This document shows, in pieces, positions 1-64,000 of a stretch of 64,000 nt of DNA. The notes beneath the pieces were generated by a model. The model was not told the DNA's origin and ran no database searches. It saw nothing but the letters and a program-made list of their open reading frames with translations. Positions within the stretch are counted from its first letter, which is position 1; each line of letters opens with the position of its first letter. The translations under genes were made by a program, and so were the position numbers. The stretch spans positions 230,915 through 294,914 of IMG/VR virus record IMGVR_UViG_3300027621_000003; one strand, given 5' to 3'.

Positions 1-1
1 A

Positions 2-301
2 ACCTATTTCAGCTCTTAAATTAGATTTATGTTCATTACCAGTCATTGGGTCCATTACTTCACACAAAACATATGTGGTTGGGTATTGAGTAATGTCAAA
101 TGAAGGATAAAGTCTTACAGGTCTAAGAATACAATCTGAAAAATTACCTTCCGCTTGTTTAGTTGATGAACCATCAAAAGACCACAATGGTAAATCTTCT
201 AATTGAAATTCCATTGGGAGGTCAAGGATTTTAATCTTGCTTCTCAAGTTTGGTTCAGGTGTATACCCGTCTAACCAAATATATTCTAATTTTGTTTTCA
301 T
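2..301 (-). CDS. glnII: Glutamine synthetase type II, N-terminal beta-grasp domain (partial, runs off left edge)
   Basis: Not in ORF track; translated by hand from ATG at 301: MKTKLEYIWLDGYTPEPNLRSKIKIL...LPLWSFDGSSTKQAEGNFSDCILRPV...YVLCEVM. EYIWLDG, LRSK and WSFDGSST are GSII motifs. Start overlaps the upstream stop (TAATG). Confidence 0.9.
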   Translation of the reverse strand, partial: MKTKLEYIWLDGYTPEPNLRSKIKILDLPMEFQLEDLPLWSFDGSSTKQAEGNFSDCILRPVRLYPSFDITQYPTTYVLCEVMDPMTGNEHKSNLRAEIG

Positions 302-483
302 TATTTGTTCCCGTAATAACCAGATGATAATGAAGACTCTTCAATCACTCCTTCATCAATTAATTTATCCAATATCTTTTTTGTTTCTTTTTCAGTCAAC
401 TTCAAAATGTATTTTGAAATATAACTGATGTGTACTGGTTGTCTTAATTTTGTGTTAAGTAATTTTTTAGTCTTGTCATCCAT
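301..483 (-). CDS. Small hypothetical protein, possibly winged-helix-like
   Basis: 60 aa; translationally coupled to glnII; helix-helix-'LIDEGVIEES' pattern. Confidence 0.5.
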   Translation of the reverse strand: MDDKTKKLLNTKLRQPVHISYISKYILKLTEKETKKILDKLIDEGVIEESSLSSGYYGNK

Positions 484-540
484 GTTGTTTTATGTTTTTT
501 TAAACTCCATAATTTTTTTCTTACAAGTTCACCCAAGACA

Positions 541-777
541 TTATCGTTTGGATTTTCTAGAACTTCTTTTTCCGTAAGACACACTTTTTTGTCCTTCATC
601 ATTAGATTGTTTTGTCTTTTTATCCGGCATCTCTACAGTCACCACAGACTTATCTTTTTTCCATTCAGACTTGGGTGTGTATACCCAACCTAAGAAAGTT
701 TGCAATACTAATTTGTGAGCGGCTTGGTCGTGTAATCGTTTGATTTCACCTGACTTTGAGTTTTTTAGTGTTTTCAT
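541..777 (-). CDS. Small basic hypothetical protein
   Basis: 78-aa ORF with K/R/S-rich C-terminus, co-oriented with neighbours. Confidence 0.6.
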   Translation of the reverse strand: MKTLKNSKSGEIKRLHDQAAHKLVLQTFLGWVYTPKSEWKKDKSVVTVEMPDKKTKQSNDEGQKSVSYGKRSSRKSKR

Positions 778-795
778 AGTATAAAATATATGTTT

Positions 796-1008
796 TTAAT
801 TTTGTTCAATCAAGGGTGCTGAATTTTTTAAAATAAATTCTTTTATTTCTTGGTCAGAAACACCTTCATTATGTAATTGATATGCTTGATGTGACACTTC
901 ATCTGTAAATATACATATGTCAGAAGCAAAATAATTCTTCAGTGGATAATCTTTGTTTATCTCACGTAAAATTAACTCTTTGGAAAAGTACCGTCTATTA
1001 AAACCCAT
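796..1008 (-). CDS. Hypothetical protein
   Basis: 70-aa ORF downstream of a TATATTTG element. Confidence 0.6.
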   Translation of the reverse strand: MGFNRRYFSKELILREINKDYPLKNYFASDICIFTDEVSHQAYQLHNEGVSDQEIKEFILKNSAPLIEQN

Positions 1009-1373
1009 TGACCTTCAGTATTTAGTTTAACACTACAAATATACAAAAATTTACATTCATGTGGAGCAATCATTGATAAAAAATTTATAGTTTTTTCATT
1101 CTGATACACATAATAAGTGTCGCCTACTATTGGTTCAAATTTAAGGTCAATACTAAAGATAAATTCATTGAGTTTATAAGCATCAACCAATTTTTCCATT
1201 TCGGATTTTAGTTCACTAAATCTTTTGTCAACAAAATTATTGAACTTAGTGACTTGTTTTCTTTTAAAATGGTCTGTGTCTTCAACAACAATAACTGGTG
1301 ACCCTACATTACTTGCGTAAGGTAATAAGTTAAACTTTGTCTCAGCCTTTTCATAGTGAGATGGTGTACTCAT
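972..1373 (-). CDS. DUF2452-like protein
   Basis: FEPIVGDTYYVYQ...FLSMIAP...VKLNTEGQW resembles the DUF2452 core as recalled. Confidence 0.55.
   Translation of the reverse strand: MSTPSHYEKAETKFNLLPYASNVGSPVIVVEDTDHFKRKQVTKFNNFVDKRFSELKSEMEKLVDAYKLNEFIFSIDLKFEPIVGDTYYVYQNEKTINFLSMIAPHECKFLYICSVKLNTEGQWVLIDGTFPKS
1036..1043 (-). promoter_or_regulatory. Bacteroidota-type -7 promoter element (TATATTTG)
   Basis: Matches TAnnTTTG, 28 nt upstream of ATG 1008. Confidence 0.6.
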
Positions 1374-2098
1374 ACTAACTGAGTGAAGTAAGATTGTACT
1401 TTCCTCTTGAATAAAGGTAATAATGTATGTTCCAACGGTAGGTTCTGTGTTGAAAATGCTTCAAAGATTGGATACGCTAAACTTTTTGTGTCTGAATACT
1501 CACGGATAACTTCTGTGAATTTTTTATCGTGACCCTTGTATATTAAATTGAAATCTATTTTAGTATCGTGTTTTTTATTGGATAGTTGTTCAAACTTTCC
1601 TTCCCACACATAAACCTCTTTGTTAAACAAATCTTGATATACCACATATGAATTGTTAAGTAATAGATTCTTTTTGTTCTTTCTTAATTTAATTGATGTT
1701 GACTGGTAAGATAATTCCCATATTCCTTTACAGATTGTAAAATATTGAAGTAGTTTTTCTTGTGAGTACTCAAGTATTTGTTTAATCTCATCTAACTCAG
1801 TGGTTGTAAATTTCTTTCTTGTCTTTTTTGATTTGAGTTCATATAACATAATCTCATCATCAATGGAATTTAATTCCTTATTAATAAAAACATATTTGTT
1901 TGATTTAAGAAAACTTCCAATGGATGCCATGTGAAGCGATATCTCAGTAAAGAACGGATAAATTTCACCTCTTGATAAAGCATCCTCCACTTTCATCAAA
2001 AACGAATTTAATACATATTCCTTGTGCTCAAAATCAATTGGGTCTTTTAAAAACCAATCTGAGGGGAGTATAAATTTTATTTGTTTTTTGTCTTCCAT
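1370..2098 (-). CDS. Hypothetical protein
   Basis: 242-aa ORF with ATGA-type overlap to the next gene. Confidence 0.75.
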   Translation of the reverse strand: MEDKKQIKFILPSDWFLKDPIDFEHKEYVLNSFLMKVEDALSRGEIYPFFTEISLHMASIGSFLKSNKYVFINKELNSIDDEIMLYELKSKKTRKKFTTTELDEIKQILEYSQEKLLQYFTICKGIWELSYQSTSIKLRKNKKNLLLNNSYVVYQDLFNKEVYVWEGKFEQLSNKKHDTKIDFNLIYKGHDKKFTEVIREYSDTKSLAYPIFEAFSTQNLPLEHTLLPLFKRKVQSYFTQLV

Positions 2099-2141
2099 AA
2101 ACTAATAATAAAAAAGGTTTATGGATTATGAATACTAAAGA

Positions 2142-3926
2142 TTAATGAAAGTCGCCATCATAGAAAATGTAGTACGTTTCACCTTCAAAAGATACACTTT
2201 CTTCACTTCCGTCATAGTTATTCAAAATTGTACCATATCCATCAGCATCAACAACCGCTTGAGCAAAATCATCTTCATCAATAAAACCATTACTTGTTGC
2301 CCATTCACTAAAGTCATTACCACCCAAATAATTTTCATAAAAATCTTTAGCGTCATATCTATGTTCAGATATTTTATCTGCAACTATAGAATCTAACTTA
2401 TACTCATCATACTCACCATCTGGGTCATCTTCAATTTCTTCAATTTCATTATTTGCCTCATCAATCTCATCACCCATTCTGTCATATTCATCACTATAAT
2501 CTTCATCTTCATCATCTAAACTATCCCTTTCAGACTCTAAATTTAAAACCATTTGTTTTAATTCTACAATTCTGGCTTCTTGACTACGGCTCAATTCTTT
2601 ATCACTATCATCTAAATAAACTTCAGGATTATTGTAAACATCCTCTTCAAAAAAATCTTTTAAATATACCCTAAAACTATCATCATCAAAATGTTCCATT
2701 ACAAATGATTCATTATAACCATCATATCCTACATCATCCAACATATCTTTTACATATCTCACGGCTTCTCTTTCAGTATCATCAGAATCACCAACTTTCC
2801 ATCTACCTTGAAATTCTGTTGTTGTAAATTCTTTTAAAACATAATCACCAGTAGGTAACATATTATACACATCCATCTTGGCGTCTAATTCGGTTAACTC
2901 ATCTTCCAACTCACTTATTTCATCCAACAAATCTCCTCTAACTTCTTCGTCATTATCATATTCCGCTTGAAGTCTGGTAATTTCATTTTCAATTCTTGCA
3001 ATTTCACTTTTATCTTCAGGTGTTTTTTCTTCAATTGTTCCTTCACTAATTAAAAAGTTAAAAAGAGCGTGAGCACAAGAACCCATATCACCTTGAGATA
3101 AATTATCTAAACTCCACTCATCATCTTCTCTTCTTTGATTAGCAGATTCAATTAAACCATTTTCAACTCTTTGTTGTTCTACTCTTGCTAATCTTTTTCT
3201 TTCAATCGCAAGCGTTTCTTTATCACCCCAAATTTCAAGTTCCTTGGCATATTTCTCTCTGATATATAAATCAATGTATTGTTTTATACGAGCAAGTTCA
3301 TTTGTTCCCATAATCCAACCACTGGTGAATTTATCGTCAGGAGCATCAAAATAAGATTCATCACCATCAAACTTTTTCAATAACGCAACTTTGTAGAATC
3401 TATCAGATGTTGCTTTTGTTTTATCTAAGATATAAAACAATTTCCCATCCTTCATATAGTTGTTAAAGTGTGTATTGTCAGCACTTGATGCTGTACACCA
3501 TTTGGTACCAGCACCATAATAACAAGACGCTGTGGTTGTAAGTGGTGCGACAACGGTAAATTGGTCATTTTCAAAAACAATGTCCGCACCTTCAATAGAT
3601 TTTACCGTTCTTCTTATTCTAGTTTCATATTCTTCAATCGCAGAATATAACTCAGCAAATGTTTTGTATTGATTAATATCTTTGATTTGTAAATTGGGAC
3701 CGATAGATACAAACTTCTTTAAAGTGTCTTTTATTTTTTCATCTAATAATCCACCAGCAATTGTTGGAGGTAATGCTCTACCTAAGAAAGTCAAAAACTT
3801 TGAACCATTTGGAATTTCATTAACCATCTTAATAATGGCATCTAACTTTTCAGGAGAAAACTTTTTCCCGTAAGTTGTTTTGAAGTCTTCTTCTCTTCCC
3901 TCTAATAACAAATTAATAAATTTCAT
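2142..3926 (-). CDS. Late protein with 'ASCYYG..TKWCT' domain and acidic C-terminal coiled-coil repeats; paralog of 9253..10611
   Basis: 594 aa; shares an N-terminal domain with 9253..10611; very D/E-rich C-half; TATTTATA 12 nt upstream. Confidence 0.7.
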   Translation of the reverse strand: MKFINLLLEGREEDFKTTYGKKFSPEKLDAIIKMVNEIPNGSKFLTFLGRALPPTIAGGLLDEKIKDTLKKFVSIGPNLQIKDINQYKTFAELYSAIEEYETRIRRTVKSIEGADIVFENDQFTVVAPLTTTASCYYGAGTKWCTASSADNTHFNNYMKDGKLFYILDKTKATSDRFYKVALLKKFDGDESYFDAPDDKFTSGWIMGTNELARIKQYIDLYIREKYAKELEIWGDKETLAIERKRLARVEQQRVENGLIESANQRREDDEWSLDNLSQGDMGSCAHALFNFLISEGTIEEKTPEDKSEIARIENEITRLQAEYDNDEEVRGDLLDEISELEDELTELDAKMDVYNMLPTGDYVLKEFTTTEFQGRWKVGDSDDTEREAVRYVKDMLDDVGYDGYNESFVMEHFDDDSFRVYLKDFFEEDVYNNPEVYLDDSDKELSRSQEARIVELKQMVLNLESERDSLDDEDEDYSDEYDRMGDEIDEANNEIEEIEDDPDGEYDEYKLDSIVADKISEHRYDAKDFYENYLGGNDFSEWATSNGFIDEDDFAQAVVDADGYGTILNNYDGSEESVSFEGETYYIFYDGDFH

Positions 3927-3938
3927 TATTCAATTTAC

Positions 3939-3946
3939 TATAAATA
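3939..3946 (-). promoter_or_regulatory. Putative late promoter motif TATTTATA
   Basis: Recurrent 8-mer just upstream of structural-type genes. Confidence 0.6.
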
Positions 3947-4035
3947 TTAATAAACTTGTAATATACACACAAACTTAATAAACAGATTGTATTAAACAAC
4001 TATTTATGTATAATAAACCTTAATAATATAAAACC

Positions 4036-4185
4036 ATGGGATGCGGATGTAAAAACAACGGTATAGTGCAACAACCACAAGCACAACCACAGGGTCAACC
4101 AATTAACAGAACACAGAACCAAAGTCAAACGATTCAACAGTCAATTAAAAAGACGGTTCAAAAGTATTACAATCAAAAAAAATAA
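4036..4185 (+). CDS. Small Gln-rich protein beginning MGCGCK
   Basis: Hand-translated 49 aa: MGCGCKNNGIVQQPQAQPQGQPINRTQNQSQTIQQSIKKTVQKYYNQKK; TATTTATG upstream (4001), terminator downstream. Confidence 0.7.
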   Translation: MGCGCKNNGIVQQPQAQPQGQPINRTQNQSQTIQQSIKKTVQKYYNQKK

Positions 4186-4196
4186 TACTCTTTAAT

Positions 4197-4225
4197 ATGG
4201 GAAGTGAAAACTTCCCATTTTTTTT
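4197..4225 (+). terminator. Intrinsic terminator
   Basis: ATGGGAAGT-GAAA-ACTTCCCAT stem, GNRA loop, followed by a T-run. Confidence 0.8.
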
Positions 4226-4226
4226 G

Positions 4227-4234
4227 TATTTATA
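4227..4234 (+). promoter_or_regulatory. Putative late promoter motif TATTTATA
   Basis: 5 nt upstream of ATG 4240. Confidence 0.55.
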
Positions 4235-4239
4235 TTACT

Positions 4240-5265
4240 ATGGAAGATAAAATATCAGCCTTAATAGATAAATTTTATGATAATCCGTCTGGTGTTGCCA
4301 AAAACTTTGGTGGACCAGAACAATTCATAAAATTTGTTTTAACAAAAGGTAATCCTGAAGAACATTATTTGGACCCAAAAAATCAATTCTTCTATGATGA
4401 AGGATTACAAGACTTATTGATTTGGGAACAATACCAATCCACACCTAATAAACTTGAGTATCTTAAACGTTTTATTAGTGATTTTTTAGAAAGTGATTTG
4501 GTTGTTGAAAATGATAGAATTATTTGGTTAATAGATAAAGATGATTTATTGATGGTTTTTGATGATAGGGGTAGAGATGGTACCGCTAAATATGCTGCTG
4601 AAATGGTATTTAACGAGGATTATAATGAACATTTTAATGATGTTATAGATGATTTTTATAATGATTGTGTAAGAACATTAAACGACAAAAATGAAATTTT
4701 ATTGGCAAATAAAATTGTTTCTGAATTACCACCATTAACTTCAGAGGATATTGAACAAACATCATTTTTAGAAGAGCTTTGGGAGATTGAAGGTCAAAGT
4801 GGTTTTTTAAGTATTACTTCCGATAATATTTCAGAATTATTGGGGGACAATGAAACAACCGACTATATTATAACTAATTTTTTTCCTGATTTAAAAAATG
4901 ATATGATGAATGCTTACCATAACGCATTTAACACAGCATATGAAGATGAATTATCCAAAGAAGTTTATAGCAATTTAGAAGGGTTTTTTGGTGATTCAGG
5001 TAAGATGGTTAATGTAGGTACCAATCGTGCCGGAAATGATATTTGGACTTACGCAATTGATGTAACCAACACATTTGATTATTTATTCAAAGAATTTTTT
5101 ATGAATTGGAGCAACCATTACAACCCAATTGAATATTATGGTTCTTTCAAGGAAATGTTAAACCAATTATTTGATGATGGTCTTAACAAAATTGACTTTA
5201 CCATTCCTGATTATCCAGATTCAGATGAAATTGAAAGTGCGTATAACGAATACGTTGAAATTTAA
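4240..5265 (+). CDS. Acidic hypothetical protein
   Basis: ORF track 4204..5265; start moved to ATG 4240, after the terminator and TATTTATA. Confidence 0.75.
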   Translation: MEDKISALIDKFYDNPSGVAKNFGGPEQFIKFVLTKGNPEEHYLDPKNQFFYDEGLQDLLIWEQYQSTPNKLEYLKRFISDFLESDLVVENDRIIWLIDKDDLLMVFDDRGRDGTAKYAAEMVFNEDYNEHFNDVIDDFYNDCVRTLNDKNEILLANKIVSELPPLTSEDIEQTSFLEELWEIEGQSGFLSITSDNISELLGDNETTDYIITNFFPDLKNDMMNAYHNAFNTAYEDELSKEVYSNLEGFFGDSGKMVNVGTNRAGNDIWTYAIDVTNTFDYLFKEFFMNWSNHYNPIEYYGSFKEMLNQLFDDGLNKIDFTIPDYPDSDEIESAYNEYVEI

Positions 5266-5310
5266 TTAACCCTTTATACTATCAAATTAAATTCATAAGT
5301 TTTAACCAAT

Positions 5311-6126
5311 ATGAATTTAATCAACCCCGATTCTATAGAAGGAATTATTAATCATTTTGCAAATCATTTATTAGAACAAGTTGGTGATAACTTAATTAAC
5401 GAGAACACCTTCCAAGTATCATATTATTTTCCATCCATTATGGTTGTGTCAGGTTCAATTACATCTGATAATGAATTCTTTAATCTACCAAAACAATTTG
5501 AAATCTTTAAGGAAAAATACAAATATGAATTTCCAAGTACGAAATTAAGATTCATTGATAATATCAGATACAACACATCATCATCATACAATCAAAATTG
5601 GCACAGGTTCTACAATACCCCAAGACCGTTGTATAATGAATATCAACTCAGTACATACATTGAGAAAGATTATAGGTCAATGAAGTCAAGTGCTATTGTT
5701 AGTATTGGTGAAGACTATTCAAACGTATCCACATTCTTTTTTGATGATAATCGTTTAACATATCTTTCAAATTCCACACATCATAGTCAATACCCACACG
5801 GTTATTCAAAAGAATTAAGAAAGAAATTATACTCAATGGAGTTTATTGCCTACAACATGTTCAGGGTATCTAAATCAAAAGTGATGGACATCCATACTTG
5901 GGGTGAAACACCTGAAACATTTACAATGAATGATAATATGTTCAAAATAAGAACAAACTCAAGATGGAGCAATGAAAAATTGTCATCAGTTGCACTTGAT
6001 GTTTTATGTGATTATAACATCAATGAAGCAATTGAAGACTACGATATTAATGATGATTTGTTTCTACCAATAGCCGACAAGCCATGGAATGAACATTATA
6101 AGATGGATGAATTAATTCTATTTTAA
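5311..6126 (+). CDS. Hypothetical protein
   Basis: 271-aa ORF, no recognised motif. Confidence 0.7.
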   Translation: MNLINPDSIEGIINHFANHLLEQVGDNLINENTFQVSYYFPSIMVVSGSITSDNEFFNLPKQFEIFKEKYKYEFPSTKLRFIDNIRYNTSSSYNQNWHRFYNTPRPLYNEYQLSTYIEKDYRSMKSSAIVSIGEDYSNVSTFFFDDNRLTYLSNSTHHSQYPHGYSKELRKKLYSMEFIAYNMFRVSKSKVMDIHTWGETPETFTMNDNMFKIRTNSRWSNEKLSSVALDVLCDYNINEAIEDYDINDDLFLPIADKPWNEHYKMDELILF

Positions 6127-6130
6127 TAAG

Positions 6131-6166
6131 TTTCGTAACAAATACTATATACTATTTGTTACGAAA
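6131..6166. repeat. Perfect 14-bp inverted repeat at convergent gene junction
   Basis: TTTCGTAACAAATA-ctatatac-TATTTGTTACGAAA. Confidence 0.85.
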
Positions 6167-6187
6167 TCCCTTCAACTGAATGACCAG

Positions 6188-6460
6188 TTAAGCAATTTGT
6201 TCCTGAATAAGAGTAATCGCTTCTTCCAACTCTTGAAAGTCCCTGTCAGGTGCATAAAACTTAGCATCTGTTGTACCTTCCTCAATAATCATTATTGCCG
6301 GTACATATTCATTATCAGTTACTTTAACAAACAAACTATATTCTTCTTCGTTTTCATTAATATCCGCTTCAATATATTCAATACCCTCTTTGGTTAACAT
6401 ATCTTTGAAGTCAGTACAATGTGGACATCCATCCATCGTGAAAACTAAAACGTGTTTCAT
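6188..6460 (-). CDS. Glutaredoxin/NrdH-like redoxin
   Basis: CPHC active site, 'YVPAI' cis-Pro motif, 90 aa. Confidence 0.85.
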   Translation of the reverse strand: MKHVLVFTMDGCPHCTDFKDMLTKEGIEYIEADINENEEEYSLFVKVTDNEYVPAIMIIEEGTTDAKFYAPDRDFQELEEAITLIQEQIA

Positions 6461-6756
6461 TAATTTAAGAAACTATCAAATTCAGATTCTTGTAGGATAC
6501 CTGTATGAGATTTAACTACTGAAGAACCTTCATAAAGTTTAAGTGTTGGTACACTACGGACGTTTTGTTCTAATGTAAATTTAATGTCAGAATCTACATC
6601 AAATTTGTAAATTGGAACACCCAATTTGTCACCACTTGTTTCCAAGATACGACCTAACATTTTGCATGGTCCACACCATTTGGCAAAATAATCAATTATG
6701 AATCTCTCACCAGATTCCATCTTCTCTCTTAGTTGTTCAACTGTTAGTTCTTGCAT
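6460..6756 (-). CDS. trxA: Thioredoxin
   Basis: DYFAKWCGPCKM and 'VRSVPTL' motifs. Confidence 0.92.
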   Translation of the reverse strand: MQELTVEQLREKMESGERFIIDYFAKWCGPCKMLGRILETSGDKLGVPIYKFDVDSDIKFTLEQNVRSVPTLKLYEGSSVVKSHTGILQESEFDSFLN

Positions 6757-7057
6757 TTTGTTTTTTCTTTAGTCTTGTTATAAAAAATACAACCTCGTCA
6801 TATTGTTCAGGTTTAAAGTGTATCTTTAAACTATAAAATGATGGGTTAATTTGTTTTATATAAATATAGAAAGATGCACTTGTTTCGTAAATACCTTTGA
6901 CAATATTTCCAGTGGATGTAACGTCAAAGTATATTGGTTTCATTTTGAAAATTTCATCCACAACGGTAAGTTCCCCCACCTCAATTTCGGATAGGGGAAC
7001 TCCATTTTCTTTTTCAAGATGTAGGATTACTCTTTCTATTTTATTGGGGTAATCCAT
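6737..7057 (-). CDS. Hypothetical protein
   Basis: 106-aa ORF, coupled to neighbours. Confidence 0.65.
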   Translation of the reverse strand: MDYPNKIERVILHLEKENGVPLSEIEVGELTVVDEIFKMKPIYFDVTSTGNIVKGIYETSASFYIYIKQINPSFYSLKIHFKPEQYDEVVFFITRLKKKQNARTNS

Positions 7058-7209
7058 TAACCTTGACCGCGATACGCTTTTTTATAATTTTTGGATTGTT
7101 TGTGTTTGGATGTCTTTGTTTTTGCTTGGACACCAGGACGAGACACTTTTGCCTTTTCTTTGTACTTCAATGAGTAACTTGAGGTTGATTTTACGGGTTT
7201 CTTAGCCAT
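7057..7209 (-). CDS. Small very basic protein
   Basis: Hand-translated 50 aa: MAKKPVKSTSSYSLKYKEKAKVSRPGVQAKTKTSKHKQSKNYKKAYRGQG; TAATG overlap with the next gene; own TATCTTTG element. Confidence 0.75.
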   Translation of the reverse strand: MAKKPVKSTSSYSLKYKEKAKVSRPGVQAKTKTSKHKQSKNYKKAYRGQG

Positions 7210-7242
7210 TTCTTATATGTTTTATATTGTTAGATTGTTATA

Positions 7243-7250
7243 CAAAGATA
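7243..7250 (-). promoter_or_regulatory. Bacteroidota-type -7 promoter element (TATCTTTG)
   Basis: TAnnTTTG upstream of ATG 7209. Confidence 0.65.
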
Positions 7251-7260
7251 CTGATAATTT

Positions 7261-8940
7261 TTAGAAATCCAAATCAAACATCAGAATATTTTGTAAATAT
7301 TCTTCATTGGTTATTTCTGAATTGTCATTTGTGTCTGTAATACCATCCTGTAGTATTCTATATTCACTCATAGAATTTTTAACCACATTATATTTGATGG
7401 TTTCTGTTTGTGTTGTTTTTGTCATTTTGAAATCTTCAAACTTAAAATGTTTGACAGCCAACATAACTTGATTATCAAGTTCTTCAAGTGCGAAGTTCCA
7501 TTTGGAATCCAAATTTTTATTAAACCTTCCAAGACTTTGTTTTCTTTCAAATTTTGAATTAGAGTAATTCCATCGGTATTCAATAGTTGCTCTTTCTTTT
7601 GATTCAGAACTACCTTCCCTTAACGATATAATAAAACAGTGTATGTTTTTATGATAAGTTTTAACACAATTTGATTGATATTCTGATTCGTCAAAATATT
7701 CGTATTGTTTTGTAAACAAAATTGGATAATATACACCACCTTGAGGTGTGGCTATTTCTTTACCTATACCATCGAAGAATCGTTGTGAGTATATTCTATT
7801 CCATTCACCATCTTTATGAAGAGATATTTTATTTGAAAATTCTATGTGTTCAACTGTAAACTCATTATTAGTTTTACTTTTCCATACAACATCTTCATTA
7901 TATCGTAATTTCAATGTAAGATAAAATTTAATGTGGTCCATAAAGGTATAGACACTACCACCATTCATAATAGAATTAACAAGACATGTATAAAGATTAA
8001 TTCTTTCTTTATTAGTAATGTGTTTGTTTAAAAGTCTGGTATAATTTCTTACATCAAAATAATCTTTGTACTGAAACAATTCTAAAATTTCATTATCAGG
8101 TCGTGATTTAAGATATTTTGGTGGAACAATATTTTGAACAAAATTAATAACATTTGAATTAATAGTATTCACCAAATGTAAAACACGATGGAATTTTTTA
8201 CCACTTAAATCATATTTTTTTTCCGCAGCCTCAATCAAGTTAAAATGTGATTTTCTTAACTGTTTCATTGTCATACTTTCCCCATTGTTAAAAAATGCCA
8301 AATAATTGTTGGGTACTACAACATTGTGTAATGTAAGATAGTTTGTTATAAGTAAGTTGTTGGGACTAAATTTTCCATCTTTAGTTATGTCAATGTCATG
8401 ACCAAAAACTTTATTAAAAAAAGTACTGGAATAATTTATAAATAACCTTTCACCATCATCAGGGAAATGTGTCTTACATAGGGCAGATAATCTACTAAAA
8501 AAATCAGTAATCATACCATTCCAAGCGTTAGACCTGACATATGATTGATTACCCTTGTTGTATTTTGTACCAACATATACAATTTTAGTTTTTTTATTAA
8601 AAGTTAAGAACTCAACTCTTTTATTGGTAACAAAATAATGTTTCCCTTCATTTCTATACTTCACATAGTAATACGCCTTTAAACTTACTTTATCTTCACT
8701 ATCTTCTAATACTAATGTAACTCTATTAAGATGAATATGCCATAACTTATTTCCATAGTTCTCTAAATAAGTTTCTTTTTCAATTGTATTTACACGACCA
8801 TCAGGTCTAAAAAAATAACGTTTTTTCTTACCATCACGATTCATACTCTGAGCCAATTCAAAATCTCTTTGTATATCACAATGGTCATGGAATTTTCTAC
8901 CATGAAATTCTTCAAACACATTTTTTAATAGTGGTTCCAT
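7261..8940 (-). CDS. PcfJ-like domain protein
   Basis: C-terminal 'YFDESEYQSNCVKTY...FIISLREG...RATIEYR' fits the PcfJ-like pattern. The track's GTG start overlaps the promoter, so ATG 8940 was used. Confidence 0.6.
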   Translation of the reverse strand: MEPLLKNVFEEFHGRKFHDHCDIQRDFELAQSMNRDGKKKRYFFRPDGRVNTIEKETYLENYGNKLWHIHLNRVTLVLEDSEDKVSLKAYYYVKYRNEGKHYFVTNKRVEFLTFNKKTKIVYVGTKYNKGNQSYVRSNAWNGMITDFFSRLSALCKTHFPDDGERLFINYSSTFFNKVFGHDIDITKDGKFSPNNLLITNYLTLHNVVVPNNYLAFFNNGESMTMKQLRKSHFNLIEAAEKKYDLSGKKFHRVLHLVNTINSNVINFVQNIVPPKYLKSRPDNEILELFQYKDYFDVRNYTRLLNKHITNKERINLYTCLVNSIMNGGSVYTFMDHIKFYLTLKLRYNEDVVWKSKTNNEFTVEHIEFSNKISLHKDGEWNRIYSQRFFDGIGKEIATPQGGVYYPILFTKQYEYFDESEYQSNCVKTYHKNIHCFIISLREGSSESKERATIEYRWNYSNSKFERKQSLGRFNKNLDSKWNFALEELDNQVMLAVKHFKFEDFKMTKTTQTETIKYNVVKNSMSEYRILQDGITDTNDNSEITNEEYLQNILMFDLDF

Positions 8941-8945
8941 ATTCA

Positions 8946-8953
8946 CAAAGATA
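8946..8953 (-). promoter_or_regulatory. Bacteroidota-type -7 promoter element (TATCTTTG)
   Basis: TAnnTTTG 5 nt upstream of ATG 8940. Confidence 0.6.
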
Positions 8954-8962
8954 ATAAAAAAA

Positions 8963-9253
8963 TTAGTTTAAACCAACCAAACCAAAGCCAGTTTCCATAA
9001 ATGGTGACTTTTTTACTTTAACATCAATTTTGTGTGTTTCATTGAATAATTCAAAAATTAAATCCACCATTTCTTTTCGGGTCAATTCAACTTCATCACC
9101 CTTGTCAGCATGTTCATAAACCTTGACTTTAATCTTGTCATAGAATTTGTCTTTGCTCATTTCACCAATCAATATTTTTAATTGGTCAGGATTGACATCA
9201 AAGAAATGAAAAATTTGTTTTAAATAGATTTCAACATCTACATTCATAAACAT
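8963..9253 (-). CDS. Hypothetical protein
   Basis: ORF track 8963..9271; start moved to the TAATG overlap at 9253. Confidence 0.65.
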   Translation of the reverse strand: MFMNVDVEIYLKQIFHFFDVNPDQLKILIGEMSKDKFYDKIKVKVYEHADKGDEVELTRKEMVDLIFELFNETHKIDVKVKKSPFMETGFGLVGLN

Positions 9254-10611
9254 TAATTTTGAACGAACCAAACATCACCACCATTTTCAACAAAACGTTG
9301 TTGAAGTCTTTCAGGTATTTTCAAATCGGAGTTACTTCCTTTAACAGACAACGCAATCAAATTTGGAAGGTCAGCAATCCATTCAGGAAGTTCTTTCAAA
9401 TTAGGGTTGTTTGGAAGTGATAAGAACTCAAGGTTCTTAAGGTCTTTCAATTCATCAGGAACTTTACTCAAACCGTTTTCAACGTAGAACGTTTGAAGGT
9501 TTTTCAAGTTAGCCAACTCTTTAGGGAATAATAAATCCAAAGACTCTCTTGAAGTGTTTGTGAAATCTATTCTTTCAGTTTGTGGGTCAATGTTCTTGAA
9601 TAATTCATCCCAACCATACAAGGCAACATACTTAGATGAAGCATCTCTTGGGTAATCAATAACCAATTCTTTACCTGACTTGGCGTCTTTAGATAAACCT
9701 TTTACAAATTCAGGTTTGAAGTAATTTTTCAACTCTTTCATTGGTCCGTTCAATAATTGAACCAAATCTTGTTGACGGTCATGAACATCCATAAACTGAT
9801 TAGATGGGAAGTGGAACTGATATCTTTCAGCAGGAAGACCAGATACATCACCACGTTTTCCTTCAGTAGTATTAGGAATAATAACATATAAAGGACCATC
9901 TTTAATGTAACGGTCAAACCAACTTAAACCAGGTGCTGATGTACACCATCTTGTTTCACCTTTACTTGGTTCCAACTGGTTACCACCATAGAAACAAGCC
10001 GCGTCTTTACCCAACTGACCTTTGTCTTCAACTTTAGCAATTGTCCATTCAGGTCCACGGAATACAATCTCTCCACCTGGATGCTCATAAGTTTGAGAAG
10101 CAATTTTCTTTTCCTCCTTTGATGCTTTGGTTTTTTCCATTGAGAAATCTTTAACCAAATCGTAAAGTTTTTCAGGTGTTAATTTATTAATATCTCTTAA
10201 TTCTGAAGGTATTTTACCCTTATGTCTGTCGAACTTTTGTAAGTCACCAGTAATTTTATAAAGGTCTTCCATGAATTGAGATTTCATCATTTTTGCAGCA
10301 TTTGCAGCCACTTTATCTGATAAATCAAGGAATTGACCTTCCTCATCTTTTGGACGTTGGTTAAGGTAAGTTTTGATTATCCATTGAGCGTATGGTCCAA
10401 CTTTTTTAACAACAGAAAAGTCACCACTAAAACTGTCTACATCAACACCTTCAGTAACTTTTGTCTGTGGGTCAGCTATAACCAACGCAAATAACTCCTG
10501 AGGAGTTAACAAAGGTTTCTTACCCTTTTCGGCTTTAGTAAGCTTGTCCGCCAAGACATCCATTCTTGACTGTTCAACAATAACCCTTCTTAATAAATCT
10601 TGAAATCTCAT
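9253..10611 (-). CDS. Late protein: 'AACFYGG..TRWCT' domain plus C-terminal leucine-rich repeats
   Basis: LRRs: FPKELANLKNLQTFYV / VPDELKDLKNLEFLSLPNNPNL / LPEWIADLPNLIALSV. Paralog of 2142..3926. Start moved to MRFQDLL because TATTTATA overlaps the first ATG. Confidence 0.75.
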   Translation of the reverse strand: MRFQDLLRRVIVEQSRMDVLADKLTKAEKGKKPLLTPQELFALVIADPQTKVTEGVDVDSFSGDFSVVKKVGPYAQWIIKTYLNQRPKDEEGQFLDLSDKVAANAAKMMKSQFMEDLYKITGDLQKFDRHKGKIPSELRDINKLTPEKLYDLVKDFSMEKTKASKEEKKIASQTYEHPGGEIVFRGPEWTIAKVEDKGQLGKDAACFYGGNQLEPSKGETRWCTSAPGLSWFDRYIKDGPLYVIIPNTTEGKRGDVSGLPAERYQFHFPSNQFMDVHDRQQDLVQLLNGPMKELKNYFKPEFVKGLSKDAKSGKELVIDYPRDASSKYVALYGWDELFKNIDPQTERIDFTNTSRESLDLLFPKELANLKNLQTFYVENGLSKVPDELKDLKNLEFLSLPNNPNLKELPEWIADLPNLIALSVKGSNSDLKIPERLQQRFVENGGDVWFVQN

Positions 10612-10628
10612 TTCGGTATCTTTTGTCA

Positions 10629-10636
10629 TATAAATA
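10629..10636 (-). promoter_or_regulatory. Putative late promoter motif TATTTATA
   Basis: 17 nt upstream of ATG 10611. Confidence 0.55.
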
Positions 10637-10655
10637 TCTATAAATTGTGGTTTTT

Positions 10656-11495
10656 TTAATAATTCATTATTAAAAGTTCTTGACCCATGTTCTGTGTCTT
10701 ACCTTTGGTCGCTGAAGCCGCCTTAGCGAACTCCTTCATTTCCCATTTGTAAGTTTCTTTTGGATACCACAAAGATAGTAAATCAAAGTCATAATATGAC
10801 AAAGAAAATTTTCCACTTATTGATGTTAACTTGTCAGCAAGTCTTTTGTGGTCGTCCACATCAAAGTCGTGATTAGAATAATAGTTCTCTGTTTTCCAAT
10901 ATGGAGGGTCAACATAGAAGTATGTTGTAGGACTATCAAACTCATCAATTACATTACCAAAGTCCCCCAACCTGAAATGTGATATTCTATTGAAATGTTC
11001 AACCCAATCAGGTTTTGATAACTTATCCCTGAACGTCAAGAACTTTGATTTGTACTTACCCTTAAGGTCAATGAACCCTGATGTTTCAGGTCGTGAACCA
11101 CTGAAGATTGATGTAAGAATGTAAGCATACTTGGCTGCCACATCATAGTCAGGATAGTTAATCGTAAACCCCGTAGCAAACAACTCTTTCTGAAACAAAT
11201 TAAATTGTTCTTTATAGATACTCGGAGTGTCCTCAACACCCCTTTCCTGACATGGAATACTATTCACTGCGTTTAATAGAACTGAAGGGTTCTGAAGACA
11301 CAAGAATAGGTTGTAATTCAATGGATTGAAGTCATTGTATACCACTCGTTTAAGATTTGGGTATTTACTCAAATCCATATTGAAGAAACACCAAAACATT
11401 CCACCGAATGTTTCAACATATGTTTCCATATCGGTTGGATAGTAATCCTTAATCCACTTACCGATTTTTGATTTTCCGCCTATGTAACTTAACAT
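10656..11495 (-). CDS. dam: DNA adenine methyltransferase, Dam/D12 class
   Basis: YIGGKSK, YVETFGG (motif I) and YVDPPY (motif IV). Target sequence unknown. Confidence 0.9.
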   Translation of the reverse strand: MLSYIGGKSKIGKWIKDYYPTDMETYVETFGGMFWCFFNMDLSKYPNLKRVVYNDFNPLNYNLFLCLQNPSVLLNAVNSIPCQERGVEDTPSIYKEQFNLFQKELFATGFTINYPDYDVAAKYAYILTSIFSGSRPETSGFIDLKGKYKSKFLTFRDKLSKPDWVEHFNRISHFRLGDFGNVIDEFDSPTTYFYVDPPYWKTENYYSNHDFDVDDHKRLADKLTSISGKFSLSYYDFDLLSLWYPKETYKWEMKEFAKAASATKGKTQNMGQELLIMNY

Positions 11496-11499
11496 ACAA

Positions 11500-11507
11500 C
11501 AAATATA
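11500..11507 (-). promoter_or_regulatory. Bacteroidota-type -7 promoter element (TATATTTG)
   Basis: TAnnTTTG 4 nt upstream of the methylase ATG. Confidence 0.6.
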
Positions 11508-11568
11508 AGAAAGTTTTACCTAAAAAGCAAATGTTTACAAGAAATATTTATTGTAATATATTAGAACT

Positions 11569-11700
11569 ATGGGATGTCAAACTTGTAAAGAAAAAGGTGA
11601 AAGTAAAATTAACTGGATGGTAGTACTTGCCGTTGAGGTATTAATTGTGTCAGTTTATGGACACGTTAAATTATTTGAGGTTCTTTCTACCCTCTTTTAA
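11569..11700 (+). CDS. Small membrane protein beginning MGCQTCK
   Basis: Hand-translated 43 aa: [43 protein letters not shown]; one hydrophobic helix; TATTTATT at 11545. Confidence 0.65.
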
Positions 11701-12631
11701 ATTTAACAATATTTTTCACATACATATCCCCAACTCTTTCTCTTCTAAAACCTTTTCCTCTAACCCTCATTGGTGTTGATGTATCAAACACTTCAGGGTA
11801 TTTGATTGATATTTTTCCGTCAGGGTGTGGTATTTCAATACTTTCTTTTTGTAACCCTTCAAAATCAACAATATTAATATAAATCAAATCATCACCAAGT
11901 TTCTCCCAATCGGGATGTTTAACCATATTGACTTTTATTAATAAGTTTCCGTAATTTCCATTATGGAAATCACCAGCGTTTTCCATTCTATAATATTCAC
12001 CATCATCTATTCCGTGATTTAGATTAATTTTAAGATTTTTAAATTCACCTACTGTTGACCTTCCTCCACACTGAAAACAAGCTTTAATTAACATGGTACC
12101 TTTACCTTGACATATGGGACAAACATTCCTAATGACTTGTGTAAATAAACCATTTCCAACCTGTTGTACAATCTGACCAGTACCACGACAATTGGTACAC
12201 GTGGTGCGGTCACCACCAGTTCCATTACAAGGTTGACACCCAATCTCTCGTCTGTAGTTTATTTCTTTCTCAGAACCCAAATAAGACTCAATTGGTGTAA
12301 CATCAATTGATATGATTTTTTCAGGTGCTTTAGGTTTTCTTTGTTGTCCCTCAAAAGGATTTCCATTGAAACCCATTTGACTTAAGAAGTCTTCAAATCC
12401 CATTCCACCAGGTCCACCAGTACCAAACATGCTTGACATAGGGTTATCATACTTTTGTTTTTTGTCAGGACTACTTAAGGTATCGTAAGCCTCAGCAATC
12501 TCTTTAAACTTTTCCTCACCATCAGGGTTTACATCTGGATGAAATTGTTTACTTAATTTCCTATATGCTTTTTTGATTTCGTCAGGGGATGCATTTTTAT
12601 CAACACCTAATATACCGTAATAATCTTTCAT
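11687..12631 (-). CDS. dnaJ: DnaJ co-chaperone (class A, with zinc fingers)
   Basis: J-domain with HPD, G/F-rich linker, four CxxCxGxG-type repeats, C-terminal domain. Confidence 0.95.
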
Positions 12632-13289
12632 GAACTACCTTGTTGTTTTGTTTAAAAATAAGTCAAAGAAAAGGATAATCAATAAATTTATGACTTCCAA
12701 AAAAGCGTCTGACTTTTATAAAAATTTATTGGATGAAAACGAAGATATAATCTTTGATACCAAAACACAAAATGGTAGTCCAGTTAAGTACGAATTGGCT
12801 CTCCTTGAAAAGAAAGGTAATCAACTATTTCCTATATACACCAAAGATGAATACGGTAGAAATGTTAAATTGGAATTTGATAATGATGAATATAACATCA
12901 TTAAAATATCAGAATACAGGGAACCTGAACTCATTCACGATTACCAAACAAAAAACAAAATTAATGTTAATACGTTCTTAAGTAAGTATTTGTCTAAACA
13001 AGGTGTTAAGATGGTATCTAAATTGAATAACAAGATTATTGTTCAGAATGAAGAGGACATTAATTTGTTTGTTCTTAAATCTGATAATGACGCATTAAGA
13101 TTCATTGAAAGTTTAACTGAAAGATTTGTTAAATTAAAAAGGGGTGACTGTATGTTTGTAAATGACTCATCAGGACCTCAAAAGAAATATTTGTATAATT
13201 TACTTGAAGAAAAAGGTTTCAATAAAGATTTCCTTTATAGAAAGGAAACCACTTATTCTGTGGGTTCTTCCAATTTATTTAAAATGTAA
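12630..13289 (+). CDS. Hypothetical protein
   Basis: 219-aa ORF; start codon overlaps the dnaJ start head-to-head. Confidence 0.7.
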
Positions 13290-13489
13290 ATAAATTCTAC
13301 ATTAGAAATATCAATCTTAAATTTTTCGTTTTTTCTATCAATTTCTCTAAACATACTCAAAGTTGATAGATACTCTTCCTTATCTAATTCAAATATAATT
13401 GTAGCCTTACCACGGTATATATCAGTAACTCTATCGGCAATTTCCGCTAAATCACTTAAAACCCCAAACTCTTTTTTATTCTCGTCCAT
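13253..13489 (-). CDS. Hypothetical protein
   Basis: 78-aa ORF in a coupled string. Confidence 0.6.
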   Translation of the reverse strand: MDENKKEFGVLSDLAEIADRVTDIYRGKATIIFELDKEEYLSTLSMFREIDRKNEKFKIDISNVEFIYILNKLEEPTE

Positions 13490-13638
13490 AATGTATATTT
13501 TTTAATTACGATAATATCTTCTTTCTTCAAACCTTTTATAGAATTAATCATTTGTTGTTTGTAGTTGTCAACAAATACTTTGTCTTTGGCTTGTTCTTTT
13601 TTTAACCAATCATCTTCAATTTTCAACTTCTTGCTCAT
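13456..13638 (-). CDS. Hypothetical protein
   Basis: 60-aa ORF in a coupled string. Confidence 0.55.
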   Translation of the reverse strand: MSKKLKIEDDWLKKEQAKDKVFVDNYKQQMINSIKGLKKEDIIVIKKYTLWTRIKKSLGF

Positions 13639-14035
13639 CTTTCAACAAATGGTCTAATTCATCCATATCATCATGTTCAAGATTAATTTTCAATCCTTTG
13701 AGTTCATCTAAACTTGATGTTTTAAATATTTCTTTTAACTCCATAACTTTGGATTTAAGTAGTCTTTCTTTCTCTTCTCTTTCAAGGTTGTGGTTAATAA
13801 GTTCGGCAATTACTTCAACCATATGATTAAAGTCATCATTTAATTGACTAACAAAGATTAAAAAATAACCTTCACCAGTATATTTTTCATTTTGTTCAAC
13901 CTGTGCTTTTTGTAAAATTTCATTTGGAAACTCCCAAGTCTTCGGGAAAATCAACTCAACACTAACATAAGTTTTTAGTTTTCTTATGCCGTGAAAATAT
14001 GGGAATAAATATTGTAATACTTCTTGGAATGTCAT
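13616..14035 (-). CDS. Hypothetical protein
   Basis: 139-aa ORF with coiled-coil C-half. Confidence 0.7.
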   Translation of the reverse strand: MTFQEVLQYLFPYFHGIRKLKTYVSVELIFPKTWEFPNEILQKAQVEQNEKYTGEGYFLIFVSQLNDDFNHMVEVIAELINHNLEREEKERLLKSKVMELKEIFKTSSLDELKGLKINLEHDDMDELDHLLKDEQEVEN

Positions 14036-14211
14036 GATAAAATGTATGTGATTAAATATGATAATGCGATGGCGTTAATTAAGCGGTCCTTATCAGTCAT
14101 TACAAATTTAGTAGGGACTGACAAGGCTAACGCGAAATTGGTTAATGTTCTCATAAGTATTAAAGATGAGAATACAGATAGAAATAATAATATAGGTACT
14201 ATATTAATCAT
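14032..14211 (-). CDS. Small membrane protein (two hydrophobic helices)
   Basis: ORF track 14032..14238; likely start MINIVP at 14211, overlapping the Hc1-like stop. Confidence 0.6.
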   Translation of the reverse strand: MINIVPILLFLSVFSSLILMRTLTNFALALSVPTKFVMTDKDRLINAIALSYLITYILS

Positions 14212-14380
14212 TCTGTTTTTTGTTTTCAAGGATTTCACCTCTTAGTTGTTGCAAAAGCGCTTTCATATCTTGAGAAAGTTTACGAGCTCTTGTACCCGCA
14301 CTTTTGTTACCTTTGAAGAATTTTGTAGTATCTACAGAAAGTTCTTCCATTAAGACTTTAAGTTGTTCTAATGTTTCCAT
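14204..14380 (-). CDS. Histone H1-like (Hc1-family) nucleoid protein
   Basis: Hand-translated 58 aa: METLEQLKVLMEELSVDTTKFFKGNKSAGTRARKLSQDMKALLQQLRGEILENKKQND; 'KFxxGNKxAGTRARK' is the Hc1-family core. Confidence 0.85.
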   Translation of the reverse strand: METLEQLKVLMEELSVDTTKFFKGNKSAGTRARKLSQDMKALLQQLRGEILENKKQND

Positions 14381-14446
14381 GTTTTTTTTTAAATTTAATT
14401 AAATCATAATTTTTTATTGCTGGTAGTAAATAAAATAAAGGTTTTT

Positions 14447-14914
14447 TTATACTAAGTTTTTATTTAAAAGTTTGTAAATGTCTGTTACCATATCCAAATC
14501 TGATTTAGTATAAACTTTTGTTTCGTCAAATAACTCATCAAAAAATTTATTAATGTTTTCAGATATTGTTTTATTATCAGGGTTATAAAATAAATCCTCA
14601 TAAAAATTCTGATAATACTCTTTATGGTCACCATTAGTTTTGAACCTAATATTTTCTTTAGCAAAATTTTCCACTGTCTTGGACCAGCACCAATCAAAGT
14701 GTGAATTTTTTTCTTCTTGGGATAATAAAACTCTGGTTTCAGTTGCATCTTCGGGTTCATTACCCAAATAGGTTTCTTTTATTAAAGAATCCAAACTAAA
14801 CGTAAAATCTGCAAATAATTCACGTTTCTCATAAATCATATTGTTCATGTTGAACCAAACTTCAACATCTTCCCGAGTTACAGGCTTCATCATCCAAGAA
14901 TAAAAATTCTCCAT
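14447..14914 (-). CDS. Hypothetical protein
   Basis: 155-aa ORF; start codon lies inside a hairpin. Confidence 0.75.
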   Translation of the reverse strand: MENFYSWMMKPVTREDVEVWFNMNNMIYEKRELFADFTFSLDSLIKETYLGNEPEDATETRVLLSQEEKNSHFDWCWSKTVENFAKENIRFKTNGDHKEYYQNFYEDLFYNPDNKTISENINKFFDELFDETKVYTKSDLDMVTDIYKLLNKNLV

Positions 14915-14935
14915 AGAAAGGTATCTATGGAGAAT
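14906..14935 (-). terminator. 12-bp hairpin: probable terminator of the upstream late operon, overlapping the next start codon
   Basis: ATTCTCCATAGA-tacctt-TCTATGGAGAAT followed by TTTT on the minus strand. Confidence 0.65.
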
Positions 14936-14962
14936 ATAAGTATAATCTTTATTAAATGTATA

Positions 14963-16429
14963 TTATTGAGTTTTTTTCTTGTAACCCAAAAGATGTTTCA
15001 TTTTGTCCATCTCTTCGTTAATCAATTTACTCTTTTTGTTATCAGATTCGCCAAGTTTATTGAAAAGGCTATCCAAAGAATTATTGTGAGTTTCTTCACC
15101 CGCTTGGTCAACTGGTTGTGGTACTCTATTATAAGACCTATTCTTTTCTGCTCCGTATAAGTTTTTCTTTCTCTTAGCATTAATCTTCTTACCTAAACCT
15201 GTATCAATAGCGTTTCCACCAGCTCCGTTTCCTGTCTTAGAAGAACCTTCAATGTTCGCCTTTAACCAATCTTCATTTGGTTTAATCTCATCGTATTGTA
15301 AGTTTTCCATACCAGGTGAATAAGCAAAGTTCTCAATGTATTCCTCAACAGCACTTGATGGTGTGTATGCCTTCTTAGTCATTTTAGCTAACTCACCATT
15401 ACCTTTTGGAAATTGTGTTGGGTTTGCATCGTACTTACCTTTAGAAGCATCTTTTAAATAAGTCTGCATTTTTTTAGTAACAGATTTAATATAATCATCA
15501 TTTTCAGTCTTTGATGATTTTAATGATTTGTTAGTTACAGGAACCGTAGTCTGTTCGTTAACAATTTTTTCAATCAAATCAATAAGTTCATCCTCTGTAA
15601 GTTGAATTGATTCTTTTACAGGATATGTTTTACCATCAACCTCAAAAGATTTATCACCACTTTTTTTAGCGTTTGCTAAAGCTCCCGAAAATTCATTACC
15701 CTCTTCCATTTCCCCATCTTCTGAGTCTTTTGGGTCTTTGTCAAATCTACCTTGACCAGGTCCAACATAGTGCCAACCTCTAATATCGTCATAATCATAT
15801 CCTATATTTCCTAAATATGGATTTTCTTTTTTATCTTTTTCACGAGCAACTTCAGGGTCTTCCTTTTTACCAAACATTTTCTTGAACATGTTTTCATCAA
15901 CTTCACCCTCACTGAATTCTTTAGATACTTTTCTTTCGTATTTGTCACCAACATTTTTTACTTTGTGTGGTGTTTTAATTTGTTTTTCGTAATCAGCATT
16001 TGGTAACATATCATCATAACTTAAATCATCATCAGTCGCTGTATCACCAAATGAATATTCATTGATGTCTTCTTTAACGAATTTAGTACCTCTATATAAA
16101 GGTTCGTTCTTAGATAATTTGTTTGCCTCAGACCATCCTTGACCATCACTTTTATCATCCCAATTTTCATCAACATCACCTGAAACAATCTCACCATGTT
16201 CAAATCCTGCTTGTGTTTTTGATTTTTGTTTCTTACTTCTTAATTTTTCAAAATCAGCTGCGGTTATTTTACCTTTTGGTTCTGCAACATCAATTTTTTT
16301 CTGACCACCATGAAGTGATTCTGTAATGCCATTTTTAGCTTTGTTAAGTATATTATCAGCTTTAAAACTAATTGCTTCAGCTAAAACTTTTGATACTATT
16401 TCATCAATATGTGTTTCAATGTTTCTCAT
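14963..16429 (-). CDS. Probable head-internal/scaffold-like late protein made of short modules
   Basis: 488 aa, low complexity; modules bounded by [ILV]xE motifs; TATTTATA 12 nt upstream. Confidence 0.5.
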   Translation of the reverse strand: MRNIETHIDEIVSKVLAEAISFKADNILNKAKNGITESLHGGQKKIDVAEPKGKITAADFEKLRSKKQKSKTQAGFEHGEIVSGDVDENWDDKSDGQGWSEANKLSKNEPLYRGTKFVKEDINEYSFGDTATDDDLSYDDMLPNADYEKQIKTPHKVKNVGDKYERKVSKEFSEGEVDENMFKKMFGKKEDPEVAREKDKKENPYLGNIGYDYDDIRGWHYVGPGQGRFDKDPKDSEDGEMEEGNEFSGALANAKKSGDKSFEVDGKTYPVKESIQLTEDELIDLIEKIVNEQTTVPVTNKSLKSSKTENDDYIKSVTKKMQTYLKDASKGKYDANPTQFPKGNGELAKMTKKAYTPSSAVEEYIENFAYSPGMENLQYDEIKPNEDWLKANIEGSSKTGNGAGGNAIDTGLGKKINAKRKKNLYGAEKNRSYNRVPQPVDQAGEETHNNSLDSLFNKLGESDNKKSKLINEEMDKMKHLLGYKKKTQ

Positions 16430-16441
16430 TGTAATTTTATT

Positions 16442-16449
16442 TATAAATA
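16442..16449 (-). promoter_or_regulatory. Putative late promoter motif TATTTATA
   Basis: 12 nt upstream of ATG 16429. Confidence 0.6.
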
Positions 16450-16454
16450 CTTTA

Positions 16455-17105
16455 TTATTTTTGTTTAATTGTCTTTAACTCTAATTCGTGTTGAATTATT
16501 GCTTTGATTACGTTTTCATGAATTCCCATTTTTTTAGATAAATTAGTAATTGATTCTTTAACTAACTTATTTTCATATAATTTTAGCGCATTAATATCGC
16601 CTTGATTACAATATGGAAACGTTTGGCATTTCTTTTTTATTTGTACAAATTTACCACCAGGTATTTGAGTTTTAGACGCTCCTCTCCAATTCTTTTTATT
16701 TGGTGCCACCCAACCTGGTGTTGAGTATTGTCCTGATGATGAAGAACTTGTTGCTTCAGTTGTTTCACCACCCTCTATACTTTCCTGAACTTTAGTAACA
16801 GGGTCCTTTGGAGTTGCAAGAGAGAATAAAGGTGCTGAGTATTGTCCTGAAGATGCTGTGCTAGTGGCTTCAACGGCTTCTTTTTTCTTTTTTCCTTGAC
16901 AATGAGCCTTTTGACTAAACCCTTTTGGATTACTGCAGTCAATACTACTTTTATATTTTTGACTCCATTTTTCGTCAATTTCAGTTTCTTCTCCTACAGA
17001 TTTTTTAAAATTATTAAGTTGCTTTGAAGTCTCTGATGTTTTATCAGAATTTCTTCTTAGTGAAGATTCAACACTACTTACCAATTTTTTAGTCATATTA
17101 TCCAT
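16455..17105 (-). CDS. Probable head-internal late protein with duplicated EATSxxSSGQYSxP motif
   Basis: 216 aa; also two small Cys-pair modules (IDCSNPKGFSQKAHC; KKCQTFPYC). Confidence 0.55.
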   Translation of the reverse strand: MDNMTKKLVSSVESSLRRNSDKTSETSKQLNNFKKSVGEETEIDEKWSQKYKSSIDCSNPKGFSQKAHCQGKKKKEAVEATSTASSGQYSAPLFSLATPKDPVTKVQESIEGGETTEATSSSSSGQYSTPGWVAPNKKNWRGASKTQIPGGKFVQIKKKCQTFPYCNQGDINALKLYENKLVKESITNLSKKMGIHENVIKAIIQHELELKTIKQK

Positions 17106-17350
17106 TACGCATTTTTTAATCTACCTTGCCACATACTTCTTTGTTGGTACATCATACCATAAAATTCTGTAAACATTTTTATGACCAAGTCTTTAATTTC
17201 TTTCTCACTCTTACCTCGTTTCATATCCTTTATGACAATATCCAACAATTTATCCTCAAATTGTTTTACTGTATTTGTCCCAATAAAATCTTTAATTTCT
17301 TTACGAACTAAAGTTTCAATTTCTTTTTTTTCTGGTGCGGTTAGTGCCAT
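17105..17350 (-). CDS. Small late hypothetical protein
   Basis: ORF track 17105..17392; start moved to MALTAP after TATTTATA (17354-17361). Confidence 0.65.
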   Translation of the reverse strand: MALTAPEKKEIETLVRKEIKDFIGTNTVKQFEDKLLDIVIKDMKRGKSEKEIKDLVIKMFTEFYGMMYQQRSMWQGRLKNA

Positions 17351-17353
17351 GTT

Positions 17354-17361
17354 TATAAATA
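17354..17361 (-). promoter_or_regulatory. Putative late promoter motif TATTTATA
   Basis: 3 nt upstream of ATG 17350. Confidence 0.55.
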
Positions 17362-17363
17362 TC

Positions 17364-17795
17364 TTATAAGAACAATATTGATAGAATAACACTTAAAATA
17401 CCACCACCAATTGCAATATTTTTTAATCTTTTTTGTTTATCCGCCTCACTTTTATAAAAATTACCTCTTTCTTCGTGTTCTGCATCAATTTTTTTAATCT
17501 GTTTTACATTATCTTCCAATAAAATAATTTCTTGATTTTTATTTAAAATAATTGTGTCTTGTTGATAATTGACACTATCTAACAAAGAAATTGAGTCTCT
17601 AGCAATTTTAAGTTGATTATAACAATAATCATATTTAACTTTTAATTTGAGCGCGTTCTTTAAAGCACTACATGGAACAATACAATTATCATTTGAAGGT
17701 GTTTGAGAATACACGGATGATATCATCATTAGACATATCATTAATAATATCCAATTCTTCTTTATACTTTTTTTCATAAAATTTAGATTTTTCAT
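17364..17795 (-). CDS. Exported coiled-coil protein with C-terminal membrane anchor (spanin-like?)
   Basis: N-terminal signal-like stretch, coiled coil, hydrophobic C-terminus; overlaps the upstream gene. Confidence 0.45.
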   Translation of the reverse strand: MKNLNFMKKSIKKNWILLMICLMMISSVYSQTPSNDNCIVPCSALKNALKLKVKYDYCYNQLKIARDSISLLDSVNYQQDTIILNKNQEIILLEDNVKQIKKIDAEHEERGNFYKSEADKQKRLKNIAIGGGILSVILSILFL

Positions 17796-18027
17796 TTAAT
17801 TTTGTTAATTTGTACGACAATTCACCAATTTTTTTTTGTCTATCACTATTTTCTAACCGTAATGAATCATAAAGTTTATTATTGTTTTCTACAATAAGAC
17901 TTAAAGAATCAATTCTTTTTTGAAACGACTTCTCATCAAATTTTGATGGTATTTGTATTTTAGTCAGAATTAAAATTCCAATTAAAATAATAATAATTAG
18001 AATCCAAAAAATTTCTCTATTTTTCAT
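17689..18027 (-). CDS. Membrane-anchored coiled-coil protein (i-spanin-like?)
   Basis: N-terminal TM (IFWILIIIILIGILIL) followed by a coiled coil. Confidence 0.45.
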   Translation of the reverse strand: MKNREIFWILIIIILIGILILTKIQIPSKFDEKSFQKRIDSLSLIVENNNKLYDSLRLENSDRQKKIGELSYKLTKLNEKSKFYEKKYKEELDIINDMSNDDIIRVFSNTFK

Positions 18028-18650
18028 TATTGGTCCTCTTCTGAAGTTTGAGTTTTTTTCCTAGCAGCCAATACTTTAGCCCATTTTGTTTTAAACTTTT
18101 GAAAGTATCCTTTAAGTTTTGTAATAAAATTTAAAAACTCATCATCAACTCTACTCATAGTACCATTTATGTAAACACCATTGTTTTCACCAATAGAGTA
18201 GAAAAATTCTAAATCTTGGTCAATAACTTTACCAGACCATTCAACTGATGTTGGGTATACATTTAATGGGTAAAAATCAACCATTTCAGAAACTTCATTT
18301 ATAAACTCATCCATAGTTTCTTGGTAAGCTCTTTTTTCCTCAGTAGTAATTTCTAAATCACCTTTATTTTTACCATGCATTACTAACACACCACCTGATA
18401 CACGATAGGCTTGTTGTTTATCTTCTTTTGGGTTTGCAGACATTTCAAGTTCTTCTTCAGTATCAGCCGCTAAATTAGGTCTTGGACTACCTAAAGTATT
18501 ACTAGCACTTTCATAACCTTCAGAACCTTGTTCAGTAAGTAATCCACTTTTTTTCAAAGTATTTCTAACTTCATTTAATAAGGTGTCATCACCTCTCATT
18601 GCTCTTGATGATTCCAAGAGTTTTTTTATTTCATCATACGAGTTGCTCAT
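18027..18650 (-). CDS. Hypothetical late protein
   Basis: ORF track 18027..18677; likely start MSNSYDEIKKLLE; LLE/LNE/LTE motifs. Confidence 0.7.
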   Translation of the reverse strand: MSNSYDEIKKLLESSRAMRGDDTLLNEVRNTLKKSGLLTEQGSEGYESASNTLGSPRPNLAADTEEELEMSANPKEDKQQAYRVSGGVLVMHGKNKGDLEITTEEKRAYQETMDEFINEVSEMVDFYPLNVYPTSVEWSGKVIDQDLEFFYSIGENNGVYINGTMSRVDDEFLNFITKLKGYFQKFKTKWAKVLAARKKTQTSEEDQ

Positions 18651-19239
18651 TTTTAATATATGTTGTAAATTTTTCAAAATTAAATGCCGGACTTACATCG
18701 GTATATATTGTTTCAAAGTTACTTTTGGATACAATCCCACCTAACTTATCTACGTTATCTATCTTTGTATTATGACCAATACACTTTTTTTCTATTTTAT
18801 GTTCTGTTACTAATTTTATACAAAGTTCAGCCGCGGATTGCATTTGAATCTCTGTGTAAGGTTCCCATAAAAAGTAATCTCTCCATTTCTTTTCATAAGC
18901 ACTTCCTTTATAAATATTACCAATCCAGTTAGTGTAATAATCTTTTAACGGAACTTTTTCTAACCAACCAAGATTTTCAAAGGAAACTATAATTGAGTTT
19001 CTATTAAAATTAGGTTCAGTAAAATAATTTGAGTAGGCTTCATCAGAAAGAGTTTGAATTATCTTTCCATCTTTAGTCACAATATAATGTGGAACTCGTT
19101 TAAACTTACCGTTCATTCTATACTTAAGGGACGTTAAGTATTCCTCAACGTCCCTTCCAGTATTTGTCAAAATAATTTGTTTTTTCTTTTTCTGTTTACC
19201 AGAAATATTTGGTGAAAGTCTTTCAACCGTATTAACCAT
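18634..19239 (-). CDS. N-acetylmuramoyl-L-alanine amidase (Amidase_2) family protein
   Basis: PHYIVTKDGKIIQ, SIIVSFEN, YTEIQMQS, IGHN, TDVSPAF motifs; first Zn-His position reads IILTNT. Confidence 0.75.
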   Translation of the reverse strand: MVNTVERLSPNISGKQKKKKQIILTNTGRDVEEYLTSLKYRMNGKFKRVPHYIVTKDGKIIQTLSDEAYSNYFTEPNFNRNSIIVSFENLGWLEKVPLKDYYTNWIGNIYKGSAYEKKWRDYFLWEPYTEIQMQSAAELCIKLVTEHKIEKKCIGHNTKIDNVDKLGGIVSKSNFETIYTDVSPAFNFEKFTTYIKNEQLV

Positions 19240-19981
19240 TTTTTGTATAAATTAACCTTTTAATCTGTCCTTGAGTTCCTTCTTCGGTCACAACTTCTTC
19301 GTCATCAACAAAATACTTTGTAGTTTCGGTTGTTTCAATAAGTTCTTCAATTTTAGATTTTTCCTCAAGATTTTTTAATGCTTCTTCTAAACGCACCAAA
19401 TCTTCAGGTGTTGGGTTTATTTTTTCTTCAACTTGTTCAGCTTCCATCATACCAGCTTTTTTACTCAACTCAATAAGTTCTTCATCTGTCAACACTACCT
19501 TATCTTCGTTGGTTTGAATCTTTGAAGAGTATACTATTAACATATGTGCAAATGTTAAAGAAATAAAGGGTATTAGGCCACCTGTTAAAAATGCTAATAT
19601 TCTTCTATGAGAAACAATGTCAGTAGGTTCAACACCTAAAGGTTCTAATAAACTTGAAATCATATCAATCCAGTTTTTAAAATCAGTACTATTAGGTACA
19701 ATATGTGAGTAAGAATAAAAGAAATTACCAACAAATTGAATTAATGTTACGATTCCAAATGGGATGTAAATAAATTTACCAAATTTAGCCGAAATACCAG
19801 CCAATGCTGCAAGTGCTGCAATCTCTACAGCAACTGATAAATAAATCGCCCAACTCAACGGGTTTGCCATTGAATAAAAGGTTGTTACGTGTGAAATAGA
19901 CACAAACGCAACTAATAGAATTGGAATTAAAAAACTTCCAACAATAATATTATTTAAATTTGATTGTAACCACTTTTTCAT
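19232..19981 (-). CDS. Multi-pass membrane protein
   Basis: About four hydrophobic helices in the N-terminal 155 aa, acidic C-terminal tail. Confidence 0.7.
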   Translation of the reverse strand: MKKWLQSNLNNIIVGSFLIPILLVAFVSISHVTTFYSMANPLSWAIYLSVAVEIAALAALAGISAKFGKFIYIPFGIVTLIQFVGNFFYSYSHIVPNSTDFKNWIDMISSLLEPLGVEPTDIVSHRRILAFLTGGLIPFISLTFAHMLIVYSSKIQTNEDKVVLTDEELIELSKKAGMMEAEQVEEKINPTPEDLVRLEEALKNLEEKSKIEELIETTETTKYFVDDEEVVTEEGTQGQIKRLIYTKNG

Positions 19982-19982
19982 T

Positions 19983-20264
19983 TCACTTGTTTAATTTTTC
20001 AATCTCTTTATCAATTTCAGTTTGTCTTTGGACATCCAACATTTTTCTGTCGGTAGCCTGAATCATTCTTTTTTCTGATTTCAAACCTTCAATTTGTAAA
20101 TCTTTTTTAGTTGGTAGGTTATTTAAAACCTGTCTTTGAGATTCAACTTCTTTTCTCAATTTAGTTACTTCTGAGTTAGTACCACATCCTTTTAATAATA
20201 ATAAAAGGAACAAAACAACCAAGATTTGTTGTTGGTATTTTTTTAATGTTTCTAAAAATTTCAT
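19983..20264 (-). CDS. Possible lipoprotein with coiled coil
   Basis: ILVVLFLLLLLKG-C lipobox-like signal; TATTTATT at 20289-20296. Confidence 0.5.
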   Translation of the reverse strand: MKFLETLKKYQQQILVVLFLLLLLKGCGTNSEVTKLRKEVESQRQVLNNLPTKKDLQIEGLKSEKRMIQATDRKMLDVQRQTEIDKEIEKLNK

Positions 20265-20300
20265 AGTTTTTTTATTTTATAATTTAATAATAAATATCAA

Positions 20301-21101
20301 TTACATGTATTCAAATAACTCAGCACTCTCATTTCTTAATTTACGTAGTGCTTTTTCTTTGATTTGACGTACTCTTTCTTTGGTCAAGTTGAAGTCATTA
20401 CCTATATCTTCAAGGGTTCTTGTCTGACCTGAGATACCAAAATAATCTTCTACGATTGCTCTCTCACGCTCATCCAAGATTCTCATGATACCAGTCAACT
20501 TTTCCTTCAGGACATCTTTAGAGTTGAATACTTCGTCAGGCATTGATGTGTTTTGGTCAGCAATCATATCCAACAATGTATCACCTTCATCGTTGATTTG
20601 TTTTTCAAGGTTAACAATAGATGGTAGTGATGTAAACTTATCTGATAGTTCACCACCATTACGGTCAATCAGTTTCTTCTCCTTGAATAGTTCTTGTACA
20701 ACATTTACTGGTAGACGGATAGTACGAGCATGTTCGTTAAGAGACTGTAAGATAGATTGACGAATCCACCACACGGCATATGATATGAAACGAAGTTTTT
20801 TGGTCCAATCAAAGTTTTTGATTGCCTTCAAAAGACCAACGTTACCCTCAGCTACCAAGTCAGACAATTCAAGTCCTTGGTTTTGATATTGTTTGGCTAC
20901 GGTAATAACAAATCGTAGGTTACCTTCCAACAACTCCTTATATATTCGTTCACGCTCTCTTTCGGTTAAATCATTGCCGCAGATACGTTCAGACAATAAA
21001 CGTTCACGCTCAACGGTCATAACCTTGAGTTTACGGATGTCTTTTAAATAGCTTGAAATTTCGTCTTGGTTGATAGGAATCTGTAGGTTTTTATCTTTCA
21101 T
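20301..21101 (-). CDS. rpoD: RNA polymerase sigma-70 factor, Bacteroidota RpoD-like
   Basis: Regions 1.2-4: NLRFVITVAKQYQNQG, SYAVWWIRQSILQ, RTIRLPVN, TLEDIG..FNLTKERVRQIKEKALRKLR; no region 1.1. Confidence 0.95.
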   Translation of the reverse strand: MKDKNLQIPINQDEISSYLKDIRKLKVMTVERERLLSERICGNDLTERERERIYKELLEGNLRFVITVAKQYQNQGLELSDLVAEGNVGLLKAIKNFDWTKKLRFISYAVWWIRQSILQSLNEHARTIRLPVNVVQELFKEKKLIDRNGGELSDKFTSLPSIVNLEKQINDEGDTLLDMIADQNTSMPDEVFNSKDVLKEKLTGIMRILDERERAIVEDYFGISGQTRTLEDIGNDFNLTKERVRQIKEKALRKLRNESAELFEYM

Positions 21102-21106
21102 AGTTC

Positions 21107-21622
21107 TTAGTTGTAGTTGTTAAGTATTGCTTTTTCTTGAATGGTCAACGAAGATACGCCTTTTTGGTGGATTTTTTCTAATATGTCATCCAAAGATGGT
21201 TCTTCTTCTTTAATCAAATACTTTTCTTTCAATAGTTGTACCAAATCATCGTCAATATCATCATCCTCGTCATCACCATAGTCAAATTCAAAATTAAATT
21301 CAATTCCACCTGTATTATCAATATTTTTTTCCAAAACACTTAAGTCAAATAAATGTTTAGCATCAACATCATCAAAATTTAATGACATTTTGTCAGGGAA
21401 TTCCTGTAAAATATAAAAAAAGTTATATTCTTTACATAATTCAGCCATAAAAAGTTTTAATTCATCATATGGTACATCCGTATCAAAGTGGAGTACCATA
21501 GAGTTCATAATGAAAAGATATTTTAAATGTCCGTTCTGTATTGGTGTTAATGCTGACGCAAAATTTTCAAGTTCTTCCTTTGAATCAACGTCAACACCCA
21601 TTAAAAAAGTTATATATCTCAT
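21107..21622 (-). CDS. Hypothetical protein with C-terminal DUF6576-like helix pair
   Basis: C-terminal LDDILEKIHQKGVSSLTIQEKAIL resembles the motif ending Bacteroidota rhomboid proteases; track TTG start lies in the promoter. Confidence 0.55.
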   Translation of the reverse strand: MRYITFLMGVDVDSKEELENFASALTPIQNGHLKYLFIMNSMVLHFDTDVPYDELKLFMAELCKEYNFFYILQEFPDKMSLNFDDVDAKHLFDLSVLEKNIDNTGGIEFNFEFDYGDDEDDDIDDDLVQLLKEKYLIKEEEPSLDDILEKIHQKGVSSLTIQEKAILNNYN

Positions 21623-21640
21623 ATGTGTAGGATTATTATT

Positions 21641-21659
21641 CAAAGATACGATATTTATT
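21641..21659. promoter_or_regulatory. Back-to-back promoters: TATCTTTG (minus, 21641-21648) and TATTTATT (plus, 21652-21659)
   Basis: Both motif classes sit at one divergent junction, each pointing at its own gene class. Confidence 0.6.
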
Positions 21660-21676
21660 TAAAAAACCAAACTCAC

Positions 21677-21958
21677 ATGTCAAATATAGTTCGTTTAACA
21701 GAATCACAATTAAAAGACTTAATTAAGTCTATTGTCACTGAAGCCAAGAAAGATGATAACTTCATCCAAAAAGCTGTAGCTAAATCAGAAAAAAAAGGAA
21801 CCAAAGGTAAATTTGGTGAATGGTGTAAAGACAATGGCTTCGGTGAAGAAGTATCAATCAGATGTATTAACAAGGCTATGAAATCAGAAGATAGTGGTGT
21901 TGTTAAAATGGCCAACTTTGCAAAAAATATTGGCGGTTATAAAGGTGCTAAACATTAA
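21677..21958 (+). CDS. Small late protein with N-terminal 'VRLTESQLKDLIKSIVTE' tag
   Basis: ORF track 21623..21958; start moved to MSNIV after TATTTATT. Confidence 0.7.
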   Translation: MSNIVRLTESQLKDLIKSIVTEAKKDDNFIQKAVAKSEKKGTKGKFGEWCKDNGFGEEVSIRCINKAMKSEDSGVVKMANFAKNIGGYKGAKH

Positions 21959-21961
21959 TTT

Positions 21962-22252
21962 ATGAAAAAAGTAATCCTATCAGAAGGTGACCTGAAAAAT
22001 CTAATCAGTAAGTCACTAAAAAAAACCTTATTAGAATCGGACTTTTCCGTTGAACCTAATGTTCCTGAAACAAGAAGAGAAACAGGTTTAAAAAATGTAT
22101 TTGGAAGTTATTCCTCTGAAATACCAAATGATGTACTTAGATACATGAGAAAAAACCCAAGACTTATTATCAAAAGACTTATGGAACTTTACGGTGAAAA
22201 ATTTTTTGATTATGTCGGAGAAGTATCAAGTGAAGTAAGAAATAAAGAATAA
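21962..22252 (+). CDS. Small late protein with N-terminal 'VILSEGDLKNLI..TLLE' tag
   Basis: 96-aa ORF sharing the tag with the preceding gene. Confidence 0.7.
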   Translation: MKKVILSEGDLKNLISKSLKKTLLESDFSVEPNVPETRRETGLKNVFGSYSSEIPNDVLRYMRKNPRLIIKRLMELYGEKFFDYVGEVSSEVRNKE

Positions 22253-22253
22253 T

Positions 22254-22287
22254 AAAAAACCCCCAACATAAGAAGGGGGTTTTTTTT
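22254..22287. terminator. Bidirectional intrinsic terminator
   Basis: AAAAAACCCCC-aacataagaa-GGGGGTTTTTTTT between convergent genes. Confidence 0.8.
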
Positions 22288-24619
22288 ATTGTGACACTTT
22301 AGAGATGTTGTCTTCTTTTTTAATCTTAACAATATTGTCAGACCAGTTAGATACCAACGGGTTGTGAGTAATAACGAATATCTTTTCAAAATATTCTTTA
22401 ATTTTCGTAAAGAACTCCCCAACCATTTCAAGGTTATCATTTGATATCTTACCAAACACTTCATCGAACACAATAATATTTGGTTTTGGTAATGAACAAA
22501 TCTTAGACAACACGGCTCTTAAGGCCAATGATGCAATTGTTTTTTCATAACCTGACCCTGATACCATCAGTTTTTCAATGCCGGTAGAGTTATCAATCAT
22601 CACAAATTCCACTTCATTTTTATCAGAGATACGAACTTCTAATTTGAAGTAGGCGCTGTCCTGAAGTAATCTTTGTAATTCAGAGTTGATTAAAGGCATC
22701 ATTGTCTTCATAATCATCTTAGTAATACCGTTCTTTCCAAATACTTCCAAGTAAATCTTATACAGACGTTCACGTTCAAATTCTTGTGCAATTTTTAAGA
22801 TTGTTTCATTATTCTTTTCAATCTTCTTATTCAATGTTTCAATTTGAGCGATGTTACCACCTTTTTCTCTTTCCAACTTTGATTGTTCACCAGTCAATTC
22901 ATTCAATCGTAAGGTTGCTCTTGTAAGAGTTTCTTCAATCTTTTTATTCTCTTCAATTTTGGTTTGTTGTTGAAAATATCTTTCTTGAATACTCTTTTGT
23001 TGTTCAATCTTAATATTAAATGATTCTATGGCAACTTCAATCTTTTCTTTGATGAGTTTGTTTCTCTCATATTCATCAAAGTCTTTCTTTAATTGTACGA
23101 ACCCTTTTTCTTTTTCTGTTAACTCGGCAAGTTCTTTACCAAGTTCAGAACTCTTGGTTCTTAATCCATCAAGTTCGGCAAGTTTTGATGCCGTGATGGC
23201 TGCGTTCATCAAATCAATACCACAGTGTTCACATTTAATACCCCCCGATACTGTTTGTGATAATTTAACCAACTCAGATACATTGTGGTCAACACTTACC
23301 TTTGCTCGGTAAACTCTGTTAACCTCATCTTTAATTGCATCATGTTTGTCCTCGTGGTAGAATTGACTTGGTTCAACAACTTTGATTCCTTTTAACAAAA
23401 CAACCTGTTCTTGTTTTTTGGTTTCAAGTTGTAGAACAGCCAAGTTCAAATCTTGTGGATTAAGAATTGCCAGTTCTTGGTCAATGTCCGCATGTCTTTT
23501 TGCAATCAAACTATCACGGTATTCAACCCCCTTTTGAAGTTTTTCATTTACCGTCATTATCTCACCTTCAATAAGAATGTTCCTGATATTGATGGTTGTG
23601 ATTTGGTCCGTTGTGTTTTGATTGTCTTGATTCAACTGTTCTGTTGAATACACATTTGACATCATTGTCTTTGAGAATTGTGAGAACAATTCTTTGCCAT
23701 TCTCTTCCTTCTTCTTCAAGAATTCAAGACCCAAGAAACGAGTTAGAACCTGACCACGAGCAGTGGGTTTGGATTCCAACAAGTCTTCCAAGTTTGCTGA
23801 TGTTGTAAGAATTGTCATCAAGAAATCTTCTTGCTCACCGATGGATGTCTTAATAAACTTTTCAGTTTCCCTTCTCTGTTCACCAGTGAAATTCTGAAGT
23901 TGTCCATCAGCAAGTTTCTTGAAGAAGTCCAATTCGGTTTTAACATTCCATTCACCCGCTTTGGATAACTTCCTTTCAACGTTTCTTACAATTAGGTAAT
24001 CTTCACCATCAATGTTGATTTCACCCCTTACAGACACTTTGTTCTTGTCCGTAAATCGGTTGAAGATTTCCTCAGCCTTTGTTGTCTTGGTTGTGGTATT
24101 AAAAAACAAGAACATAAGTAGGTCAACAGTCAACACCGTCTTTCCCCCAAAATTCGGTGGGTCTGACTCTACCACCGTGATACCATCACACTTGGTGAAA
24201 TCTAAAACTTGGTTCTCACCGTAAGATAAAAAGTTACTAAACTCAATCTTCTTGATGAACCACTTTTTAAATGCTGTTACTTCTTCAGCCTCAGAAGCAA
24301 TCTTGCTCTCCACCATGTTGTCAATGTTCAAAACACTTTCGGTGTAATGTTCATAGTTCTTTGATTTCAAGTACGATTTAATTAACTCAGATTGGTAGTT
24401 CTTGTCCATGATGTTAAAGGATACATCAATGGTTTGTTGTGTATCATCATCAACACTCTTAACTCTCGTTAGGACGTTCACATTGGTGGTGGCATACTTC
24501 TTTTGGAAATACGCCTTGACACTCTTAATCCTTTCTTGTGTGAAATTCTCGGGGGTGTCTTCCCATACTACCTGTACATAAGGGTTGTCTAAAACCCCTA
24601 ATTCAATCTCTTTGCTCAT
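22286..24619 (-). CDS. sbcC: Rad50/SbcC/gp46-like SMC ATPase
   Basis: FSNFLSYG, Walker A-like NFGGKT, coiled coils, CEHC zinc hook, signature SGSGYEK, Walker B IVFDEVFG; likely start MSKEIEL. Confidence 0.92.
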   Translation of the reverse strand: MSKEIELGVLDNPYVQVVWEDTPENFTQERIKSVKAYFQKKYATTNVNVLTRVKSVDDDTQQTIDVSFNIMDKNYQSELIKSYLKSKNYEHYTESVLNIDNMVESKIASEAEEVTAFKKWFIKKIEFSNFLSYGENQVLDFTKCDGITVVESDPPNFGGKTVLTVDLLMFLFFNTTTKTTKAEEIFNRFTDKNKVSVRGEINIDGEDYLIVRNVERKLSKAGEWNVKTELDFFKKLADGQLQNFTGEQRRETEKFIKTSIGEQEDFLMTILTTSANLEDLLESKPTARGQVLTRFLGLEFLKKKEENGKELFSQFSKTMMSNVYSTEQLNQDNQNTTDQITTINIRNILIEGEIMTVNEKLQKGVEYRDSLIAKRHADIDQELAILNPQDLNLAVLQLETKKQEQVVLLKGIKVVEPSQFYHEDKHDAIKDEVNRVYRAKVSVDHNVSELVKLSQTVSGGIKCEHCGIDLMNAAITASKLAELDGLRTKSSELGKELAELTEKEKGFVQLKKDFDEYERNKLIKEKIEVAIESFNIKIEQQKSIQERYFQQQTKIEENKKIEETLTRATLRLNELTGEQSKLEREKGGNIAQIETLNKKIEKNNETILKIAQEFERERLYKIYLEVFGKNGITKMIMKTMMPLINSELQRLLQDSAYFKLEVRISDKNEVEFVMIDNSTGIEKLMVSGSGYEKTIASLALRAVLSKICSLPKPNIIVFDEVFGKISNDNLEMVGEFFTKIKEYFEKIFVITHNPLVSNWSDNIVKIKKEDNISKVSQ

Positions 24620-24653
24620 AGTATAATTAAATGTTAAAGGTGGATTAAATAAA

Positions 24654-24851
24654 TCAATCCTGTCCTTCTTGAATGGTGGTTTCGTCAGTCTCCGTTTCGC
24701 CACTTGTTTTTTCTTTATGTTCGGCAACTAATTGCTCAATTTGTTTTTTCATAACCTCTTGGTACATCTTCTGATACATCTTCTCAGCACCCTTCAGTTG
24801 GTTGTTTCTTGCTTGTACACGTTTTCTGTGGTCTTTGTCTCTTTTACCCAT
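24654..24851 (-). CDS. Small hypothetical protein
   Basis: 65 aa, basic N-terminus and acidic C-terminus. Confidence 0.6.
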   Translation of the reverse strand: MGKRDKDHRKRVQARNNQLKGAEKMYQKMYQEVMKKQIEQLVAEHKEKTSGETETDETTIQEGQD

Positions 24852-25044
24852 TTTCTTTTTTTGTTGTTTGTTTGTAATCTAAATAAAATCCTATTGCTAC
24901 GACTATGTTCATTCCCATACTCATCATTATCTCATGGATGTCATCATAAACAGTCATCATCAGATGAACATGTCCTACCATCCAAAAAGGTATGGATAAA
25001 TTTTGACTAATCCAAATTAATAGGAAAATAAAAAATCGTTTCAC
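24844..25044 (-). CDS. Small membrane protein
   Basis: 66 aa with two hydrophobic segments. Confidence 0.6.
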   Translation of the reverse strand: MKRFFIFLLIWISQNLSIPFWMVGHVHLMMTVYDDIHEIMMSMGMNIVVAIGFYLDYKQTTKKENG

Positions 25045-25386
25045 TTAGTTGGTGTGTCTATTACCTTCCCAGTATTCCACCAACGCATTGATTCCCCAAA
25101 CTGCACCTGACGCTAAACATCCGTCAAAGAACCAAGAAAAGTAGGGGTTAAAGTTCATTAACTCCATTGCTGGTGAATAAAATGTTAAAGATAAGAAGAA
25201 TCCTACCCATGTTGATGTACACATCATACACTGAACCAAGTCAGCGAAAAACTTCGCAACTGGTTGATGTAGACCTGGCACAAGTGACATATCATACAAT
25301 GCTTGACGGGGTGCTCTAAAGATTGACCCCCAAACCAAAATGTTGCTCATTCCATAAGCAATCAAAATCCAAATTAGTAGTTCCAT
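25045..25386 (-). CDS. DUF1360-like membrane protein
   Basis: TM helices flanking 'LVQCMMCTSTWVG', resembling the CxxC-x-x-x-W of DUF1360. Confidence 0.6.
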   Translation of the reverse strand: MELLIWILIAYGMSNILVWGSIFRAPRQALYDMSLVPGLHQPVAKFFADLVQCMMCTSTWVGFFLSLTFYSPAMELMNFNPYFSWFFDGCLASGAVWGINALVEYWEGNRHTN

Positions 25387-25387
25387 A

Positions 25388-26182
25388 TTATTTTCTATTA
25401 TTTATTGTTCTGTTTAAATTTGACCCGTCCAAGAAAATACCTTGTCTTCCGTTTGATGATTGAATTTCGGTAATTGTATTTTTCAGGTCGTTTATTTCTT
25501 TATTCTTCAATTGTAATTCTGTTCTAATCTTTTGTATAGTTTCCTCTAAGGCTTTTTGTTTTGAATTGTCAGTAGTTGTTTTTTCAACAACAACTTCTTT
25601 GATAATTTCAATTCTTTCAGGTTCACGACTTTCCAACTCTTTTATTCTATCTTGGAAAATATTTTCATTTTTTTGGGTTTTAGTGGAAAATATTACTAGT
25701 TCACCATTACATTCTTGTAGTTTAGTGGAAAATTCTTGTTTTTCATTCTCCAACTGTACGATTTTTCCGTACAGTTCATTCTCACTTGTTTTGTCACTAA
25801 TGTATTCTATTTTTGTTACAACTTTTTCTACAGGAACCTCTTTGATAACCTCTTTAATCACCACTTTATCAACAGGTATTTCTTTAATAACTTCAACAAT
25901 TTTTTCAACTGGTACCTCAACATACTCAACTTTGATAACCTCTTTGATGACTTCAACAGGAATTTCCACCCGTTTTTCTCGGATTACCTCAATTTCCACC
26001 CGTTTTTCTTGAATCCCACCCATTTTTCCCAAAAGTCCGAATTTTTCCACCTCATATCCTTTCCAAGCACAAGCGTGCAAAAAAGTAGGGATATCCTCAA
26101 TTTTGTTTAATTTACAAAACTGTTGGATATCCTTAATTTCTTTTTGTGTAAGGTTAATAGTTGAGAAGTTTTTCGGTTCCAT
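25388..26182 (-). CDS. Protein with alveolin/articulin-like V/E/K/P repeats and C-terminal coiled coil
   Basis: EKRVEIPVEVIKEVIKVEYVEVPVEKIVEVIKEIPVDKVVIKEVIKEVPVEKVV. Confidence 0.6.
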   Translation of the reverse strand: MEPKNFSTINLTQKEIKDIQQFCKLNKIEDIPTFLHACAWKGYEVEKFGLLGKMGGIQEKRVEIEVIREKRVEIPVEVIKEVIKVEYVEVPVEKIVEVIKEIPVDKVVIKEVIKEVPVEKVVTKIEYISDKTSENELYGKIVQLENEKQEFSTKLQECNGELVIFSTKTQKNENIFQDRIKELESREPERIEIIKEVVVEKTTTDNSKQKALEETIQKIRTELQLKNKEINDLKNTITEIQSSNGRQGIFLDGSNLNRTINNRK

Positions 26183-26942
26183 TTACCAAGTCATCTATTG
26201 ATGTGATTTTAAAAGATAAGAAAGGTTTTGAATTTTCCAAATCCACGAATTCATATTTGTCTTCTTCAACGTCATAAATACCAAATCCGTGTTTTCTAAC
26301 AGTTTCACCAAAGTTTTGTTGGATGGTAGAACCTACCATGTACGCCTTTTTCTCATTCGGGATTGCAAATACTTGGCGCTTATGGATGTCACCACATAGA
26401 ACCAAATCACAACCGGCAAAGCGAGATGAATCAAAACCATCCTCAAACTTATACCCAATATCCGTAGATAGACCAACCACGGGGCCATGGAAGAGTCCGA
26501 TTTTAGTTCCTTTGCTCTCAGTGATATCTGGTGGGACGTTATGGTCCATGAGGGAGAATACCACCCATTCAATATTTTCATCTTGATAGCACCCGCGATT
26601 TTTGTAATATACGATGTTTTCATTTTTAAGTGATTCTATAATTGGTGTTAACGCATCCAATCTTGACATATTGTTTTCCAAAAAGTCGTGGTTACCAATG
26701 ATTACAATTGTCTTGGCAATTTTTGAACATTCACTTAATACCCAAGCAACAAACTCAATGAGTTCAGGTGTCATTTGGTTTTTTGAATGAACAAGGTCAC
26801 CAGTAAATACAATTCGGTCTGGGTTCAACTCCTTGAATTTAAACAACATATCAGTTAAGACTCCGCGATATAAATCGTGGTCTTTAAACAACCTAATATG
26901 TAGGTCAGAAAAATGGACTAGTTTTTTTATCATTTTATTCAA
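26154..26942 (-). CDS. sbcD: Mre11/SbcD/gp47-like metallophosphoesterase nuclease
   Basis: SDLH, TGDLVH, GNHD, FHG, GDIHKRQ motifs; 'GSTIQQNFGE'. Confidence 0.9.
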   Translation of the reverse strand: MNKMIKKLVHFSDLHIRLFKDHDLYRGVLTDMLFKFKELNPDRIVFTGDLVHSKNQMTPELIEFVAWVLSECSKIAKTIVIIGNHDFLENNMSRLDALTPIIESLKNENIVYYKNRGCYQDENIEWVVFSLMDHNVPPDITESKGTKIGLFHGPVVGLSTDIGYKFEDGFDSSRFAGCDLVLCGDIHKRQVFAIPNEKKAYMVGSTIQQNFGETVRKHGFGIYDVEEDKYEFVDLENSKPFLSFKITSIDDLVNGTEKLLNY

Positions 26943-27150
26943 AAATCTTAAACTCCTCGTTTACGTGTCCACAACCATCACACATATAAGTTGGGAATGG
27001 TACAATCGTATCTTGTCCTGAACCTGTTAATAGTTTTGAAACTTTTTTAATCATAGTTACTTCACGAAAGTATACACCTTCGCACTTCTCACAAACAACA
27101 GATGGTTGTTCTTTGAGGTCAATATTTACTTTTGGTTTACTTAAATCCAT
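26935..27150 (-). CDS. Small zinc-ribbon protein
   Basis: CEKC...CDGCG, 71 aa. Confidence 0.7.
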   Translation of the reverse strand: MDLSKPKVNIDLKEQPSVVCEKCEGVYFREVTMIKKVSKLLTGSGQDTIVPFPTYMCDGCGHVNEEFKIFE

Positions 27151-27166
27151 AATTTAAAATATAATA

Positions 27167-27406
27167 TTATTTTTTGGAATTTCTTCCTTTATCTGCAATT
27201 TTTTTAATAATTTCTGCCGCTTCAATCATTTCATCTGTTGGTTCTTCATCCTGATGTCCAAACAAATCTAATCTTTCATACACTCTTTGTAATTGTAATT
27301 CGGTTGGTGAACCCCAAAAACTTTCATCGGTGACAAACATATCACCATACAACACTGTAGCAATTTCAAATAAATGGTCTCTTTCTTCTAATAGTTCATC
27401 AATCAT
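27167..27406 (-). CDS. Hypothetical acidic protein
   Basis: 79-aa ORF; TATCTTCG (variant -7 element) just upstream. Confidence 0.6.
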   Translation of the reverse strand: MIDELLEERDHLFEIATVLYGDMFVTDESFWGSPTELQLQRVYERLDLFGHQDEEPTDEMIEAAEIIKKIADKGRNSKK

Positions 27407-27419
27407 AATACGAAGATAG

Positions 27420-28280
27420 TTAATTTTCCAAATAATTCCTAATGTCCATATCTAAAATTGTATTGATAAGTGGTTTTGGTACTCTGAACTCTTCATACTC
27501 AGAATTTTCTTTTAACAACACCACAATACAACCCAACAATTTAATGTTTTCATATTTGGTGCCTTCCAACATCTTAACTAACAATTTACCATATAGAGGT
27601 AACTGAAGGTAATAGTGACCCAAAGCGGTACTTGGATACTCATGGAACGGTGGATACATATTCTTTGTAAACTTACTGGGTTTGAAATTCTTTTCCTTGT
27701 TTGTCTTCCAATCCGTAATTAACAAACCAATCTCATTACCCGCAGCATTTACCGTTACCCACACTTTATCGGGTTGACCAGTATAACCAAGTGCAGGATG
27801 ACCCAATACCGCTTCCGTATCCAACAGAGCTAAGTTCCTACTCTCACACAACTTAAGGTATTTTTTACCAGCTGAAATCATGGAATCACCTTTGGTAATC
27901 TGTTCCAAATCACAATCAAATATTGGTTGACGAACTTCTTTGAACCCCCCAAATCTATCTATAGTTTCTTTTTCCAAATGATAGTGAACCCTACTTCCCA
28001 TGTTGGAAGCATAATCACCTGAATCACTCCACTCTTTCAGGAGTTCTTTCATATATTGGATATTACCTTTGGCTTTATTATAGGCAATACCTTCGGCATC
28101 AAATTCTTCATAGAACAATTTGGTTACCTTTGAAACTGATGGGTGAGTATCTACCACTTCACCATCCGTGTTTACCATCATATATTTGTGGTCTTCTTCA
28201 GTAAAGGTCAAATTAAATTCATCCCTTTTACTTTCTAAAATTTCTCTAATTTCTTTTACAACTTTTTCTAAATCCATCAT
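27420..28280 (-). CDS. PD-(D/E)XK exonuclease (RecB/Cas4-like fold)
   Basis: GSRVH, TGQPDKV, ITDWKT, YYLQLPLY. Confidence 0.85.
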   Translation of the reverse strand: MMDLEKVVKEIREILESKRDEFNLTFTEEDHKYMMVNTDGEVVDTHPSVSKVTKLFYEEFDAEGIAYNKAKGNIQYMKELLKEWSDSGDYASNMGSRVHYHLEKETIDRFGGFKEVRQPIFDCDLEQITKGDSMISAGKKYLKLCESRNLALLDTEAVLGHPALGYTGQPDKVWVTVNAAGNEIGLLITDWKTNKEKNFKPSKFTKNMYPPFHEYPSTALGHYYLQLPLYGKLLVKMLEGTKYENIKLLGCIVVLLKENSEYEEFRVPKPLINTILDMDIRNYLEN

Positions 28281-29194
28281 CTCATTAAATCTATATAATA
28301 TTCGTTAATCTGTCCTTTCAAATCACACACGTCTTGGTCTTTTGGTGGTCGGATAATTTTAATCCTTCCGTATAGCACACCACCGTTCAATTCGTGGAAT
28401 AGTCTTTGTGCGTTATCCCAAGCATCACCATCCAAACATATATGAATGTCACCCTTGGCTTCATTGTATAACCTTTCAAACAACATGGCCGATACGTGTT
28501 TACCCAATATAGGAATACAGTTATCCAAGAACAACATGTCAAATGCTCCCTCAACCAAATAGATGTCTTTACTGAAATCAACATTCCTTTCATTGAAGAT
28601 AATCTCGTCTTTTGGAACTGTGGGATTCTTGTATTTCATCTTCTTTGGAACCCAACTACGAGCAATGAAGTAGTTAAGTAGTCCGTCCTTGTCGTATGAA
28701 GGGATTATAACCCTATAGGCGAAATTACCATCAACGGTATACCCTATCTCATACTTTTCAATCAGTTCATCGGTTATACCCCTACTATGGAGATATCTTA
28801 ATGCTTCACCGTGTGGAATAAATCTTTTGTTTGAATCTTTGAACTGAGTATAACCTTGTGGGAGTTTTACTTGGATTTTCTTAAGTTCCTCTTTCTTCTC
28901 TTCGGGATTTAAAAGTAGATAAGTCTTTTTTGATTTCTTGTTTCCGAACCTGTCAAATAATTTACCCAATGGTCCTTGAGTTCCGTGAGTTTCAGCACAA
29001 CTCCAACACTTATATAGGTGTCTACAATAATTTATCTCCAAGTTACCCTTACCATCACCATTATCCAAACCCTTAACCTCATATGAACATACTGGACAGT
29101 CAAAAGTGATTTGACACTTCATGTCATAGTGGGCTTTCTCTTTACCCAACATGTCTCGCAAAAGGTCAATTACAATTTCTTTTTCATCATCCAC
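28277..29194 (-). CDS. dnaG: DNA primase (DnaG type)
   Basis: CPVC...CWSC zinc finger, RVIIP, TOPRIM motifs YLVEGAFD and ICLDGDA. Confidence 0.9.
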   Translation of the reverse strand: MDDEKEIVIDLLRDMLGKEKAHYDMKCQITFDCPVCSYEVKGLDNGDGKGNLEINYCRHLYKCWSCAETHGTQGPLGKLFDRFGNKKSKKTYLLLNPEEKKEELKKIQVKLPQGYTQFKDSNKRFIPHGEALRYLHSRGITDELIEKYEIGYTVDGNFAYRVIIPSYDKDGLLNYFIARSWVPKKMKYKNPTVPKDEIIFNERNVDFSKDIYLVEGAFDMLFLDNCIPILGKHVSAMLFERLYNEAKGDIHICLDGDAWDNAQRLFHELNGGVLYGRIKIIRPPKDQDVCDLKGQINEYYIDLMR

Positions 29195-29235
29195 ATCTGT
29201 AAAGATAATAAATTAAATAAGAAAAACAAATTTTT

Positions 29236-29787
29236 CTACAATTCAATCACAAACAATTCGTAACCTTCTGGTTGGTAACTCTCCAAGAATACATTCAAGT
29301 TCACCCTAACCTTATTTGGGTTATTGTAATCTAAATTTTCATTTGGACTTTTCATTACCGTCATTACTCTATAGACAATGGTGTCACCTTCTTTGTCATA
29401 ATCATTAACCATTATCAAAACTTGTGCATTACTGTTTGACCTTCTAATGATATAAAACTTAACAGGTTGTTCTAATCTTTTGGTTTGACCAGTTTTCTTG
29501 TCTTTAAGATATATAATACCATCAATGATTGGACTCATCATTGCTGTTCTGTTTATTCCAAAGGCCCTTTTAGATAATTCAGGTAATGCATCATAAAACA
29601 TTTCAATAACCTCTTCCTTCGTCATTGGTTCAATATTTTGGTATCTATCTAATCTTTTAAATGCATGGTCACCATATTCCAACACATAGTTATAACCTTT
29701 GTAATTGGTTTTAGCAAGTACCTTTGAACCCTTAACTAAACGGTCATCTTCACTAATAAGTGTTTTTATGATTGATAATAATTTCAC
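29236..29787 (-). CDS. Late hypothetical protein, possible BECR-fold domain
   Basis: GTG start after TATTTATA (29792-29799); MKLLSIIKTLISE tag; HAFKRLDRYQNI...VMTVM. Confidence 0.55.
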   Translation of the reverse strand: MKLLSIIKTLISEDDRLVKGSKVLAKTNYKGYNYVLEYGDHAFKRLDRYQNIEPMTKEEVIEMFYDALPELSKRAFGINRTAMMSPIIDGIIYLKDKKTGQTKRLEQPVKFYIIRRSNSNAQVLIMVNDYDKEGDTIVYRVMTVMKSPNENLDYNNPNKVRVNLNVFLESYQPEGYELFVIEL

Positions 29788-29807
29788 TACATATAAATAC
29801 CTACAAA

Positions 29808-29902
29808 AAGAAAAAGGGAACCGAAGTTCCCTTTTAAGGATTTCAGGGGAATTATGTTTACGATGACCGTCTTAACCTATTCCACCCCTTACTCCCATCC
29901 TC
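29808..29902 (-). ncRNA. Candidate ~95-nt structured small RNA
   Basis: Own TATCTTTG element (29907-29914), GC-rich self-complementary body, UUCG terminator; only an 8-codon ORF inside. Confidence 0.55.
29811..29835 (-). terminator. Intrinsic terminator with C(UUCG)G loop
   Basis: AAAAGGGAAC-TTCG-GTTCCCTTTTT on the minus strand. Confidence 0.9.
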
Positions 29903-29906
29903 AATA

Positions 29907-29914
29907 CAAAGATA
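29907..29914 (-). promoter_or_regulatory. Bacteroidota-type -7 promoter element (TATCTTTG)
   Basis: TAnnTTTG upstream of the candidate ncRNA. Confidence 0.6.
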
Positions 29915-29930
29915 GTGATTTTTGTTTACA

Positions 29931-30062
29931 CTACCAAACTTTTTTTTCTTTTTTTCTACTATACACTTTTTTTGACCCAACCACACGAACCACGTTTTTT
30001 CTACGTACAATCTGTGCGATGTGTCCGTTTGTCATTCCTTGTTTCCAGTCTTTGTTTTCCAT
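29931..30062 (-). CDS. Small basic protein
   Basis: Hand-translated 43 aa: MENKDWKQGMTNGHIAQIVRRKNVVRVVGSKKVYSRKKEKKVW; TATATTTG at 30081-30088. Confidence 0.7.
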   Translation of the reverse strand: MENKDWKQGMTNGHIAQIVRRKNVVRVVGSKKVYSRKKEKKVW

Positions 30063-30080
30063 GTCCGTTTGTTTGTTATA

Positions 30081-30088
30081 CAAATATA
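30081..30088 (-). promoter_or_regulatory. Bacteroidota-type -7 promoter element (TATATTTG)
   Basis: TAnnTTTG 18 nt upstream of ATG 30062. Confidence 0.6.
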
Positions 30089-30116
30089 CAACATACACAG
30101 ATAAATACAAAACAAA

Positions 30117-30719
30117 TTACCAAATTTTTTCAGAATTCATGTGTCCAAGAACGGCACAATATGCGTCCGTTTGGTCAAAGTTTTCTTTCTTAAGTGTGTT
30201 GTTCCTTGTGTACTGCCAAGTAATTTGTGGTTCTCGTTTTGCCACCAAGTCCCAAATAATTTGTTTCTTGTCAATGTCTTTTGAAAGTCCACCGAATAAA
30301 ACCATCTTACCCTTATCATTTAATTGTAAAAGTTGTGGAAACGCAAACTTTCTTGAGTTGTATGTTGAAATAAATTCAGGTACCAAACCCAAGACATCGT
30401 AAATGTTTTTTGTAACAAACGAGTTGTATCTTAGTAACGTTTGAACCGTATAGATATTGTTTGAGTTTAATAAAGGTTCTTCAATAATAACTTTGGTGAT
30501 ACCCAAGTTCTTATACTCCTCCAATTTACTCTTGAAGACATCAGCCTTTAATAACAATTCTTCAATTTTATTTTCACTTGTAATTTTTGGTCTTGGTGAC
30601 ACGTGGGTCAATTCCAATAACTCTTGTGTTCTCATATCAAATAGAGCCCACCCGATTGTTTTAGTTGACACATCTAATCCCAAGACTTTAGGATTATTCT
30701 GTAAAGTTTTTTTTGTCAT
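30117..30719 (-). CDS. ruvC: RuvC-like Holliday junction resolvase
   Basis: VLGLDVSTKTIGWA, VIIEEP, DQTDAY acidic tetrad positions. Confidence 0.8.
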   Translation of the reverse strand: MTKKTLQNNPKVLGLDVSTKTIGWALFDMRTQELLELTHVSPRPKITSENKIEELLLKADVFKSKLEEYKNLGITKVIIEEPLLNSNNIYTVQTLLRYNSFVTKNIYDVLGLVPEFISTYNSRKFAFPQLLQLNDKGKMVLFGGLSKDIDKKQIIWDLVAKREPQITWQYTRNNTLKKENFDQTDAYCAVLGHMNSEKIW

Positions 30720-30720
30720 G

Positions 30721-32910
30721 TTAGAAATCAAATTTTATCAAGAATTGTTGAATACCCTGTCTTAACACGGGGTATTGTAACTTAGATAAAATCATAAGGT
30801 CATTGTTAGAATTATAAAGACCAATTTCAGTAATATATTTTTCATTACTTGTTAATATAGAATATGTTGGATTTGAAGAATTGGTAAATTGTTCTTCAGC
30901 TAAGTTAACAGCGTATTTCATTTCATAAATGGTACCTTGTATATCAGTACTAACATCACCATAAAAAGAATACTCATCACCAAAGTTTAACTTACTTGTT
31001 TCACCATTCATTGGTATGTCTATATAGTCATTCAAATCATAGTTAGTACCACCCGAAAAATCATTTAAACTAATAACAAATGTTGTTCCTGTTAAACCTG
31101 ATGCGGTAATATAACCATTAACTAATGTACCTGATAAATCTGATGTAACATCAATCTCAGTCCAATTCTGTGGTAATGGTCTTGTACCAATCGTTTTTTG
31201 ACATAAGATACTCATCTTGTTTGCTGTAAAACCTGATGAACATGATTGTTTTAAAAATGGAAATTCATTTCCAAATCTAACAGTAATATTTTGTGATGTT
31301 AAAGAACATCCTGATGATGGTCCTTGAATTTTTGAATAATAATTACAATGTAATGAATCCGTAAATGCTGTTGAATTAAATCTATATGTAACCCACATGT
31401 ATTCAGTATCCGCAGACAATATACCTTCAGTATCTGAACCACCTTCACAAATGTTTGGAACTATTAATCCTAATTTAGGTGCTGGTAATGTCCAATTTCT
31501 GTTTGCTTTGTAAGACATTGCAGCAATAATTTCCTCATCATCAAATACAATAATTTCTTGGTCAGGAAATACTTTACCAACTCTATTTGGATATCCATCT
31601 GTATTTGAATTTGTGTCCCACAAATGATAATATCTCATACCAGGTGTGTTCATATCCTCATTCTTTTTACTTAACATGTAGGAAGGTTCAAATAAGTTGT
31701 ATGAGTCATAACCGACAGGGTCAACATAAAACGTTTGACCTATTGTAGTTCCAGTTGTTTTATGCCACATTAAAGTGGGCATTTCAACTTTGAAGTTTCT
31801 TGCAAAACCAGGTATTGATGGGTTGGCTGAGTCGTATGGTTGGAAAGCAAATTTTTCACCATAATAATTGTTAACATTTTGGTTTGTGTAGTGAACAATA
31901 GCAATAGCCTTTTGTTCTTCAGGTGATACAGGAATTATTTCATCATAAGAATTATAATAATAAGTGTCAGTATTTGCAGTAATAGCGGAGTAGTCCATAA
32001 AATATTGACCCGAAGTAGTTTGGTATCCTAAGTATTCTTTAGTTCCCAAATAATTAACTGAACCATAGTATGTATAATCTTCATTAATTGTTGGAATTAC
32101 TCCGGCTGGTGATTCACTCCAAGGAATATTCATATTCCAAACATTTACGGTATCTGCTGATGAACAAGCACCGCTAAAATAACCTGCTGGTGTAATCGCA
32201 TCATAAAATGGTGTCATACCACTTGGATAAATAAGTGCTCTTGCGTCACCTAAACATGGCTGATTTACAAAATCAGGGAGAGCCCTATCAACAGTGATTG
32301 TGTATGCTGTTACACTAGTTGCGGTAACCGCTTGTATTTTGTATGTTAAAATGGGACTATTATTAGTATTAATATTACCACACCCACCATTACTATCAAA
32401 TATAAATGTAACAAAATTACCAATTGCAGGAGTACCTGTAGATGGTGAACAAAAATCATAAATTAAATTAACATTATATCCTGAACTACAACCGGTATAA
32501 TCAATAAGATAATTAGATGTTACAGTATATGCAGAATTGGTAATTGCACTATAACTCCCACTAGTTCCTGTAAAAAACCCAAGTCTATCGGTAAAATTAA
32601 AAAGATTGGTTTCAACCGATTGCATTGTTGGTATACCATAAGTGCTTCCCGATGTTCCTTGTAAATAAAATGGGTATTTAACATTTTGTTTGTTACTTTG
32701 TGGTACTCCTGTTGAATTTTGTGAATTAAACATGGGTTCCAAAACAAAACCCGATGATGGTAATACACCACTGGCACAATTATAACAAACTTCAGAGTCA
32801 CCAATTTGGAAATAACTTATGTTAAAATTTCCTTCAGACAAATACTGTCTACCAGTATCTGTCAATTTTGTGTTGATTAACCCTGCGGTATCTTTGATTA
32901 TATAACCCAT
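30721..32910 (-). CDS. Virion structural protein (baseplate/tail-fibre attachment-like)
   Basis: Beta-rich 729 aa; N-terminal LTDTGRQYL..YFQIGD and C-terminal ITEIGLYN..LMILSKL..P resemble tail-collar/fibre-attachment domains; TATTTAC upstream. Confidence 0.55.
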   Translation of the reverse strand: MGYIIKDTAGLINTKLTDTGRQYLSEGNFNISYFQIGDSEVCYNCASGVLPSSGFVLEPMFNSQNSTGVPQSNKQNVKYPFYLQGTSGSTYGIPTMQSVETNLFNFTDRLGFFTGTSGSYSAITNSAYTVTSNYLIDYTGCSSGYNVNLIYDFCSPSTGTPAIGNFVTFIFDSNGGCGNINTNNSPILTYKIQAVTATSVTAYTITVDRALPDFVNQPCLGDARALIYPSGMTPFYDAITPAGYFSGACSSADTVNVWNMNIPWSESPAGVIPTINEDYTYYGSVNYLGTKEYLGYQTTSGQYFMDYSAITANTDTYYYNSYDEIIPVSPEEQKAIAIVHYTNQNVNNYYGEKFAFQPYDSANPSIPGFARNFKVEMPTLMWHKTTGTTIGQTFYVDPVGYDSYNLFEPSYMLSKKNEDMNTPGMRYYHLWDTNSNTDGYPNRVGKVFPDQEIIVFDDEEIIAAMSYKANRNWTLPAPKLGLIVPNICEGGSDTEGILSADTEYMWVTYRFNSTAFTDSLHCNYYSKIQGPSSGCSLTSQNITVRFGNEFPFLKQSCSSGFTANKMSILCQKTIGTRPLPQNWTEIDVTSDLSGTLVNGYITASGLTGTTFVISLNDFSGGTNYDLNDYIDIPMNGETSKLNFGDEYSFYGDVSTDIQGTIYEMKYAVNLAEEQFTNSSNPTYSILTSNEKYITEIGLYNSNNDLMILSKLQYPVLRQGIQQFLIKFDF

Positions 32911-32939
32911 ACTATTTAGTAAATACTTTTATTTTTATT

Positions 32940-35150
32940 TTATTCTTGTAATGTTTTTTCAACAACGCTTACTGCCGATAATCCACCTGAAATGATTGTA
33001 TTACAATTATTTAAAGCAATGTAATTAAATGAACCATCTACTTGTACTGTACTTTGGACAGTTGTAGCACAACCAGATATACTAGCATCGGTTATGGTAA
33101 CTTTATTATATACATCAATTGTTAATGTATCTGCGTTTGTAACAGAAACACTTGCCGTTGAATCTGTTACCGTTGTTTCAATATCATTAGGTGAACAATA
33201 AGGTCTTAATGTTGAACTACTTGTTGTACCACCTGATGTTATAGCTATTGGACTACCATTTTTATAAATGGTAATTTCAGTTAAATTATTGTTTCCATCA
33301 CCAGGTTTGTAAAGTTCAAAATTTACATTAATGTCAAACGACATTGCTATTGTTATTCCACTAGGAATATTATTACAATTTAATTCCCAAATTTGATTTT
33401 TAGATTGTATATACGGACTATCAATTTGTGTTTGATTTGTTGTTTGTGTAAATTGTAATGTTGTTGTAACATTTTGATTTAAATTTCCAACAGTAGTATT
33501 TTGTGTTATATATAACCCGGTCACAACATCTTTAACATAAACAGTGTAAACACCAGGATTTAAATCATAGAAATAAGATGTAGTTCCTGTTGTGGTACCA
33601 CTATTAATTGAATATATATAATTACCTGAACCACCGTATGGTTGAATTGCAATTGTTCCATCTGCGGTTGTATCACAAGTGGCTGATGATGTAACTACAG
33701 ACATATTAAGTGGTAAATACGCAGGACAATTACCTGTAACCATGTTCAATGAACTAATCTGACTACTTCCGTTTATAATCCAATTACTTAACGGTGGTAT
33801 TGAAGTCGTATTTGAACTTGGGTAAGCGTCTACTGATAAACCTTGAATTGTCCAACCTGATAATGCCGAGTTACTTAATACCAATATTTCACCCGAACCA
33901 TTTGTTATTGGTGATGAATAAGTTGCCGCTGTCCAAGCGGGTTTACTATTAATTGTTGAATAATAATTAAATTGATATTGGTATTGTTGATTATTAGTTA
34001 ATGTAAATGTTGCACATATTCCTGTGTATGCCACGGCTGTTGGTGATGGTGTTAATGTTGGTGTTAATGTTGGTGTTGGCGTTGGTGTTATTCCAATTAT
34101 TGTACATGTTGTAGATGCTGTAAAATCACCATAATAATCTGTGACAATTGCAGAATATGTTCCAGGTGTTACACCACTAATTGTGGTAGTATCAACAACA
34201 CCATTACTCCAAACTATACTATATGGTGATGTACCACCAGTTATAAACAAACTCATAGTTCCAAAACCACTAACAACAACAGGATTTGTTACACTGCAAA
34301 CCACACCCAATGGAAACAAAGTAATAACATTACACTCATTTTTTACAATAGCTCTTGTTGTTGTAGTTGTTGTATAAGTTGGTGTTGGTGTTAAACCAAA
34401 AGTTTTAGTTGGTGTTGGAGTTGCGGTACGTGTTGGTGTAATACTCGGTGTATTTGTTGGCGTAGGTGTCAATGTGGCTGTAACACTTGGCGTTGGTGTT
34501 GGTGTTGGACACGGTATTGCTGATTTACAAAAAGTACAATTTTGATAAGTTGGGTATTCAAAAGATGATGTTATTGTTGAAGCGGATGTTGTATTAGTTA
34601 ATGAATAACATTTATCATTATAAACAACAGTATTACCAAAAGGATAAACAAAATTTGATGGTATTATATTAAATGTTAATATATCTGTTGAGTCGCAACA
34701 ATTTGTAAATGTAACCGCAGAGTATTGAGTAGTTCCCGTATTTAAATTCAAACATTTGATACAATTTTCATACGTAGTTAATGATGTGTAAACATTATCA
34801 TTTGTTGGTCTACTACTAACATATTCCCAACAATCACCATCATATAAAATAACAGTATTTAGTGCCGGCACAATACTTGCTGGAACAGTTATTATCGCAA
34901 GTTCACTTGACGTACAATTTTGAATTTGAAGTCCAATTAAATTATCAGAAATACAATCATCACAATTACCATAACCATTAAATGTTACATCAGCAACTGG
35001 TATTAAAAAACTTGCAACTTCAGTGTCAATCCAACATAATCCATCATAATAAGCAATATCTCCAGGATTGAAGAATACATCATTATATTGTAATATCTGT
35101 GTTTGATTTATATTATTACAATTACGGAATATGTTAGTTTGAATTGCCAT
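32940..35150 (-). CDS. Virion structural protein with Cys-rich repeats, Thr-Pro linkers and SprB-like repeats
   Basis: Three N-terminal modules ending YxxCxxC, two PTPT tracts, two 'GG..PY.Y.W/S..G..PG.Y.V.V.D' repeats. Confidence 0.7.
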   Translation of the reverse strand: MAIQTNIFRNCNNINQTQILQYNDVFFNPGDIAYYDGLCWIDTEVASFLIPVADVTFNGYGNCDDCISDNLIGLQIQNCTSSELAIITVPASIVPALNTVILYDGDCWEYVSSRPTNDNVYTSLTTYENCIKCLNLNTGTTQYSAVTFTNCCDSTDILTFNIIPSNFVYPFGNTVVYNDKCYSLTNTTSASTITSSFEYPTYQNCTFCKSAIPCPTPTPTPSVTATLTPTPTNTPSITPTRTATPTPTKTFGLTPTPTYTTTTTTRAIVKNECNVITLFPLGVVCSVTNPVVVSGFGTMSLFITGGTSPYSIVWSNGVVDTTTISGVTPGTYSAIVTDYYGDFTASTTCTIIGITPTPTPTLTPTLTPSPTAVAYTGICATFTLTNNQQYQYQFNYYSTINSKPAWTAATYSSPITNGSGEILVLSNSALSGWTIQGLSVDAYPSSNTTSIPPLSNWIINGSSQISSLNMVTGNCPAYLPLNMSVVTSSATCDTTADGTIAIQPYGGSGNYIYSINSGTTTGTTSYFYDLNPGVYTVYVKDVVTGLYITQNTTVGNLNQNVTTTLQFTQTTNQTQIDSPYIQSKNQIWELNCNNIPSGITIAMSFDINVNFELYKPGDGNNNLTEITIYKNGSPIAITSGGTTSSSTLRPYCSPNDIETTVTDSTASVSVTNADTLTIDVYNKVTITDASISGCATTVQSTVQVDGSFNYIALNNCNTIISGGLSAVSVVEKTLQE

Positions 35151-35152
35151 TA

Positions 35153-35362
35153 TTAATTACATTCTGTTATAATACAATCATTTACATCAACAACTTTTAC
35201 ACACAATGAACTTTCTGAATCCAAAGGTGCTGGTACGTCAAAAACATAGGGTGTTGAGCTAATTGTTGCTATATAAACACAATTGTTTACGGAACCGTCA
35301 CAAATATATACGTCATATGGTGATGTTCCTGTTAAAGAGTTTATAGTTACTTGTATTGCCAT
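35153..35362 (-). CDS. Small beta-rich structural protein
   Basis: 69 aa between structural genes; TATTTATA at 35367-35374. Confidence 0.65.
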   Translation of the reverse strand: MAIQVTINSLTGTSPYDVYICDGSVNNCVYIATISSTPYVFDVPAPLDSESSLCVKVVDVNDCIITECN

Positions 35363-35366
35363 GGTA

Positions 35367-35374
35367 TATAAATA
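35367..35374 (-). promoter_or_regulatory. Putative late promoter motif TATTTATA
   Basis: 4 nt upstream of ATG 35362. Confidence 0.55.
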
Positions 35375-35375
35375 T

Positions 35376-37679
35376 TTAATTGGTTGGGGTTGGTGTTGGA
35401 GTTTTAGTTACCGTAGGGGTTGGAGTTTTAGTTACCGTAGGGGTTGGAGTTTTAGTTACCGTAGGTGTTGGAGTTTTAGTTACCGTAGGTGTATTAGTTG
35501 GTGTTGGAGTTACTGGATAATTTTCACATGTTGAACAATCTCCATACCAACTATCAACAACACTACTAGTTGCATTTGGTGATACAGTACTTACACCTAT
35601 ATAAGTGTAACAACTTTGAGTTCCATTTATGGTCATATTATATGCGTAGTTAGTTATTAAATCTACATCAACAAATATATTTGATGGTTCCAAATAATAC
35701 ACATCATTAGTATTACATTCTTGGAATTGGTATGTCTGACCAGGACATACAAATACAGTTTCAACTAAAGTATATGTAACATCACCACTAACAGGTAAAC
35801 CACGGTTTGTTGTTGTAGTTGTAGTTATTCCATTAGTTGTTGTAGTTGTTGTATATGAACTAAAACTGATACTTCCACCCACACCAATACATGGGTTGGC
35901 GGTTGTTGTAGTTGTAGTATAGGCACTAAATGTAACATCTATAGATGTTGCTGAACAAGGAATTGTTGTTGTAGTAGTTGTTGATACATCACAATCAAAA
36001 TAAGCCTCAAAATCAAATATGTTACAAGGATTTGTTGTTGATGTTGTTGTAACACAAGTTCCTGAACTAAATAACTCATCACATAAATCAGGACATATTG
36101 ATGAGTTTGGTATTTTACCGTGAAGAATACAAGAACCGTCTAATGCTGAACTTAAACACCACGAAGTTGTGCCAGTACTATAATATATAAAACCAGTATC
36201 ACCTGTATAATAAACTCTTTCATTATGAGTACCAGCAGAATAATAAGTTCCATCATATAATTCTGTTGTTGGAAAATATGTTAAGACACAATATTCTTCG
36301 ACAGGACATAAATTCCAACCTGCCGATGGTGTTAATGATGGTGTAGGTGTCTGTGTTGGTGTAGGTTGGACTGTGGCTGATGGTGCGGGACATTCACCAA
36401 TTAAAGTTACATAAACACCTTCAGGAGCAATTACCGAATTCTCACAAGCACATAATGATACTGTTGTATTAGGAAGTATAAAAAATTCCCTAAATTGACC
36501 ATAACAATCAATGTGGTCAACGTAAACATCAAGCGAGTTACTATTGAACAACAAATATTCTAAACATGTACAATCCAATACAGGACCTGTTGGTGTTGGT
36601 GTAGGCGTAGGACATGTTGGACAATACCCATCTTCACATGAAGATTGTTCTGTAAAAACAACACCAACACCTGAATAATTTTCACCAATTGATTCGTATG
36701 GTATAACTTCGGCACATCCTGTAAAATCAACACTACTTGATATATAAAACGTTTGACCAACTGTTAGTGTTGATGATATTGTATTAAATCTAAAAATATT
36801 AGTAGCATCACAACAATCTCTAAATGTATAGATATTAAATGCGTAATCTGTAGGTGTTACAGATGGTGTATTGGTATTGGTTGGTGTTATTGATGGTGTA
36901 TTTGTATTTGTTGGTGTTATTGATGGTGTAACTGTTGGTGTTTCAGTATTGGTTGGTGTTACCGTAGGTGTAACTGTTGGTGTTTTGGTTAATGTTGATG
37001 TTACCGTAGGTGTAACTGTTGGTGTTTTGGTTAATGTTGGTGTTACCGTAGGTGTAACTGTTGGTGTTTCAGTATTGGTTGGTGTTACCGTAGGTGTAAC
37101 TGTTGGTGTTTGGGTTAATGTTGGAGTTTGTGTTGGAGTTCCCGAATTTGTATTTGTAGGTGTATTTGTGGGTGTTTCTGTATTAGTAGTAGTTGGAGTT
37201 AAAGTAGGTGTTTCTGACTCAGTAGGAGTTGGAGTTAAAGTAGGTGTTGCAGTATTTGTAGGCGTTACTGTTGGCGTAGGTGTTTTTGACTCAGTAGGAG
37301 TTGGAGTTAAAGTAGGTGTTTCTGTATTAGTGGGTGTTGGTGTCGGTGTGTTTAATATTGGTGTTTCTGTATTAGTAGGCGTTACTGTTGGTGTTTCTGT
37401 ATTAGTAGGCGTTACTGTTGGTGTTTCTGTATTAGTAGGTGTAGGTGTTGGTGTGATTGACCCTAAACATTCTATACATCCAGCGTATGGACTTGATACT
37501 GTTGCAATCTCATCTACTATTGGTAAACTACCAATTCCGGTAGATGTATAACAACCTGATGGCGTACTTCCAGTAAACGTTAAAAAATACGCAAATGGTG
37601 GAGGTGACAGTGGAGTACCACTGTATTCAACATCATACGTTATTAATGTATCACATGATGTAATTAATATTGCTGCCAT
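35376..37679 (-). CDS. Mucin-like Thr-Pro-rich virion protein with Cys-rich modules
   Basis: About 200-aa TPTxTPT tract, poly-Thr runs, three Cys modules, C-terminal (TPTVTKTP)n. Confidence 0.75.
35395..35490 (-). repeat. Four tandem 24-nt coding repeats (TPTVTKTP)
   Basis: Unit GTTGGAGTTTTAGTTACCGTAGG[G/T] on the plus strand, no spacers. Confidence 0.85.
36850..37450 (-). repeat. Thr-Pro low-complexity coding repeat
   Basis: [13 protein letters not shown]-type units. Confidence 0.9.
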
Positions 37680-37686
37680 ACTATAC

Positions 37687-37694
37687 TATAAATA
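37687..37694 (-). promoter_or_regulatory. Putative late promoter motif TATTTATA
   Basis: 7 nt upstream of ATG 37679. Confidence 0.6.
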
Positions 37695-37704
37695 ACAGAT
37701 AATT

Positions 37705-38685
37705 CTATTTTTGAATTATTTTTTTCATTTCATTTATGTATTTGTAAGTTGTTGACTGTTTATCAACATAATCAAAATACTCAATATCTTTTTCCAAAAG
37801 TTTAATCGGATTATTATTAATATAATCACCCTTAAAAAATAGTGTATTTTTAAGGTTGTCAGTTACGCCAGCCATGTGTAATATTGGGTTAGTATAACAA
37901 GTATCAATCTTGTCAGTTGCCCAACAAAAATCAAGTTCTTTTGTAATCCTTGTTTCCCTATTCCACCACCACATATTCCATAATACTGACCACATCTCTG
38001 CGGTCCAAAATTGTATTTCACCTGGTGATATTGGATACTTTCGTTGGAATCTCATCAGTTTGTCATAAAGTCCTGTGGATTCTCTAAATATTTTATACCA
38101 CATCTGCCAATCTTGTTTTTTAAAGACATATTGTGCTCCACCTGAGTTTAATTCATTCTTCTTAACAATACTTGGTTCAACACCAACAATGTCACACATC
38201 TCTCTTAATAGTTGTCCTGAATCTAGTTGGGGATGTTTTTCTTTATACCTACCATCACAATCCATAATGTAATTGAAATCTATATATCCACGAGTATTGG
38301 ACATATAGATATAATCATCATTTATAAGATTGCTGAAATCAGGAAGGTAATTAAATACAATGTCAGAGTCATGTAGAAAAAATAACTCTCCTCTTTTTGG
38401 GTCTTCTTTAATCCATTCATATAATAAATAAGGTTTAATACTTGGTATGTAATGTTTTCTTTCACGGTTGTCTATATACCCATGAATATTTTCTGTATAT
38501 TTTTTTAAATATTTTGCACCATCAGATAACTCGGTTGTTTTATTAACCATTGCAAATAAAACGTGAATATTCTCTTTTGGAATACCCAATTCAATAAAAT
38601 TATTTAAATATACTTCACACTGCCAATGAAAATACGGTACATCTGGTTGTGCCGAAACAAATATAAGTTTATCTTTCCAAGTCAT
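37705..38685 (-). CDS. GT-A glycosyltransferase resembling plant HPAT (GT95) / peptidyl-serine galactosyltransferase (GT96)
   Basis: YFHWQ, YIPSIKPYLLYEW, HDSD (DxD), SGG and WTAEMW occur in the order of the SGT1/HPAT motifs as recalled (YFDWQ, YPAINKP..W, LDAD, GG, WISEMY). Confidence 0.65.
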   Translation of the reverse strand: MTWKDKLIFVSAQPDVPYFHWQCEVYLNNFIELGIPKENIHVLFAMVNKTTELSDGAKYLKKYTENIHGYIDNRERKHYIPSIKPYLLYEWIKEDPKRGELFFLHDSDIVFNYLPDFSNLINDDYIYMSNTRGYIDFNYIMDCDGRYKEKHPQLDSGQLLREMCDIVGVEPSIVKKNELNSGGAQYVFKKQDWQMWYKIFRESTGLYDKLMRFQRKYPISPGEIQFWTAEMWSVLWNMWWWNRETRITKELDFCWATDKIDTCYTNPILHMAGVTDNLKNTLFFKGDYINNNPIKLLEKDIEYFDYVDKQSTTYKYINEMKKIIQK

Positions 38686-38712
38686 TTTTGTAATTATAGT
38701 AAAGTTTGGAGA

Positions 38713-38720
38713 TATTTATA
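38713..38720 (+). promoter_or_regulatory. Putative late promoter motif TATTTATA
   Basis: 5 nt upstream of ATG 38726. Confidence 0.55.
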
Positions 38721-38725
38721 TAGTG

Positions 38726-38899
38726 ATGAAACTCATTAAAACAATACAAAATTTAGTTGAAGAAGCTGAAAAAGAATATAATAAAGTTCTTGAAAGCACA
38801 ACTAATATGAAAGAAATTGAAAGAGCCGAAAAGAATTATTTTGACTCACTTAAGGTATTGGAAAAATTCAATAGACTTAACGGTTACAAACGTAACTAA
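38726..38899 (+). CDS. Small helical late protein
   Basis: Hand-translated 57 aa: MKLIKTIQNLVEEAEKEYNKVLESTTNMKEIERAEKNYFDSLKVLEKFNRLNGYKRN. Confidence 0.65.
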   Translation: MKLIKTIQNLVEEAEKEYNKVLESTTNMKEIERAEKNYFDSLKVLEKFNRLNGYKRN

Positions 38900-38901
38900 T
38901 C

Positions 38902-39291
38902 TTAAATAACATTTGTATGATTTCTTCCATCGTTCCAATAACTAACATCACCATACCATGTGAATATCTCATCACCTTTCTTTATTTCTCGATGGGAAAT
39001 AAATTGAAATGTTTTGTTTTCAAGGTTTGATATCCAATACGCATTTGCATTTTCGTGATGATTATAAATCCCACCATAACCTAAAGGAAGTACTTGCTCT
39101 TTCCATTCACCACCTTGTGGCCAATTAAATCTATAATCAATTAATAAAGAAGTTACTTCTCCTTTTTCTATTGGTAAAGTTAAGACAGGACATTCTTCAA
39201 ACACTTCGCCTTCCATAATATCTTCTTTTGCAAAGACCCCCCATCCATGAACGGGACTTTTATCAACATATATTTTTGGATTGTATATCAT
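38902..39291 (-). CDS. SET-domain protein (lysine methyltransferase)
   Basis: SPVHGWGVFA, GxGGIYNHHENAN, EIKKGDEIFTWYG. Confidence 0.9.
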   Translation of the reverse strand: MIYNPKIYVDKSPVHGWGVFAKEDIMEGEVFEECPVLTLPIEKGEVTSLLIDYRFNWPQGGEWKEQVLPLGYGGIYNHHENANAYWISNLENKTFQFISHREIKKGDEIFTWYGDVSYWNDGRNHTNVI

Positions 39292-39294
39292 AAC

Positions 39295-40137
39295 TTACTT
39301 TATTGCTTCACAAATTCCACCTTCGGAATAAGTTTGATATCCTTTGTTGTGAAACCAAGTATAAATCTCATCTTTCTTATCTTGGGATAGGTTGTAGTCT
39401 TCAAATATAATAAAATTAGGTAATAAAACTTTTGTCTCATCAATACCCATAATTAATTGGGCATCTAACCCTTCAACATCAAGGTGTAACCAATCAATGT
39501 GTCCATCACATTCATTTAAAATTAAATCTGTGATGCTAATTGAATCTCGTTTTGTTGAGTTAATTTCTTCTGTTTCCCAATGTCTAATAACATTTTCAAC
39601 TACGGTATTTGTATATCCCGCACCGCCTTCAAAAAATTCAACTTCACCACCATTAGGTGTGATTAAATTTTGAATGGTTTTAACCATTGAATTGTTCTTG
39701 TAATTATTTTTTAATTGATTGTATTGGTTATCTGATGCCTCCACTAAAACAACATTACATTCACGTTTTTGAACAATTGGTACCCACTCACCAAACTCAC
39801 CATCGTGAGTTCCAACAACCAATCCCTTTGGGAATTTACCATTAGACAAAATACCCTTGTTAAACATCCATAAAGACTTATAGAAATGATTTCCATGTTC
39901 CATAATATCCCACACTTTTTTATAAACTAATTTATCCTTGATGTCGTATATTTCAACATCATACATTTCGGTATTTGGGAATGTCGCAAACCAATTGTCA
40001 TTCAAATCGGTTGCCCATTGTTCCTCACCACTTACGTGTTTTTTAATTTTTAATCTTAATGGTAGGTTTTTATTATATTTACTAATCTCATCAACATTAA
40101 CTTTAATACCATCTGAATTGTATGTAACTGTAATCAT
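39295..40137 (-). CDS. N-terminal beta module plus FkbM-like methyltransferase
   Basis: VVGTHDG, VLVEAS, IDWLHLDVEGLD, IIFE. Confidence 0.7.
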   Translation of the reverse strand: MITVTYNSDGIKVNVDEISKYNKNLPLRLKIKKHVSGEEQWATDLNDNWFATFPNTEMYDVEIYDIKDKLVYKKVWDIMEHGNHFYKSLWMFNKGILSNGKFPKGLVVGTHDGEFGEWVPIVQKRECNVVLVEASDNQYNQLKNNYKNNSMVKTIQNLITPNGGEVEFFEGGAGYTNTVVENVIRHWETEEINSTKRDSISITDLILNECDGHIDWLHLDVEGLDAQLIMGIDETKVLLPNFIIFEDYNLSQDKKDEIYTWFHNKGYQTYSEGGICEAIK

Positions 40138-40682
40138 TTCTTATGTTTTTCTATAAAAAAATTTATATCTTGACTCCATAAAATCATGGCTTCTTCTTTA
40201 ATTTTATTTTCTTCCCAATCCCACCAAGCAATATCTAATAGGTCTTTAATTTGCTGTTCTGTGAATCGGTATTTTAAATGTTTTGCTGAATTTCCACCAA
40301 CAACTGAATAAGGCTCAACGTCTTTGGTGACTAATGCACCTGCGGCAACAATTGCCCCGTGTCCAATTTTAACTCCTGACATTATTGTTGAGTTTGCACC
40401 AATCCAAACATCATTTCCAACTGTAATATCACCCTTACAAGATGGGTGTCCCATCTCCATGTGCATACTTGCAATCTCAGGAGTAACAAGTCCCCATAAT
40501 TGGGAACTTGTCGTTATCCAATCAGGTCTATGATTTGCATGTAAGAAGAAGTTACAGTCTCTCCCAATTGAGCAGTACTTTCCGACATGGATTTCATATT
40601 CATCACTCCAAGAAATTATGTTAACATTTCGGTCAAAATAAGTTCCTCTGTCGGCTTTCCATAAATGTATATTTTCTATCAT
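40134..40682 (-). CDS. CatB/Vat-family hexapeptide O-acetyltransferase
   Basis: VGKYCSIG, ITVGNDVWIG, VTKDVEPYSVVGGN, IAWWDW. Confidence 0.9.
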   Translation of the reverse strand: MIENIHLWKADRGTYFDRNVNIISWSDEYEIHVGKYCSIGRDCNFFLHANHRPDWITTSSQLWGLVTPEIASMHMEMGHPSCKGDITVGNDVWIGANSTIMSGVKIGHGAIVAAGALVTKDVEPYSVVGGNSAKHLKYRFTEQQIKDLLDIAWWDWEENKIKEEAMILWSQDINFFIEKHKK

Positions 40683-42559
40683 ATTATCTTTAATAAATTG
40701 TTGTAAATTTTTACTCTACTATTAGTTTTAACTATTTCAATAATATAACTTTTATCGGTTAATTCTATATCTGAAATGTAAAATAACCAATATTGTTGTA
40801 AATTTTGATTTGCTAAAACATTAACAATGTTACCATTTAAATCTTTAATTATAAAGTCAACATGTTCGTCAATATGTTTAGTAGTTAAAAAAGAATTTTT
40901 TTCAAAAAAGACTGAATTGTCTTTATAGTAAACTAAAATTTCTTCACAATCAATAACATGATTATTGTAATCATTTTCAATTCTAACATATTGTTCTTCA
41001 TTTTTTAAATTATGAAAACATACTACATCATTTTGGTGTTTTGGCAGTTTAACAAAATCAGAAATACCTGTCATATGAAATGGATGATTCATATCGGTAA
41101 ACTTACTAATATTAATATTTGAAGATTCCTCAATATCACAAAGATGTATTGAATTAGTTAATTTATACTTAGATAGTATAACATTTGCAGAGTCTTCATC
41201 ATGTAATGTAAAAATACCAGGTCTGCTGTCTCTATATTCATCATACATCTGTAATTGTTCTTGGAAGAACCATTTTGATTTATAATCAAATAACATGACA
41301 TTTGTTTTTCTTCTTGGAAAAACACATATCTCAATTCCTGTTGCGTCGGCTAAAATATCAACAGTACTTGTCCATTCTTCACCATCAATAATATTACATA
41401 AATAAAGTTTATCGTGTGAGTGTTGATTAATTAATGGGTAGTTTTTAAGTTGACTGAAATAACTACTAATATCATCTGAAGCAACTGTCATGTAAACATC
41501 ACTATCAATGAATATGAATTTTTTATTTGGTAAAAAATCAATAACATCTAACATTAATCTTGGTTTACAACTAATAATATTTTCATCTCTACCTCTTGAA
41601 TCTTTTTTACCTGGTTCAATGTCAATTCTTTTGAAAATAAATTGTTCACTAGTTAAAAATTTATTGGGAATATTGTAATCAAAATTGATTGAGTAAATAA
41701 CACATTTTCTATTGGAATATTTATTTATTGAGTCCATTAAAAATGGGATTGTTTGTGAGTAATTTTCAGTAAACCCAAACACCCAATAAAAATCTTCAAT
41801 AAAGTTCTTATTAAAGCTACCAAAAATTTGATTTCCTACTTTTTGAAAAATGGTATAATTCTTTTTTATGAAATGATACAATAATTTTTCTTCTCCATTT
41901 ACCAAAAGTTTACCACCACTCCAACAAACATTATATGTATTTTTTCCTCCGTTATTTGTTTCAGTATTCATTGAATACAATATTTTGGTTTTATAGTTTG
42001 TTGTAACAATTTGAGATAATTCTTGTTCCCCATAACCATATATTTCATCCATTAATAATGTTTCATAATACCTTTCAGTCTTCATTAAATCACAAAACTC
42101 TTTAGTATTTTTCATAATTATTAATGGTCCACTTAATCTATTGTGAAAAACTTCATCACCAACTGAGATAAAATCGTAATTATCAATACATTCTAATAAT
42201 GTTTTATTAATACCCCCAAATAAAGTATCAATATCATAAATTCCAACATATTTGTATTTCCCAACATAGTCAGAAAACATTTCAAAATACGATAATTTAA
42301 AATCAATTATTTTTTTTGGGTGATGTATTTTATCAATATTTAAATTGGATGTGGAATTAAACCTATTTAAAAACTCGCCTTCAGTAATATAATTCACATA
42401 AAAATTTGAGTGATTTATATATGAAAAATCATATTCTTTATCATCAGTAAAGAAATAAAAATCAGCACAACAAACAGAACCAATTGTTTCAACATGGTAT
42501 TTAAAATAATCAGGTATTTTTCCTAACCAAATCTCGATTAAAGCAATTTGTTTTTCCAA
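40679..42559 (-). CDS. Two-domain glycosyltransferase-like protein (DUF6625-like plus GT-A) with C-terminal beta module
   Basis: WLGKIPDYF...IDFK...YDIDTLFG; second domain KPRLML...FIDSDV. Confidence 0.6.
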   Translation of the reverse strand: MEKQIALIEIWLGKIPDYFKYHVETIGSVCCADFYFFTDDKEYDFSYINHSNFYVNYITEGEFLNRFNSTSNLNIDKIHHPKKIIDFKLSYFEMFSDYVGKYKYVGIYDIDTLFGGINKTLLECIDNYDFISVGDEVFHNRLSGPLIIMKNTKEFCDLMKTERYYETLLMDEIYGYGEQELSQIVTTNYKTKILYSMNTETNNGGKNTYNVCWSGGKLLVNGEEKLLYHFIKKNYTIFQKVGNQIFGSFNKNFIEDFYWVFGFTENYSQTIPFLMDSINKYSNRKCVIYSINFDYNIPNKFLTSEQFIFKRIDIEPGKKDSRGRDENIISCKPRLMLDVIDFLPNKKFIFIDSDVYMTVASDDISSYFSQLKNYPLINQHSHDKLYLCNIIDGEEWTSTVDILADATGIEICVFPRRKTNVMLFDYKSKWFFQEQLQMYDEYRDSRPGIFTLHDEDSANVILSKYKLTNSIHLCDIEESSNINISKFTDMNHPFHMTGISDFVKLPKHQNDVVCFHNLKNEEQYVRIENDYNNHVIDCEEILVYYKDNSVFFEKNSFLTTKHIDEHVDFIIKDLNGNIVNVLANQNLQQYWLFYISDIELTDKSYIIEIVKTNSRVKIYNNLLKII

Positions 42560-43446
42560 AATTCTATAAAATTATCTATTGTAAGTTTATCTTTTTTTTC
42601 TAATTGTAATAAATTGTCTTTAACTAATCCAATCGTTTGTTCAGCCCACTTAACATCATTCATGCCATAAGCAACCCCACACATTTGAATTGGATTTTTA
42701 ATTCGATATTCTATAGGTGTAATATCTTTATTTGGATTTAATATTATTCCTTTAGCTCCACATAATGCGGCGGCAGTTGTATAATAACTTTTATCATCAA
42801 AAGTTAAAACATATTCGTATTTGTTAAATTCATCTAATAAATAATTTATTTCTTTTTTACCATTATAATGAGGTATTTCTGTAGAACCTAAATTATCTAA
42901 AAACTCTAAACCCCAATCAGGAGTATTTTTATGAATAATGTGTCCAAATCCTTTTCTATTTGAATTATGTGTATTGTAAAATTTACCAAAATTATAATCA
43001 AAAACGGTCAATTGGTGTTGTTTGGTTCCTTCAGGCACTTTAAAGGTACCATAATTAAAAATAACATCATCAACATTAAACGTATCCCACTGATTTTGGT
43101 CAAAATCATGTAATAACCATCTTACATTATGATTAGTATTAAATGGATTACCAAATGTTGTTTGTGGAAAAATAGATATTGTATTATTTAAATTAAATCC
43201 AAATCCTTCCCACATAAATTGATTTCTCCACCCATTTTCAAAAGATTCAATAATTTGAGTTGGTATCACTTCAATATTTTCATGTGGATATTTTGGCTCA
43301 TTAAATATATAAACGTAATGACCTCTTGTTGCTATTTCATACGCTAATTTATGTAACGCAAAAGACGCTCCCTTATTTTCCAAACCAATTGAAATCATTG
43401 TATTAACTATAAAAGTTAACTTGCCCTCGCCACACTTTAATTTCAT
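42538..43446 (-). CDS. GT-B-like glycosyltransferase (WavQ-like)
   Basis: GASFALHKLAYEI, IFPQT..GNP, VRWLL, AALCG; start at the ATGA overlap 43446. Confidence 0.55.
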   Translation of the reverse strand: MKLKCGEGKLTFIVNTMISIGLENKGASFALHKLAYEIATRGHYVYIFNEPKYPHENIEVIPTQIIESFENGWRNQFMWEGFGFNLNNTISIFPQTTFGNPFNTNHNVRWLLHDFDQNQWDTFNVDDVIFNYGTFKVPEGTKQHQLTVFDYNFGKFYNTHNSNRKGFGHIIHKNTPDWGLEFLDNLGSTEIPHYNGKKEINYLLDEFNKYEYVLTFDDKSYYTTAAALCGAKGIILNPNKDITPIEYRIKNPIQMCGVAYGMNDVKWAEQTIGLVKDNLLQLEKKDKLTIDNFIEFWKNKLL

Positions 43447-44030
43447 ATTTTTTCTACAATTACATCCCAATTATTATATTCAAGTATTTTATATTCAAAA
43501 CTTTCAAGTCTTTTAACCGTTTTTTCAACATATTTTGAATTAGTCAATTCATTCGCTTCAAACCATATTTTTTTAGGTAGTGTGTTAGTATTTGAATCCA
43601 AAATATTATTAATAATAACACAATCATGTCCTTCAGTGTCAATCTTTAATAAATCAACACTTTCAACATCATACCTATCAATTAATTTTTCCCATGTTAT
43701 CATTTCACATTCAGTTTGATTTAATAAAAACTCCAAGTTTTTCTCCTTTAATTCACGCTCAGTTGTGATGTGTGGTCGAATAATTGAATTACACCCTCTC
43801 AAATATTCAGATAATTCATATTCGTCAATATCTTCAGGTTTAACCCAAAAAACATTTGTTGTTCCATTTTTGTCACTAATCGCACAATTCACTTTAATTA
43901 CATGACTATTATTTGGTAATCTATTTAGGTAAATTTTTAATGGTTCAATTGATAAGCCAATCTGATTTTCAGTGGTCTGTAATAAAGTATCGAAATCGGA
44001 TGTACCAATTTCTATAAAGTCATATTTCAT
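43443..44030 (-). CDS. FkbM-family methyltransferase
   Basis: FIEIGTSD, IEP, VDLLKIDTEGHD, IWFE. Confidence 0.85.
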   Translation of the reverse strand: MKYDFIEIGTSDFDTLLQTTENQIGLSIEPLKIYLNRLPNNSHVIKVNCAISDKNGTTNVFWVKPEDIDEYELSEYLRGCNSIIRPHITTERELKEKNLEFLLNQTECEMITWEKLIDRYDVESVDLLKIDTEGHDCVIINNILDSNTNTLPKKIWFEANELTNSKYVEKTVKRLESFEYKILEYNNWDVIVEKI

Positions 44031-44052
44031 TTTTAATTATTATTATTTTATG

Positions 44053-44835
44053 TTAATAGTAGGTTAAAATAGTTTTAGATATTTTATCAATAATTTCAAG
44101 ATTATTTAAATAATTGTTTGGTAAATGAAAATCAATATAAGTTTTATCAGATAACAAATCGTAATTAATATCTTTACATTTTTCTTTATTTATTCGTCTT
44201 GGATAGTCCCAAACATTATCAATACCTCTTGTTAATTTAACAATATTAATTTCATTAAGGTTCCTATTTATTTTTTTACCGATATAACATTCGTCCCTAT
44301 GGAACATGGGTATATCATATCCAAAATTAAAATTATAAACTCTTTCACAAAATTCGTTAAAATCACAGTTAATGTCTAAAATTTTAATAAATGTCGAACC
44401 TTTACCTAAAATATAACACATGGGATATCGGTTTAACGCAAACATATTTTGAGTATCTTTTCTGGATAAATCATATGCATCAGATTCATATATCACCAAA
44501 GAATTTTCATCAACATCATTTATTTGTTTAAAAAAATATTCTCTATTAAAAGTCAACATATCAACATCTGACATCATAATATTTTCATCTATAAAATATT
44601 TTGAACCATATAACCTATATAATTGAGATTGGAAACTTGTTGGTATATTAGGTATTGGTTTAATTTTTTTCACAATACCATATTCATCGTGATAAAAATC
44701 TGAATATTCGTCAGTGATATGAAATAATACTGGTGTGATTCCTAAAGTTAATTTACATATTTTAGATGTTAGTTCCCACATTTTTCGATAATCTCCACCA
44801 TTATCACAAGAAAAAATTACTTTATCAATTTTCAT
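44053..44835 (-). CDS. Putative GT-A glycosyltransferase
   Basis: SDVDM DxD motif, YPMCY, IDFH; inside the glycan cluster. Confidence 0.5.
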   Translation of the reverse strand: MKIDKVIFSCDNGGDYRKMWELTSKICKLTLGITPVLFHITDEYSDFYHDEYGIVKKIKPIPNIPTSFQSQLYRLYGSKYFIDENIMMSDVDMLTFNREYFFKQINDVDENSLVIYESDAYDLSRKDTQNMFALNRYPMCYILGKGSTFIKILDINCDFNEFCERVYNFNFGYDIPMFHRDECYIGKKINRNLNEINIVKLTRGIDNVWDYPRRINKEKCKDINYDLLSDKTYIDFHLPNNYLNNLEIIDKISKTILTYY

Positions 44836-44851
44836 ATTAATGTTTAATTAG

Positions 44852-45427
44852 TTATTTTATTATTTTTACAGGACAACCAACATAAACTCCATGTTGTTCA
44901 ATATTTTTAACAACCGCACTATTCATACCAATAGTTGTTAAACTATGTACTGATAATTTTTCACGTATTGACGAATTATTTCCCATATAAACTAAATCAT
45001 AAATGGTAACATTACCTGAAACTATTGCACCTGGCATTGCACTGAAATAAGAACCTATCATACTATCATGTCCAATATGATTACCTCGATTCAAAATTGC
45101 ATGTTTACCAATTTTAATATTTGTGGTCAATATTGAATAGGCACCAATAAAACTCCCCTCACCAATTTCAATATTCTCCATCAACAATGCTGTTGGGTGA
45201 ATAAATGTAAAAAATTGTGTTTCTTTTGGTAGTCTTTGTACGATATCATATCTATCTTTTGAGTCCGCAACAGCAACCATTGCAACGTGTTTTGTTGGGT
45301 CAAATTTTGATAAAGGTAATGTCTCATCATCAACATATTTGTCGTCAACAAACCTAAGTAAATTAACCCCCATTTGGGCCATTACTTCTCTTGCATGTCC
45401 ACCATTACCAATTAAAACTTTTTTCAT
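44852..45427 (-). CDS. NeuD/PglD-family sugar acetyltransferase
   Basis: IGNGGHAREV, FIHPTA, HIGHD, left-handed beta-helix repeats. Confidence 0.9.
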   Translation of the reverse strand: MKKVLIGNGGHAREVMAQMGVNLLRFVDDKYVDDETLPLSKFDPTKHVAMVAVADSKDRYDIVQRLPKETQFFTFIHPTALLMENIEIGEGSFIGAYSILTTNIKIGKHAILNRGNHIGHDSMIGSYFSAMPGAIVSGNVTIYDLVYMGNNSSIREKLSVHSLTTIGMNSAVVKNIEQHGVYVGCPVKIIK

Positions 45428-46068
45428 TTTTTGTATATTTCATATTTTGATAAGTCGGGATAAGGTAATTCTAAATCCGTATTATGTTTTTTTGACCCAT
45501 CTAAATTATAAAATTGGGTCATCATCAATAATCCTCTCGCTGCGAGTTCTGGCATCATATAAAAATTCCAACCCAACATATCAAAATTATCATCATGATA
45601 TGAACACTCTCTTCTTCCACTAAATCTTGCTCTTTTAAACCATAACATTGCCTGATAATCATCGGTAATAATAGCTCCACCTTTACTTAATTTTAAAGTT
45701 TTATATGGACCTGTAAATGAAAGACACATATGAGACTTTGAGATATACATATCAGCAGTAAATCTTAAAGCAGAATCCCAAACATTACTTGGTGATAGTT
45801 GATAAGCCCCCTTAATTGTTTCACCTTCAACAGGTGTAAAATTAACTTTTAATCCCGCATGAATAATTTCACAAGGAACTGATGGATACGTCTTTGATGG
45901 ACAATCTACTTTATCCGATGTTAAACTTTGTTTTATGTTCTTTTCATAATATAATGCTAAAAACAAAGCGTTACTCATATTGTCTAATGCAATTGCGTAA
46001 GGTGCTCCTGTGTAATCACACAATGCTCTTTCAAAATCTTCTGTTATTTTATGTACTCCTTGTGCCAT
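45424..46068 (-). CDS. DegT/DnrJ/EryC1/StrS PLP-dependent sugar aminotransferase (short form)
   Basis: VWDSA, LSFTGPYKTL (catalytic Lys), GGAIITDD, GWNFYM; only 214 aa. Confidence 0.8.
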   Translation of the reverse strand: MAQGVHKITEDFERALCDYTGAPYAIALDNMSNALFLALYYEKNIKQSLTSDKVDCPSKTYPSVPCEIIHAGLKVNFTPVEGETIKGAYQLSPSNVWDSALRFTADMYISKSHMCLSFTGPYKTLKLSKGGAIITDDYQAMLWFKRARFSGRRECSYHDDNFDMLGWNFYMMPELAARGLLMMTQFYNLDGSKKHNTDLELPYPDLSKYEIYKK

Positions 46069-46069
46069 A

Positions 46070-47899
46070 TTAAATTAATTTAAGATATTTTTTAATTTTA
46101 TCAACATCATTGTGTAAAGGTACTAATGACAATATAAGTGATTTTGTAATAATTTTTATCTTCTCAAAATCATCACCAACTTGTGTTTTAAAATACTCCA
46201 ACATCATATTCTTATATGATTTTTTTATTTTTTTATCCATCAATATTTCATCATACCCAATCAAAGATTGGTATATTTTGGCATAATCATAAAGATATAA
46301 CCCATAACAAGTTTTTTTATCCCCAACCATACCTCTAACATCCACAAACTTTATATCCTCACTCTCACTTAACATAATATTACTAAAAACACAATCACCA
46401 TGTATCATAACATTTTTATACCCCTGAGACTCAATTTTAATTAACTCTTTTTCAATTTGTAATACCTGATTATCTGTAATACCATATGATTTATAATCAT
46501 ACATCTTAACCCTTTCCACAAATTTTTTACTTAAGTTTGGATAATCAAAATGAGTTTCATCACTTTCAAGGTTACTATGTAATAATTTAATTTTTTTCAT
46601 CAATAATTGAAGGTGTTCGATGGTTAAAATATTATTAACATACATTGTACTAAAATTGATACCTTGTATCATTTCCAATTCCACACTATTATCAGAATAT
46701 GTTAACATTTTTGGAAATAACTTTTTAATTTCTTCAGTTCCATTATCCACAACCCATTTATAATATTCTATTTCACCTTGTAACTTTATGTCATCGGATT
46801 CTTTAATAAAAGTCTTCCCAATTTTAACTTCATTAAAATGTCTTGGTGTCACATCTTCCATATAAAACCCTAAAGTTTTATTTAAATCTGTCTTTGGGTT
46901 TACCATTAAATCATCAATATAAAAATGAGCGTATGGTTTTCCAAAATAAATTTCATCATAAGGTATGTTATACTTTTCTAAAGTATCTATAGTAATCTTA
47001 CCAATATCTGCAATAACAGCACCCACATTACCACCATGTGTTCTCATTCTTCTAGCAGTATAAATTATAATCGTATGACCCTTTTCTTTAAGTTTTTTTA
47101 AATAATTGATTGTGTCATAAATTGGTTCAACAGTTGTATAATCACCATCAACTTTTGGATATGTTACCAATGTATTATCTAAATCAAAACAAAATCTTTT
47201 CTTAGATATCTCATATGTTTTTGAAAACTGAATAATTTGTTGTGGTGTTCCTAACACATAAAAATCATTAACTTTAATTGGTATAAATTGTTCACCATTT
47301 TCAATCATTTTACTAATAACTTGAGAGGTGTATAATTCTTTTTCAACATCAAAACCTATTTCAAGTATTTGTTTTTTTAACTTTTCAGAATCCTGAAACA
47401 CATAACATCCACTGTTAGCATTATTTGAAATTTTAATCTTTTCTTTAATGTTTGTAATAATATTATCTTTGATTTGAATATACGAATATATTGGATTTGG
47501 GTTTTTTGAATCAAAGTATAAAACTGAATTTCCCTCAATTTTTTGTATTTTTTCTATTATATTCTCATCATACCATGTATCTCCATCTAACACAACAATT
47601 TTACCGTTAATATTAAAATAATCTAATCCTTTTAATATTGTTTCGGAGGCTCCTTTTGTGTCAGGAATTGGAGTTAATTTAATATTTGGGTACTTTGAGT
47701 TAATAATCTCACTAAAATTATAATACTCCAAACATTCATTATATGGGATATATATACTGTCCTGGTCACTAACATCTAAGGAATCTAACAACCAAAATAT
47801 TATTTCTTTACCCAAAACTTTAATCAAAGGTTTTGGCATATGGTACCCATAATCACTGAATCGTTTTCCAATACCGCCTAAAGGAATTAATATATTCAT
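46070..47899 (-). CDS. Three-domain fusion: nucleotidyltransferase + HAD phosphatase + APH/choline-kinase-like kinase
   Basis: GGIGKRF..PKPL; FDLDNTL..YTARRM..GKP..YIDD; IHGDCVFSN..FVDVRG. Confidence 0.8.
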   Translation of the reverse strand: MNILIPLGGIGKRFSDYGYHMPKPLIKVLGKEIIFWLLDSLDVSDQDSIYIPYNECLEYYNFSEIINSKYPNIKLTPIPDTKGASETILKGLDYFNINGKIVVLDGDTWYDENIIEKIQKIEGNSVLYFDSKNPNPIYSYIQIKDNIITNIKEKIKISNNANSGCYVFQDSEKLKKQILEIGFDVEKELYTSQVISKMIENGEQFIPIKVNDFYVLGTPQQIIQFSKTYEISKKRFCFDLDNTLVTYPKVDGDYTTVEPIYDTINYLKKLKEKGHTIIIYTARRMRTHGGNVGAVIADIGKITIDTLEKYNIPYDEIYFGKPYAHFYIDDLMVNPKTDLNKTLGFYMEDVTPRHFNEVKIGKTFIKESDDIKLQGEIEYYKWVVDNGTEEIKKLFPKMLTYSDNSVELEMIQGINFSTMYVNNILTIEHLQLLMKKIKLLHSNLESDETHFDYPNLSKKFVERVKMYDYKSYGITDNQVLQIEKELIKIESQGYKNVMIHGDCVFSNIMLSESEDIKFVDVRGMVGDKKTCYGLYLYDYAKIYQSLIGYDEILMDKKIKKSYKNMMLEYFKTQVGDDFEKIKIITKSLILSLVPLHNDVDKIKKYLKLI

Positions 47900-48978
47900 T
47901 TTAATATAAATCTATCTTTAATTAATTCAAAATTATCATTATTAACTTTTTTAAGGTAAACATTTGAACCGTCTTTATGTGTAACTTTTGACATGAATAT
48001 CATGTTGTTAGTTCTATCAATAATCTCATAACACCAAAACCCTTGTTTTAATTCAACATGTTTATAATATCCCGTATTAGACACAACATCAACCTCCGCC
48101 ATGTCGTAATCCCTATTTAAATAAAAAATAACAAGTTTAGTTGGGTCTGTCTTGTGTCCTTGACCAATATCCAATTTACATATTTTTGGAATATCTTTCC
48201 ATTTGTCTGTCCATTCACCCGAAGATGATATTCGGTCAAATTGTGATTTTGTAAATTTATTTCTAATTGGTCCTTCATATATTTTACCAAAAACATTTTC
48301 ATTTGAATTGTATTGAAATATCATTGATAATACATACTCAGCCCATTTACCCGAATATCCTATCTCACGACATAAGTTCCAATATTCTTCATCATTTTTA
48401 ACAAATGAAAAATCACCTATTGTTTTATTTGAATATCCACAAAAATGAACATCAATTAACGATTGGTGTTGACCCGCCCATTTACCTTCTTTTCTTTTTC
48501 CGTAAATCAAATAATCTTCAGTTTCAAAAGTATTCAAATCATTTAAGACCTCACTAAATTCTTCGTTATCAAATAACATGTCGTATTCAATCCTAAAAAC
48601 TTTTGAATACCCTTCTTTATTTGCCTCTTGAAGTCCGTATATGAATCCATTATATACATTTGCCACATGGTCAGAAACACCAATAAATGGCATCCAATTT
48701 TCTAAAACACCACTTTCAATTTCATAATAAACATATGGTTTATTATATAGATTTGAATTTATAATTTCTTCAGGTGGATAACCAACCATAAAACCATCAA
48801 GATATTCTCTATAAAAATCAACTTGGTCATCAATTCCCCAAGAATTACCAAACTTATTAATTAACATTATTTTACGAGACCCATCCAACTTTCTAAGTTG
48901 TTGAATCAACTCTAAGGTTACATCCGCTTTATCTTTAGATGATAAATAACCATCAATGACATATAATATATTACTCAT
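47896..48978 (-). CDS. Putative glycosyltransferase-like protein with C-terminal beta module
   Basis: RIEYDML DxD-like motif; inside the glycan cluster. Confidence 0.45.
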   Translation of the reverse strand: MSNILYVIDGYLSSKDKADVTLELIQQLRKLDGSRKIMLINKFGNSWGIDDQVDFYREYLDGFMVGYPPEEIINSNLYNKPYVYYEIESGVLENWMPFIGVSDHVANVYNGFIYGLQEANKEGYSKVFRIEYDMLFDNEEFSEVLNDLNTFETEDYLIYGKRKEGKWAGQHQSLIDVHFCGYSNKTIGDFSFVKNDEEYWNLCREIGYSGKWAEYVLSMIFQYNSNENVFGKIYEGPIRNKFTKSQFDRISSSGEWTDKWKDIPKICKLDIGQGHKTDPTKLVIFYLNRDYDMAEVDVVSNTGYYKHVELKQGFWCYEIIDRTNNMIFMSKVTHKDGSNVYLKKVNNDNFELIKDRFILK

Positions 48979-49927
48979 ATTGAAAATTCTGATTTTTTGC
49001 AAAAATGGCTCCTACATTATTTGAATTATGTAAGAAAAATTCTTTAGTAATTTCAAATCCGTTTTGAATTAATTTTTCAGTTATTTGATTTCTAATTTCA
49101 ATAGTATGAAATTCCAAAGATATTTTTTTTATTTTTTTTAGACTGTGTTCTTGAATTGTTTTAAAAATGTCTTGTTCCGCCCCCTCACAATCTAATTTTA
49201 AATAATCAATGTGTGATAAGTTAAATAAATCAAAGAGTTTTTCAATATCTATAGTTAAAACATTTGTTTCTAAATTTATATCTTTACCAATAATTTCATT
49301 AAATTTTTTCAAATGAGAACAAGCACTTATTAAATCAGAATAACAAAATGTCATAACCCCATTTTCATCCGAAATTGCCAAATTATAACAACTAACATTT
49401 TCTAAATTTTTTGTATTTTCTAATAAAGTTATGTAGTTTTTAATATCAGGTTCCAAACAAATTATTTTTTTTGGTTTAAATTGGGTTGCATAAACTGAAA
49501 AAAAACCAATATTAGCACCGACATCAACTACAATATCATTTTCACTAATGTTAACAATTTCATCATAATATACGTTGTCATAAAAAATCTCTTTAAAGGT
49601 ATAAAAATTTAATCGATTACTATAGGAACTTTTAAAAACATTATCGTTAATTATTACCAAAGAAGGTTGATTTCCAAAATCAATTTCTAAGTTAATAACA
49701 CCATCAATACTTTCCGCACGAAGAATAGATTTACCTAAATTTGATAAACAACTTACGGGTGCCGCAATCCAATAAGTACACAACTCATCCATATAGTCAT
49801 ATTTTGATTTATAGATTAATGTATTACTATTAATATCAATTAAAGAAATTTCAACCGAACTATTTTTTGTGTCTTTTACTGAAAAATAAACTTTTTCATT
49901 TTCTATTTTTTTAAAATATAATACCAT
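48971..49927 (-). CDS. N-terminal beta module plus FkbM methyltransferase
   Basis: VDVGANIG, LEP, IDYLKLDCEGAE, LEFH. Confidence 0.88.
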   Translation of the reverse strand: MVLYFKKIENEKVYFSVKDTKNSSVEISLIDINSNTLIYKSKYDYMDELCTYWIAAPVSCLSNLGKSILRAESIDGVINLEIDFGNQPSLVIINDNVFKSSYSNRLNFYTFKEIFYDNVYYDEIVNISENDIVVDVGANIGFFSVYATQFKPKKIICLEPDIKNYITLLENTKNLENVSCYNLAISDENGVMTFCYSDLISACSHLKKFNEIIGKDINLETNVLTIDIEKLFDLFNLSHIDYLKLDCEGAEQDIFKTIQEHSLKKIKKISLEFHTIEIRNQITEKLIQNGFEITKEFFLHNSNNVGAIFAKNQNFQYE

Positions 49928-49955
49928 GATTTTATTTAAAGTTTTAATGTTGTGT

Positions 49956-50687
49956 TTAGTCTTGATTATCTATATGAACTATAACTTGATTATAATATTC
50001 AAGAAAATGTTCATTCCATAAATCCCATTTTACATCAATATTGTCTATTGAATAAACTTGATGATTTGGAAATTCTTTAAGATAGGTATCTCTAAAATGT
50101 CTGAATTCTTCAACATAGTTATGATTCTCAAGTCGTAAATGCCATTCCCCAACAATTTTTTTAACATTATTTTTAATATATCCCATATTATCATCATTGA
50201 ATATATGGTATTCCCCACCTTCACAATCTGTTTTAATAAAATCAATTTTATCAACACCAAACAAATCAACAAACGTTTTGAACGTTATCCCTTCCATTTC
50301 GGTTTCTCCACCAAAAAGTTCATCATTTTTAACAATTGAATTTTTATCGGATATACCCTTATTTATATGGGTCACGGGATTTCCAATAGTATTTTTTACT
50401 AATGTTTTAAATTCTCTATAACTTGGTTCAAAACAAAAAACATGTTTTGGTTTTTTATCTAAAATTGAATATGTAAATGGTCCGACACTCGCACCAATAT
50501 CTAATACTATATCCCCTTCTTTAACTTCAAAGAATTTCTCATAACAACTATCAACATAAATTTCTCTGGTAATAGTGTCTTTATGGAATTGTCCCATTTG
50601 TTTATTATTATCATCCCCAAGTATCCGATATACTTCATTTGTCTCATCCATCCAACCCCAATCAAAATTATCAAGTGTTTTTTTCAT
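49956..50687 (-). CDS. FkbM methyltransferase
   Basis: LDIGASVG, FEP, IDFIKTDCEGGE, GEWH. Confidence 0.88.
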   Translation of the reverse strand: MKKTLDNFDWGWMDETNEVYRILGDDNNKQMGQFHKDTITREIYVDSCYEKFFEVKEGDIVLDIGASVGPFTYSILDKKPKHVFCFEPSYREFKTLVKNTIGNPVTHINKGISDKNSIVKNDELFGGETEMEGITFKTFVDLFGVDKIDFIKTDCEGGEYHIFNDDNMGYIKNNVKKIVGEWHLRLENHNYVEEFRHFRDTYLKEFPNHQVYSIDNIDVKWDLWNEHFLEYYNQVIVHIDNQD

Positions 50688-50751
50688 ATACGTGTTTTTA
50701 TAATTGAAATATAGATTATATATAGTATATTTCAATAAACAAAACACAATT

Positions 50752-53043
50752 ATGATGAAAATATTTGCTCACGGTTCTTATGTTGGAAACACAGGTTACA
50801 ATCAACACACAAGGGATTTTTTTAGGCATTTGTCAGAACATGCACAAATTAAATTTAGGAATTTTACTGTGGGTAACACATGGAAAGGATTTAATTCAAC
50901 CCCTCACGATAATGAACCATATATTGATGATGTAGATAAAAAATTATTATACGAACAAATTTTATGGAATGAAGACCGTACTCGTGGTAATCATAAAATG
51001 TATATTGATAATTCAAAAGAATTCTTACCCGATGTTAATATTGTTCTGTCAGAAACAAATCATCATATATTTTATGATACTTATTATGGTCCAAAAATTG
51101 CATATAATGTTTGGGAGTCAACATTACAACCCTTATCATACTTTGAAGAATTAAAGAAATTTGATGAGTTTTGGGTACCATCTAAATGGCAAAAAGAATG
51201 TACCATAAAACAAGGGTACGACCCAGAAAAAATTAAAATAGTTCCTGAGGGTGTTGATATTCATACATTTTTCCCTGAAACTGTCGAACCATTAGATGAA
51301 TACAATGACGGTAGATTTAAATTTTTATTATTTGGTCGATGGGATTATCGTAAATCAACAAAAGAAATAATTGAATGGTTTTTAAAAACATTTTCCGAAG
51401 ACGAACCAGTTGATTTGGTGGTGTCTATTGATAATATGTTTGGAGAACATTTGGACGGATTTAAAACTACTGAAGAAAGATTAGAACATTATGGTTTAAC
51501 AGATAAAAGAATTAAAATTGTACACTTTCCTAAAAGAGAAGACTATATAAAATACCTTAAAACTGGTCATGTATTTGTATCTTGCGCAAGGTCTGAAGGA
51601 TGGAATCTACCATTAATAGAATCAATGGCTTGTGGTACACCTTCAATATATTCTAATTGTTCGGGTCAATTAGAATTTGCAGAAGGTAAAGGATTTCCTG
51701 TTAATGTTTTACATGAAACACTTGCAGACGCTGATTCATATGCAAGATATAAAATGAGTGAATTACCTGGAAATTATTATGAACCTGATTTTAATGAATT
51801 ATCAAAAGTAATGAGATATGTTTATGAAAATTATGATGAGTGTAAAATAAAATCATTAAAAGAATCTGAAGAAATTAGAAATAATTTTAATTGGGAGCAT
51901 GTTGCAGAAATTGGAATCAAAACTTTAAATGATTTTATGGAAAGAAAGCCTTGGTTAAATAAAAAAATTAAAGAAAATAAAATTACCGTAACTTATTTAG
52001 ATGGTCCAAAAGTTGAAATTTCAGGTGATGAAAAAAAAGAATATTTTGTTGAATTTATTAATAAGGATACTGATAAAGTTATACATTCACAAACAATATC
52101 TAATAATATGTGGGTGGCTAGTAATAAAAAATACTACATACCTTGGGTAATTAAAATAAATGGTCAAGTTTATGATGTTTTTGATTTAAAAGATAAATCA
52201 GTAATAATTTCTTTGGAGTCAAAATCATTAGGCGATACAATAGCTTGGTCACCATATGTTGTTGAATTTCAAAAAAAACATAATTGTAAAGTTTATTTTT
52301 CAACTTTTAAAAATGAATTTTTTGAAGATTTAGAGTCTTATAAAAATATTGAATTTATAAAACCTGGCGATTCTCGTAATTGTTACTCCGTTTATAGAAT
52401 TGGTTGGTTTAAAAAAGATAACACTTGGGAAAATTTTGATAATCACCCAAATCAACCTAATCTGATTCCACTACAACAAACGGCATCAGATATTCTTGGT
52501 TTAGAATTTAAAGAATTAAATTTTGGTATTAATTTTAAAAAGAAAGATAGACCAATTAAAAACAAATATGTTGTGTTTGGTCCAAATGCAACTGCGGGTT
52601 GTAAAGAATGGGATTATAATAATTGGGTATCATTGTCTAAATTAATCAAAGAACTTGGTTATGACGTTGTTACATTAACTCAACACCCGTATAACATAGA
52701 AGGTGTTATTAATGTTTGGGGGGAACCTTTAGATGAGGTAGCTAATTATTTATATCACGCAGAAACATTTATTGGGTTAGGTTCAGGTCTATCTTGGTTT
52801 AATTGGGGTTTAGGTAAACACACATATATGATTAATGGTTTTGCTAAATCAGAACACGAATTTACTTCAAATGTAACAAGAGTATATAATGAGGGTGTTT
52901 GTATTTTTTGTTGGAATGACGAAGTGTTTGTTTTTGATAGTGGTGATTGGGATTGGTGTCCTGTTTATAAAGGAACTAAAAAACAACATATTTGTCAAAA
53001 ATCAATAACACCACTAAAAGTTTTTAACATTTTAAATTTATGA
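50752..53043 (+). CDS. GT4 glycosyltransferase fused to AAH/TibC-type O-heptosyltransferase
   Basis: GT4: RKST, EGWNLPLIESMACGTP. AAH part: beta module, SLGDTIAWSPY, CIFCWN...WCP...CQKSITP Cys cluster. Confidence 0.8.
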   Translation: MMKIFAHGSYVGNTGYNQHTRDFFRHLSEHAQIKFRNFTVGNTWKGFNSTPHDNEPYIDDVDKKLLYEQILWNEDRTRGNHKMYIDNSKEFLPDVNIVLSETNHHIFYDTYYGPKIAYNVWESTLQPLSYFEELKKFDEFWVPSKWQKECTIKQGYDPEKIKIVPEGVDIHTFFPETVEPLDEYNDGRFKFLLFGRWDYRKSTKEIIEWFLKTFSEDEPVDLVVSIDNMFGEHLDGFKTTEERLEHYGLTDKRIKIVHFPKREDYIKYLKTGHVFVSCARSEGWNLPLIESMACGTPSIYSNCSGQLEFAEGKGFPVNVLHETLADADSYARYKMSELPGNYYEPDFNELSKVMRYVYENYDECKIKSLKESEEIRNNFNWEHVAEIGIKTLNDFMERKPWLNKKIKENKITVTYLDGPKVEISGDEKKEYFVEFINKDTDKVIHSQTISNNMWVASNKKYYIPWVIKINGQVYDVFDLKDKSVIISLESKSLGDTIAWSPYVVEFQKKHNCKVYFSTFKNEFFEDLESYKNIEFIKPGDSRNCYSVYRIGWFKKDNTWENFDNHPNQPNLIPLQQTASDILGLEFKELNFGINFKKKDRPIKNKYVVFGPNATAGCKEWDYNNWVSLSKLIKELGYDVVTLTQHPYNIEGVINVWGEPLDEVANYLYHAETFIGLGSGLSWFNWGLGKHTYMINGFAKSEHEFTSNVTRVYNEGVCIFCWNDEVFVFDSGDWDWCPVYKGTKKQHICQKSITPLKVFNILNL

Positions 53044-53936
53044 AAAATTGTTTAATCACTTTTAATGACGCATCAACTGGTTTAGGTGATGTAATCGCAT
53101 TAATGCCATATTTAGATAAATTTAGAGTATCCCAAAACCTTGAAATTTATTTTAAAGTAAAGAATATTTTTTTTTCTGAATTATTTAAAAAGACATTTCC
53201 TGAAATAATTTTTATAGATGAAACTGATAATAAAAATTACGACAAAGAAATCATACTTAAACATAAATGGGATAAACCTCTTCAACAAGTTTTTGCTGAA
53301 CAATTAGGATTTATCAATTCTGAATATATTAGACCAAAAGTTGATGATGTTTTAACAGATAGAACTATTAAAAATAAATATATTGTGATTAGTATACAAT
53401 CTACATCCCAACTTAAATATTGGAACCATGTAAATGGTAAACAAGAACAACTCACCTCTAAGAATTGGGATATATTATGTAAAATGTTACGAAAATCAGG
53501 ATATACCCCAATATGTGTTGATAATTATGAAAGTTTTGGAATTCCTAATTTTAGAAATTATGTACCAAAAAGTTGTGTAAAAAAATTAGGTTTACCATTA
53601 AAAGATGTTATGGAAATTATAAAACATTGCGAATTCTTTATTGGATTGTCATCAGGTATTTCTTGGTTAGCACATGCTATGAACAAACCTGTTGCTATGA
53701 TTTCAAATTTTACAGAAGATTGGCACGAATTTGATTTAAATATAAATGATTATAAAAGAATAATAAATAAAAGTGTATGTCATGGTTGTTGGAATATTGT
53801 TGGTAAAGAATTTGATTTTGAATACGATGATTGGTATTGGTGTCCCAAGCATAAGGACACACCAAGGCAATTTGAATGTCATACATCAATAACACCTGAA
53901 ATGGTATATGAAGAAATTAAAGATTGGTTATTATGA
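53040..53936 (+). CDS. AAH/TibC-type O-heptosyltransferase (GT9-like)
   Basis: GLGDVIA, LKYWN, FIGLSSGISWLA, CHGCWN...WCPKHKDTPRQFECHTSITP. Confidence 0.85.
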   Translation: MKNCLITFNDASTGLGDVIALMPYLDKFRVSQNLEIYFKVKNIFFSELFKKTFPEIIFIDETDNKNYDKEIILKHKWDKPLQQVFAEQLGFINSEYIRPKVDDVLTDRTIKNKYIVISIQSTSQLKYWNHVNGKQEQLTSKNWDILCKMLRKSGYTPICVDNYESFGIPNFRNYVPKSCVKKLGLPLKDVMEIIKHCEFFIGLSSGISWLAHAMNKPVAMISNFTEDWHEFDLNINDYKRIINKSVCHGCWNIVGKEFDFEYDDWYWCPKHKDTPRQFECHTSITPEMVYEEIKDWLL

Positions 53937-54310
53937 ATATAGAAGTATCACACGGGGAGATTGTTGATAAGTTAACAATCCTTCAAATTAAAAAAGAAAA
54001 CATTACTGACCCAATTAAATTGGATAATATTGTAAAAGAATATAACTATCTTTTATCTGTAGTTGAGAATGATTTGGGAATTTCAACTGAATCTCCTGAG
54101 TATTTGGAACTATTATCTATTAACAAAGAACTTTGGGTTATTGAAGATGATATTAGAGATAAAGAAAGAGTTAAAGAATTTGATGAGGATTTTGTTAAAT
54201 TGGCACGTTCGGTTTATTACACAAACGATGTTCGTGCTAAAATTAAAAAAGAAATTAATTTGAAATATTCTTCAGGATTTGTTGAAGAAAAATCATACCA
54301 ATCTTACTGA
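53933..54310 (+). CDS. DUF6165-like protein
   Basis: GEIVDKLTILQIK, INKELWVIEDDIR, LARSVYYTNDVRA, EEKSY. Confidence 0.75.
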   Translation: MNIEVSHGEIVDKLTILQIKKENITDPIKLDNIVKEYNYLLSVVENDLGISTESPEYLELLSINKELWVIEDDIRDKERVKEFDEDFVKLARSVYYTNDVRAKIKKEINLKYSSGFVEEKSYQSY

Positions 54311-55537
54311 TAGTTCTTTTGATTGTAGGATGTTATCCTCAATAGAACAATAAGTCCAAGAACCATATCTACCAATAGAAAATAACCCATTAGGGTTATT
54401 TTTTTTGCCCCAACTACTATAAACTTCTTTTGATTCTTTGGTAATATGAACATAGGCAGGATTCATAACAATCATTTGGTGGTCTACTAAATTATGGTCA
54501 TTTATAACCCCCACCCTTGATAAATCTTCTAATATCTTATTCAACAAATCCTCCTCAATAACTCTGTCAGTTTTATCCAAACCAATCTCAACGTACAAAC
54601 TCATTTTATCTGTACCGAAGATATTGTTATAGAATCCAACTCTATAGAATATTTCATCATTAGGATAATACACCCAATTTGAACTGATGTCAGTTGGTTT
54701 ATCAAACCCTAAGTTAAATACAACTACTTTGTTTGATGAAAGGTTATCAACCTTCTCACCTGTAAGTTTCATAAAGGTATCAAACGGCATTGTATTCACC
54801 AATTTATTAAACTTGATATATCCGTTATTTGTTTGAGCAATTTTGTTTTCAAGGTCAATACTGATGATTTCAGTATCCAATAAAATATTATCTTGGTTTA
54901 CTCGTTTGAGTAATGACTTAACAAATTCAACACTACCACCTGTTGGGTATATGAATGTGTCATTATAAGATTCAGACTTGTTTTTGTTTTTGAGTTGAGT
55001 TAATAAGTCATCAAAGTTTGTGGGTTTTGGAAAGAACCTTCCCATTGCATCATAATCCAAATTATTCAAATCACAAGCATATAACTTTTGATTATAAGGT
55101 ATGATGAACTTATTACAAATTGACTCTCCTAGCGTGTTTTTAACAAAGTCTGTGAATGTATTAACCTCACCATTTCCAGTGTTCCTCAGGTCATATAAAC
55201 ACTCAACAAACTCATCTGTTGGTAATTGGTCTATGTTGTTTTGAAATGGAAAATCTATGTATCGGTCTTTATAATATATGTGACTTCTTTTATTAACTGT
55301 AACCACGTCACACTCAATATTCTCTAATACATAATCTTTAATTTCTTGATTGTTAAAGTGAAAGAAGTGACCAGAATAATCCCATACAAAACCATTTCTA
55401 ATTGTTGTTTTGCAATATCCCCCAACCTCAAAATCCTTTTCAACAATTAAATAATTATCCGTATCCAAAAAGGATGCTAATGAAAGTCCTGTTATACCAG
55501 CACCAATAATTAATATGTCACAATTTGTTTGATTCAT
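54293..55537 (-). CDS. FAD-dependent UDP-galactopyranose mutase-like enzyme
   Basis: GAGITG, DYSGHFF, FPFQNNI..LP, FIIPYNQKL, YPTGG, GRYGSWTY follow UGM-family motif order. Confidence 0.7.
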   Translation of the reverse strand: MNQTNCDILIIGAGITGLSLASFLDTDNYLIVEKDFEVGGYCKTTIRNGFVWDYSGHFFHFNNQEIKDYVLENIECDVVTVNKRSHIYYKDRYIDFPFQNNIDQLPTDEFVECLYDLRNTGNGEVNTFTDFVKNTLGESICNKFIIPYNQKLYACDLNNLDYDAMGRFFPKPTNFDDLLTQLKNKNKSESYNDTFIYPTGGSVEFVKSLLKRVNQDNILLDTEIISIDLENKIAQTNNGYIKFNKLVNTMPFDTFMKLTGEKVDNLSSNKVVVFNLGFDKPTDISSNWVYYPNDEIFYRVGFYNNIFGTDKMSLYVEIGLDKTDRVIEEDLLNKILEDLSRVGVINDHNLVDHQMIVMNPAYVHITKESKEVYSSWGKKNNPNGLFSIGRYGSWTYCSIEDNILQSKELSVRLV

Positions 55538-56088
55538 TAATCTTTATAATATGTCCCAAGTTCTCTACCGTGAATATCTTTTGTTCTTTCAAATCTTGGA
55601 TTACCAATTAAGAACATAAATCTCTCATGACTAAAAGTTTCAACATCATGAACAATTAACATTCCGTTATCTTTAACTTTATAGAACCAAAATGCAACCA
55701 ATTCAGGAATTACCTCTTCAAAGTGATATGAGTCGTGGAATACAACATCATATTTTGTTTCATTGTTTAATGCGTAAAGTCCTTCTTGGACAATCCAATT
55801 AACATTAAAATCTTTACACAAAGTTTCTCGTTTATCTTTAAACCCTTTGTGTCCGTCATTATCATATGATGTAACATCAAGTCCTGCCAAACATAATGAA
55901 AATGTTCCATGTCCACCCAAACTACCAACCTCACATGCTGTTCCACCTTTATATATTTTTGACTTCAAATAAATCTCTTTAATGTGAGAAACATCTGTTG
56001 TATTAACAACCGAATAATCAAGTTGTTCTATCTTTAGTAGATTCATCGCATCTTGTGCGGTTAAAAAATCATTTCCGTTAAAACTCAT
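55537..56088 (-). CDS. Class I SAM-dependent methyltransferase
   Basis: EVGSLGG, YDVVFHDSYH, GMLIVHD. Confidence 0.75.
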   Translation of the reverse strand: MSFNGNDFLTAQDAMNLLKIEQLDYSVVNTTDVSHIKEIYLKSKIYKGGTACEVGSLGGHGTFSLCLAGLDVTSYDNDGHKGFKDKRETLCKDFNVNWIVQEGLYALNNETKYDVVFHDSYHFEEVIPELVAFWFYKVKDNGMLIVHDVETFSHERFMFLIGNPRFERTKDIHGRELGTYYKD

Positions 56089-56158
56089 AACATAATAATA
56101 TACAATATTTAAAAATAACAAATAGACATTTTTTTGTTTTAAACTAACATTAATAATA

Positions 56159-56776
56159 ATGAGTATCTACATCATAACCCCCTGTAGTAGGGTTGAACAT
56201 CTTGAAACAATTTCTAAAACAATACCTAATGAATGTATTTGGGTTATTGTTTATGACTCAAACCATAATGACAAAATCCTACCTTATGGTGATATAATTT
56301 TAAGACCAAAAAATGTAAGTGGTAATTATGGTAAGCCTCATATAAATTATGCTTTGGATAATTTAAAATTGACATATTCAGATTGGGTCTATGTCTTAGA
56401 TGATGATAATATTATTCACCCTGAATGGTATGAAAATGTACAATCATTGTGTAATGATTATTATAATGTTTTAAGTTGGGGTCAGTTGTGGAATGATGAC
56501 ACAATGAGATTAAGACCCACTAAACATATGGTGTTCAGAGCTATGGACCAAGCAAGTTATATGTGGAGATATGGATTTCACCCAACCGTTAGATTTGATG
56601 AATCATATTTTGGTGATGGTACGTTTGCAGAAAAATTAGGACAAAACTCCCATTGTATTAACAAGTATCTTAGTTATTACAATTATCTATCTTTGGAATC
56701 TTTCACAAATGAAGAAAAATTAGAATTTGATAGGGGAGTTTTATCTTACTTATCAAGTAAAAACATTTTTATTTAG
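56159..56776 (+). CDS. GT2-like glycosyltransferase
   Basis: IITPCSR, YVLDDDN, 'GDGTFA'. Confidence 0.75.
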   Translation: MSIYIITPCSRVEHLETISKTIPNECIWVIVYDSNHNDKILPYGDIILRPKNVSGNYGKPHINYALDNLKLTYSDWVYVLDDDNIIHPEWYENVQSLCNDYYNVLSWGQLWNDDTMRLRPTKHMVFRAMDQASYMWRYGFHPTVRFDESYFGDGTFAEKLGQNSHCINKYLSYYNYLSLESFTNEEKLEFDRGVLSYLSSKNIFI

Positions 56777-58635
56777 TCGTGTTTAATCCCTAAATTATCT
56801 TGGAAATGTTTTTGATTAGTCAACAATCTTTCTTTTTGACTTTCAAATCTAAAATCATTTAATATTTGCAACAAATATTGATAACCTTCTTCAAATCTTT
56901 TTGTCCAAAAACAAGATACTGATAACTCATCATTATTATAATCTCCATACATATTTTCTTGGATGAATAAAATGTATTTTTCTTTTACATTATTAATGTT
57001 TTTGGATTTTGCGGTTTTTAAATACGAATACCCCTTTTCAAACTCACCGATTAAATTACAATATTTTCCAATATGAAAATGTGGTTCCGCTCTATCATTA
57101 CATAACTTTATTGCCACTAACATTTCAGTTTCAATTTTACTTAAATCATAATTAAGTTTCATCATACAAAGAGCAATCCTCATTTGTGATTCAAAAATCT
57201 CTTCAATCCACCCATCATTTAATTTTGTATATAATCGGTACCATTTAATTGCCTCGTCATACATTTCAGAATCTTGATAACTTTGAGCTGTGTAAAAAAC
57301 TGACCTACTATTTAAATTATCTGGGTCCGATAATAAAGTATCAAAAAATTGTTTTTTTAATTTTTCAGCATCATATAAGAATTTATTTGGGTCAAAAGCT
57401 CTTGAACCAATACCTTCTCCTGATACATAATGATTTCTATTTGTAATATCTTTTGTGATAAAAATTCCTTTTTCTTCACATTTAATAGTTGTATGTGCAA
57501 CACCACAAAATCTCCATGTTAATCTGTTATTAAAAATTATTAGAGCTTTCCATTTTATATCACCACGAGTTACGTTCATATAATAAGCATCTTGACCAAT
57601 GTCATCTTTGGTAAACTCTAAACCATTAACCAATAAATCATCAGCATCCAAATGTAAAACATAATCAGCTTTATCTTTAGCCCGTTTCATCATTAAAGTT
57701 TTATTGTGGTCAAATCCAACCCACTTATCAATGTGTAATTCACCAGGTATTCCTTTTTCTTCAAAGAAATTTTTGACAATCTCACACGTCCTATCAGTTG
57801 AGCCTGTATCACACACAACCCAATAGTCAATATGTTTATAAACAGATTCTAATGTGTTCTGAATACAATGTTCTTCATTTTTACACATAGTTGCAAAACA
57901 CATGGTTGGTCCATCTTTTTTGATTTCAACAGGTTCGTTTTTCCAAACTGCGGATGTAACACTATTTTCTTCAGTATCAGGATTTTCTTTAGTATAGTAA
58001 TATAATGCCAATGAAATCCTTGACATACCATTAGGTGTATTCAAGGGATGTGGATGACCGTGATATGTGTCAGCTTCAGTATTGAAAATAACTACACGGT
58101 TAAATAAGGGTTGAATATCTTGAACCATTGTTGTCATATCTTTATCCCATAATTGTAATGAACCACCCCATTCTTTATTCCAATCTTTATTAAGATATAC
58201 TAATAGATTTATTCTTCTGTAATTATTAGTTACCGCATGTTTTCTTGAGTCGGCATGAATTGATAATTTACCACCTGATTCAATCTTATGCATCCCACCA
58301 CCTAATAATGTTGGGTCGGCAATTAAACCTTCAATCCCTGTTAATTTTTCTAACATACTAATAACATCAGGTGAATTAAAATAATTCAATATTAATTTGG
58401 TGTTAATTGGTAATGTTGTATCCCCATCATTGTTCCAAGGCGAAAAGAATTTTTTAACTTGATGGTCTTTTGAATAATCACTATTATCCCAACCCCAATT
58501 ATTGTGGTTTCTAAAATCATCAATAACACCATTCAACAATGATGGTGGTAAAAAATTATCAACAACCATGTGTGGAAATGGTTGTGCTTGTCTATACTCG
58601 TTAATTTCTTTTTCGGTTACTGTAAAATTTATCAT
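56773..58635 (-). CDS. Fusion: 2OG-Fe(II) oxygenase + GT2 glycosyltransferase + TPR
   Basis: IHAD...YHGHP...RISLALY; MCKNEEH..CDTGSTD..HLDADD; FYTAQSY..AIKWY..RAEP TPR-like helices. Confidence 0.85.
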   Translation of the reverse strand: MINFTVTEKEINEYRQAQPFPHMVVDNFLPPSLLNGVIDDFRNHNNWGWDNSDYSKDHQVKKFFSPWNNDGDTTLPINTKLILNYFNSPDVISMLEKLTGIEGLIADPTLLGGGMHKIESGGKLSIHADSRKHAVTNNYRRINLLVYLNKDWNKEWGGSLQLWDKDMTTMVQDIQPLFNRVVIFNTEADTYHGHPHPLNTPNGMSRISLALYYYTKENPDTEENSVTSAVWKNEPVEIKKDGPTMCFATMCKNEEHCIQNTLESVYKHIDYWVVCDTGSTDRTCEIVKNFFEEKGIPGELHIDKWVGFDHNKTLMMKRAKDKADYVLHLDADDLLVNGLEFTKDDIGQDAYYMNVTRGDIKWKALIIFNNRLTWRFCGVAHTTIKCEEKGIFITKDITNRNHYVSGEGIGSRAFDPNKFLYDAEKLKKQFFDTLLSDPDNLNSRSVFYTAQSYQDSEMYDEAIKWYRLYTKLNDGWIEEIFESQMRIALCMMKLNYDLSKIETEMLVAIKLCNDRAEPHFHIGKYCNLIGEFEKGYSYLKTAKSKNINNVKEKYILFIQENMYGDYNNDELSVSCFWTKRFEEGYQYLLQILNDFRFESQKERLLTNQKHFQDNLGIKHD

Positions 58636-58640
58636 AAGTT

Positions 58641-59888
58641 TTATTTATAAATGTAGTTTAATATTTCTTCTTCACTATGAAATTTCCTAATAAAAATGTG
58701 GTTTTGAAATTTTTGTGAACAATTCTCATCTTCAACCCAATTCCAATCATGTTTACCCATTTCTATTATTTTTTCATGTATTTGTTTATCGTAATAATCT
58801 CTAATTAATCTTGCTCTTCGGTTTATATCAATTGAGTTATTATCAACAGTAGTGTTTTTATTATTATATTGTATGTATAATACTTTTTTTACATGAATTA
58901 TTTTTGTATTAAGAAATGTCCTTATAATTAATTCCAAATCATCAGCAATTGGTGTATTTTTATTATGTCCACCAATTTCAAGATATTTTTTTCTTTCCCA
59001 CATTCTTACGTGGTCAGGCATACTAATATTGAATCTAATAGTTAACGGATTTATATCAGGGTACCAATGAGCAATTAAATCTTTACCATCAACATTTGTC
59101 CAACTATGACCAGCATATCCAAAATCAAAGTAATTATCATATCTTCCATACCAATCACCTGAAACATTATTGTCATACGTTCTCATATTACCATCCTCAT
59201 ACATTTCACACACATCACTATAAAGAAATCCGGCATCAGGATATTGTAAAATTGCATCATTTGATATTTCTAAACATTGTGATGTTAAAACATCATCATG
59301 GTCTAATTCAACTAACCAATCTCCATCACATAACATAGCAACCCTATTTTTAGCCAATCCAATATTACCACCACTTAATGGATATATTCTATGTGGTTTA
59401 ACACGATAATCTTTATCTTTGAGACCCATTAAAATGTTCCAAGTATTGTCATCAGGTGAATCATCAACAATAACCCATTCCCAATCAGTAAAAGTTTGAT
59501 TTACAATACTTTCATAAGTTCTTAAAATTCTTTCACCCGTATTGTAAGTTGGTGTGAATATTGAAAATTTTGGTCTTATATTTTGACAATTAATAAAAGT
59601 TCCTTGTTTAACAACAACATTAGCCAATTCAATATCACCAATAATATTATCATAATGAATATATTTTGAATTTAATATTTTATCATTAATTGTTATTTTT
59701 TTACCAAACGAAATTATTAAATCGGGCAAGTACTTTGAATAATCTTGGATTAGATTCTCAATATTTTCCAATGAATAAATTGTAACATATTCCAATAAAT
59801 TTTCCTCACAATAAATGTGTGATTGCAATTCATTAATACCTTTTCTATCCCAATTGTATATAATTGCACTGGGTTTTTTTGTTCTCAT
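58641..59888 (-). CDS. GT2 glycosyltransferase with N-terminal extension
   Basis: FSIFTPTYN, IVDDSPD, ELDHDD, ADDLEL. Confidence 0.88.
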   Translation of the reverse strand: MRTKKPSAIIYNWDRKGINELQSHIYCEENLLEYVTIYSLENIENLIQDYSKYLPDLIISFGKKITINDKILNSKYIHYDNIIGDIELANVVVKQGTFINCQNIRPKFSIFTPTYNTGERILRTYESIVNQTFTDWEWVIVDDSPDDNTWNILMGLKDKDYRVKPHRIYPLSGGNIGLAKNRVAMLCDGDWLVELDHDDVLTSQCLEISNDAILQYPDAGFLYSDVCEMYEDGNMRTYDNNVSGDWYGRYDNYFDFGYAGHSWTNVDGKDLIAHWYPDINPLTIRFNISMPDHVRMWERKKYLEIGGHNKNTPIADDLELIIRTFLNTKIIHVKKVLYIQYNNKNTTVDNNSIDINRRARLIRDYYDKQIHEKIIEMGKHDWNWVEDENCSQKFQNHIFIRKFHSEEEILNYIYK

Positions 59889-59893
59889 AAAAA

Positions 59894-60478
59894 TTATCTT
59901 TCGGTATCAAAAAAGAATGTTTGAAATAATCTACCATCTTCTAAGTTTCTACCAAAATAATCTAATGATGTATGAAAATAATCCGCTCTATACAATACCA
60001 ATCTATTAAACTTGTTTCCCAACATATCAGTCATTTCCCATTTGGTCATGTCTTGGGAATCCAAATATAATCTATCCAACATTTCAAAATCATAACCCCC
60101 ATCACTTTTTAAAGGTGCGGTATGTATACCAGTTTCTCTATGTCTGAATAAACCTGTTCCTGAACTAATAGGTGCGTTTGGTGTTAAAAAACAAACGCCA
60201 GCCCAACTTGTTGTTTGGTCAGCATGCATCCAACTTTTGTCTCGTTGTGTTGCATATTGAAAAGCTCCATTATATTCTTCAGTTGACCATTTTGTTATTT
60301 TACCACCAGCAAAAAATACAATATCTTGTATTAGGTTAACAACACTTTCATTATAAAATGGTTTAGTCCTAAATCCAGGATAATTACCAATCACATTAAA
60401 TTCTTGTTGTAATGCAAATTCTCTCGTTTCGTGTGGGTCATTATAAAAATCATCCACAATTATTGAAGATATAACCAT
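59894..60478 (-). CDS. DUF6445-like 2OG-Fe(II) oxygenase
   Basis: IVDDFY, YPG, MHAD, WAGV, NRLVLY..YFH, RLFQ. Confidence 0.75.
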   Translation of the reverse strand: MVISSIIVDDFYNDPHETREFALQQEFNVIGNYPGFRTKPFYNESVVNLIQDIVFFAGGKITKWSTEEYNGAFQYATQRDKSWMHADQTTSWAGVCFLTPNAPISSGTGLFRHRETGIHTAPLKSDGGYDFEMLDRLYLDSQDMTKWEMTDMLGNKFNRLVLYRADYFHTSLDYFGRNLEDGRLFQTFFFDTER

Positions 60479-60479
60479 A

Positions 60480-61067
60480 TTATCTGTATTGTCCTCCTCC
60501 GACCCACAAAACTAAACTCTTTCTATTTCCACTTGTGAGTGGAACAACTCTATGTAATAAAAATGATGGGAATACCACAACATTACCTTTTCCTCTTGGA
60601 ATTTTAGTGTGGTCACTTCCAACCATAATTTCCAAATCTCCGCCAACATATTCTTCAGGGTCAGATAATTGGATAGTAATAGATATTTTTCTATGCGAAA
60701 TTTTACCAGGTCCAATATCCAAATGCCAATCATAATGACCACCATTACCTTCGTATTCAGTATATTGAATATTATCAATAATGGAGTTTAAATCAAATTT
60801 CCAAATAGTATTATTTGCCTCAATAACATGAGTCATTATTCGGTCAATAACCCATTCCCATTTAGAATCAAAAGGTAACCATTTAATGTTACTTTTTCTA
60901 AATTTATCAGTATTATCTTCATCAACTACAAGTGCTTTAACAAATGGGTATTCTTTTGCATCTTCAACAATTTTGTCAATTTCGGCTGAAGTAAATCCGG
61001 CATTAAACCAATAATAATTTGTTTGGTTAATGTCTTCTGATGGTAGGAAAATTGGTTTGAGTTCCAT
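60480..61067 (-). CDS. PKHD-type (prolyl-hydroxylase-like) 2OG-Fe(II) oxygenase
   Basis: YDWHLD, RKISITIQL, GGDL, FPSFLLHRV, RKSLVLW. Confidence 0.9.
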   Translation of the reverse strand: MELKPIFLPSEDINQTNYYWFNAGFTSAEIDKIVEDAKEYPFVKALVVDEDNTDKFRKSNIKWLPFDSKWEWVIDRIMTHVIEANNTIWKFDLNSIIDNIQYTEYEGNGGHYDWHLDIGPGKISHRKISITIQLSDPEEYVGGDLEIMVGSDHTKIPRGKGNVVVFPSFLLHRVVPLTSGNRKSLVLWVGGGQYR

Positions 61068-61091
61068 TTTTTTATATTAATTTGTTAATAA

Positions 61092-61099
61092 CAAATATA
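61092..61099 (-). promoter_or_regulatory. Bacteroidota-type -7 promoter element (TATATTTG)
   Basis: TAnnTTTG upstream of ATG 61067, heading the hydroxylase/GT2 genes. Confidence 0.6.
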
Positions 61100-61127
61100 A
61101 TAACTTATTTAAAAAAACCAAGTTAAC

Positions 61128-61346
61128 TTACGGATTACCTACTCTATCTTGAAAATATTGTTGTAAAAATGTCTGTGAGTAAGAACTTATTTTTTTTAGA
61201 AAAGGATATTCATTAGGATTTATTGGGTTATTTTTTTTCCATGCTATACCTACCTCAATAGCCTTATCAAAAATTTCTTTTTCTAACTCTTCATTTGGGG
61301 GATATCCCAAAAAAATATGTGTCGGTATCCAATCTGTTATTATCAT
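61128..61346 (-). CDS. Small hypothetical protein
   Basis: 72-aa ORF after structural genes. Confidence 0.55.
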   Translation of the reverse strand: MIITDWIPTHIFLGYPPNEELEKEIFDKAIEVGIAWKKNNPINPNEYPFLKKISSYSQTFLQQYFQDRVGNP

Positions 61347-61348
61347 AA

Positions 61349-62035
61349 TTAGTTAACTGTTACTGCAAAATATAATCCTGTAAATCCTAAATAGGCGGCA
61401 ACATCTTCTGTTCCAGAACCAGTTGAGGTAAATGTAGTTCCTCCAGGACCTGCATTTACTGTACCACTACTAACTTTAGCATTTCCATTTATACTGATGT
61501 TACAAGTACCACCAGCAAATGTCGGAGATAACCCATTAATTATAACTTTCCAATATCCTCTAAAAATAATAGGGTCATTAGTTGTACTAGCTTGAAGGGC
61601 GCCAGTGCTGCCAGGGGCATTAACAACTCCAGTATTTGCTTGAAGATACATATACGTAATAGAATCGTCATATAATTCAACAGTAACATCAATTTCATTA
61701 TCTACGGGAAATGGTGGTGGGGGGGTAGATACTAAATTATTAACTACATCTAATGTTACTTGATAAGTAGAGTTATCATAAAAATATGTTACTCCTTTTA
61801 AATCGTCCATATCATCAGGGTTGCCAACCGCATTTGTCTCATAAATTCTATTTAAACCCGAATTTTCACCTTTTCCATACGCATTATACGAAATTGAGTT
61901 GCTTCCATTGGGTCCCGCAAAATAAGAATAAAAACTAATATCATTTAAACTAACAACTCCACTACCGGGGTATCCTCCGTTAGCTTCACCATATATATTA
62001 TTTGCTAATGCAATATTTGTTGTTGGAATTGCCAT
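61349..62035 (-). CDS. Probable virion/fibre-associated beta-rich protein
   Basis: 228 aa, G/N/T-rich, TAATG-coupled to the fibre gene. Confidence 0.55.
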   Translation of the reverse strand: MAIPTTNIALANNIYGEANGGYPGSGVVSLNDISFYSYFAGPNGSNSISYNAYGKGENSGLNRIYETNAVGNPDDMDDLKGVTYFYDNSTYQVTLDVVNNLVSTPPPPFPVDNEIDVTVELYDDSITYMYLQANTGVVNAPGSTGALQASTTNDPIIFRGYWKVIINGLSPTFAGGTCNISINGNAKVSSGTVNAGPGGTTFTSTGSGTEDVAAYLGFTGLYFAVTVN

Positions 62036-63999
62036 TACTCTTTATTAATTTGTTTTTTAAGTTCTTTTACTTCATTTGAAAGTTCTTTAATCGCTTCAAT
62101 TAATACTGCTGTTAATTTTTCGTATTTAACTGCTTTGTATCCATTATCACGAGTAGTTACAATTTCAGGGAATACTTTTTCAACTTCTTGAGCGATTACA
62201 CCAATATCATGTCCTTCATTTTCATGAATTCCTACCATTGGTATCCAATCAAATTCATATCCACCTAATTGATTTATTTTACTTAAAGCTCCTTCAATTA
62301 ATACTTTATCAGCCTTTAATCTTTCATCTGAAGAATAGAATGCTATTACATCATTAGTTGCTCTAATTAAACCTGCGGTTGTTGGTGAACTTGTACCTAC
62401 ACCCAACGCTCCTGTCAAACTAACAGTGGTACCATTATCTGTAATTGAACTATCACCAATAGTGGTTGTGCTTGTAAATTTAACAACTCTGTTGTTTGTT
62501 CCTGATACTGAAGCTCCTGATGCACCTTGTGCTCCTTGAGGTCCTCCCGCTCCTTGTGCTCCTGTTGAACCTGTACCAGTTGCTCCTTGAGCTCCTTGTG
62601 GTCCTCCAGGTCCTTGTGGTCCAAGAGCTCCTTGAGCTCCCGCTGGTCCTTGAGGTCCCAATGGTCCTGTCGCTCCTTGTGCTCCTGTTGGTCCTGTAGC
62701 TCCTTGTGGTCCTTGAGGTCCCAATGGTCCTGTCGCTCCTTGTGCTCCTGTACCTCCAACAGCTCCTTGTGCTCCTTGGAATCCTTGAGGTCCTGGAGGT
62801 CCTATTGCTCCTTGTGCTCCTACAGGTCCTGGTGCTCCTGTTGAACCAGTAGCTCCTTGTGCTCCTACAGGTCCTTGAGGTCCTAATGGTCCTACCGCTC
62901 CTTGAGCTCCTGTTGGTCCTTGTGGTCCTGCTGGTCCTTGAGGTCCCAATGGTCCTACCGCTCCTTGTGCTCCTGTTGGTCCTTGAGGTCCCAATGGTCC
63001 TACTGCTCCTTGTGCTCCTGTTGGTCCTTGTGGTCCTAATGGTCCTACCGCTCCCTGAGCTCCTGTTGCTCCTACCGCTCCTTGAGCTCCCTGAAGTCCT
63101 GGTGCTCCCTGAGGTCCTAACGCACCTTGTGCTCCCTGAGGTCCCAATGGTCCTACAGCACCTTGTGCTCCTACCGGTCCTGGTGCTCCCTGTGGTCCTA
63201 CCGCTCCTTGTGCTCCTACCGGTCCTTGTGGTCCTAATGGTCCTACCGCTCCTTGAGCTCCTGTTGGTCCTTGTGGTCCTACCGCTCCTTGAGCTCCTAC
63301 CGGTCCTGTTGGTCCTTGTGGTCCTAATGGTCCTACCGCTCCTTGAGCTCCTGTTGGTCCTTGAGGTCCCAATGGTCCTACCGCTCCTTGAGCTCCTGTT
63401 GGTCCTTGTGGTCCTACCGCTCCTTGAGCTCCTGTTGGTCCTTGTGGTCCCAATGGTCCTACTGCTCCTTGTGCTCCTGTAGCTCCTACCGCTCCCTGAG
63501 CTCCCTGAAGTCCTGGTGCTCCCTGAGGTCCTATCGCTCCTTGAGCTCCTTGTGGTCCTAACGGTCCTACCGCTCCTTGAGCTCCTACCGGTCCTGGTGC
63601 TCCCTGTGGTCCTACCGCTCCCTGAGCTCCCTGAGGTCCCAATGGTCCAGTAGCTCCTTGTGCTCCCTGAGGTCCCAATGGTCCAGTAGCTCCTTGTGCT
63701 CCCTGAGGTCCCAATGGTCCAGTTGCTCCTTGTGCTCCTGTAGCTCCTACCGCTCCCTGAGCTCCCTGAGGTCCAGTTGCTCCTTGTGCACCCTGAGGTC
63801 CTAATGGTCCTACCGCTCCCTGAGCTCCTTGAGGTCCAGTTGCTCCTTGTGCTCCAGTAACACTAATACCTGAAGAACCTGATGTTCCCGAAGAACCTGA
63901 AGAACCACTTGAACCTGAAGTTCCGCTAGTTCCTGATGAACCACTTGAACCTGATGTTCCTGAACTTCCACTTGAACCCGATGTTCCTGAAGAACCTGA
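62035..63999 (-). CDS. Collagen-like tail fibre with C-terminal peptidase S74 intramolecular chaperone (partial; start lies beyond the window)
   Basis: Frame stays open from 63714 to the window edge; Gly-X-Y repeats; SSDERLK...[12 protein letters not shown]...[14 protein letters not shown]. Confidence 0.9.
62510..63855 (-). repeat. Collagen Gly-X-Y repeat (about 150 triplets; [15 protein letters not shown])
   Basis: 9-nt periodic coding repeat with one short interruption near the C-terminal end. Confidence 0.92.
63871..63999 (-). repeat. Gly-Ser-Ser / Gly-Thr-Ser triplet repeat
   Basis: [16 protein letters not shown]... continuing to the window edge. Confidence 0.9.
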
Positions 64000-64000
64000 T

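What the first reader, a model, noticed from the sequence alone, without database searches (positions are those of the whole stretch)
50752..54310. Tandem AAH/TibC-type protein heptosyltransferases with intact Cys metal site, one fused to GT4
Both proteins end in CxxCW...WCP...C (CIFCWN..WCP..C; CHGCWN..WCPKH..FEC), matching the four-Cys iron site of bacterial autotransporter heptosyltransferases, and both carry the (S/G)LGD motif. The first also has the preceding beta domain and an N-terminal GT4 domain. Established: AAH/TibC are iron-containing ring enzymes that hyper-heptosylate Ser in adhesin repeats. Inference: they act on phage fibre/adhesin repeats such as the GSS/GTS tract. A DUF6165-like gene follows. 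The three genes form a plus-strand block inside a minus-strand cluster, suggesting a module inserted as a unit.
Basis: partly seen in the sequence, partly recalled or inferred. Interest (0 to 1): 0.7.

Follow-up and report, generated by a model that had tools for sequence, protein, structure and literature searches.

The report
Phage TibC-type glycosyltransferases beside serine-rich fibre
A freshwater jumbo phage carries a three-gene operon with two enzymes of the family that pathogenic E. coli use to coat adhesins with heptose, and across many unrelated phages such enzymes sit beside giant Gly-Ser-Ser repeat fibre genes, which suggests these phages sugar-coat their own fibres.

Summary
Window 50752-54310 (+) is a three-gene operon whose genes are joined by ATGA stop/start overlaps.

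- **P1** (763 aa) is a GT4 domain, then a TibC-like beta-barrel, then a BAHT catalytic domain. It scores 229.8 bits against TIGR04414 (cut-off 200).
- **P2** (298 aa) is the catalytic domain alone. It scores 193.5 bits. Its AlphaFold model matches TibC 4RAP at TM 0.83.
- **P3** is a DUF6165 four-helix bundle.

The catalytic Asp, Thr, Lys and Trp and all four iron-finger Cys are invariant. The adenine-contacting Arg286 of TibC is Val in both proteins. The genome has no autotransporter target repeat and no GmhA.

The host genome is a 295-kb freshwater jumbo phage. The operon lies in a 23-kb island of soluble glycan enzymes that abuts a collagen-like fibre gene carrying at least 167 G-[S/T]-S triplets.

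The main new result is comparative. Of 79 viral loci fetched only by that repeat, 20 carry a BAHT ORF within 7 kb. Of 79 control loci fetched by the ordinary collagen repeat, 1 does (p = 6e-6).

The best reading is cytoplasmic O-glycosylation of the phage's own Ser-rich fibre. The sugar donor, enzyme activity and oligomeric state are untested. The claim that the module was inserted as a unit is not supported.

The parts
50752..53043 (+). P1, 763 aa: GT4 domain fused to a full TibC-type (BAHT) glycosyltransferase
   Evidence: TIGR04414 229.8 bits against a cut-off of 200. TibC 4RAP E 2e-40. More than 2300 metagenomic homologues of about 760 aa.
50752..51930 (+). P1 GT4 (retaining GT-B) domain, with an E-x7-E motif at residues 282-290
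   Evidence: Pfam Glycos_transf_1 44.1 bits. phrog_2170 glycosyltransferase E 2e-24 over residues 102-393. Motif located.
51991..52161 (+). P1 TibC-like N-terminal beta-barrel (residues about 414-470)
   Evidence: Pfam TibC_1st 26.5 bits, borderline against a 27-bit cut-off. Aligned to TibC residues 28-97.
52195..53043 (+). P1 BAHT catalytic domain. Key residues are D495, T614, K618, W682 and C717/720/736/748. V663 stands in place of TibC R286 and G677 in place of P300. The thumb hairpin is shortened.
53040..53936 (+). P2, 298 aa: BAHT catalytic domain alone, without the beta-barrel. Key residues are D17, T122, K126, W209 and C247/250/268/280. V190 stands in place of R286 and S204 in place of P300. 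The thumb hairpin is kept.
   Evidence: TIGR04414 193.5 bits. AF2 model pLDDT 87, matching 4RAP at TMq 0.83 and E 4e-19. More than 1800 homologues.
53933..54310 (+). P3, DUF6165, 125 aa, a four-helix bundle. Its start overlaps the P2 stop (ATGA).
   Evidence: Pfam 37.3 bits. AF2 model pLDDT 91. Lies directly upstream of GT9 genes in 4 of 5 bacterial loci examined. Fused to a BAHT domain in 1 of 49 multidomain representatives.
62035..63999 (-). C-terminal part of the candidate acceptor, a collagen-like fibre. It holds 14 G-[S/T]-S triplets, about 143 G-X-Y triplets and a Peptidase_S74 chaperone domain. The gene runs off the window and contig end. It continues at genome coordinates 2-2248 with a 300-aa N-terminal domain and at least 153 more G-[S/T]-S triplets.
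35376..37679 (-). Alternative candidate acceptor: a 767-aa Pro/Thr-rich mucin-like protein with 51 [TS]P[TS] motifs
48971..50747 (-). Two FkbM-type methyltransferase genes directly upstream, transcribed divergently. In related phages these lie between the P1 and P2 homologues, or are fused to BAHT domains.
46070..47899 (-). 609-aa protein with nucleotidyltransferase, HAD-IIIA phosphatase and APH-type kinase domains. It is a possible supplier of an activated donor; its specificity is unknown.
38902..62035 (.). 23-kb island of soluble glycan- and protein-modifying enzymes: 5 FkbM methyltransferases, 2 hexapeptide acyltransferases, a short DegT, 3 GT2, a UGM-like flavoenzyme, 3 P4H-like oxygenases, a SET protein and a DUF6625 protein. 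It encodes no membrane protein.

Best explanation
P1, P2 and P3 form a phage-encoded cytoplasmic protein O-glycosylation module.

**Proposed mechanism**
- The two BAHT catalytic domains are inverting GT-B enzymes. Asp495 (P1) and Asp17 (P2) act as the catalytic base. Thr, Lys and Trp hold the beta-phosphate and the sugar. A Cys4 metal finger is the structural and substrate-contact element.
- These domains transfer a heptose, or a similar sugar, from a nucleotide sugar directly to Ser/Thr hydroxyls of the phage's own fibre before virion assembly. The most likely target is the tract of at least 167 G-[S/T]-S triplets in the collagen-like fibre.
- The fused GT4 domain then extends the sugar.
- The neighbouring FkbM methyltransferases and acyltransferases decorate the chain.
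- DUF6165 is an accessory partner of GT9-fold enzymes. Its role is unknown.

**What is shown and what is inferred**
- Shown: family membership, fold, conservation of catalytic and Cys residues, operon structure, genomic association with G-[S/T]-S genes, and absence of membrane or export components.
- Inferred: the acceptor, the sugar, the order of steps, and the effect on the fibre (stiffening or stabilising a proline-free triple helix, or shielding it).
For: **Family and fold**
- TIGR04414 scores are 229.8 and 193.5 bits. LPS heptosyltransferase models score below 25 bits.
- TibC is the only strong PDB match.
- The P2 model matches 4RAP at TM 0.83 and rmsd 2.7 A.

**Residues**
- D110, T226, K230, W305 and C339/342/358/370 are invariant in 240 close homologues. 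They are nearly invariant in about 150 distant representatives.
- These are the residues the TibC study shows to be needed for activity and iron binding (PMC4358343).

**Association with the proposed acceptor**
- 20 of 79 viral loci fetched only by the GSS/GTS repeat have a BAHT ORF 19-7100 bp from the repeat ORF.
- Among loci with full 10-kb flanks the figure is 13 of 23.
- 1 of 79 collagen-repeat control loci has a BAHT ORF. Fisher p = 6e-6, or 2e-5 after removing duplicates.
- These BAHT domains are diverse, with 15 groups at 80% identity.
- In the reverse direction, 7 of 12 phage loci fetched by BAHT have an ORF with at least 15 such triplets. Microcystis phage Mel-JY01 has 143 triplets and megaphage LR756501 has 27.

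**Context**
- The island abuts the fibre gene.
- None of its 25 ORFs has a transmembrane segment, apart from one hydrophobic stretch in the flavoenzyme. No flippase, polymerase or priming transferase was detected.
- Kin loci place the module beside neck, tail-fibre and terminase genes.

**Fusions**
- BAHT domains are fused to GT4 in 26 of 49 multidomain representatives, to FkbM in 14 and to GT2 in 6.

**Coupling and expression**
- Both gene junctions are ATGA overlaps.
- Identical fragments occur in four lake metatranscriptomes.
Against: - There is no biochemical evidence.
- Known BAHT acceptors are Ser residues in beta-helical strand-loop-strand repeats, not collagen-like triplets. No such repeat exists in the phage.
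- TibC lacking its beta-barrel is inactive, yet P2 has none.
- Arg286, whose mutation abolished or largely diminished TibC activity, is Val in both proteins.
- The phage lacks GmhA, and the host is unknown, so ADP-heptose supply is uncertain.
- 59 of 79 repeat loci show no BAHT, although many of those are truncated. Some BAHT loci (L003, L010, L028, LR756504) show no repeat gene within the flanks.
- The loci are not phylogenetically independent, so the p-value overstates the evidence.
- The island also has a SunS-like GT2 and other glycosyltransferases that could be the priming enzyme.
Confidence: 0.5

Rival explanations
1. The module, and the island as a whole, remodels host surface glycans (LPS core, O-antigen or capsule) during infection. 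One possible purpose is to block superinfection. This is what has been proposed for glycan gene clusters in jumbo cyanophages.
For: - Iyer et al. 2021 (PMC7824862) interpret similar clusters as capsular-polysaccharide modification systems.
- The BAHT fold is GT9-like.
- In bacteria, DUF6165 sits beside ordinary GT9 genes in LPS-type contexts.
- The island is rich in sugar-modifying enzymes.
Against: - The proteins score below 25 bits on the WaaC and WaaF-like models, against 190-230 bits on the BAHT model.
- The island encodes no membrane protein, flippase, polymerase, ligase or polyprenyl-phosphate transferase.
- BAHT genes are specifically enriched next to G-[S/T]-S fibre genes.
- In kin, the module sits among virion genes.
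Confidence: 0.15
2. The BAHT domains glycosylate a different acceptor. One option is the Pro/Thr-rich mucin-like proteins, of which there are five in the genome. Another is that a BAHT domain adds a sugar onto a glycan chain started by a different enzyme, for example the GT4 domain (as GtfA does on serine-rich repeat adhesins) or the SunS-like GT2.
For: - PT-rich ORFs flank the island in the window (35376-37679), at genome coordinates 2293-4314, and in kin L009 and L011.
- The presence of two paralogous BAHTs suggests two acceptors or two steps.
- GT9 enzymes normally act on sugar acceptors.
- The 620-aa GT2 has weak SunS similarity, E 1e-7.
Against: - PT-rich ORFs are not enriched with BAHT beyond the window's own kin. 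In the repeat set, 2 of 7 PT-rich loci have a BAHT ORF.
- Stand-alone BAHTs of about 400 aa, without a GT4 domain, still sit next to G-[S/T]-S genes in L051, L052, L066, L067, L071 and L108.
Confidence: 0.2
3. The enzymes modify host proteins, such as host adhesins or envelope proteins, or they play a non-catalytic assembly role like that reported for the BAHT relative BimC.
For: - BAHTs in bacteria act on exported adhesins.
- A paper in the first literature search reports BimC of Burkholderia, a protein that works with the autotransporter BimA in actin-based motility; it matched the terms TibC and heptosyltransferase in its full text (PMC11499645). That BimC is a BAHT relative, and the role attributed to it here, rest on my own recollection and were not checked.
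Against: - Every catalytic residue is strictly conserved across hundreds of phage homologues.
- The domain is fused to further glycan enzymes.
- The gene is associated with a phage gene, not a host gene.
Confidence: 0.08

Closest known systems
TibC / AAH, the bacterial autotransporter heptosyltransferases (BAHT, TIGR04414; PDB 4RAP and 4RB4)
   Same: - Same fold (TM 0.83).
- Same catalytic Asp, the same Thr/Lys/Trp sugar-phosphate contacts, and the same Cys4 iron-finger spacing.
- P1 also has the N-terminal beta-barrel.
- They are soluble cytoplasmic enzymes that glycosylate proteins directly from nucleotide sugars, which is what a phage needs for virion proteins made in the cytoplasm.
   Different: - They are encoded by a phage.
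- There is no autotransporter and no strand-loop-strand target repeat.
- Arg286 (adenine contact) is Val.
- P2 lacks the beta-barrel that TibC needs for activity.
- The autotransporter-linked enzymes form a clade of 5 among 163 leaves in an unrooted tree of the wider family.
LPS heptosyltransferases WaaC / WaaF (GT9)
   Same: GT-B fold of the GT9 type, and a weak Pfam PF01075 match of 21-22 bits.
   Different: - TIGR02193 and TIGR02201 score 19-24 bits against cut-offs of 170-185.
- The structural match is only TM 0.5-0.6.
- These enzymes have no Cys4 finger.
- The phage proteins have no lipid A-core context.
Glycosylated collagen-like surface filaments: BclA / BclA3 of Bacillus and Clostridioides spores, and collagen-like fibrils of giant viruses
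   Same: Gly-X-Y repeats rich in Thr or Ser are O-glycosylated by dedicated glycosyltransferases encoded nearby. Examples are SgtA on BclA3 (PMC7157674) and the giant-virus glycan clusters (PMC9614988).
   Different: The enzyme families differ. None of those systems is reported to use a BAHT. Those repeats are GPT-type, not G-S-S.
Serine-rich repeat adhesin glycosylation (GtfA/GtfB of the accessory Sec system) and virion glycosylation in mycobacteriophages
   Same: Long Ser-rich repeats, or virion proteins, are O-glycosylated in the cytoplasm by GT-B/GT4 enzymes. This comparison rests on my own knowledge; mycobacteriophage virion glycosylation is cited in the papers.
   Different: - Those systems have no BAHT domain and no collagen-type repeat.
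- The hosts are Gram-positive bacteria or actinobacteria.
- Here the GT4 domain is fused to a BAHT.

Membership tests
BAHT (TIGR04414, AAH/TibC) | Score above the curated whole-protein HMM cut-off of 200 bits | tested here: met
   P1 scores 229.8 bits and 231 bits in the genome search. P2 scores 193.5 bits, just under the cut-off, because it covers only profile positions 85-372.
BAHT (TIGR04414, AAH/TibC) | Catalytic base Asp110 and the sugar/phosphate contacts Thr226, Lys230 and Trp305 | tested here: met
   Present in P1 (D495, T614, K618, W682) and P2 (D17, T122, K126, W209). Invariant in 240 homologues.
BAHT (TIGR04414, AAH/TibC) | Arg286 contacting adenine N1, which gives specificity for the ADP-sugar | tested here: not met
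   Val in P1 and P2. The long-form family has V or I. The short-form family has V, T, S or L. Arg is found in only 59 of 138 wider representatives, but in all 3 autotransporter-linked enzymes.
BAHT (TIGR04414, AAH/TibC) | Four-Cys iron finger (C339, C342, C358, C370) | tested here: met
   All four Cys, with the same spacing, are present in P1 and P2 and invariant in homologues. Iron binding itself cannot be tested with these tools.
BAHT (TIGR04414, AAH/TibC) | N-terminal flattened beta-barrel, which TibC needs for activity | tested here: inconclusive
   P1 aligns to TibC residues 28-97, and Pfam TibC_1st scores 26.5 bits against a 27-bit cut-off. P2 has no beta-barrel at all.
BAHT (TIGR04414, AAH/TibC) | Beta-hairpin thumb with Phe368, and assembly into a dodecameric ring | tested here: inconclusive
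   P2 keeps the hairpin (model strands 165-168 and 171-174) and has Phe at the positions of TibC 265 and 368. P1 lacks about 10 residues of the thumb and has His at the position of 368. Oligomeric state cannot be tested here.
BAHT (TIGR04414, AAH/TibC) | Overall fold of TibC | tested here: met
   P2 model (pLDDT 87) against 4RAP: TMq 0.83, rmsd 2.7 A, E 4e-19. The next best matches are GT9 enzymes at TM 0.5-0.6. P1 was not modelled.
BAHT (TIGR04414, AAH/TibC) | Pairing with an autotransporter that carries strand-loop-strand O-heptosylation target repeats (TIGR04415) | tested here: not met
   No TIGR04415 match in the 295-kb genome. In plasmids the true BAHTs lie next to AIDA-type genes.
BAHT (TIGR04414, AAH/TibC) | Heptosyl transfer from ADP-heptose to protein Ser | not testable with these tools
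   Needs biochemistry. There is no GmhA/SIS gene in the phage.
LPS heptosyltransferase GT9 (WaaC/WaaF) | Score above the TIGR02193 / TIGR02201 cut-offs of 185 / 170 bits | tested here: not met
   Scores are 18.8-24.4 bits.
GT4 (Glycos_transf_1) | Pfam gathering score and the E-x7-E motif | tested here: met
   PF00534 scores 44.1 bits against 26.4. The EGWNLPLIE motif is at P1 residues 282-290.
DUF6165 (PF19662) | Pfam gathering score | tested here: met
   37.3 bits against 27. 52-59% identical to bacterial members.

The most novel reading that the evidence does not exclude
BAHT-type enzymes and giant G-[S/T]-S collagen-like repeat proteins together form a widespread, previously unrecognised phage 'glyco-collagen' system.

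- Proline-poor triple-helical fibres would be hyper-O-glycosylated in the cytoplasm. Each Ser/Thr would carry a heptose-based, methylated oligosaccharide. The fibre could be stabilised or shielded by this coat.
- On this reading, the adhesin heptosyltransferases of enteric pathogens would be a small offshoot of a much larger, mainly viral enzyme radiation.
- Variation at the adenine-contact position would reflect diversification of the sugar donor.
Probability: 0.3. Interest if true: 0.8.

Novelty: new variant of a known kind. Interest (0 to 1): 0.66.

Why it matters
- BAHTs are known only as virulence-associated modifiers of autotransporter adhesins. Here the same catalytic machinery turns up in thousands of environmental phage genes. 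It is fused to chain-extending and methylating enzymes and linked to a specific class of fibre gene.
- If the link is real, it gives a concrete enzyme-substrate pair for studying virion glycosylation outside actinobacteriophages.
- It would also explain why some phages carry kilobases of Gly-Ser-Ser repeats.
- It would offer soluble, lipid-carrier-independent protein O-glycosyltransferases with new acceptor rules, and perhaps new donor rules.
- It cautions against reading every phage glycan island as host-surface remodelling.

Tried and rejected
- **Complex prediction of P2 with DUF6165.** Score 0.00, which the tool reports as no verdict. It is evidence neither for nor against binding.
- **DUF6165 fold searches.**
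  - Foldseek against the PDB gave nothing below E 0.8.
  - VIA-align's best match was Z 8.2, to an archaeal OST1 cytoplasmic four-helix bundle. That is below the level meaningful for helical bundles.
  - My guess that the protein might be MazG-like is therefore unsupported.
- **GmhA/SIS search in the genome.** None found.
- **Donor from the 609-aa tri-domain enzyme.**
  - It gave only weak or ambiguous matches. These were HddC-like at E 1e-3, capsule phosphatase EcbF/BcbF at 82 bits against a cut-off of 162, and a PHROG labelled 'phosphoheptose isomerase' that matched the HAD region.
  - Its kinase part had no PDB match.
  - Its product is left open. Heptose, or a LicC/LicA-like CDP-alcohol, are both possible.
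- **Close relatives among cultured phages.** Megablast found none. Only distant kin exist: Mel-JY01 and the LR7565xx megaphages.
- **PHROGs.** It has no family for P2 or for DUF6165.
- **tRNAs.** None in the window.
- **Promoter and terminator scan.** Hits were at or below chance.
- **Rooting the BAHT tree with GT9 outgroups.** This failed because too few positions aligned, so the tree is unrooted and no direction of transfer is claimed.
- **Literature.** No paper in the library links BAHTs with phages or collagen-like fibres.
- **Compositional sign of recent insertion.** None.

Full report
**What is there**

The window is the last 64 kb of a 294,914-bp virus record that is rated 98% complete. 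GC content is about 30%.

Its only recognisable relatives among deposited phages are distant: Microcystis phage Mel-JY01 and the LR7565xx megaphages.

Near-identical DNA occurs in at least 14 runs, 13 labelled freshwater metagenome and one crustacean metagenome. Fragments identical to the three genes occur in four lake metatranscriptomes. DNA carry-over in those libraries is not excluded.

At 50752-54310 three plus-strand genes are joined by ATGA stop/start overlaps.

**P1**

P1 is 763 aa and has three parts.
- A GT4 domain. Pfam Glycos_transf_1 scores 44.1 bits, and an E-x7-E motif lies at residues 282-290.
- A TibC-type beta-barrel. Pfam TibC_1st scores 26.5 bits against a cut-off of 27.
- A BAHT catalytic domain. 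TIGR04414 scores 229.8 bits against a cut-off of 200, and TibC 4RAP matches at E 2e-40.

**P2**

P2 is 298 aa and is the catalytic domain alone.
- TIGR04414 scores 193.5 bits over profile positions 85-372, and 4RAP matches at E 9e-33.
- Its AlphaFold model (pLDDT 87, pTM 0.89) superposes on TibC at TM 0.83 and rmsd 2.7 A.
- The next best matches, WaaC, WaaF and another GT9 enzyme, reach only TM 0.5-0.6.
- LPS heptosyltransferase HMMs score below 25 bits.

**P3**

P3 is a DUF6165 protein (37.3 bits) predicted as a four-helix bundle with pLDDT 91. It has no informative structural match.

**Residue-level comparison with TibC**

The defining residues come from the TibC structure paper (PMC4358343).
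- Asp110 is the catalytic base.
- Thr226, Lys230 and Trp305 contact the sugar and phosphate.
- Arg286 contacts adenine N1.
- Position 300 sets D,D- versus L,D-heptose selectivity.
- Cys339, 342, 358 and 370 bind iron.
- A beta-hairpin thumb together with Phe368 builds the dodecameric ring.
- The N-terminal beta-barrel is required for activity.

I aligned P1, P2, 240 close homologues and three plasmid BAHTs that lie next to AIDA-type autotransporters. The results were as follows.
- Asp110, Thr226, Lys230, Trp305 and all four Cys are invariant.
- Arg286 is Val in both window proteins. The long-form family has V or I. The short-form family has V, T, S or L.
- Position 300 is Gly in P1 and Ser in P2. 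Ser is the AAH-like state, which tolerates both heptose epimers.
- P2 keeps the thumb and has Phe at the positions of TibC 265 and 368. P1 has a thumb about 10 residues shorter and His at the position of 368.
- Across about 150 more distant representatives the same pattern holds. Position 286 is Arg in only 43% of them.

The catalytic and metal-site machinery is therefore conserved. Nucleotide specificity and ring assembly may not be.

**How widespread**

- The 760-aa GT4-BAHT fusion has more than 2300 metagenomic relatives. The short form has more than 1800. JGI auto-labels many of them 'autotransporter strand-loop-strand O-heptosyltransferase'.
- An exhaustive profile-free search finds 1121 clusters (at 50% identity) with E <= 1e-3. 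Protein lengths range from about 280 to 1800 aa.
- Among 49 multidomain representatives, the BAHT domain is fused to GT4 in 26, to an FkbM methyltransferase in 14, to GT2 in 6 and to DUF6165 in 1.
- The nearest ESM Atlas clusters to P2 are labelled 97-100% viral.
- PHROGs has no family for P2.
- In an unrooted tree of 163 domains, the autotransporter-linked enzymes form a clade of 5. P1 and P2 fall in separate, well supported clades. They are 34% identical, so they are old paralogues and not a recent duplication.

**Context**

The operon lies in a 23-kb island at 38.9-62.0 kb. The island encodes:
- five FkbM methyltransferases;
- two hexapeptide acyltransferases;
- a short DegT-like protein;
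- a nucleotidyltransferase-HAD-kinase fusion;
- a UGM-like flavoenzyme;
- three GT2 enzymes;
- three P4H-like 2OG oxygenases;
- a SET-domain protein and a DUF6625 protein.

None of these ORFs has a transmembrane segment, apart from one hydrophobic stretch in the flavoenzyme. No flippase, polymerase, ligase or polyprenyl-phosphate transferase was found.

The island ends at a fibre gene at 62035-63999 (-). Within the window that gene holds 14 G-[S/T]-S triplets, about 143 ordinary G-X-Y triplets and a Peptidase_S74 chaperone domain. The gene runs off the contig. The other contig end (genome coordinates 2-2248, minus strand) encodes its N-terminal 300 residues plus at least 153 more G-[S/T]-S triplets. 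The assembly therefore broke inside the repeat.

Pro/Thr-rich mucin-like ORFs lie on both sides of the island.

Related phage contigs carry the same module beside neck, tail-fibre and terminase genes. The P1-P2-DUF6165 trio has the identical layout in L011. P1-P2 adjacency is seen in L009, L029 and L031. The genes are separated by two FkbM genes in L003. P1 stands alone in L010. Mel-JY01 has a single 1226-aa GT4-BAHT fusion.

**Test of the acceptor hypothesis**

- I fetched viral loci using only 200 residues of the GSS/GTS repeat as the query. This gave 79 loci totalling 1.19 Mb.
- I searched their six-frame ORFs with a BAHT HMM. 20 loci have a BAHT ORF (E 1e-24 to 1e-101). It lies 19-7100 bp from an ORF that carries 30-622 such triplets.
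- Among loci with full 10-kb flanks on both sides, 13 of 23 have one.
- A control set of 79 loci (1.20 Mb) was fetched with the adjacent ordinary collagen repeat of the same protein. It contains 1 BAHT locus, L117. L117 is the closest match to the query in the control set and is cut at a contig end.
- Fisher p is 6e-6, or 2e-5 after removing three duplicates.
- The associated BAHT domains are diverse. There are 17 groups at 95% identity and 15 at 80%. They are 28-57% identical to P1 and P2 (34-47% for most). They include stand-alone enzymes of about 400 aa as well as fusions.
- In the reverse direction, 7 of 12 phage loci fetched by BAHT have an ORF with at least 15 triplets within 10 kb. These include Mel-JY01, with 143 triplets in an unannotated frame. 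Megaphage LR756501 has 27 triplets 3.6 kb from its BAHT gene.
- The loci are not phylogenetically independent, so the p-value is an upper bound on the strength of the evidence. Even so, the association is large and holds in both directions.

**DUF6165**

- Bacterial homologues (52-59% identical) lie directly upstream of ordinary GT9 genes in 4 of 5 loci examined, and next to GT4 genes in two others.
- Together with one fusion to a BAHT domain and the ATGA coupling to P2, this marks DUF6165 as a recurrent partner of GT9-fold enzymes.
- Its role is unknown. The complex prediction gave no verdict.

**Interpretation**

The best reading, at confidence about 0.5, is a phage-encoded cytoplasmic protein O-glycosylation module.
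- BAHT domains prime Ser/Thr residues of the fibre's G-[S/T]-S tract.
- The GT4 domain extends the sugar.
- Neighbouring methyltransferases and acyltransferases decorate the chain.

This fits the BAHT chemistry, which is direct transfer from a nucleotide sugar to a protein in the cytoplasm. It also fits the all-soluble island and the gene association.

The sugar is uncertain. Arg286 is lost, there is no GmhA, the host is unknown, and the tri-domain enzyme at 46070-47899 has no assignable product.

A glycan coat could stabilise or stiffen a proline-free triple helix. Glycosylated Thr does this in some animal cuticle collagens. That last point is from my own knowledge and was not tested.

The rivals are:
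- host-surface glycan remodelling, as proposed for jumbo cyanophage clusters (PMC7824862), at 0.15;
- another acceptor or a non-priming step, at 0.2;
- host-protein modification or a non-catalytic role, at 0.08.

- The plus-strand block is real.
- 'Inserted as a unit' is not supported. GC content equals that of the neighbouring genes. The GC-skew flip simply follows the coding strand. Kin show both the same layout and co-directional layouts.

**Novelty**

No paper in the searchable library connects BAHTs with phages or with collagen-like fibres. I rate this a new variant of a known kind: a known enzyme family in a new carrier, with a new architecture and a new probable substrate class.

Noticed in passing
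window 62035-63999 (-) and genome coordinates 2-2248 (L037, -): The fibre gene is split by the ends of the virus record, and the assembly broke inside the (GSS/GTS)n repeat. The 'linear' record is therefore probably a complete, circularly permuted genome. The true number of triplets (at least 167) is unknown.
   Followed up: yes
L008 (Mel-JY01, PP395634.1) 2-3049 (+): A 1016-codon open frame with 143 G-[S/T]-S triplets is not annotated. The record instead annotates minus-strand CDSs (1-651 and 739-2298) over the same repeat. These are probably artefacts of a repeat that stays open in several frames.
   Followed up: partly
window 56773-58635 (-), 60480-61067 (-), 59894-60478 (-): Three P4H-like 2OG-Fe(II) oxygenase genes lie next to the collagen-like fibre gene. 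One of them is a 620-aa fusion of an oxygenase, a GT2 and a helical-repeat region, with weak SunS (peptide S-glycosyltransferase) similarity. They are candidates for hydroxylating and glycosylating the GPQ/GPL part of the fibre.
   Followed up: no
window 35376-37679 (-); genome 2293-4314, 80030-83986, 118987-119991: The genome has several Pro/Thr-rich mucin-like ORFs, each with up to 71 [TS]P[TS] motifs. Two of them flank the glycan island, and kin L009 and L011 have the same. They are possible additional O-glycosylation substrates.
   Followed up: partly
L012, L017, L018, L020 (bacterial MAG contigs), about 6000-7450: In Bacteroidota, Desulfobacterota and Cloacimonadota MAGs the DUF6165 gene is immediately followed by a GT9 (heptosyltransferase-family) gene. 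This conserved pair has no described function.
   Followed up: partly
window 46070-47899 (-): This is a 609-aa fusion of a nucleotidyltransferase, a HAD-IIIA phosphatase and an APH-type kinase. The nearest ESM Atlas clusters are labelled viral, both Uroviricota and Nucleocytoviricota. The product is unknown; it could be an NDP-heptose or a CDP-alcohol.
   Followed up: partly
window 38902-39291 (-); L010 17450-17848: A SET-domain (lysine methyltransferase-like) gene sits in the glycan island and is conserved next to an FkbM gene in a related 390-kb contig.
   Followed up: no
window 45424-46068 (-): This DegT-type aminotransferase is only 214 aa and matches only the N-terminal quarter of the family profile. 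The same short length (214-215 aa) recurs in kin L009 and L011, so it is a conserved short form and not a broken gene.
   Followed up: no
L011 14929-17986: A related phage island carries APS kinase, a sulfotransferase and a small cytidylyltransferase-like gene between the BAHT trio and four Peptidase_S74 fibre genes. This suggests sulfated glycans in that relative.
   Followed up: no
window 49900-55600: Contigs identical to parts of P1, P2, DUF6165 and the next gene occur in four independent lake metatranscriptomes. This is consistent with expression in nature, but DNA carry-over cannot be excluded.
   Followed up: partly

What the first reader, a model, noticed from the sequence alone, without database searches (positions are those of the whole stretch)
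56773..58635. Hydroxylase-glycosyltransferase-TPR fusion
One polypeptide joins a complete 2OG-Fe(II) oxygenase (HAD..H..R), a GT2 (DTGSTD, HLDADD) and TPR-like helices. Established: hydroxylate-then-glycosylate fusions occur in animal PLOD3/LH3 and mimivirus L230, and GT2-TPR proteins commonly glycosylate proteins. Inference: the enzyme creates a hydroxyl on a protein residue and caps it with sugar, with the TPRs recognising the substrate.
Basis: partly seen in the sequence, partly recalled or inferred. Interest (0 to 1): 0.65.

Follow-up and report, generated by a model that had tools for sequence, protein, structure and literature searches.

The report
Phage hydroxylase–glycosyltransferase beside collagen-like fibre
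A 295-kb tailed phage encodes one protein that joins a prolyl-hydroxylase-like oxygenase to a peptide-type glycosyltransferase, in a gene cassette just downstream of its only collagen-like tail-fibre gene, so it probably decorates the phage's own fibre, though this is untested.

Summary
Window 56773-58635 (-) is one 620-aa ORF with three parts: a 2OG-Fe(II) oxygenase (res 1-220), a GT2/GT-A domain (240-410) and eleven TPR-like helices (411-615). Catalytic residues are conserved. More than 120 independent assemblies carry the full-length fusion, so it is not an assembly artefact.

The genome is a ~295-kb myovirus-like jumbo phage. The oxygenase is of the Tpa1/OGFOD1/PHD prolyl-hydroxylase type (Z 19-22), not the PLOD/L230 lysyl-hydroxylase type (Z ~12). 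The GT2-TPR half resembles the SunS/ThuS peptide glycosyltransferases.

The gene sits in a conserved cassette: OX2, DUF6445, GT2b, [OX1-]GT2-TPR, FAD enzyme. The cassette lies 3.4 kb downstream of the phage's single collagen-like, S74-chaperone fibre gene. That fibre has (GSS/GTS)n and GPQ/GAQ repeats, no Lys and no Cys. The surrounding island encodes only soluble proteins and includes TibC/Aah-type protein O-heptosyltransferase homologues.

Most relatives carry GT2-TPR without the oxygenase, some beside Pro-free collagens. I therefore favour two separate modifications of one fibre substrate (Ser/Thr glycosylation plus hydroxylation) over strict hydroxylate-then-cap. In about 10 of 55 relatives the GT2-TPR instead lies in a replication module next to Mom genes, so a DNA-modification rival survives at low probability. 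This is a new variant of a known kind, and no biochemistry exists for it.

The parts
56773..58635 (-). P0001, the 620-aa fusion gene (oxygenase, GT2, TPR-like helices)
   Evidence: ORF; domains; model; full-length homologues
57976..58635 (-). OX1 domain (res 1-220): 2OG-Fe(II) oxygenase of the Tpa1/OGFOD1/PHD type, with H127, D129, H192/H194, R206, S208
   Evidence: Pfam PF13640, E 2.3e-18. Domain model pLDDT 94. VIA-align: Tpa1 Z 22.3, OGFOD1 21.3, DdPhyA 19.8. Residues invariant in A1 and A3
57919..57975 (-). Flexible linker (res 221-239)
   Evidence: pLDDT below 50
57406..57918 (-). GT2 / GT-A catalytic domain (res 240-410), with D276...D281, D330-A-D332-D333 and H381
   Evidence: Pfam PF00535. 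PDB sequence hits to GmaR and ThuS. Conservation
56776..57405 (-). TPR-like helical repeat domain (res 411-620)
   Evidence: 11 helices in the model. Together with the GT domain it aligns over about 400 columns to SunS/ThuS. Weak TPR_2 and NlpI sequence hits
58641..59888 (-). GT2b, a 415-aa GT2 five nt upstream of the fusion gene. It is the recurrent partner of the OX1 domain
   Evidence: Pfam PF00535, E 5.6e-19. 54% identical to the GT2 that overlaps a stand-alone OX1 in L070-L073. Fused to OX1 in L059 and L055
59894..60478 (-). DUF6445 protein, the most frequent neighbour of the GT2-TPR gene
   Evidence: Pfam PF20043. Present in 25 of 55 loci. Weak local similarity to the 2OG-oxygenase distal-His motif
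60480..61067 (-). OX2, a second 195-aa 2OG-Fe(II) oxygenase (PKHD/YbiX-like)
   Evidence: Pfam PF13640, E 3.5e-14. NCBIfam PRK05467. With OX1 it is one of only two PF13640 domains in the genome
61128..62035 (-). Two ORFs of unknown function (72 aa and 228 aa) between the fibre gene and the cassette
   Evidence: No family hits. The positional equivalent in L015 carries a Laminin_G_3 domain
62035..64000 (-). C-terminal 654 codons of the collagen-like fibre gene: (GSS)n tail, about 148 [12 protein letters not shown] triplets, and an S74 intramolecular chaperone. The gene runs off the contig end and resumes at G000:1-2248
   Evidence: Pfam Collagen E 2.8e-67 and Peptidase_S74 E 6.3e-16. Sequences. 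Triplet statistics. Only collagen-like gene in the genome. L015 holds both repeat types in one ORF
54293..55537 (-). FAD-dependent amine-oxidase / UDP-galactopyranose-mutase-like enzyme, the second most frequent neighbour of GT2-TPR
   Evidence: Pfam. NCBIfam PRK07208 and weak UDP-GALP_mutase. Present in 21 of 55 loci
55537..56776 (.). Split GT-like/methyltransferase gene. The methyltransferase half is on the minus strand (55537-56121); the GT-like half is inverted onto the plus strand (56159-56776)
   Evidence: One intact 386-aa gene in L015, L016 and L018; split by an inversion here and in L014
50704..53936 (+). Two Aah/TibC-type protein O-heptosyltransferase homologues, the first fused to a GT4 domain
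   Evidence: NCBIfam TIGR04414: 229.7 bits (cut-off 200) and 193.5 bits

Best explanation
P0001 is a soluble, bifunctional protein-modifying enzyme of a ~295-kb contractile-tailed phage. It belongs to a conserved fibre-modification cassette: OX2, DUF6445, GT2b, [OX1-]GT2-TPR, FAD enzyme. In this lineage the cassette is transcribed right after the tail-fibre gene(s). The GT2-TPR half most likely transfers a sugar from a nucleotide sugar to Ser/Thr hydroxyls of the unfolded collagen-like shaft (GSS/GTS/GAT/GPT triplets), as C. difficile SgtA does on BclA3, with the TPR-like helices holding the substrate chain. The tethered OX1 half most likely hydroxylates a residue of the same substrate. Proline is the best guess, because the domain is of the Tpa1/OGFOD1/PHD type and the shaft carries 65 X-position prolines. 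Fusion keeps the two activities on one client. Shown: the architecture, the conserved catalytic residues, the fold relationships, the gene context and its conservation. Inferred: the substrate, the residue types, the sugar, and whether the new hydroxyl is itself glycosylated (I consider that less likely).
For: Host genome:
- Phage identity rests on a tail sheath (phrog_23, E 1e-55) and a DNA polymerase, in a virus record of 294,914 bp rated 98% complete.

Fold relationships:
- The GT2 plus helical half aligns to the SunS/ThuS peptide glycosyltransferases (E 1e-14, about 400 columns).
- It also hits GmaR, the flagellin O-GlcNAc transferase, by sequence.
- OX1 ranks with protein prolyl hydroxylases: Tpa1 Z 22.3, OGFOD1 21.3, DdPhyA 19.8, PPHD 19.1, PHD2 18.6.

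Context in this genome:
- The genome has exactly one collagen-like gene.
- It has exactly two PF13640 oxygenase domains.
- All three lie within 6 kb of each other.
- The gene string from the fibre gene to P0001 is co-directional, with gaps of 1-60 nt.

Conservation of the context:
- Synteny [S74 fibre gene(s)], OX2, DUF6445, GT2b, [OX1-]GT2-TPR recurs in L015, L017, L019, L020, L024, L026, L036, L066 and L033. The fibre always lies 2-4.5 kb upstream on the same strand.
- In L017 the cassette sits between the fibre genes and the tail sheath gene.
- Collagens beside GT2-TPR are always Ser/Thr-rich and never contain Lys.

The island points to a protein acceptor:
- It holds Aah/TibC-type protein O-heptosyltransferase homologues above the curated cut-off.
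- None of its 25 ORFs between 37.7 and 62 kb has a membrane segment, so it encodes no Wzx, Wzy or exporter.

Independent domain linkages:
- OX1 is fused to GT2b in L055 and L059, overlaps GT2b in L070-L073, and follows GT2-TPR as an overlapping separate gene in L063.

Precedent:
- SgtA is a GT-A plus TPR enzyme encoded next to bclA3. It adds beta-O-GlcNAc to Thr and Ser of collagen repeats (PMC7157674).
Against: - No biochemical or proteomic data exist; the substrate rests on gene neighbourhood only.
- A fibre or collagen gene is in view in only 15 of 55 related loci.
- In about 10 loci (L022, L023, L028-L031 and others) the stand-alone GT2-TPR plus FAD-enzyme pair sits in the replication module, next to MazG-like, Mom-family and GT4 genes.
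- Three large relatives keep their collagen genes more than 30 kb away.
- OX2 and OX1 also occur beside non-collagenous, Pro-poor fibres (L017, L026, L036). The link between oxygenase and Pro-rich collagen is therefore weak, and it rests on few, related loci.
- PasI and PolD, small-molecule (sugar-nucleoside) oxygenases, are structurally almost as close as the PHDs (Z 18.4).
- One bacterial-MAG homologue of OX1 lies in a polysaccharide-like GT cluster.
- Some OX1 homologues have no GT neighbour at all.
- The complex prediction with a fibre segment gave no answer.
Confidence: 0.45

Rival explanations
1. Strict tandem mechanism. OX1 makes a hydroxy-amino acid, for example hydroxyproline in GPQ/GPL triplets, and the GT2-TPR domain of the same polypeptide glycosylates that new hydroxyl. 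This would parallel Skp1 Hyp-GlcNAc (PhyA then Gnt1), plant Hyp-O-glycans, or Hyl-Glc made by L230.
For: - The covalent fusion is conserved down to 59% identity.
- OX1 is repeatedly fused or adjacent to GT2 enzymes.
- OX1 is structurally close to DdPhyA, the Skp1 prolyl hydroxylase that creates a glycosylation site (Z 19.8; PMC7864055).
- The fibre shaft has 65 X-position prolines.
- A dual-function P4H/GlcNAc-transferase is reported in Pythium (title cited in PMC7864055).
Against: - GT2-TPR at 50-68% identity is a stand-alone gene in about 50 of 56 viral loci.
- Some of these have no OX1-type oxygenase in view, and some sit beside Pro-free collagens (L046, L051). The ancestral acceptor is therefore not a hydroxylase product.
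- L017/L036 (fused) and L026/L066 (unfused) have otherwise identical cassettes.
- The linker is disordered and nothing shows that the two active sites are coupled.
Confidence: 0.15
2. The oxygenase acts on the glycan or on a sugar nucleotide, not on an amino acid. OX1 would tailor a sugar that the neighbouring GTs install, as KdoO does for Kdo or PasI/PolD do for octosyl acids. The GT2-TPR half would extend or initiate the glycan.
For: - PasI and PolD score Z 18.4, nearly tied with PHD2.
- OX1 is most constantly partnered with GT2 enzymes rather than with any one protein substrate.
- The island is rich in sugar-tailoring genes: FkbM methyltransferases, acetyltransferases, an aminotransferase fragment and a UGM-like FAD enzyme.
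Against: - The top five structural neighbours are all protein prolyl hydroxylases.
- The best NCBIfam hit is a peptide-modifying oxygenase, YhhC.
- No sugar-modifying 2OG oxygenase appears among the listed structural hits.
Confidence: 0.15
3. Host-envelope remodelling. The island modifies the host's capsule, LPS or S-layer during infection (superinfection exclusion), as proposed for GT plus 2OGFeDO clusters of jumbo phages and pelagimyophages.
For: - Published readings of similar clusters take this view (PMC7824862; PMC7029224).
- GT2b weakly resembles TuaG, WcaA and EpsE.
- PHROG labels call these genes 'moron/AMG'.
- One OX1 homologue sits in a WbsX/GT2 cluster on a cyanobacterial MAG contig.
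Against: - The island encodes no membrane protein, flippase, polymerase or polyprenyl-phosphate transferase.
- The cassette is embedded in the tail structural module, next to fibre genes, across diverged phages.
- The SunS/GmaR-like and TibC-like enzymes are protein glycosyltransferases.
- No close GT2-TPR relative was found in 185,579 prokaryotic species genomes with the patterns used.
Confidence: 0.12
4. DNA hypermodification. The enzyme hydroxylates and then glycosylates a base in phage DNA, in the style of base J or TET-plus-GT systems.
For: In about 10 related loci the stand-alone GT2-TPR plus FAD-enzyme pair lies between ribonucleotide reductase and PolB genes, next to MazG-like, Mom-family (E 3.5e-45) and GT4 genes.
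Against: - OX1 is of the PHD/Tpa1 type. AlkB homologues score only Z 12-13, and no TET/JBP enzyme is among the 50 rows listed.
- This genome has no thymidylate-synthase homologue and no Mom gene. The Tet_JBP search also found nothing, but its control was blank, so that result is uninformative.
- Known phage DNA GT-A enzymes resemble JGT/TarP and travel with ThyS or 5mYOX genes (10.1101/2023.12.21.572611; PMC13326640).
- All three domains are acidic, pI 5.5-5.8.
- In this genome the context is the fibre gene.
Confidence: 0.06
5. Maturation of a small secreted glycopeptide (glycocin/RiPP-like), given the SunS and YhhC affinities.
For: The weak NCBIfam best hits are SunS (S-glycosyltransferase) and YhhC (cyclophane-peptide oxygenase). 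The fold match to SunS/ThuS points the same way.
Against: - Scores are far below the equivalog cut-offs (31 against 350 bits; 38 against 150 bits).
- The island encodes no precursor-like Cys-rich peptide, no exporter, no protease and no radical-SAM enzyme.
- The only small ORF (72 aa) has no family match.
Confidence: 0.03

Closest known systems
C. difficile SgtA (with the BclA3 collagen-like exosporium protein)
   Same: A GT-A (WcaA-like GT2) catalytic domain followed by TPRs. It is encoded next to a collagen-like gene. It adds O-linked sugar to Thr and Ser inside GXY repeats in the cytoplasm (PMC7157674). This is the best functional analogue of the GT2-TPR half.
   Different: SgtA has no oxygenase domain and is bacterial, not viral.
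SunS / ThuS glycocin S-glycosyltransferases (PDB 7msn, 7msk) and GmaR
   Same: These are the best solved structural matches to residues ~240-615 (GT2 plus C-terminal helical repeats, E 1e-14). They are also sequence hits. All are protein or peptide glycosyltransferases.
   Different: Identity is 14-17%. The NCBIfam SunS score is 31 bits against a cut-off of 350. SunS and ThuS glycosylate Cys, and the candidate fibre has no Cys.
Mimivirus L230 / animal PLOD3 (LH3)
   Same: One viral polypeptide with a 2OG oxygenase and a glycosyltransferase, in a genome that encodes collagen-like proteins.
   Different: - Domain order is opposite: L230 has an N-terminal GT and a C-terminal LH (PMC9614988).
- The oxygenase lineage differs: Z 12.5 and 12.2 to L230 and LH3, against 22.3 to Tpa1.
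- The GT lineage differs.
- The substrate residue (Lys) is absent from the local collagen.
- The resemblance is convergent, not homologous.
Skp1 modification pathway (PhyA prolyl 4-hydroxylase then Gnt1), including the Pythium dual-function P4H/GlcNAc-transferase
   Same: A PHD-type prolyl hydroxylase creates Hyp that a cytoplasmic GT-A enzyme then glycosylates. DdPhyA is among the closest structures to OX1 (Z 19.8). A P4H-GT fusion is reported (title cited in PMC7864055).
   Different: The GT there is Gnt1 (GT60 by my recollection), without TPRs, and the substrate is Skp1 in eukaryotes. The Pythium paper was not held, so its domain order could not be checked.
Tpa1 / OGFOD1 / bacterial PPHD protein prolyl hydroxylases (COG3751)
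   Same: These are the closest folds to OX1 over about 200 residues. JGI pipelines already label the homologues 'Tpa1-like proline 4-hydroxylase'.
   Different: Identity is 16-22%. Their substrates are translation factors (Rps23, EF-Tu). None is fused to a glycosyltransferase.
Mycobacteriophage virion glycosylation
   Same: Phage-encoded GT2 enzymes O-glycosylate the phage's own structural proteins (Freeman et al. 2023, as cited in PMC12619734).
   Different: The targets there are the C-termini of capsid and tail-tube subunits. No oxygenase, TPR or collagen-like fibre is involved.

Membership tests
2OG-Fe(II) oxygenase superfamily (PF13640) | Jelly-roll fold with an HxD...H iron triad and a 2OG-binding Arg | tested here: met
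   Pfam E 2.3e-18. H127, D129, H192/H194, R206 and S208 are invariant in A1 and A3. Domain model pLDDT 94.
PHD / Tpa1 / OGFOD1-type protein prolyl hydroxylases | The closest structural relatives are members of this clade, over the whole domain | tested here: met
   Tpa1 Z 22.3 (207 aligned, rmsd 3.1); OGFOD1 21.3; DdPhyA 19.8; TaPHD 19.2; PPHD 19.1; PHD2 18.6. The small-molecule enzymes PasI and PolD follow at 18.4.
PHD / Tpa1 / OGFOD1-type protein prolyl hydroxylases | Hydroxylates peptidyl-proline | not testable with these tools
   This needs an enzyme assay or mass spectrometry.
PLOD / LH3 / L230 collagen lysyl hydroxylase-glycosyltransferases | C-terminal PLOD-type LH domain and N-terminal GT domain(s) | tested here: not met
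   The order here is oxygenase first, GT second. The L230 LH domain scores Z 12.5 and LH3 Z 12.2, about 10 Z units below the top hits. No PLOD or L230 chain appears among PDB sequence hits at E<=1.
PLOD / LH3 / L230 collagen lysyl hydroxylase-glycosyltransferases | Substrate has Lys in the Y position of GXY repeats | tested here: not met
   0 Lys in 317 triplets of the adjacent fibre, and 0-3 Lys in the collagens of related loci.
GT2 (GT-A fold, inverting, DxD) | Pfam GT2 match with a conserved DxD and N-terminal Asp motifs | tested here: met
   PF00535 at 30.1 bits, above the 23.3 cut-off. D276, D281 and D330-A-D332-D333 are conserved in about 30/31 rows.
SunS-family peptide S-glycosyltransferases (TIGR04195) | Score above the equivalog cut-off | tested here: not met
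   31.1 bits against a cut-off of 350. The overall fold and architecture do match, so it 'works like' a SunS enzyme but is not a member.
SunS-family peptide S-glycosylation chemistry | Cys acceptor in the substrate | tested here: not met
   The candidate fibre has no Cys. This applies only if the fibre is the substrate.
TPR repeat proteins | Significant TPR sequence profile match | tested here: inconclusive
   TPR_2 E 0.048 and TPR_8 E 0.35, both below cut-off. NlpI E ~0.1. The model does show 11 antiparallel helices at 411-615, superposable on the SunS/ThuS C-terminal domain.
SgtA-like collagen-repeat O-glycosyltransferases | GT-A plus TPR enzyme encoded beside a collagen-like gene with Ser/Thr in the repeats | tested here: met
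   Architecture. A fibre or collagen gene lies 2-4.5 kb upstream in 15 of 55 loci, and all the collagens are Ser/Thr-rich.
SgtA-like collagen-repeat O-glycosyltransferases | Sequence homology to SgtA, and transfer to Thr/Ser of GXY peptides | not tested
TET/JBP or AlkB nucleic-acid dioxygenases | Closest fold is TET/JBP or AlkB | tested here: not met
   AlkB homologues score Z 12.3-13.4, and no TET/JBP enzyme is among the 50 rows listed. The Tet_JBP family search of the genome was blank, but so was its control.

The most novel reading that the evidence does not exclude
A bacteriophage makes hydroxyproline (or another hydroxy-amino acid) in its own collagen-like tail fibre and glycosylates that hydroxyl with the same polypeptide. 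This would be the first Hyp-O-glycosylation system outside eukaryotes and a convergent viral re-invention of the collagen hydroxylate-then-glycosylate logic. It would be embedded in a larger virion-glycosylation island that also uses TibC-like heptosyltransferases.
Probability: 0.15. Interest if true: 0.8.

Novelty: new variant of a known kind. Interest (0 to 1): 0.55.

Why it matters
Phage virion glycosylation is known from only a few cases, and post-translational hydroxylation of phage or bacterial collagen-like proteins is essentially unexplored.

This enzyme family is abundant: more than 1300 homologues of the fusion or its GT half, and more than 4280 of the oxygenase alone. It sits in a compact, all-soluble cassette next to its probable client, a 1400+ residue collagen-like fibre with over 160 GSS/GTS triplets. 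That makes a directly testable system of enzyme plus substrate, expressible in E. coli. It could answer three questions:
- how large aquatic phages decorate their receptor-binding fibres;
- what the very common, unexplained 'Tpa1-like' 2OG oxygenases of aquatic phages do;
- whether bacterial-type collagens can be hydroxylated or glycosylated enzymatically, which is also of interest for recombinant collagen biomaterials.

If instead the family acts on DNA or host polysaccharide, the fusion would define a new branch of those pathways.

Tried and rejected
- Ribosomal or tRNA context (a possible SAR11 hypervariable region): no Rfam or tRNA hits in the window. The GC-rich end is the collagen gene.
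- Assembly artefact joining two genes: rejected by the many independent full-length homologues.
- Complex prediction of P0001 with fibre residues 20-100: 'no answer' (score 0.00). This is neither support nor evidence against binding.
- Scan of 185,579 prokaryotic species genomes with the GT2-TPR alignment: 70 pattern matches, none confirmed. No cellular context could be obtained.
- The paper on the Pythium dual-function P4H/GlcNAc-transferase (PMC6774341) is not held.
- 'Oxygenases track Pro-rich collagens': first seen in 5 against 5 loci, then weakened. The same oxygenases also sit beside Pro-poor, non-collagenous S74 fibres in L017, L026 and L036.
- 'The cassette is always beside fibre genes': rejected, because about 10 loci place GT2-TPR in a replication module with Mom genes.
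- DUF6445 as a clear 2OG oxygenase: hhalign gives only a 33-column local match (E 0.003, probability 10%), which is inconclusive.
- Literature searches found no description of a P4H-like/GT2-TPR fusion in phages.


Full report
1. THE OBSERVATION

Window 56773-58635 on the minus strand is a single 620-codon ORF, P0001.

Domains by sequence:
- Pfam places a 2OG-FeII_Oxy_3 domain at residues 115-214 (E 2.3e-18).
- Pfam places a GT2 domain at residues 250-334 (E 5.5e-7).
- Only a sub-threshold TPR_2 hit falls at 447-473.
- NCBIfam gives weak, far-below-cut-off best hits to the peptide oxygenase YhhC and the peptide S-glycosyltransferase SunS.

Domains by structure:
- An AlphaFold model built on a 34-row alignment has mean pLDDT 85.
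- It shows a jelly-roll domain (1-220), a disordered linker (221-239), a GT-A domain (245-410) and eleven paired helices (411-615).

H127-x-D129, H192/H194, R206 and S208 hold in all 15 oxygenase rows. D276...D281, D330-A-D332-D333 and H381 hold in about 30 of 31 GT rows.

The fusion is not an artefact. A word-indexed search returned 1301 homologues, and the best 120 are all 617-628-aa full-length fusions from independent ENA, JGI, Logan and NCBI assemblies. Viral contigs carry the same fusion at 90, 85, 60 and 59% identity.

2. THE ORGANISM

- The window is the last 64 kb of a 294,914-bp IMG/VR virus record rated 98% complete.
- The record encodes a tail sheath (phrog_23, E 1e-55) and a phage-type DNA polymerase. 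It is therefore a jumbo, contractile-tailed phage with about 32% GC.
- No rRNA or tRNA lies in the window.

3. THE NEIGHBOURHOOD

Both ends of the contig lie inside minus-strand Gly-X-Y coding repeats.

The fibre gene:
- The 3' end of the contig holds the C-terminal 654 codons of a collagen-like protein. It has a short (GSS)n run, about 148 triplets dominated by [15 protein letters not shown] and GPT, and a C-terminal Peptidase_S74 intramolecular-chaperone domain typical of phage fibres.
- The 5' end of the contig holds a 290-residue N-terminal domain followed by 154 GSS/GTS/GES triplets.
- The relative L015 has both repeat types in one ORF. I therefore read these as one gene of more than 1400 codons spanning the junction of a circularly permuted genome.
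- It is the only collagen-like gene in the genome.
- The repeats contain no Lys and the protein has no Cys. They carry 65 X-position and 6 Y-position prolines, and very many Ser/Thr.

Downstream of the fibre gene, co-directional and almost without gaps, lie:
- two unknown ORFs;
- OX2, a 195-aa PKHD/YbiX-like 2OG oxygenase;
- a DUF6445 protein;
- GT2b, a 415-aa GT2;
- P0001;
- a split GT-like/methyltransferase gene;
- an FAD enzyme resembling amine oxidases and UDP-galactopyranose mutase.

The two PF13640 domains here are the only ones in the genome.

Further along, the island encodes:
- two homologues of the Aah/TibC autotransporter protein O-heptosyltransferases (229.7 bits against a cut-off of 200, and 193.5 bits);
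- five FkbM methyltransferases, a nucleotidyltransferase, an aminotransferase fragment and two hexapeptide acetyltransferases.

None of the 25 ORFs between 37.7 and 62 kb has a membrane segment. The island therefore has no flippase, polymerase or exporter of its own.

4. WHAT EACH HALF RESEMBLES

The oxygenase half:
- Folded alone (pLDDT 94), the domain was aligned against 48,161 PDB representatives.
- The ranking is Tpa1 (Z 22.3), OGFOD1 (21.3), Dictyostelium PhyA (19.8), Trichoplax PHD (19.2), Pseudomonas PPHD (19.1) and PHD2 (18.6). All are protein prolyl hydroxylases.
- The nucleoside-antibiotic enzymes PasI and PolD follow at 18.4.
- Collagen P4Hs score 12-15. The L230 and LH3 lysyl hydroxylases score 12.5 and 12.2. 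AlkB homologues score about 13.

The glycosyltransferase half:
- With its helical domain, it aligns over about 400 columns to the glycocin S-glycosyltransferases SunS and ThuS (E 1e-14).
- By sequence it hits GmaR, the flagellin O-GlcNAc transferase.
- In BFVD the same GT2-plus-helices fold occurs in many giant viruses and uncultured tailed phages, none of them characterised.

Both halves therefore look like enzymes that act on polypeptides. Neither half is related to the corresponding half of PLOD3 or L230, whose domain order is also the reverse (PMC9614988).

5. COMPARATIVE GENOMICS

Fifty-six viral loci encode a relative.
- Only five carry the N-terminal oxygenase fusion.
- In about fifty the GT2-TPR module is a 380-440-aa stand-alone gene.

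The oxygenase domain appears in several other arrangements:
- as a separate gene overlapping the end of the GT2-TPR gene (L063);
- fused to the C-terminus of a GT2b homologue (L059), or of GT2b plus a methyltransferase (L055);
- as a stand-alone gene overlapping a downstream GT2b that is 54% identical to the window's (L070-L073).

The oxygenase alone has more than 4280 stand-alone relatives. Some of these have no GT neighbour.

I clustered the neighbours of GT2-TPR across 55 loci. The recurrent partners are:

| Neighbour family | Loci |
|---|---|
| DUF6445 | 25 |
| FAD enzyme | 21 |
| OX2 | 12 |
| Fibre / collagen | 10 by clustering; 15 with a profile plus repeat search |
| GT4 / TibC-like | 9 |

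Wherever a fibre gene is in view, it lies 2-4.5 kb upstream on the same strand.

The order [S74 fibre gene(s)], OX2, DUF6445, GT2b, [OX1-]GT2-TPR, FAD enzyme is kept in phages whose GT2-TPR is only 60% identical. There the fibres are three tandem non-collagenous S74 proteins, and the tail sheath gene follows (L017, L036, L026, L066). L017/L036 (fused) and L026/L066 (unfused) differ essentially by the presence of the oxygenase domain.

Collagens next to GT2-TPR never contain Lys and are always Ser/Thr-rich. Two of them (L046, L051) have no proline at all.

Whole-record searches show collagen genes in all six other large records tested. They lie within 10 kb of the GT2-TPR gene in three records and more than 30 kb away in the other three.

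6. THE COMPLICATION

In about ten loci (L022, L023, L028-L031 and others) the stand-alone GT2-TPR plus FAD-enzyme pair lies in the replication module instead. The order there is gp32, RecA, exonuclease, DnaB and both RNR subunits, then GT2-TPR, the FAD enzyme, a MazG-like protein, two or three Mom-family paralogues (E 3.5e-45), a GT4 and PolB.

That context is what one expects of a DNA-hypermodification cluster.

For the window's phage the DNA reading is weak, for these reasons:
- It has no thymidylate-synthase homologue and no Mom gene.
- No TET/JBP match was found, but the control for that family was blank, so this is uninformative.
- The oxygenase is not of the TET/JBP or AlkB type.
- Known phage DNA GT-A enzymes resemble JGT/TarP and travel with ThyS or 5mYOX genes.
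- All three domains are acidic.

Even so, the neighbourhood argument for a fibre substrate holds for one clade of the family, not for all of it.

7. MECHANISM

What I consider shown:
- P0001 is a genuine, conserved three-domain protein with intact catalytic motifs.
- Its oxygenase is of the protein-prolyl-hydroxylase type.
- Its GT2-plus-helices half is of the SunS/GmaR type.
- In this phage it is part of a soluble cassette transcribed with the single collagen-like, S74-chaperone fibre gene.

What I infer (confidence 0.45):
- The cassette modifies the fibre before or during trimerisation.
- The GT2-TPR half O-glycosylates Ser/Thr of the GXY shaft, as SgtA does on BclA3 (PMC7157674), with the helical repeats holding the extended chain.
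- The tethered oxygenase hydroxylates the same client, most plausibly at proline.

Its closest precedents are the Skp1 Hyp-glycosylation pathway and a reported Pythium P4H/GlcNAc-transferase fusion (title cited in PMC7864055; the paper itself is not held). Two facts argue that the GT's acceptor is not created by the oxygenase. The GT2-TPR module is usually oxygenase-free, and it sits beside Pro-free collagens in some relatives.

Other rivals:
- the oxygenase tailors a sugar (0.15);
- the island remodels the host envelope, the published default reading of such clusters (PMC7824862, PMC7029224; 0.12);
- DNA hypermodification (0.06);
- RiPP maturation (0.03).

8. NOVELTY AND VERDICT

Automated pipelines already name the two domains ('Tpa1-like proline 4-hydroxylase/glycosyltransferase'). 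I found no paper describing this fusion, its cassette or its link to phage fibres.

It is not a member of the PLOD/L230 family and not a SunS equivalog. It is a new domain combination built from known kinds of protein-modifying enzymes, so I rate it a new variant of a known kind.

Interest is moderate to high (0.55). The family is abundant, the enzyme and its candidate substrate are adjacent and soluble, and the outcome would bear on phage virion glycosylation and on the many unexplained 2OG oxygenases of aquatic phages. All functional statements remain inference.

9. WHAT DID NOT WORK

- The complex prediction with a fibre segment gave no answer.
- The scan of prokaryotic genomes found nothing.
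- The apparent correlation between oxygenases and Pro-rich collagens did not hold once non-collagenous fibres were considered.

Noticed in passing
window 62035-64000 (-) together with G000:C1:1-2248 (L002:2-2248:-): Both contig ends lie in Gly-X-Y coding repeats of what is probably one fibre gene of more than 1400 codons. It has a 290-aa N-domain, at least 169 GSS/GTS/GES triplets, about 148 [12 protein letters not shown] triplets, and an S74 chaperone. The assembly evidently broke in the repeat of a circular or permuted genome. It is the only collagen-like gene in 295 kb.
   Followed up: yes
window 55537-56776: A 386-aa GT-like/methyltransferase gene is intact and co-directional with the fusion gene in L015, L016 and L018. 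Here and in L014 it is split by an inversion of about 620 bp. The N-terminal half now reads on the plus strand (56159-56776, 205 aa) and ends 4 nt inside the stop region of P0001. No long flanking inverted repeats were found.
   Followed up: partly
window 50704-53043 (+) and 53040-53936 (+): Two homologues of the Aah/TibC autotransporter protein O-heptosyltransferases (TIGR04414: 229.7 and 193.5 bits, cut-off 200). The first is fused to a GT4 domain. Such enzymes are unusual in a phage, and they heptosylate Ser in repetitive proteins.
   Followed up: partly
window 38902-50747 (-): A sugar-tailoring island on the minus strand. It holds a SET-domain protein, five FkbM methyltransferase paralogues, DUF6625, a nucleotidyltransferase with a kinase-like tail, a 214-aa DegT aminotransferase fragment, and two hexapeptide (PglD-like) acetyltransferases. 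All are predicted to be soluble.
   Followed up: partly
window 59894-60478 (-); 25 of 55 related loci: DUF6445 (PHROG label 'minor coat protein') is the commonest neighbour of the GT2-TPR gene. It shows a weak 33-column match to the '...FNRxVxF...H' distal-His region of the oxygenase domain, so it may be a divergent or inactive jelly-roll oxygenase.
   Followed up: partly
L023:569-17153 (likewise L022, L028-L031): Stand-alone GT2-TPR plus FAD enzyme embedded in a replication module and followed by a MazG-like protein, two or three Mom-family paralogues and a GT4. This may be an undescribed DNA-hypermodification cluster.
   Followed up: partly
L074:7001-9271, L076:6001-8259: Stand-alone homologues of the oxygenase domain (53-54% identity) lie directly upstream of a tyrosinase gene, near SET-domain, PhoD and acetyltransferase genes, on viral-looking contigs. 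The oxygenase family is therefore not always paired with glycosyltransferases.
   Followed up: no
L017:3787-4605: A sulfotransferase gene lies between the three tandem S74 fibre genes and the oxygenase/GT cassette. This hints that fibre or glycan sulfation belongs to the same modification module in that lineage.
   Followed up: no
window 62859-63482 (+): A 207-aa ORF, extremely hydrophobic by the simple scan, lies antisense to the collagen repeats. It is a by-product of the repeat composition and is very unlikely to be a gene.
   Followed up: yes
window 9253-10629 (-) and 22286-24727 (-): A leucine-rich-repeat protein and an SbcC/Rad50-like ATPase lie elsewhere in the window. Most other large ORFs (for example 30721-37679) have no Pfam match.
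   Followed up: no
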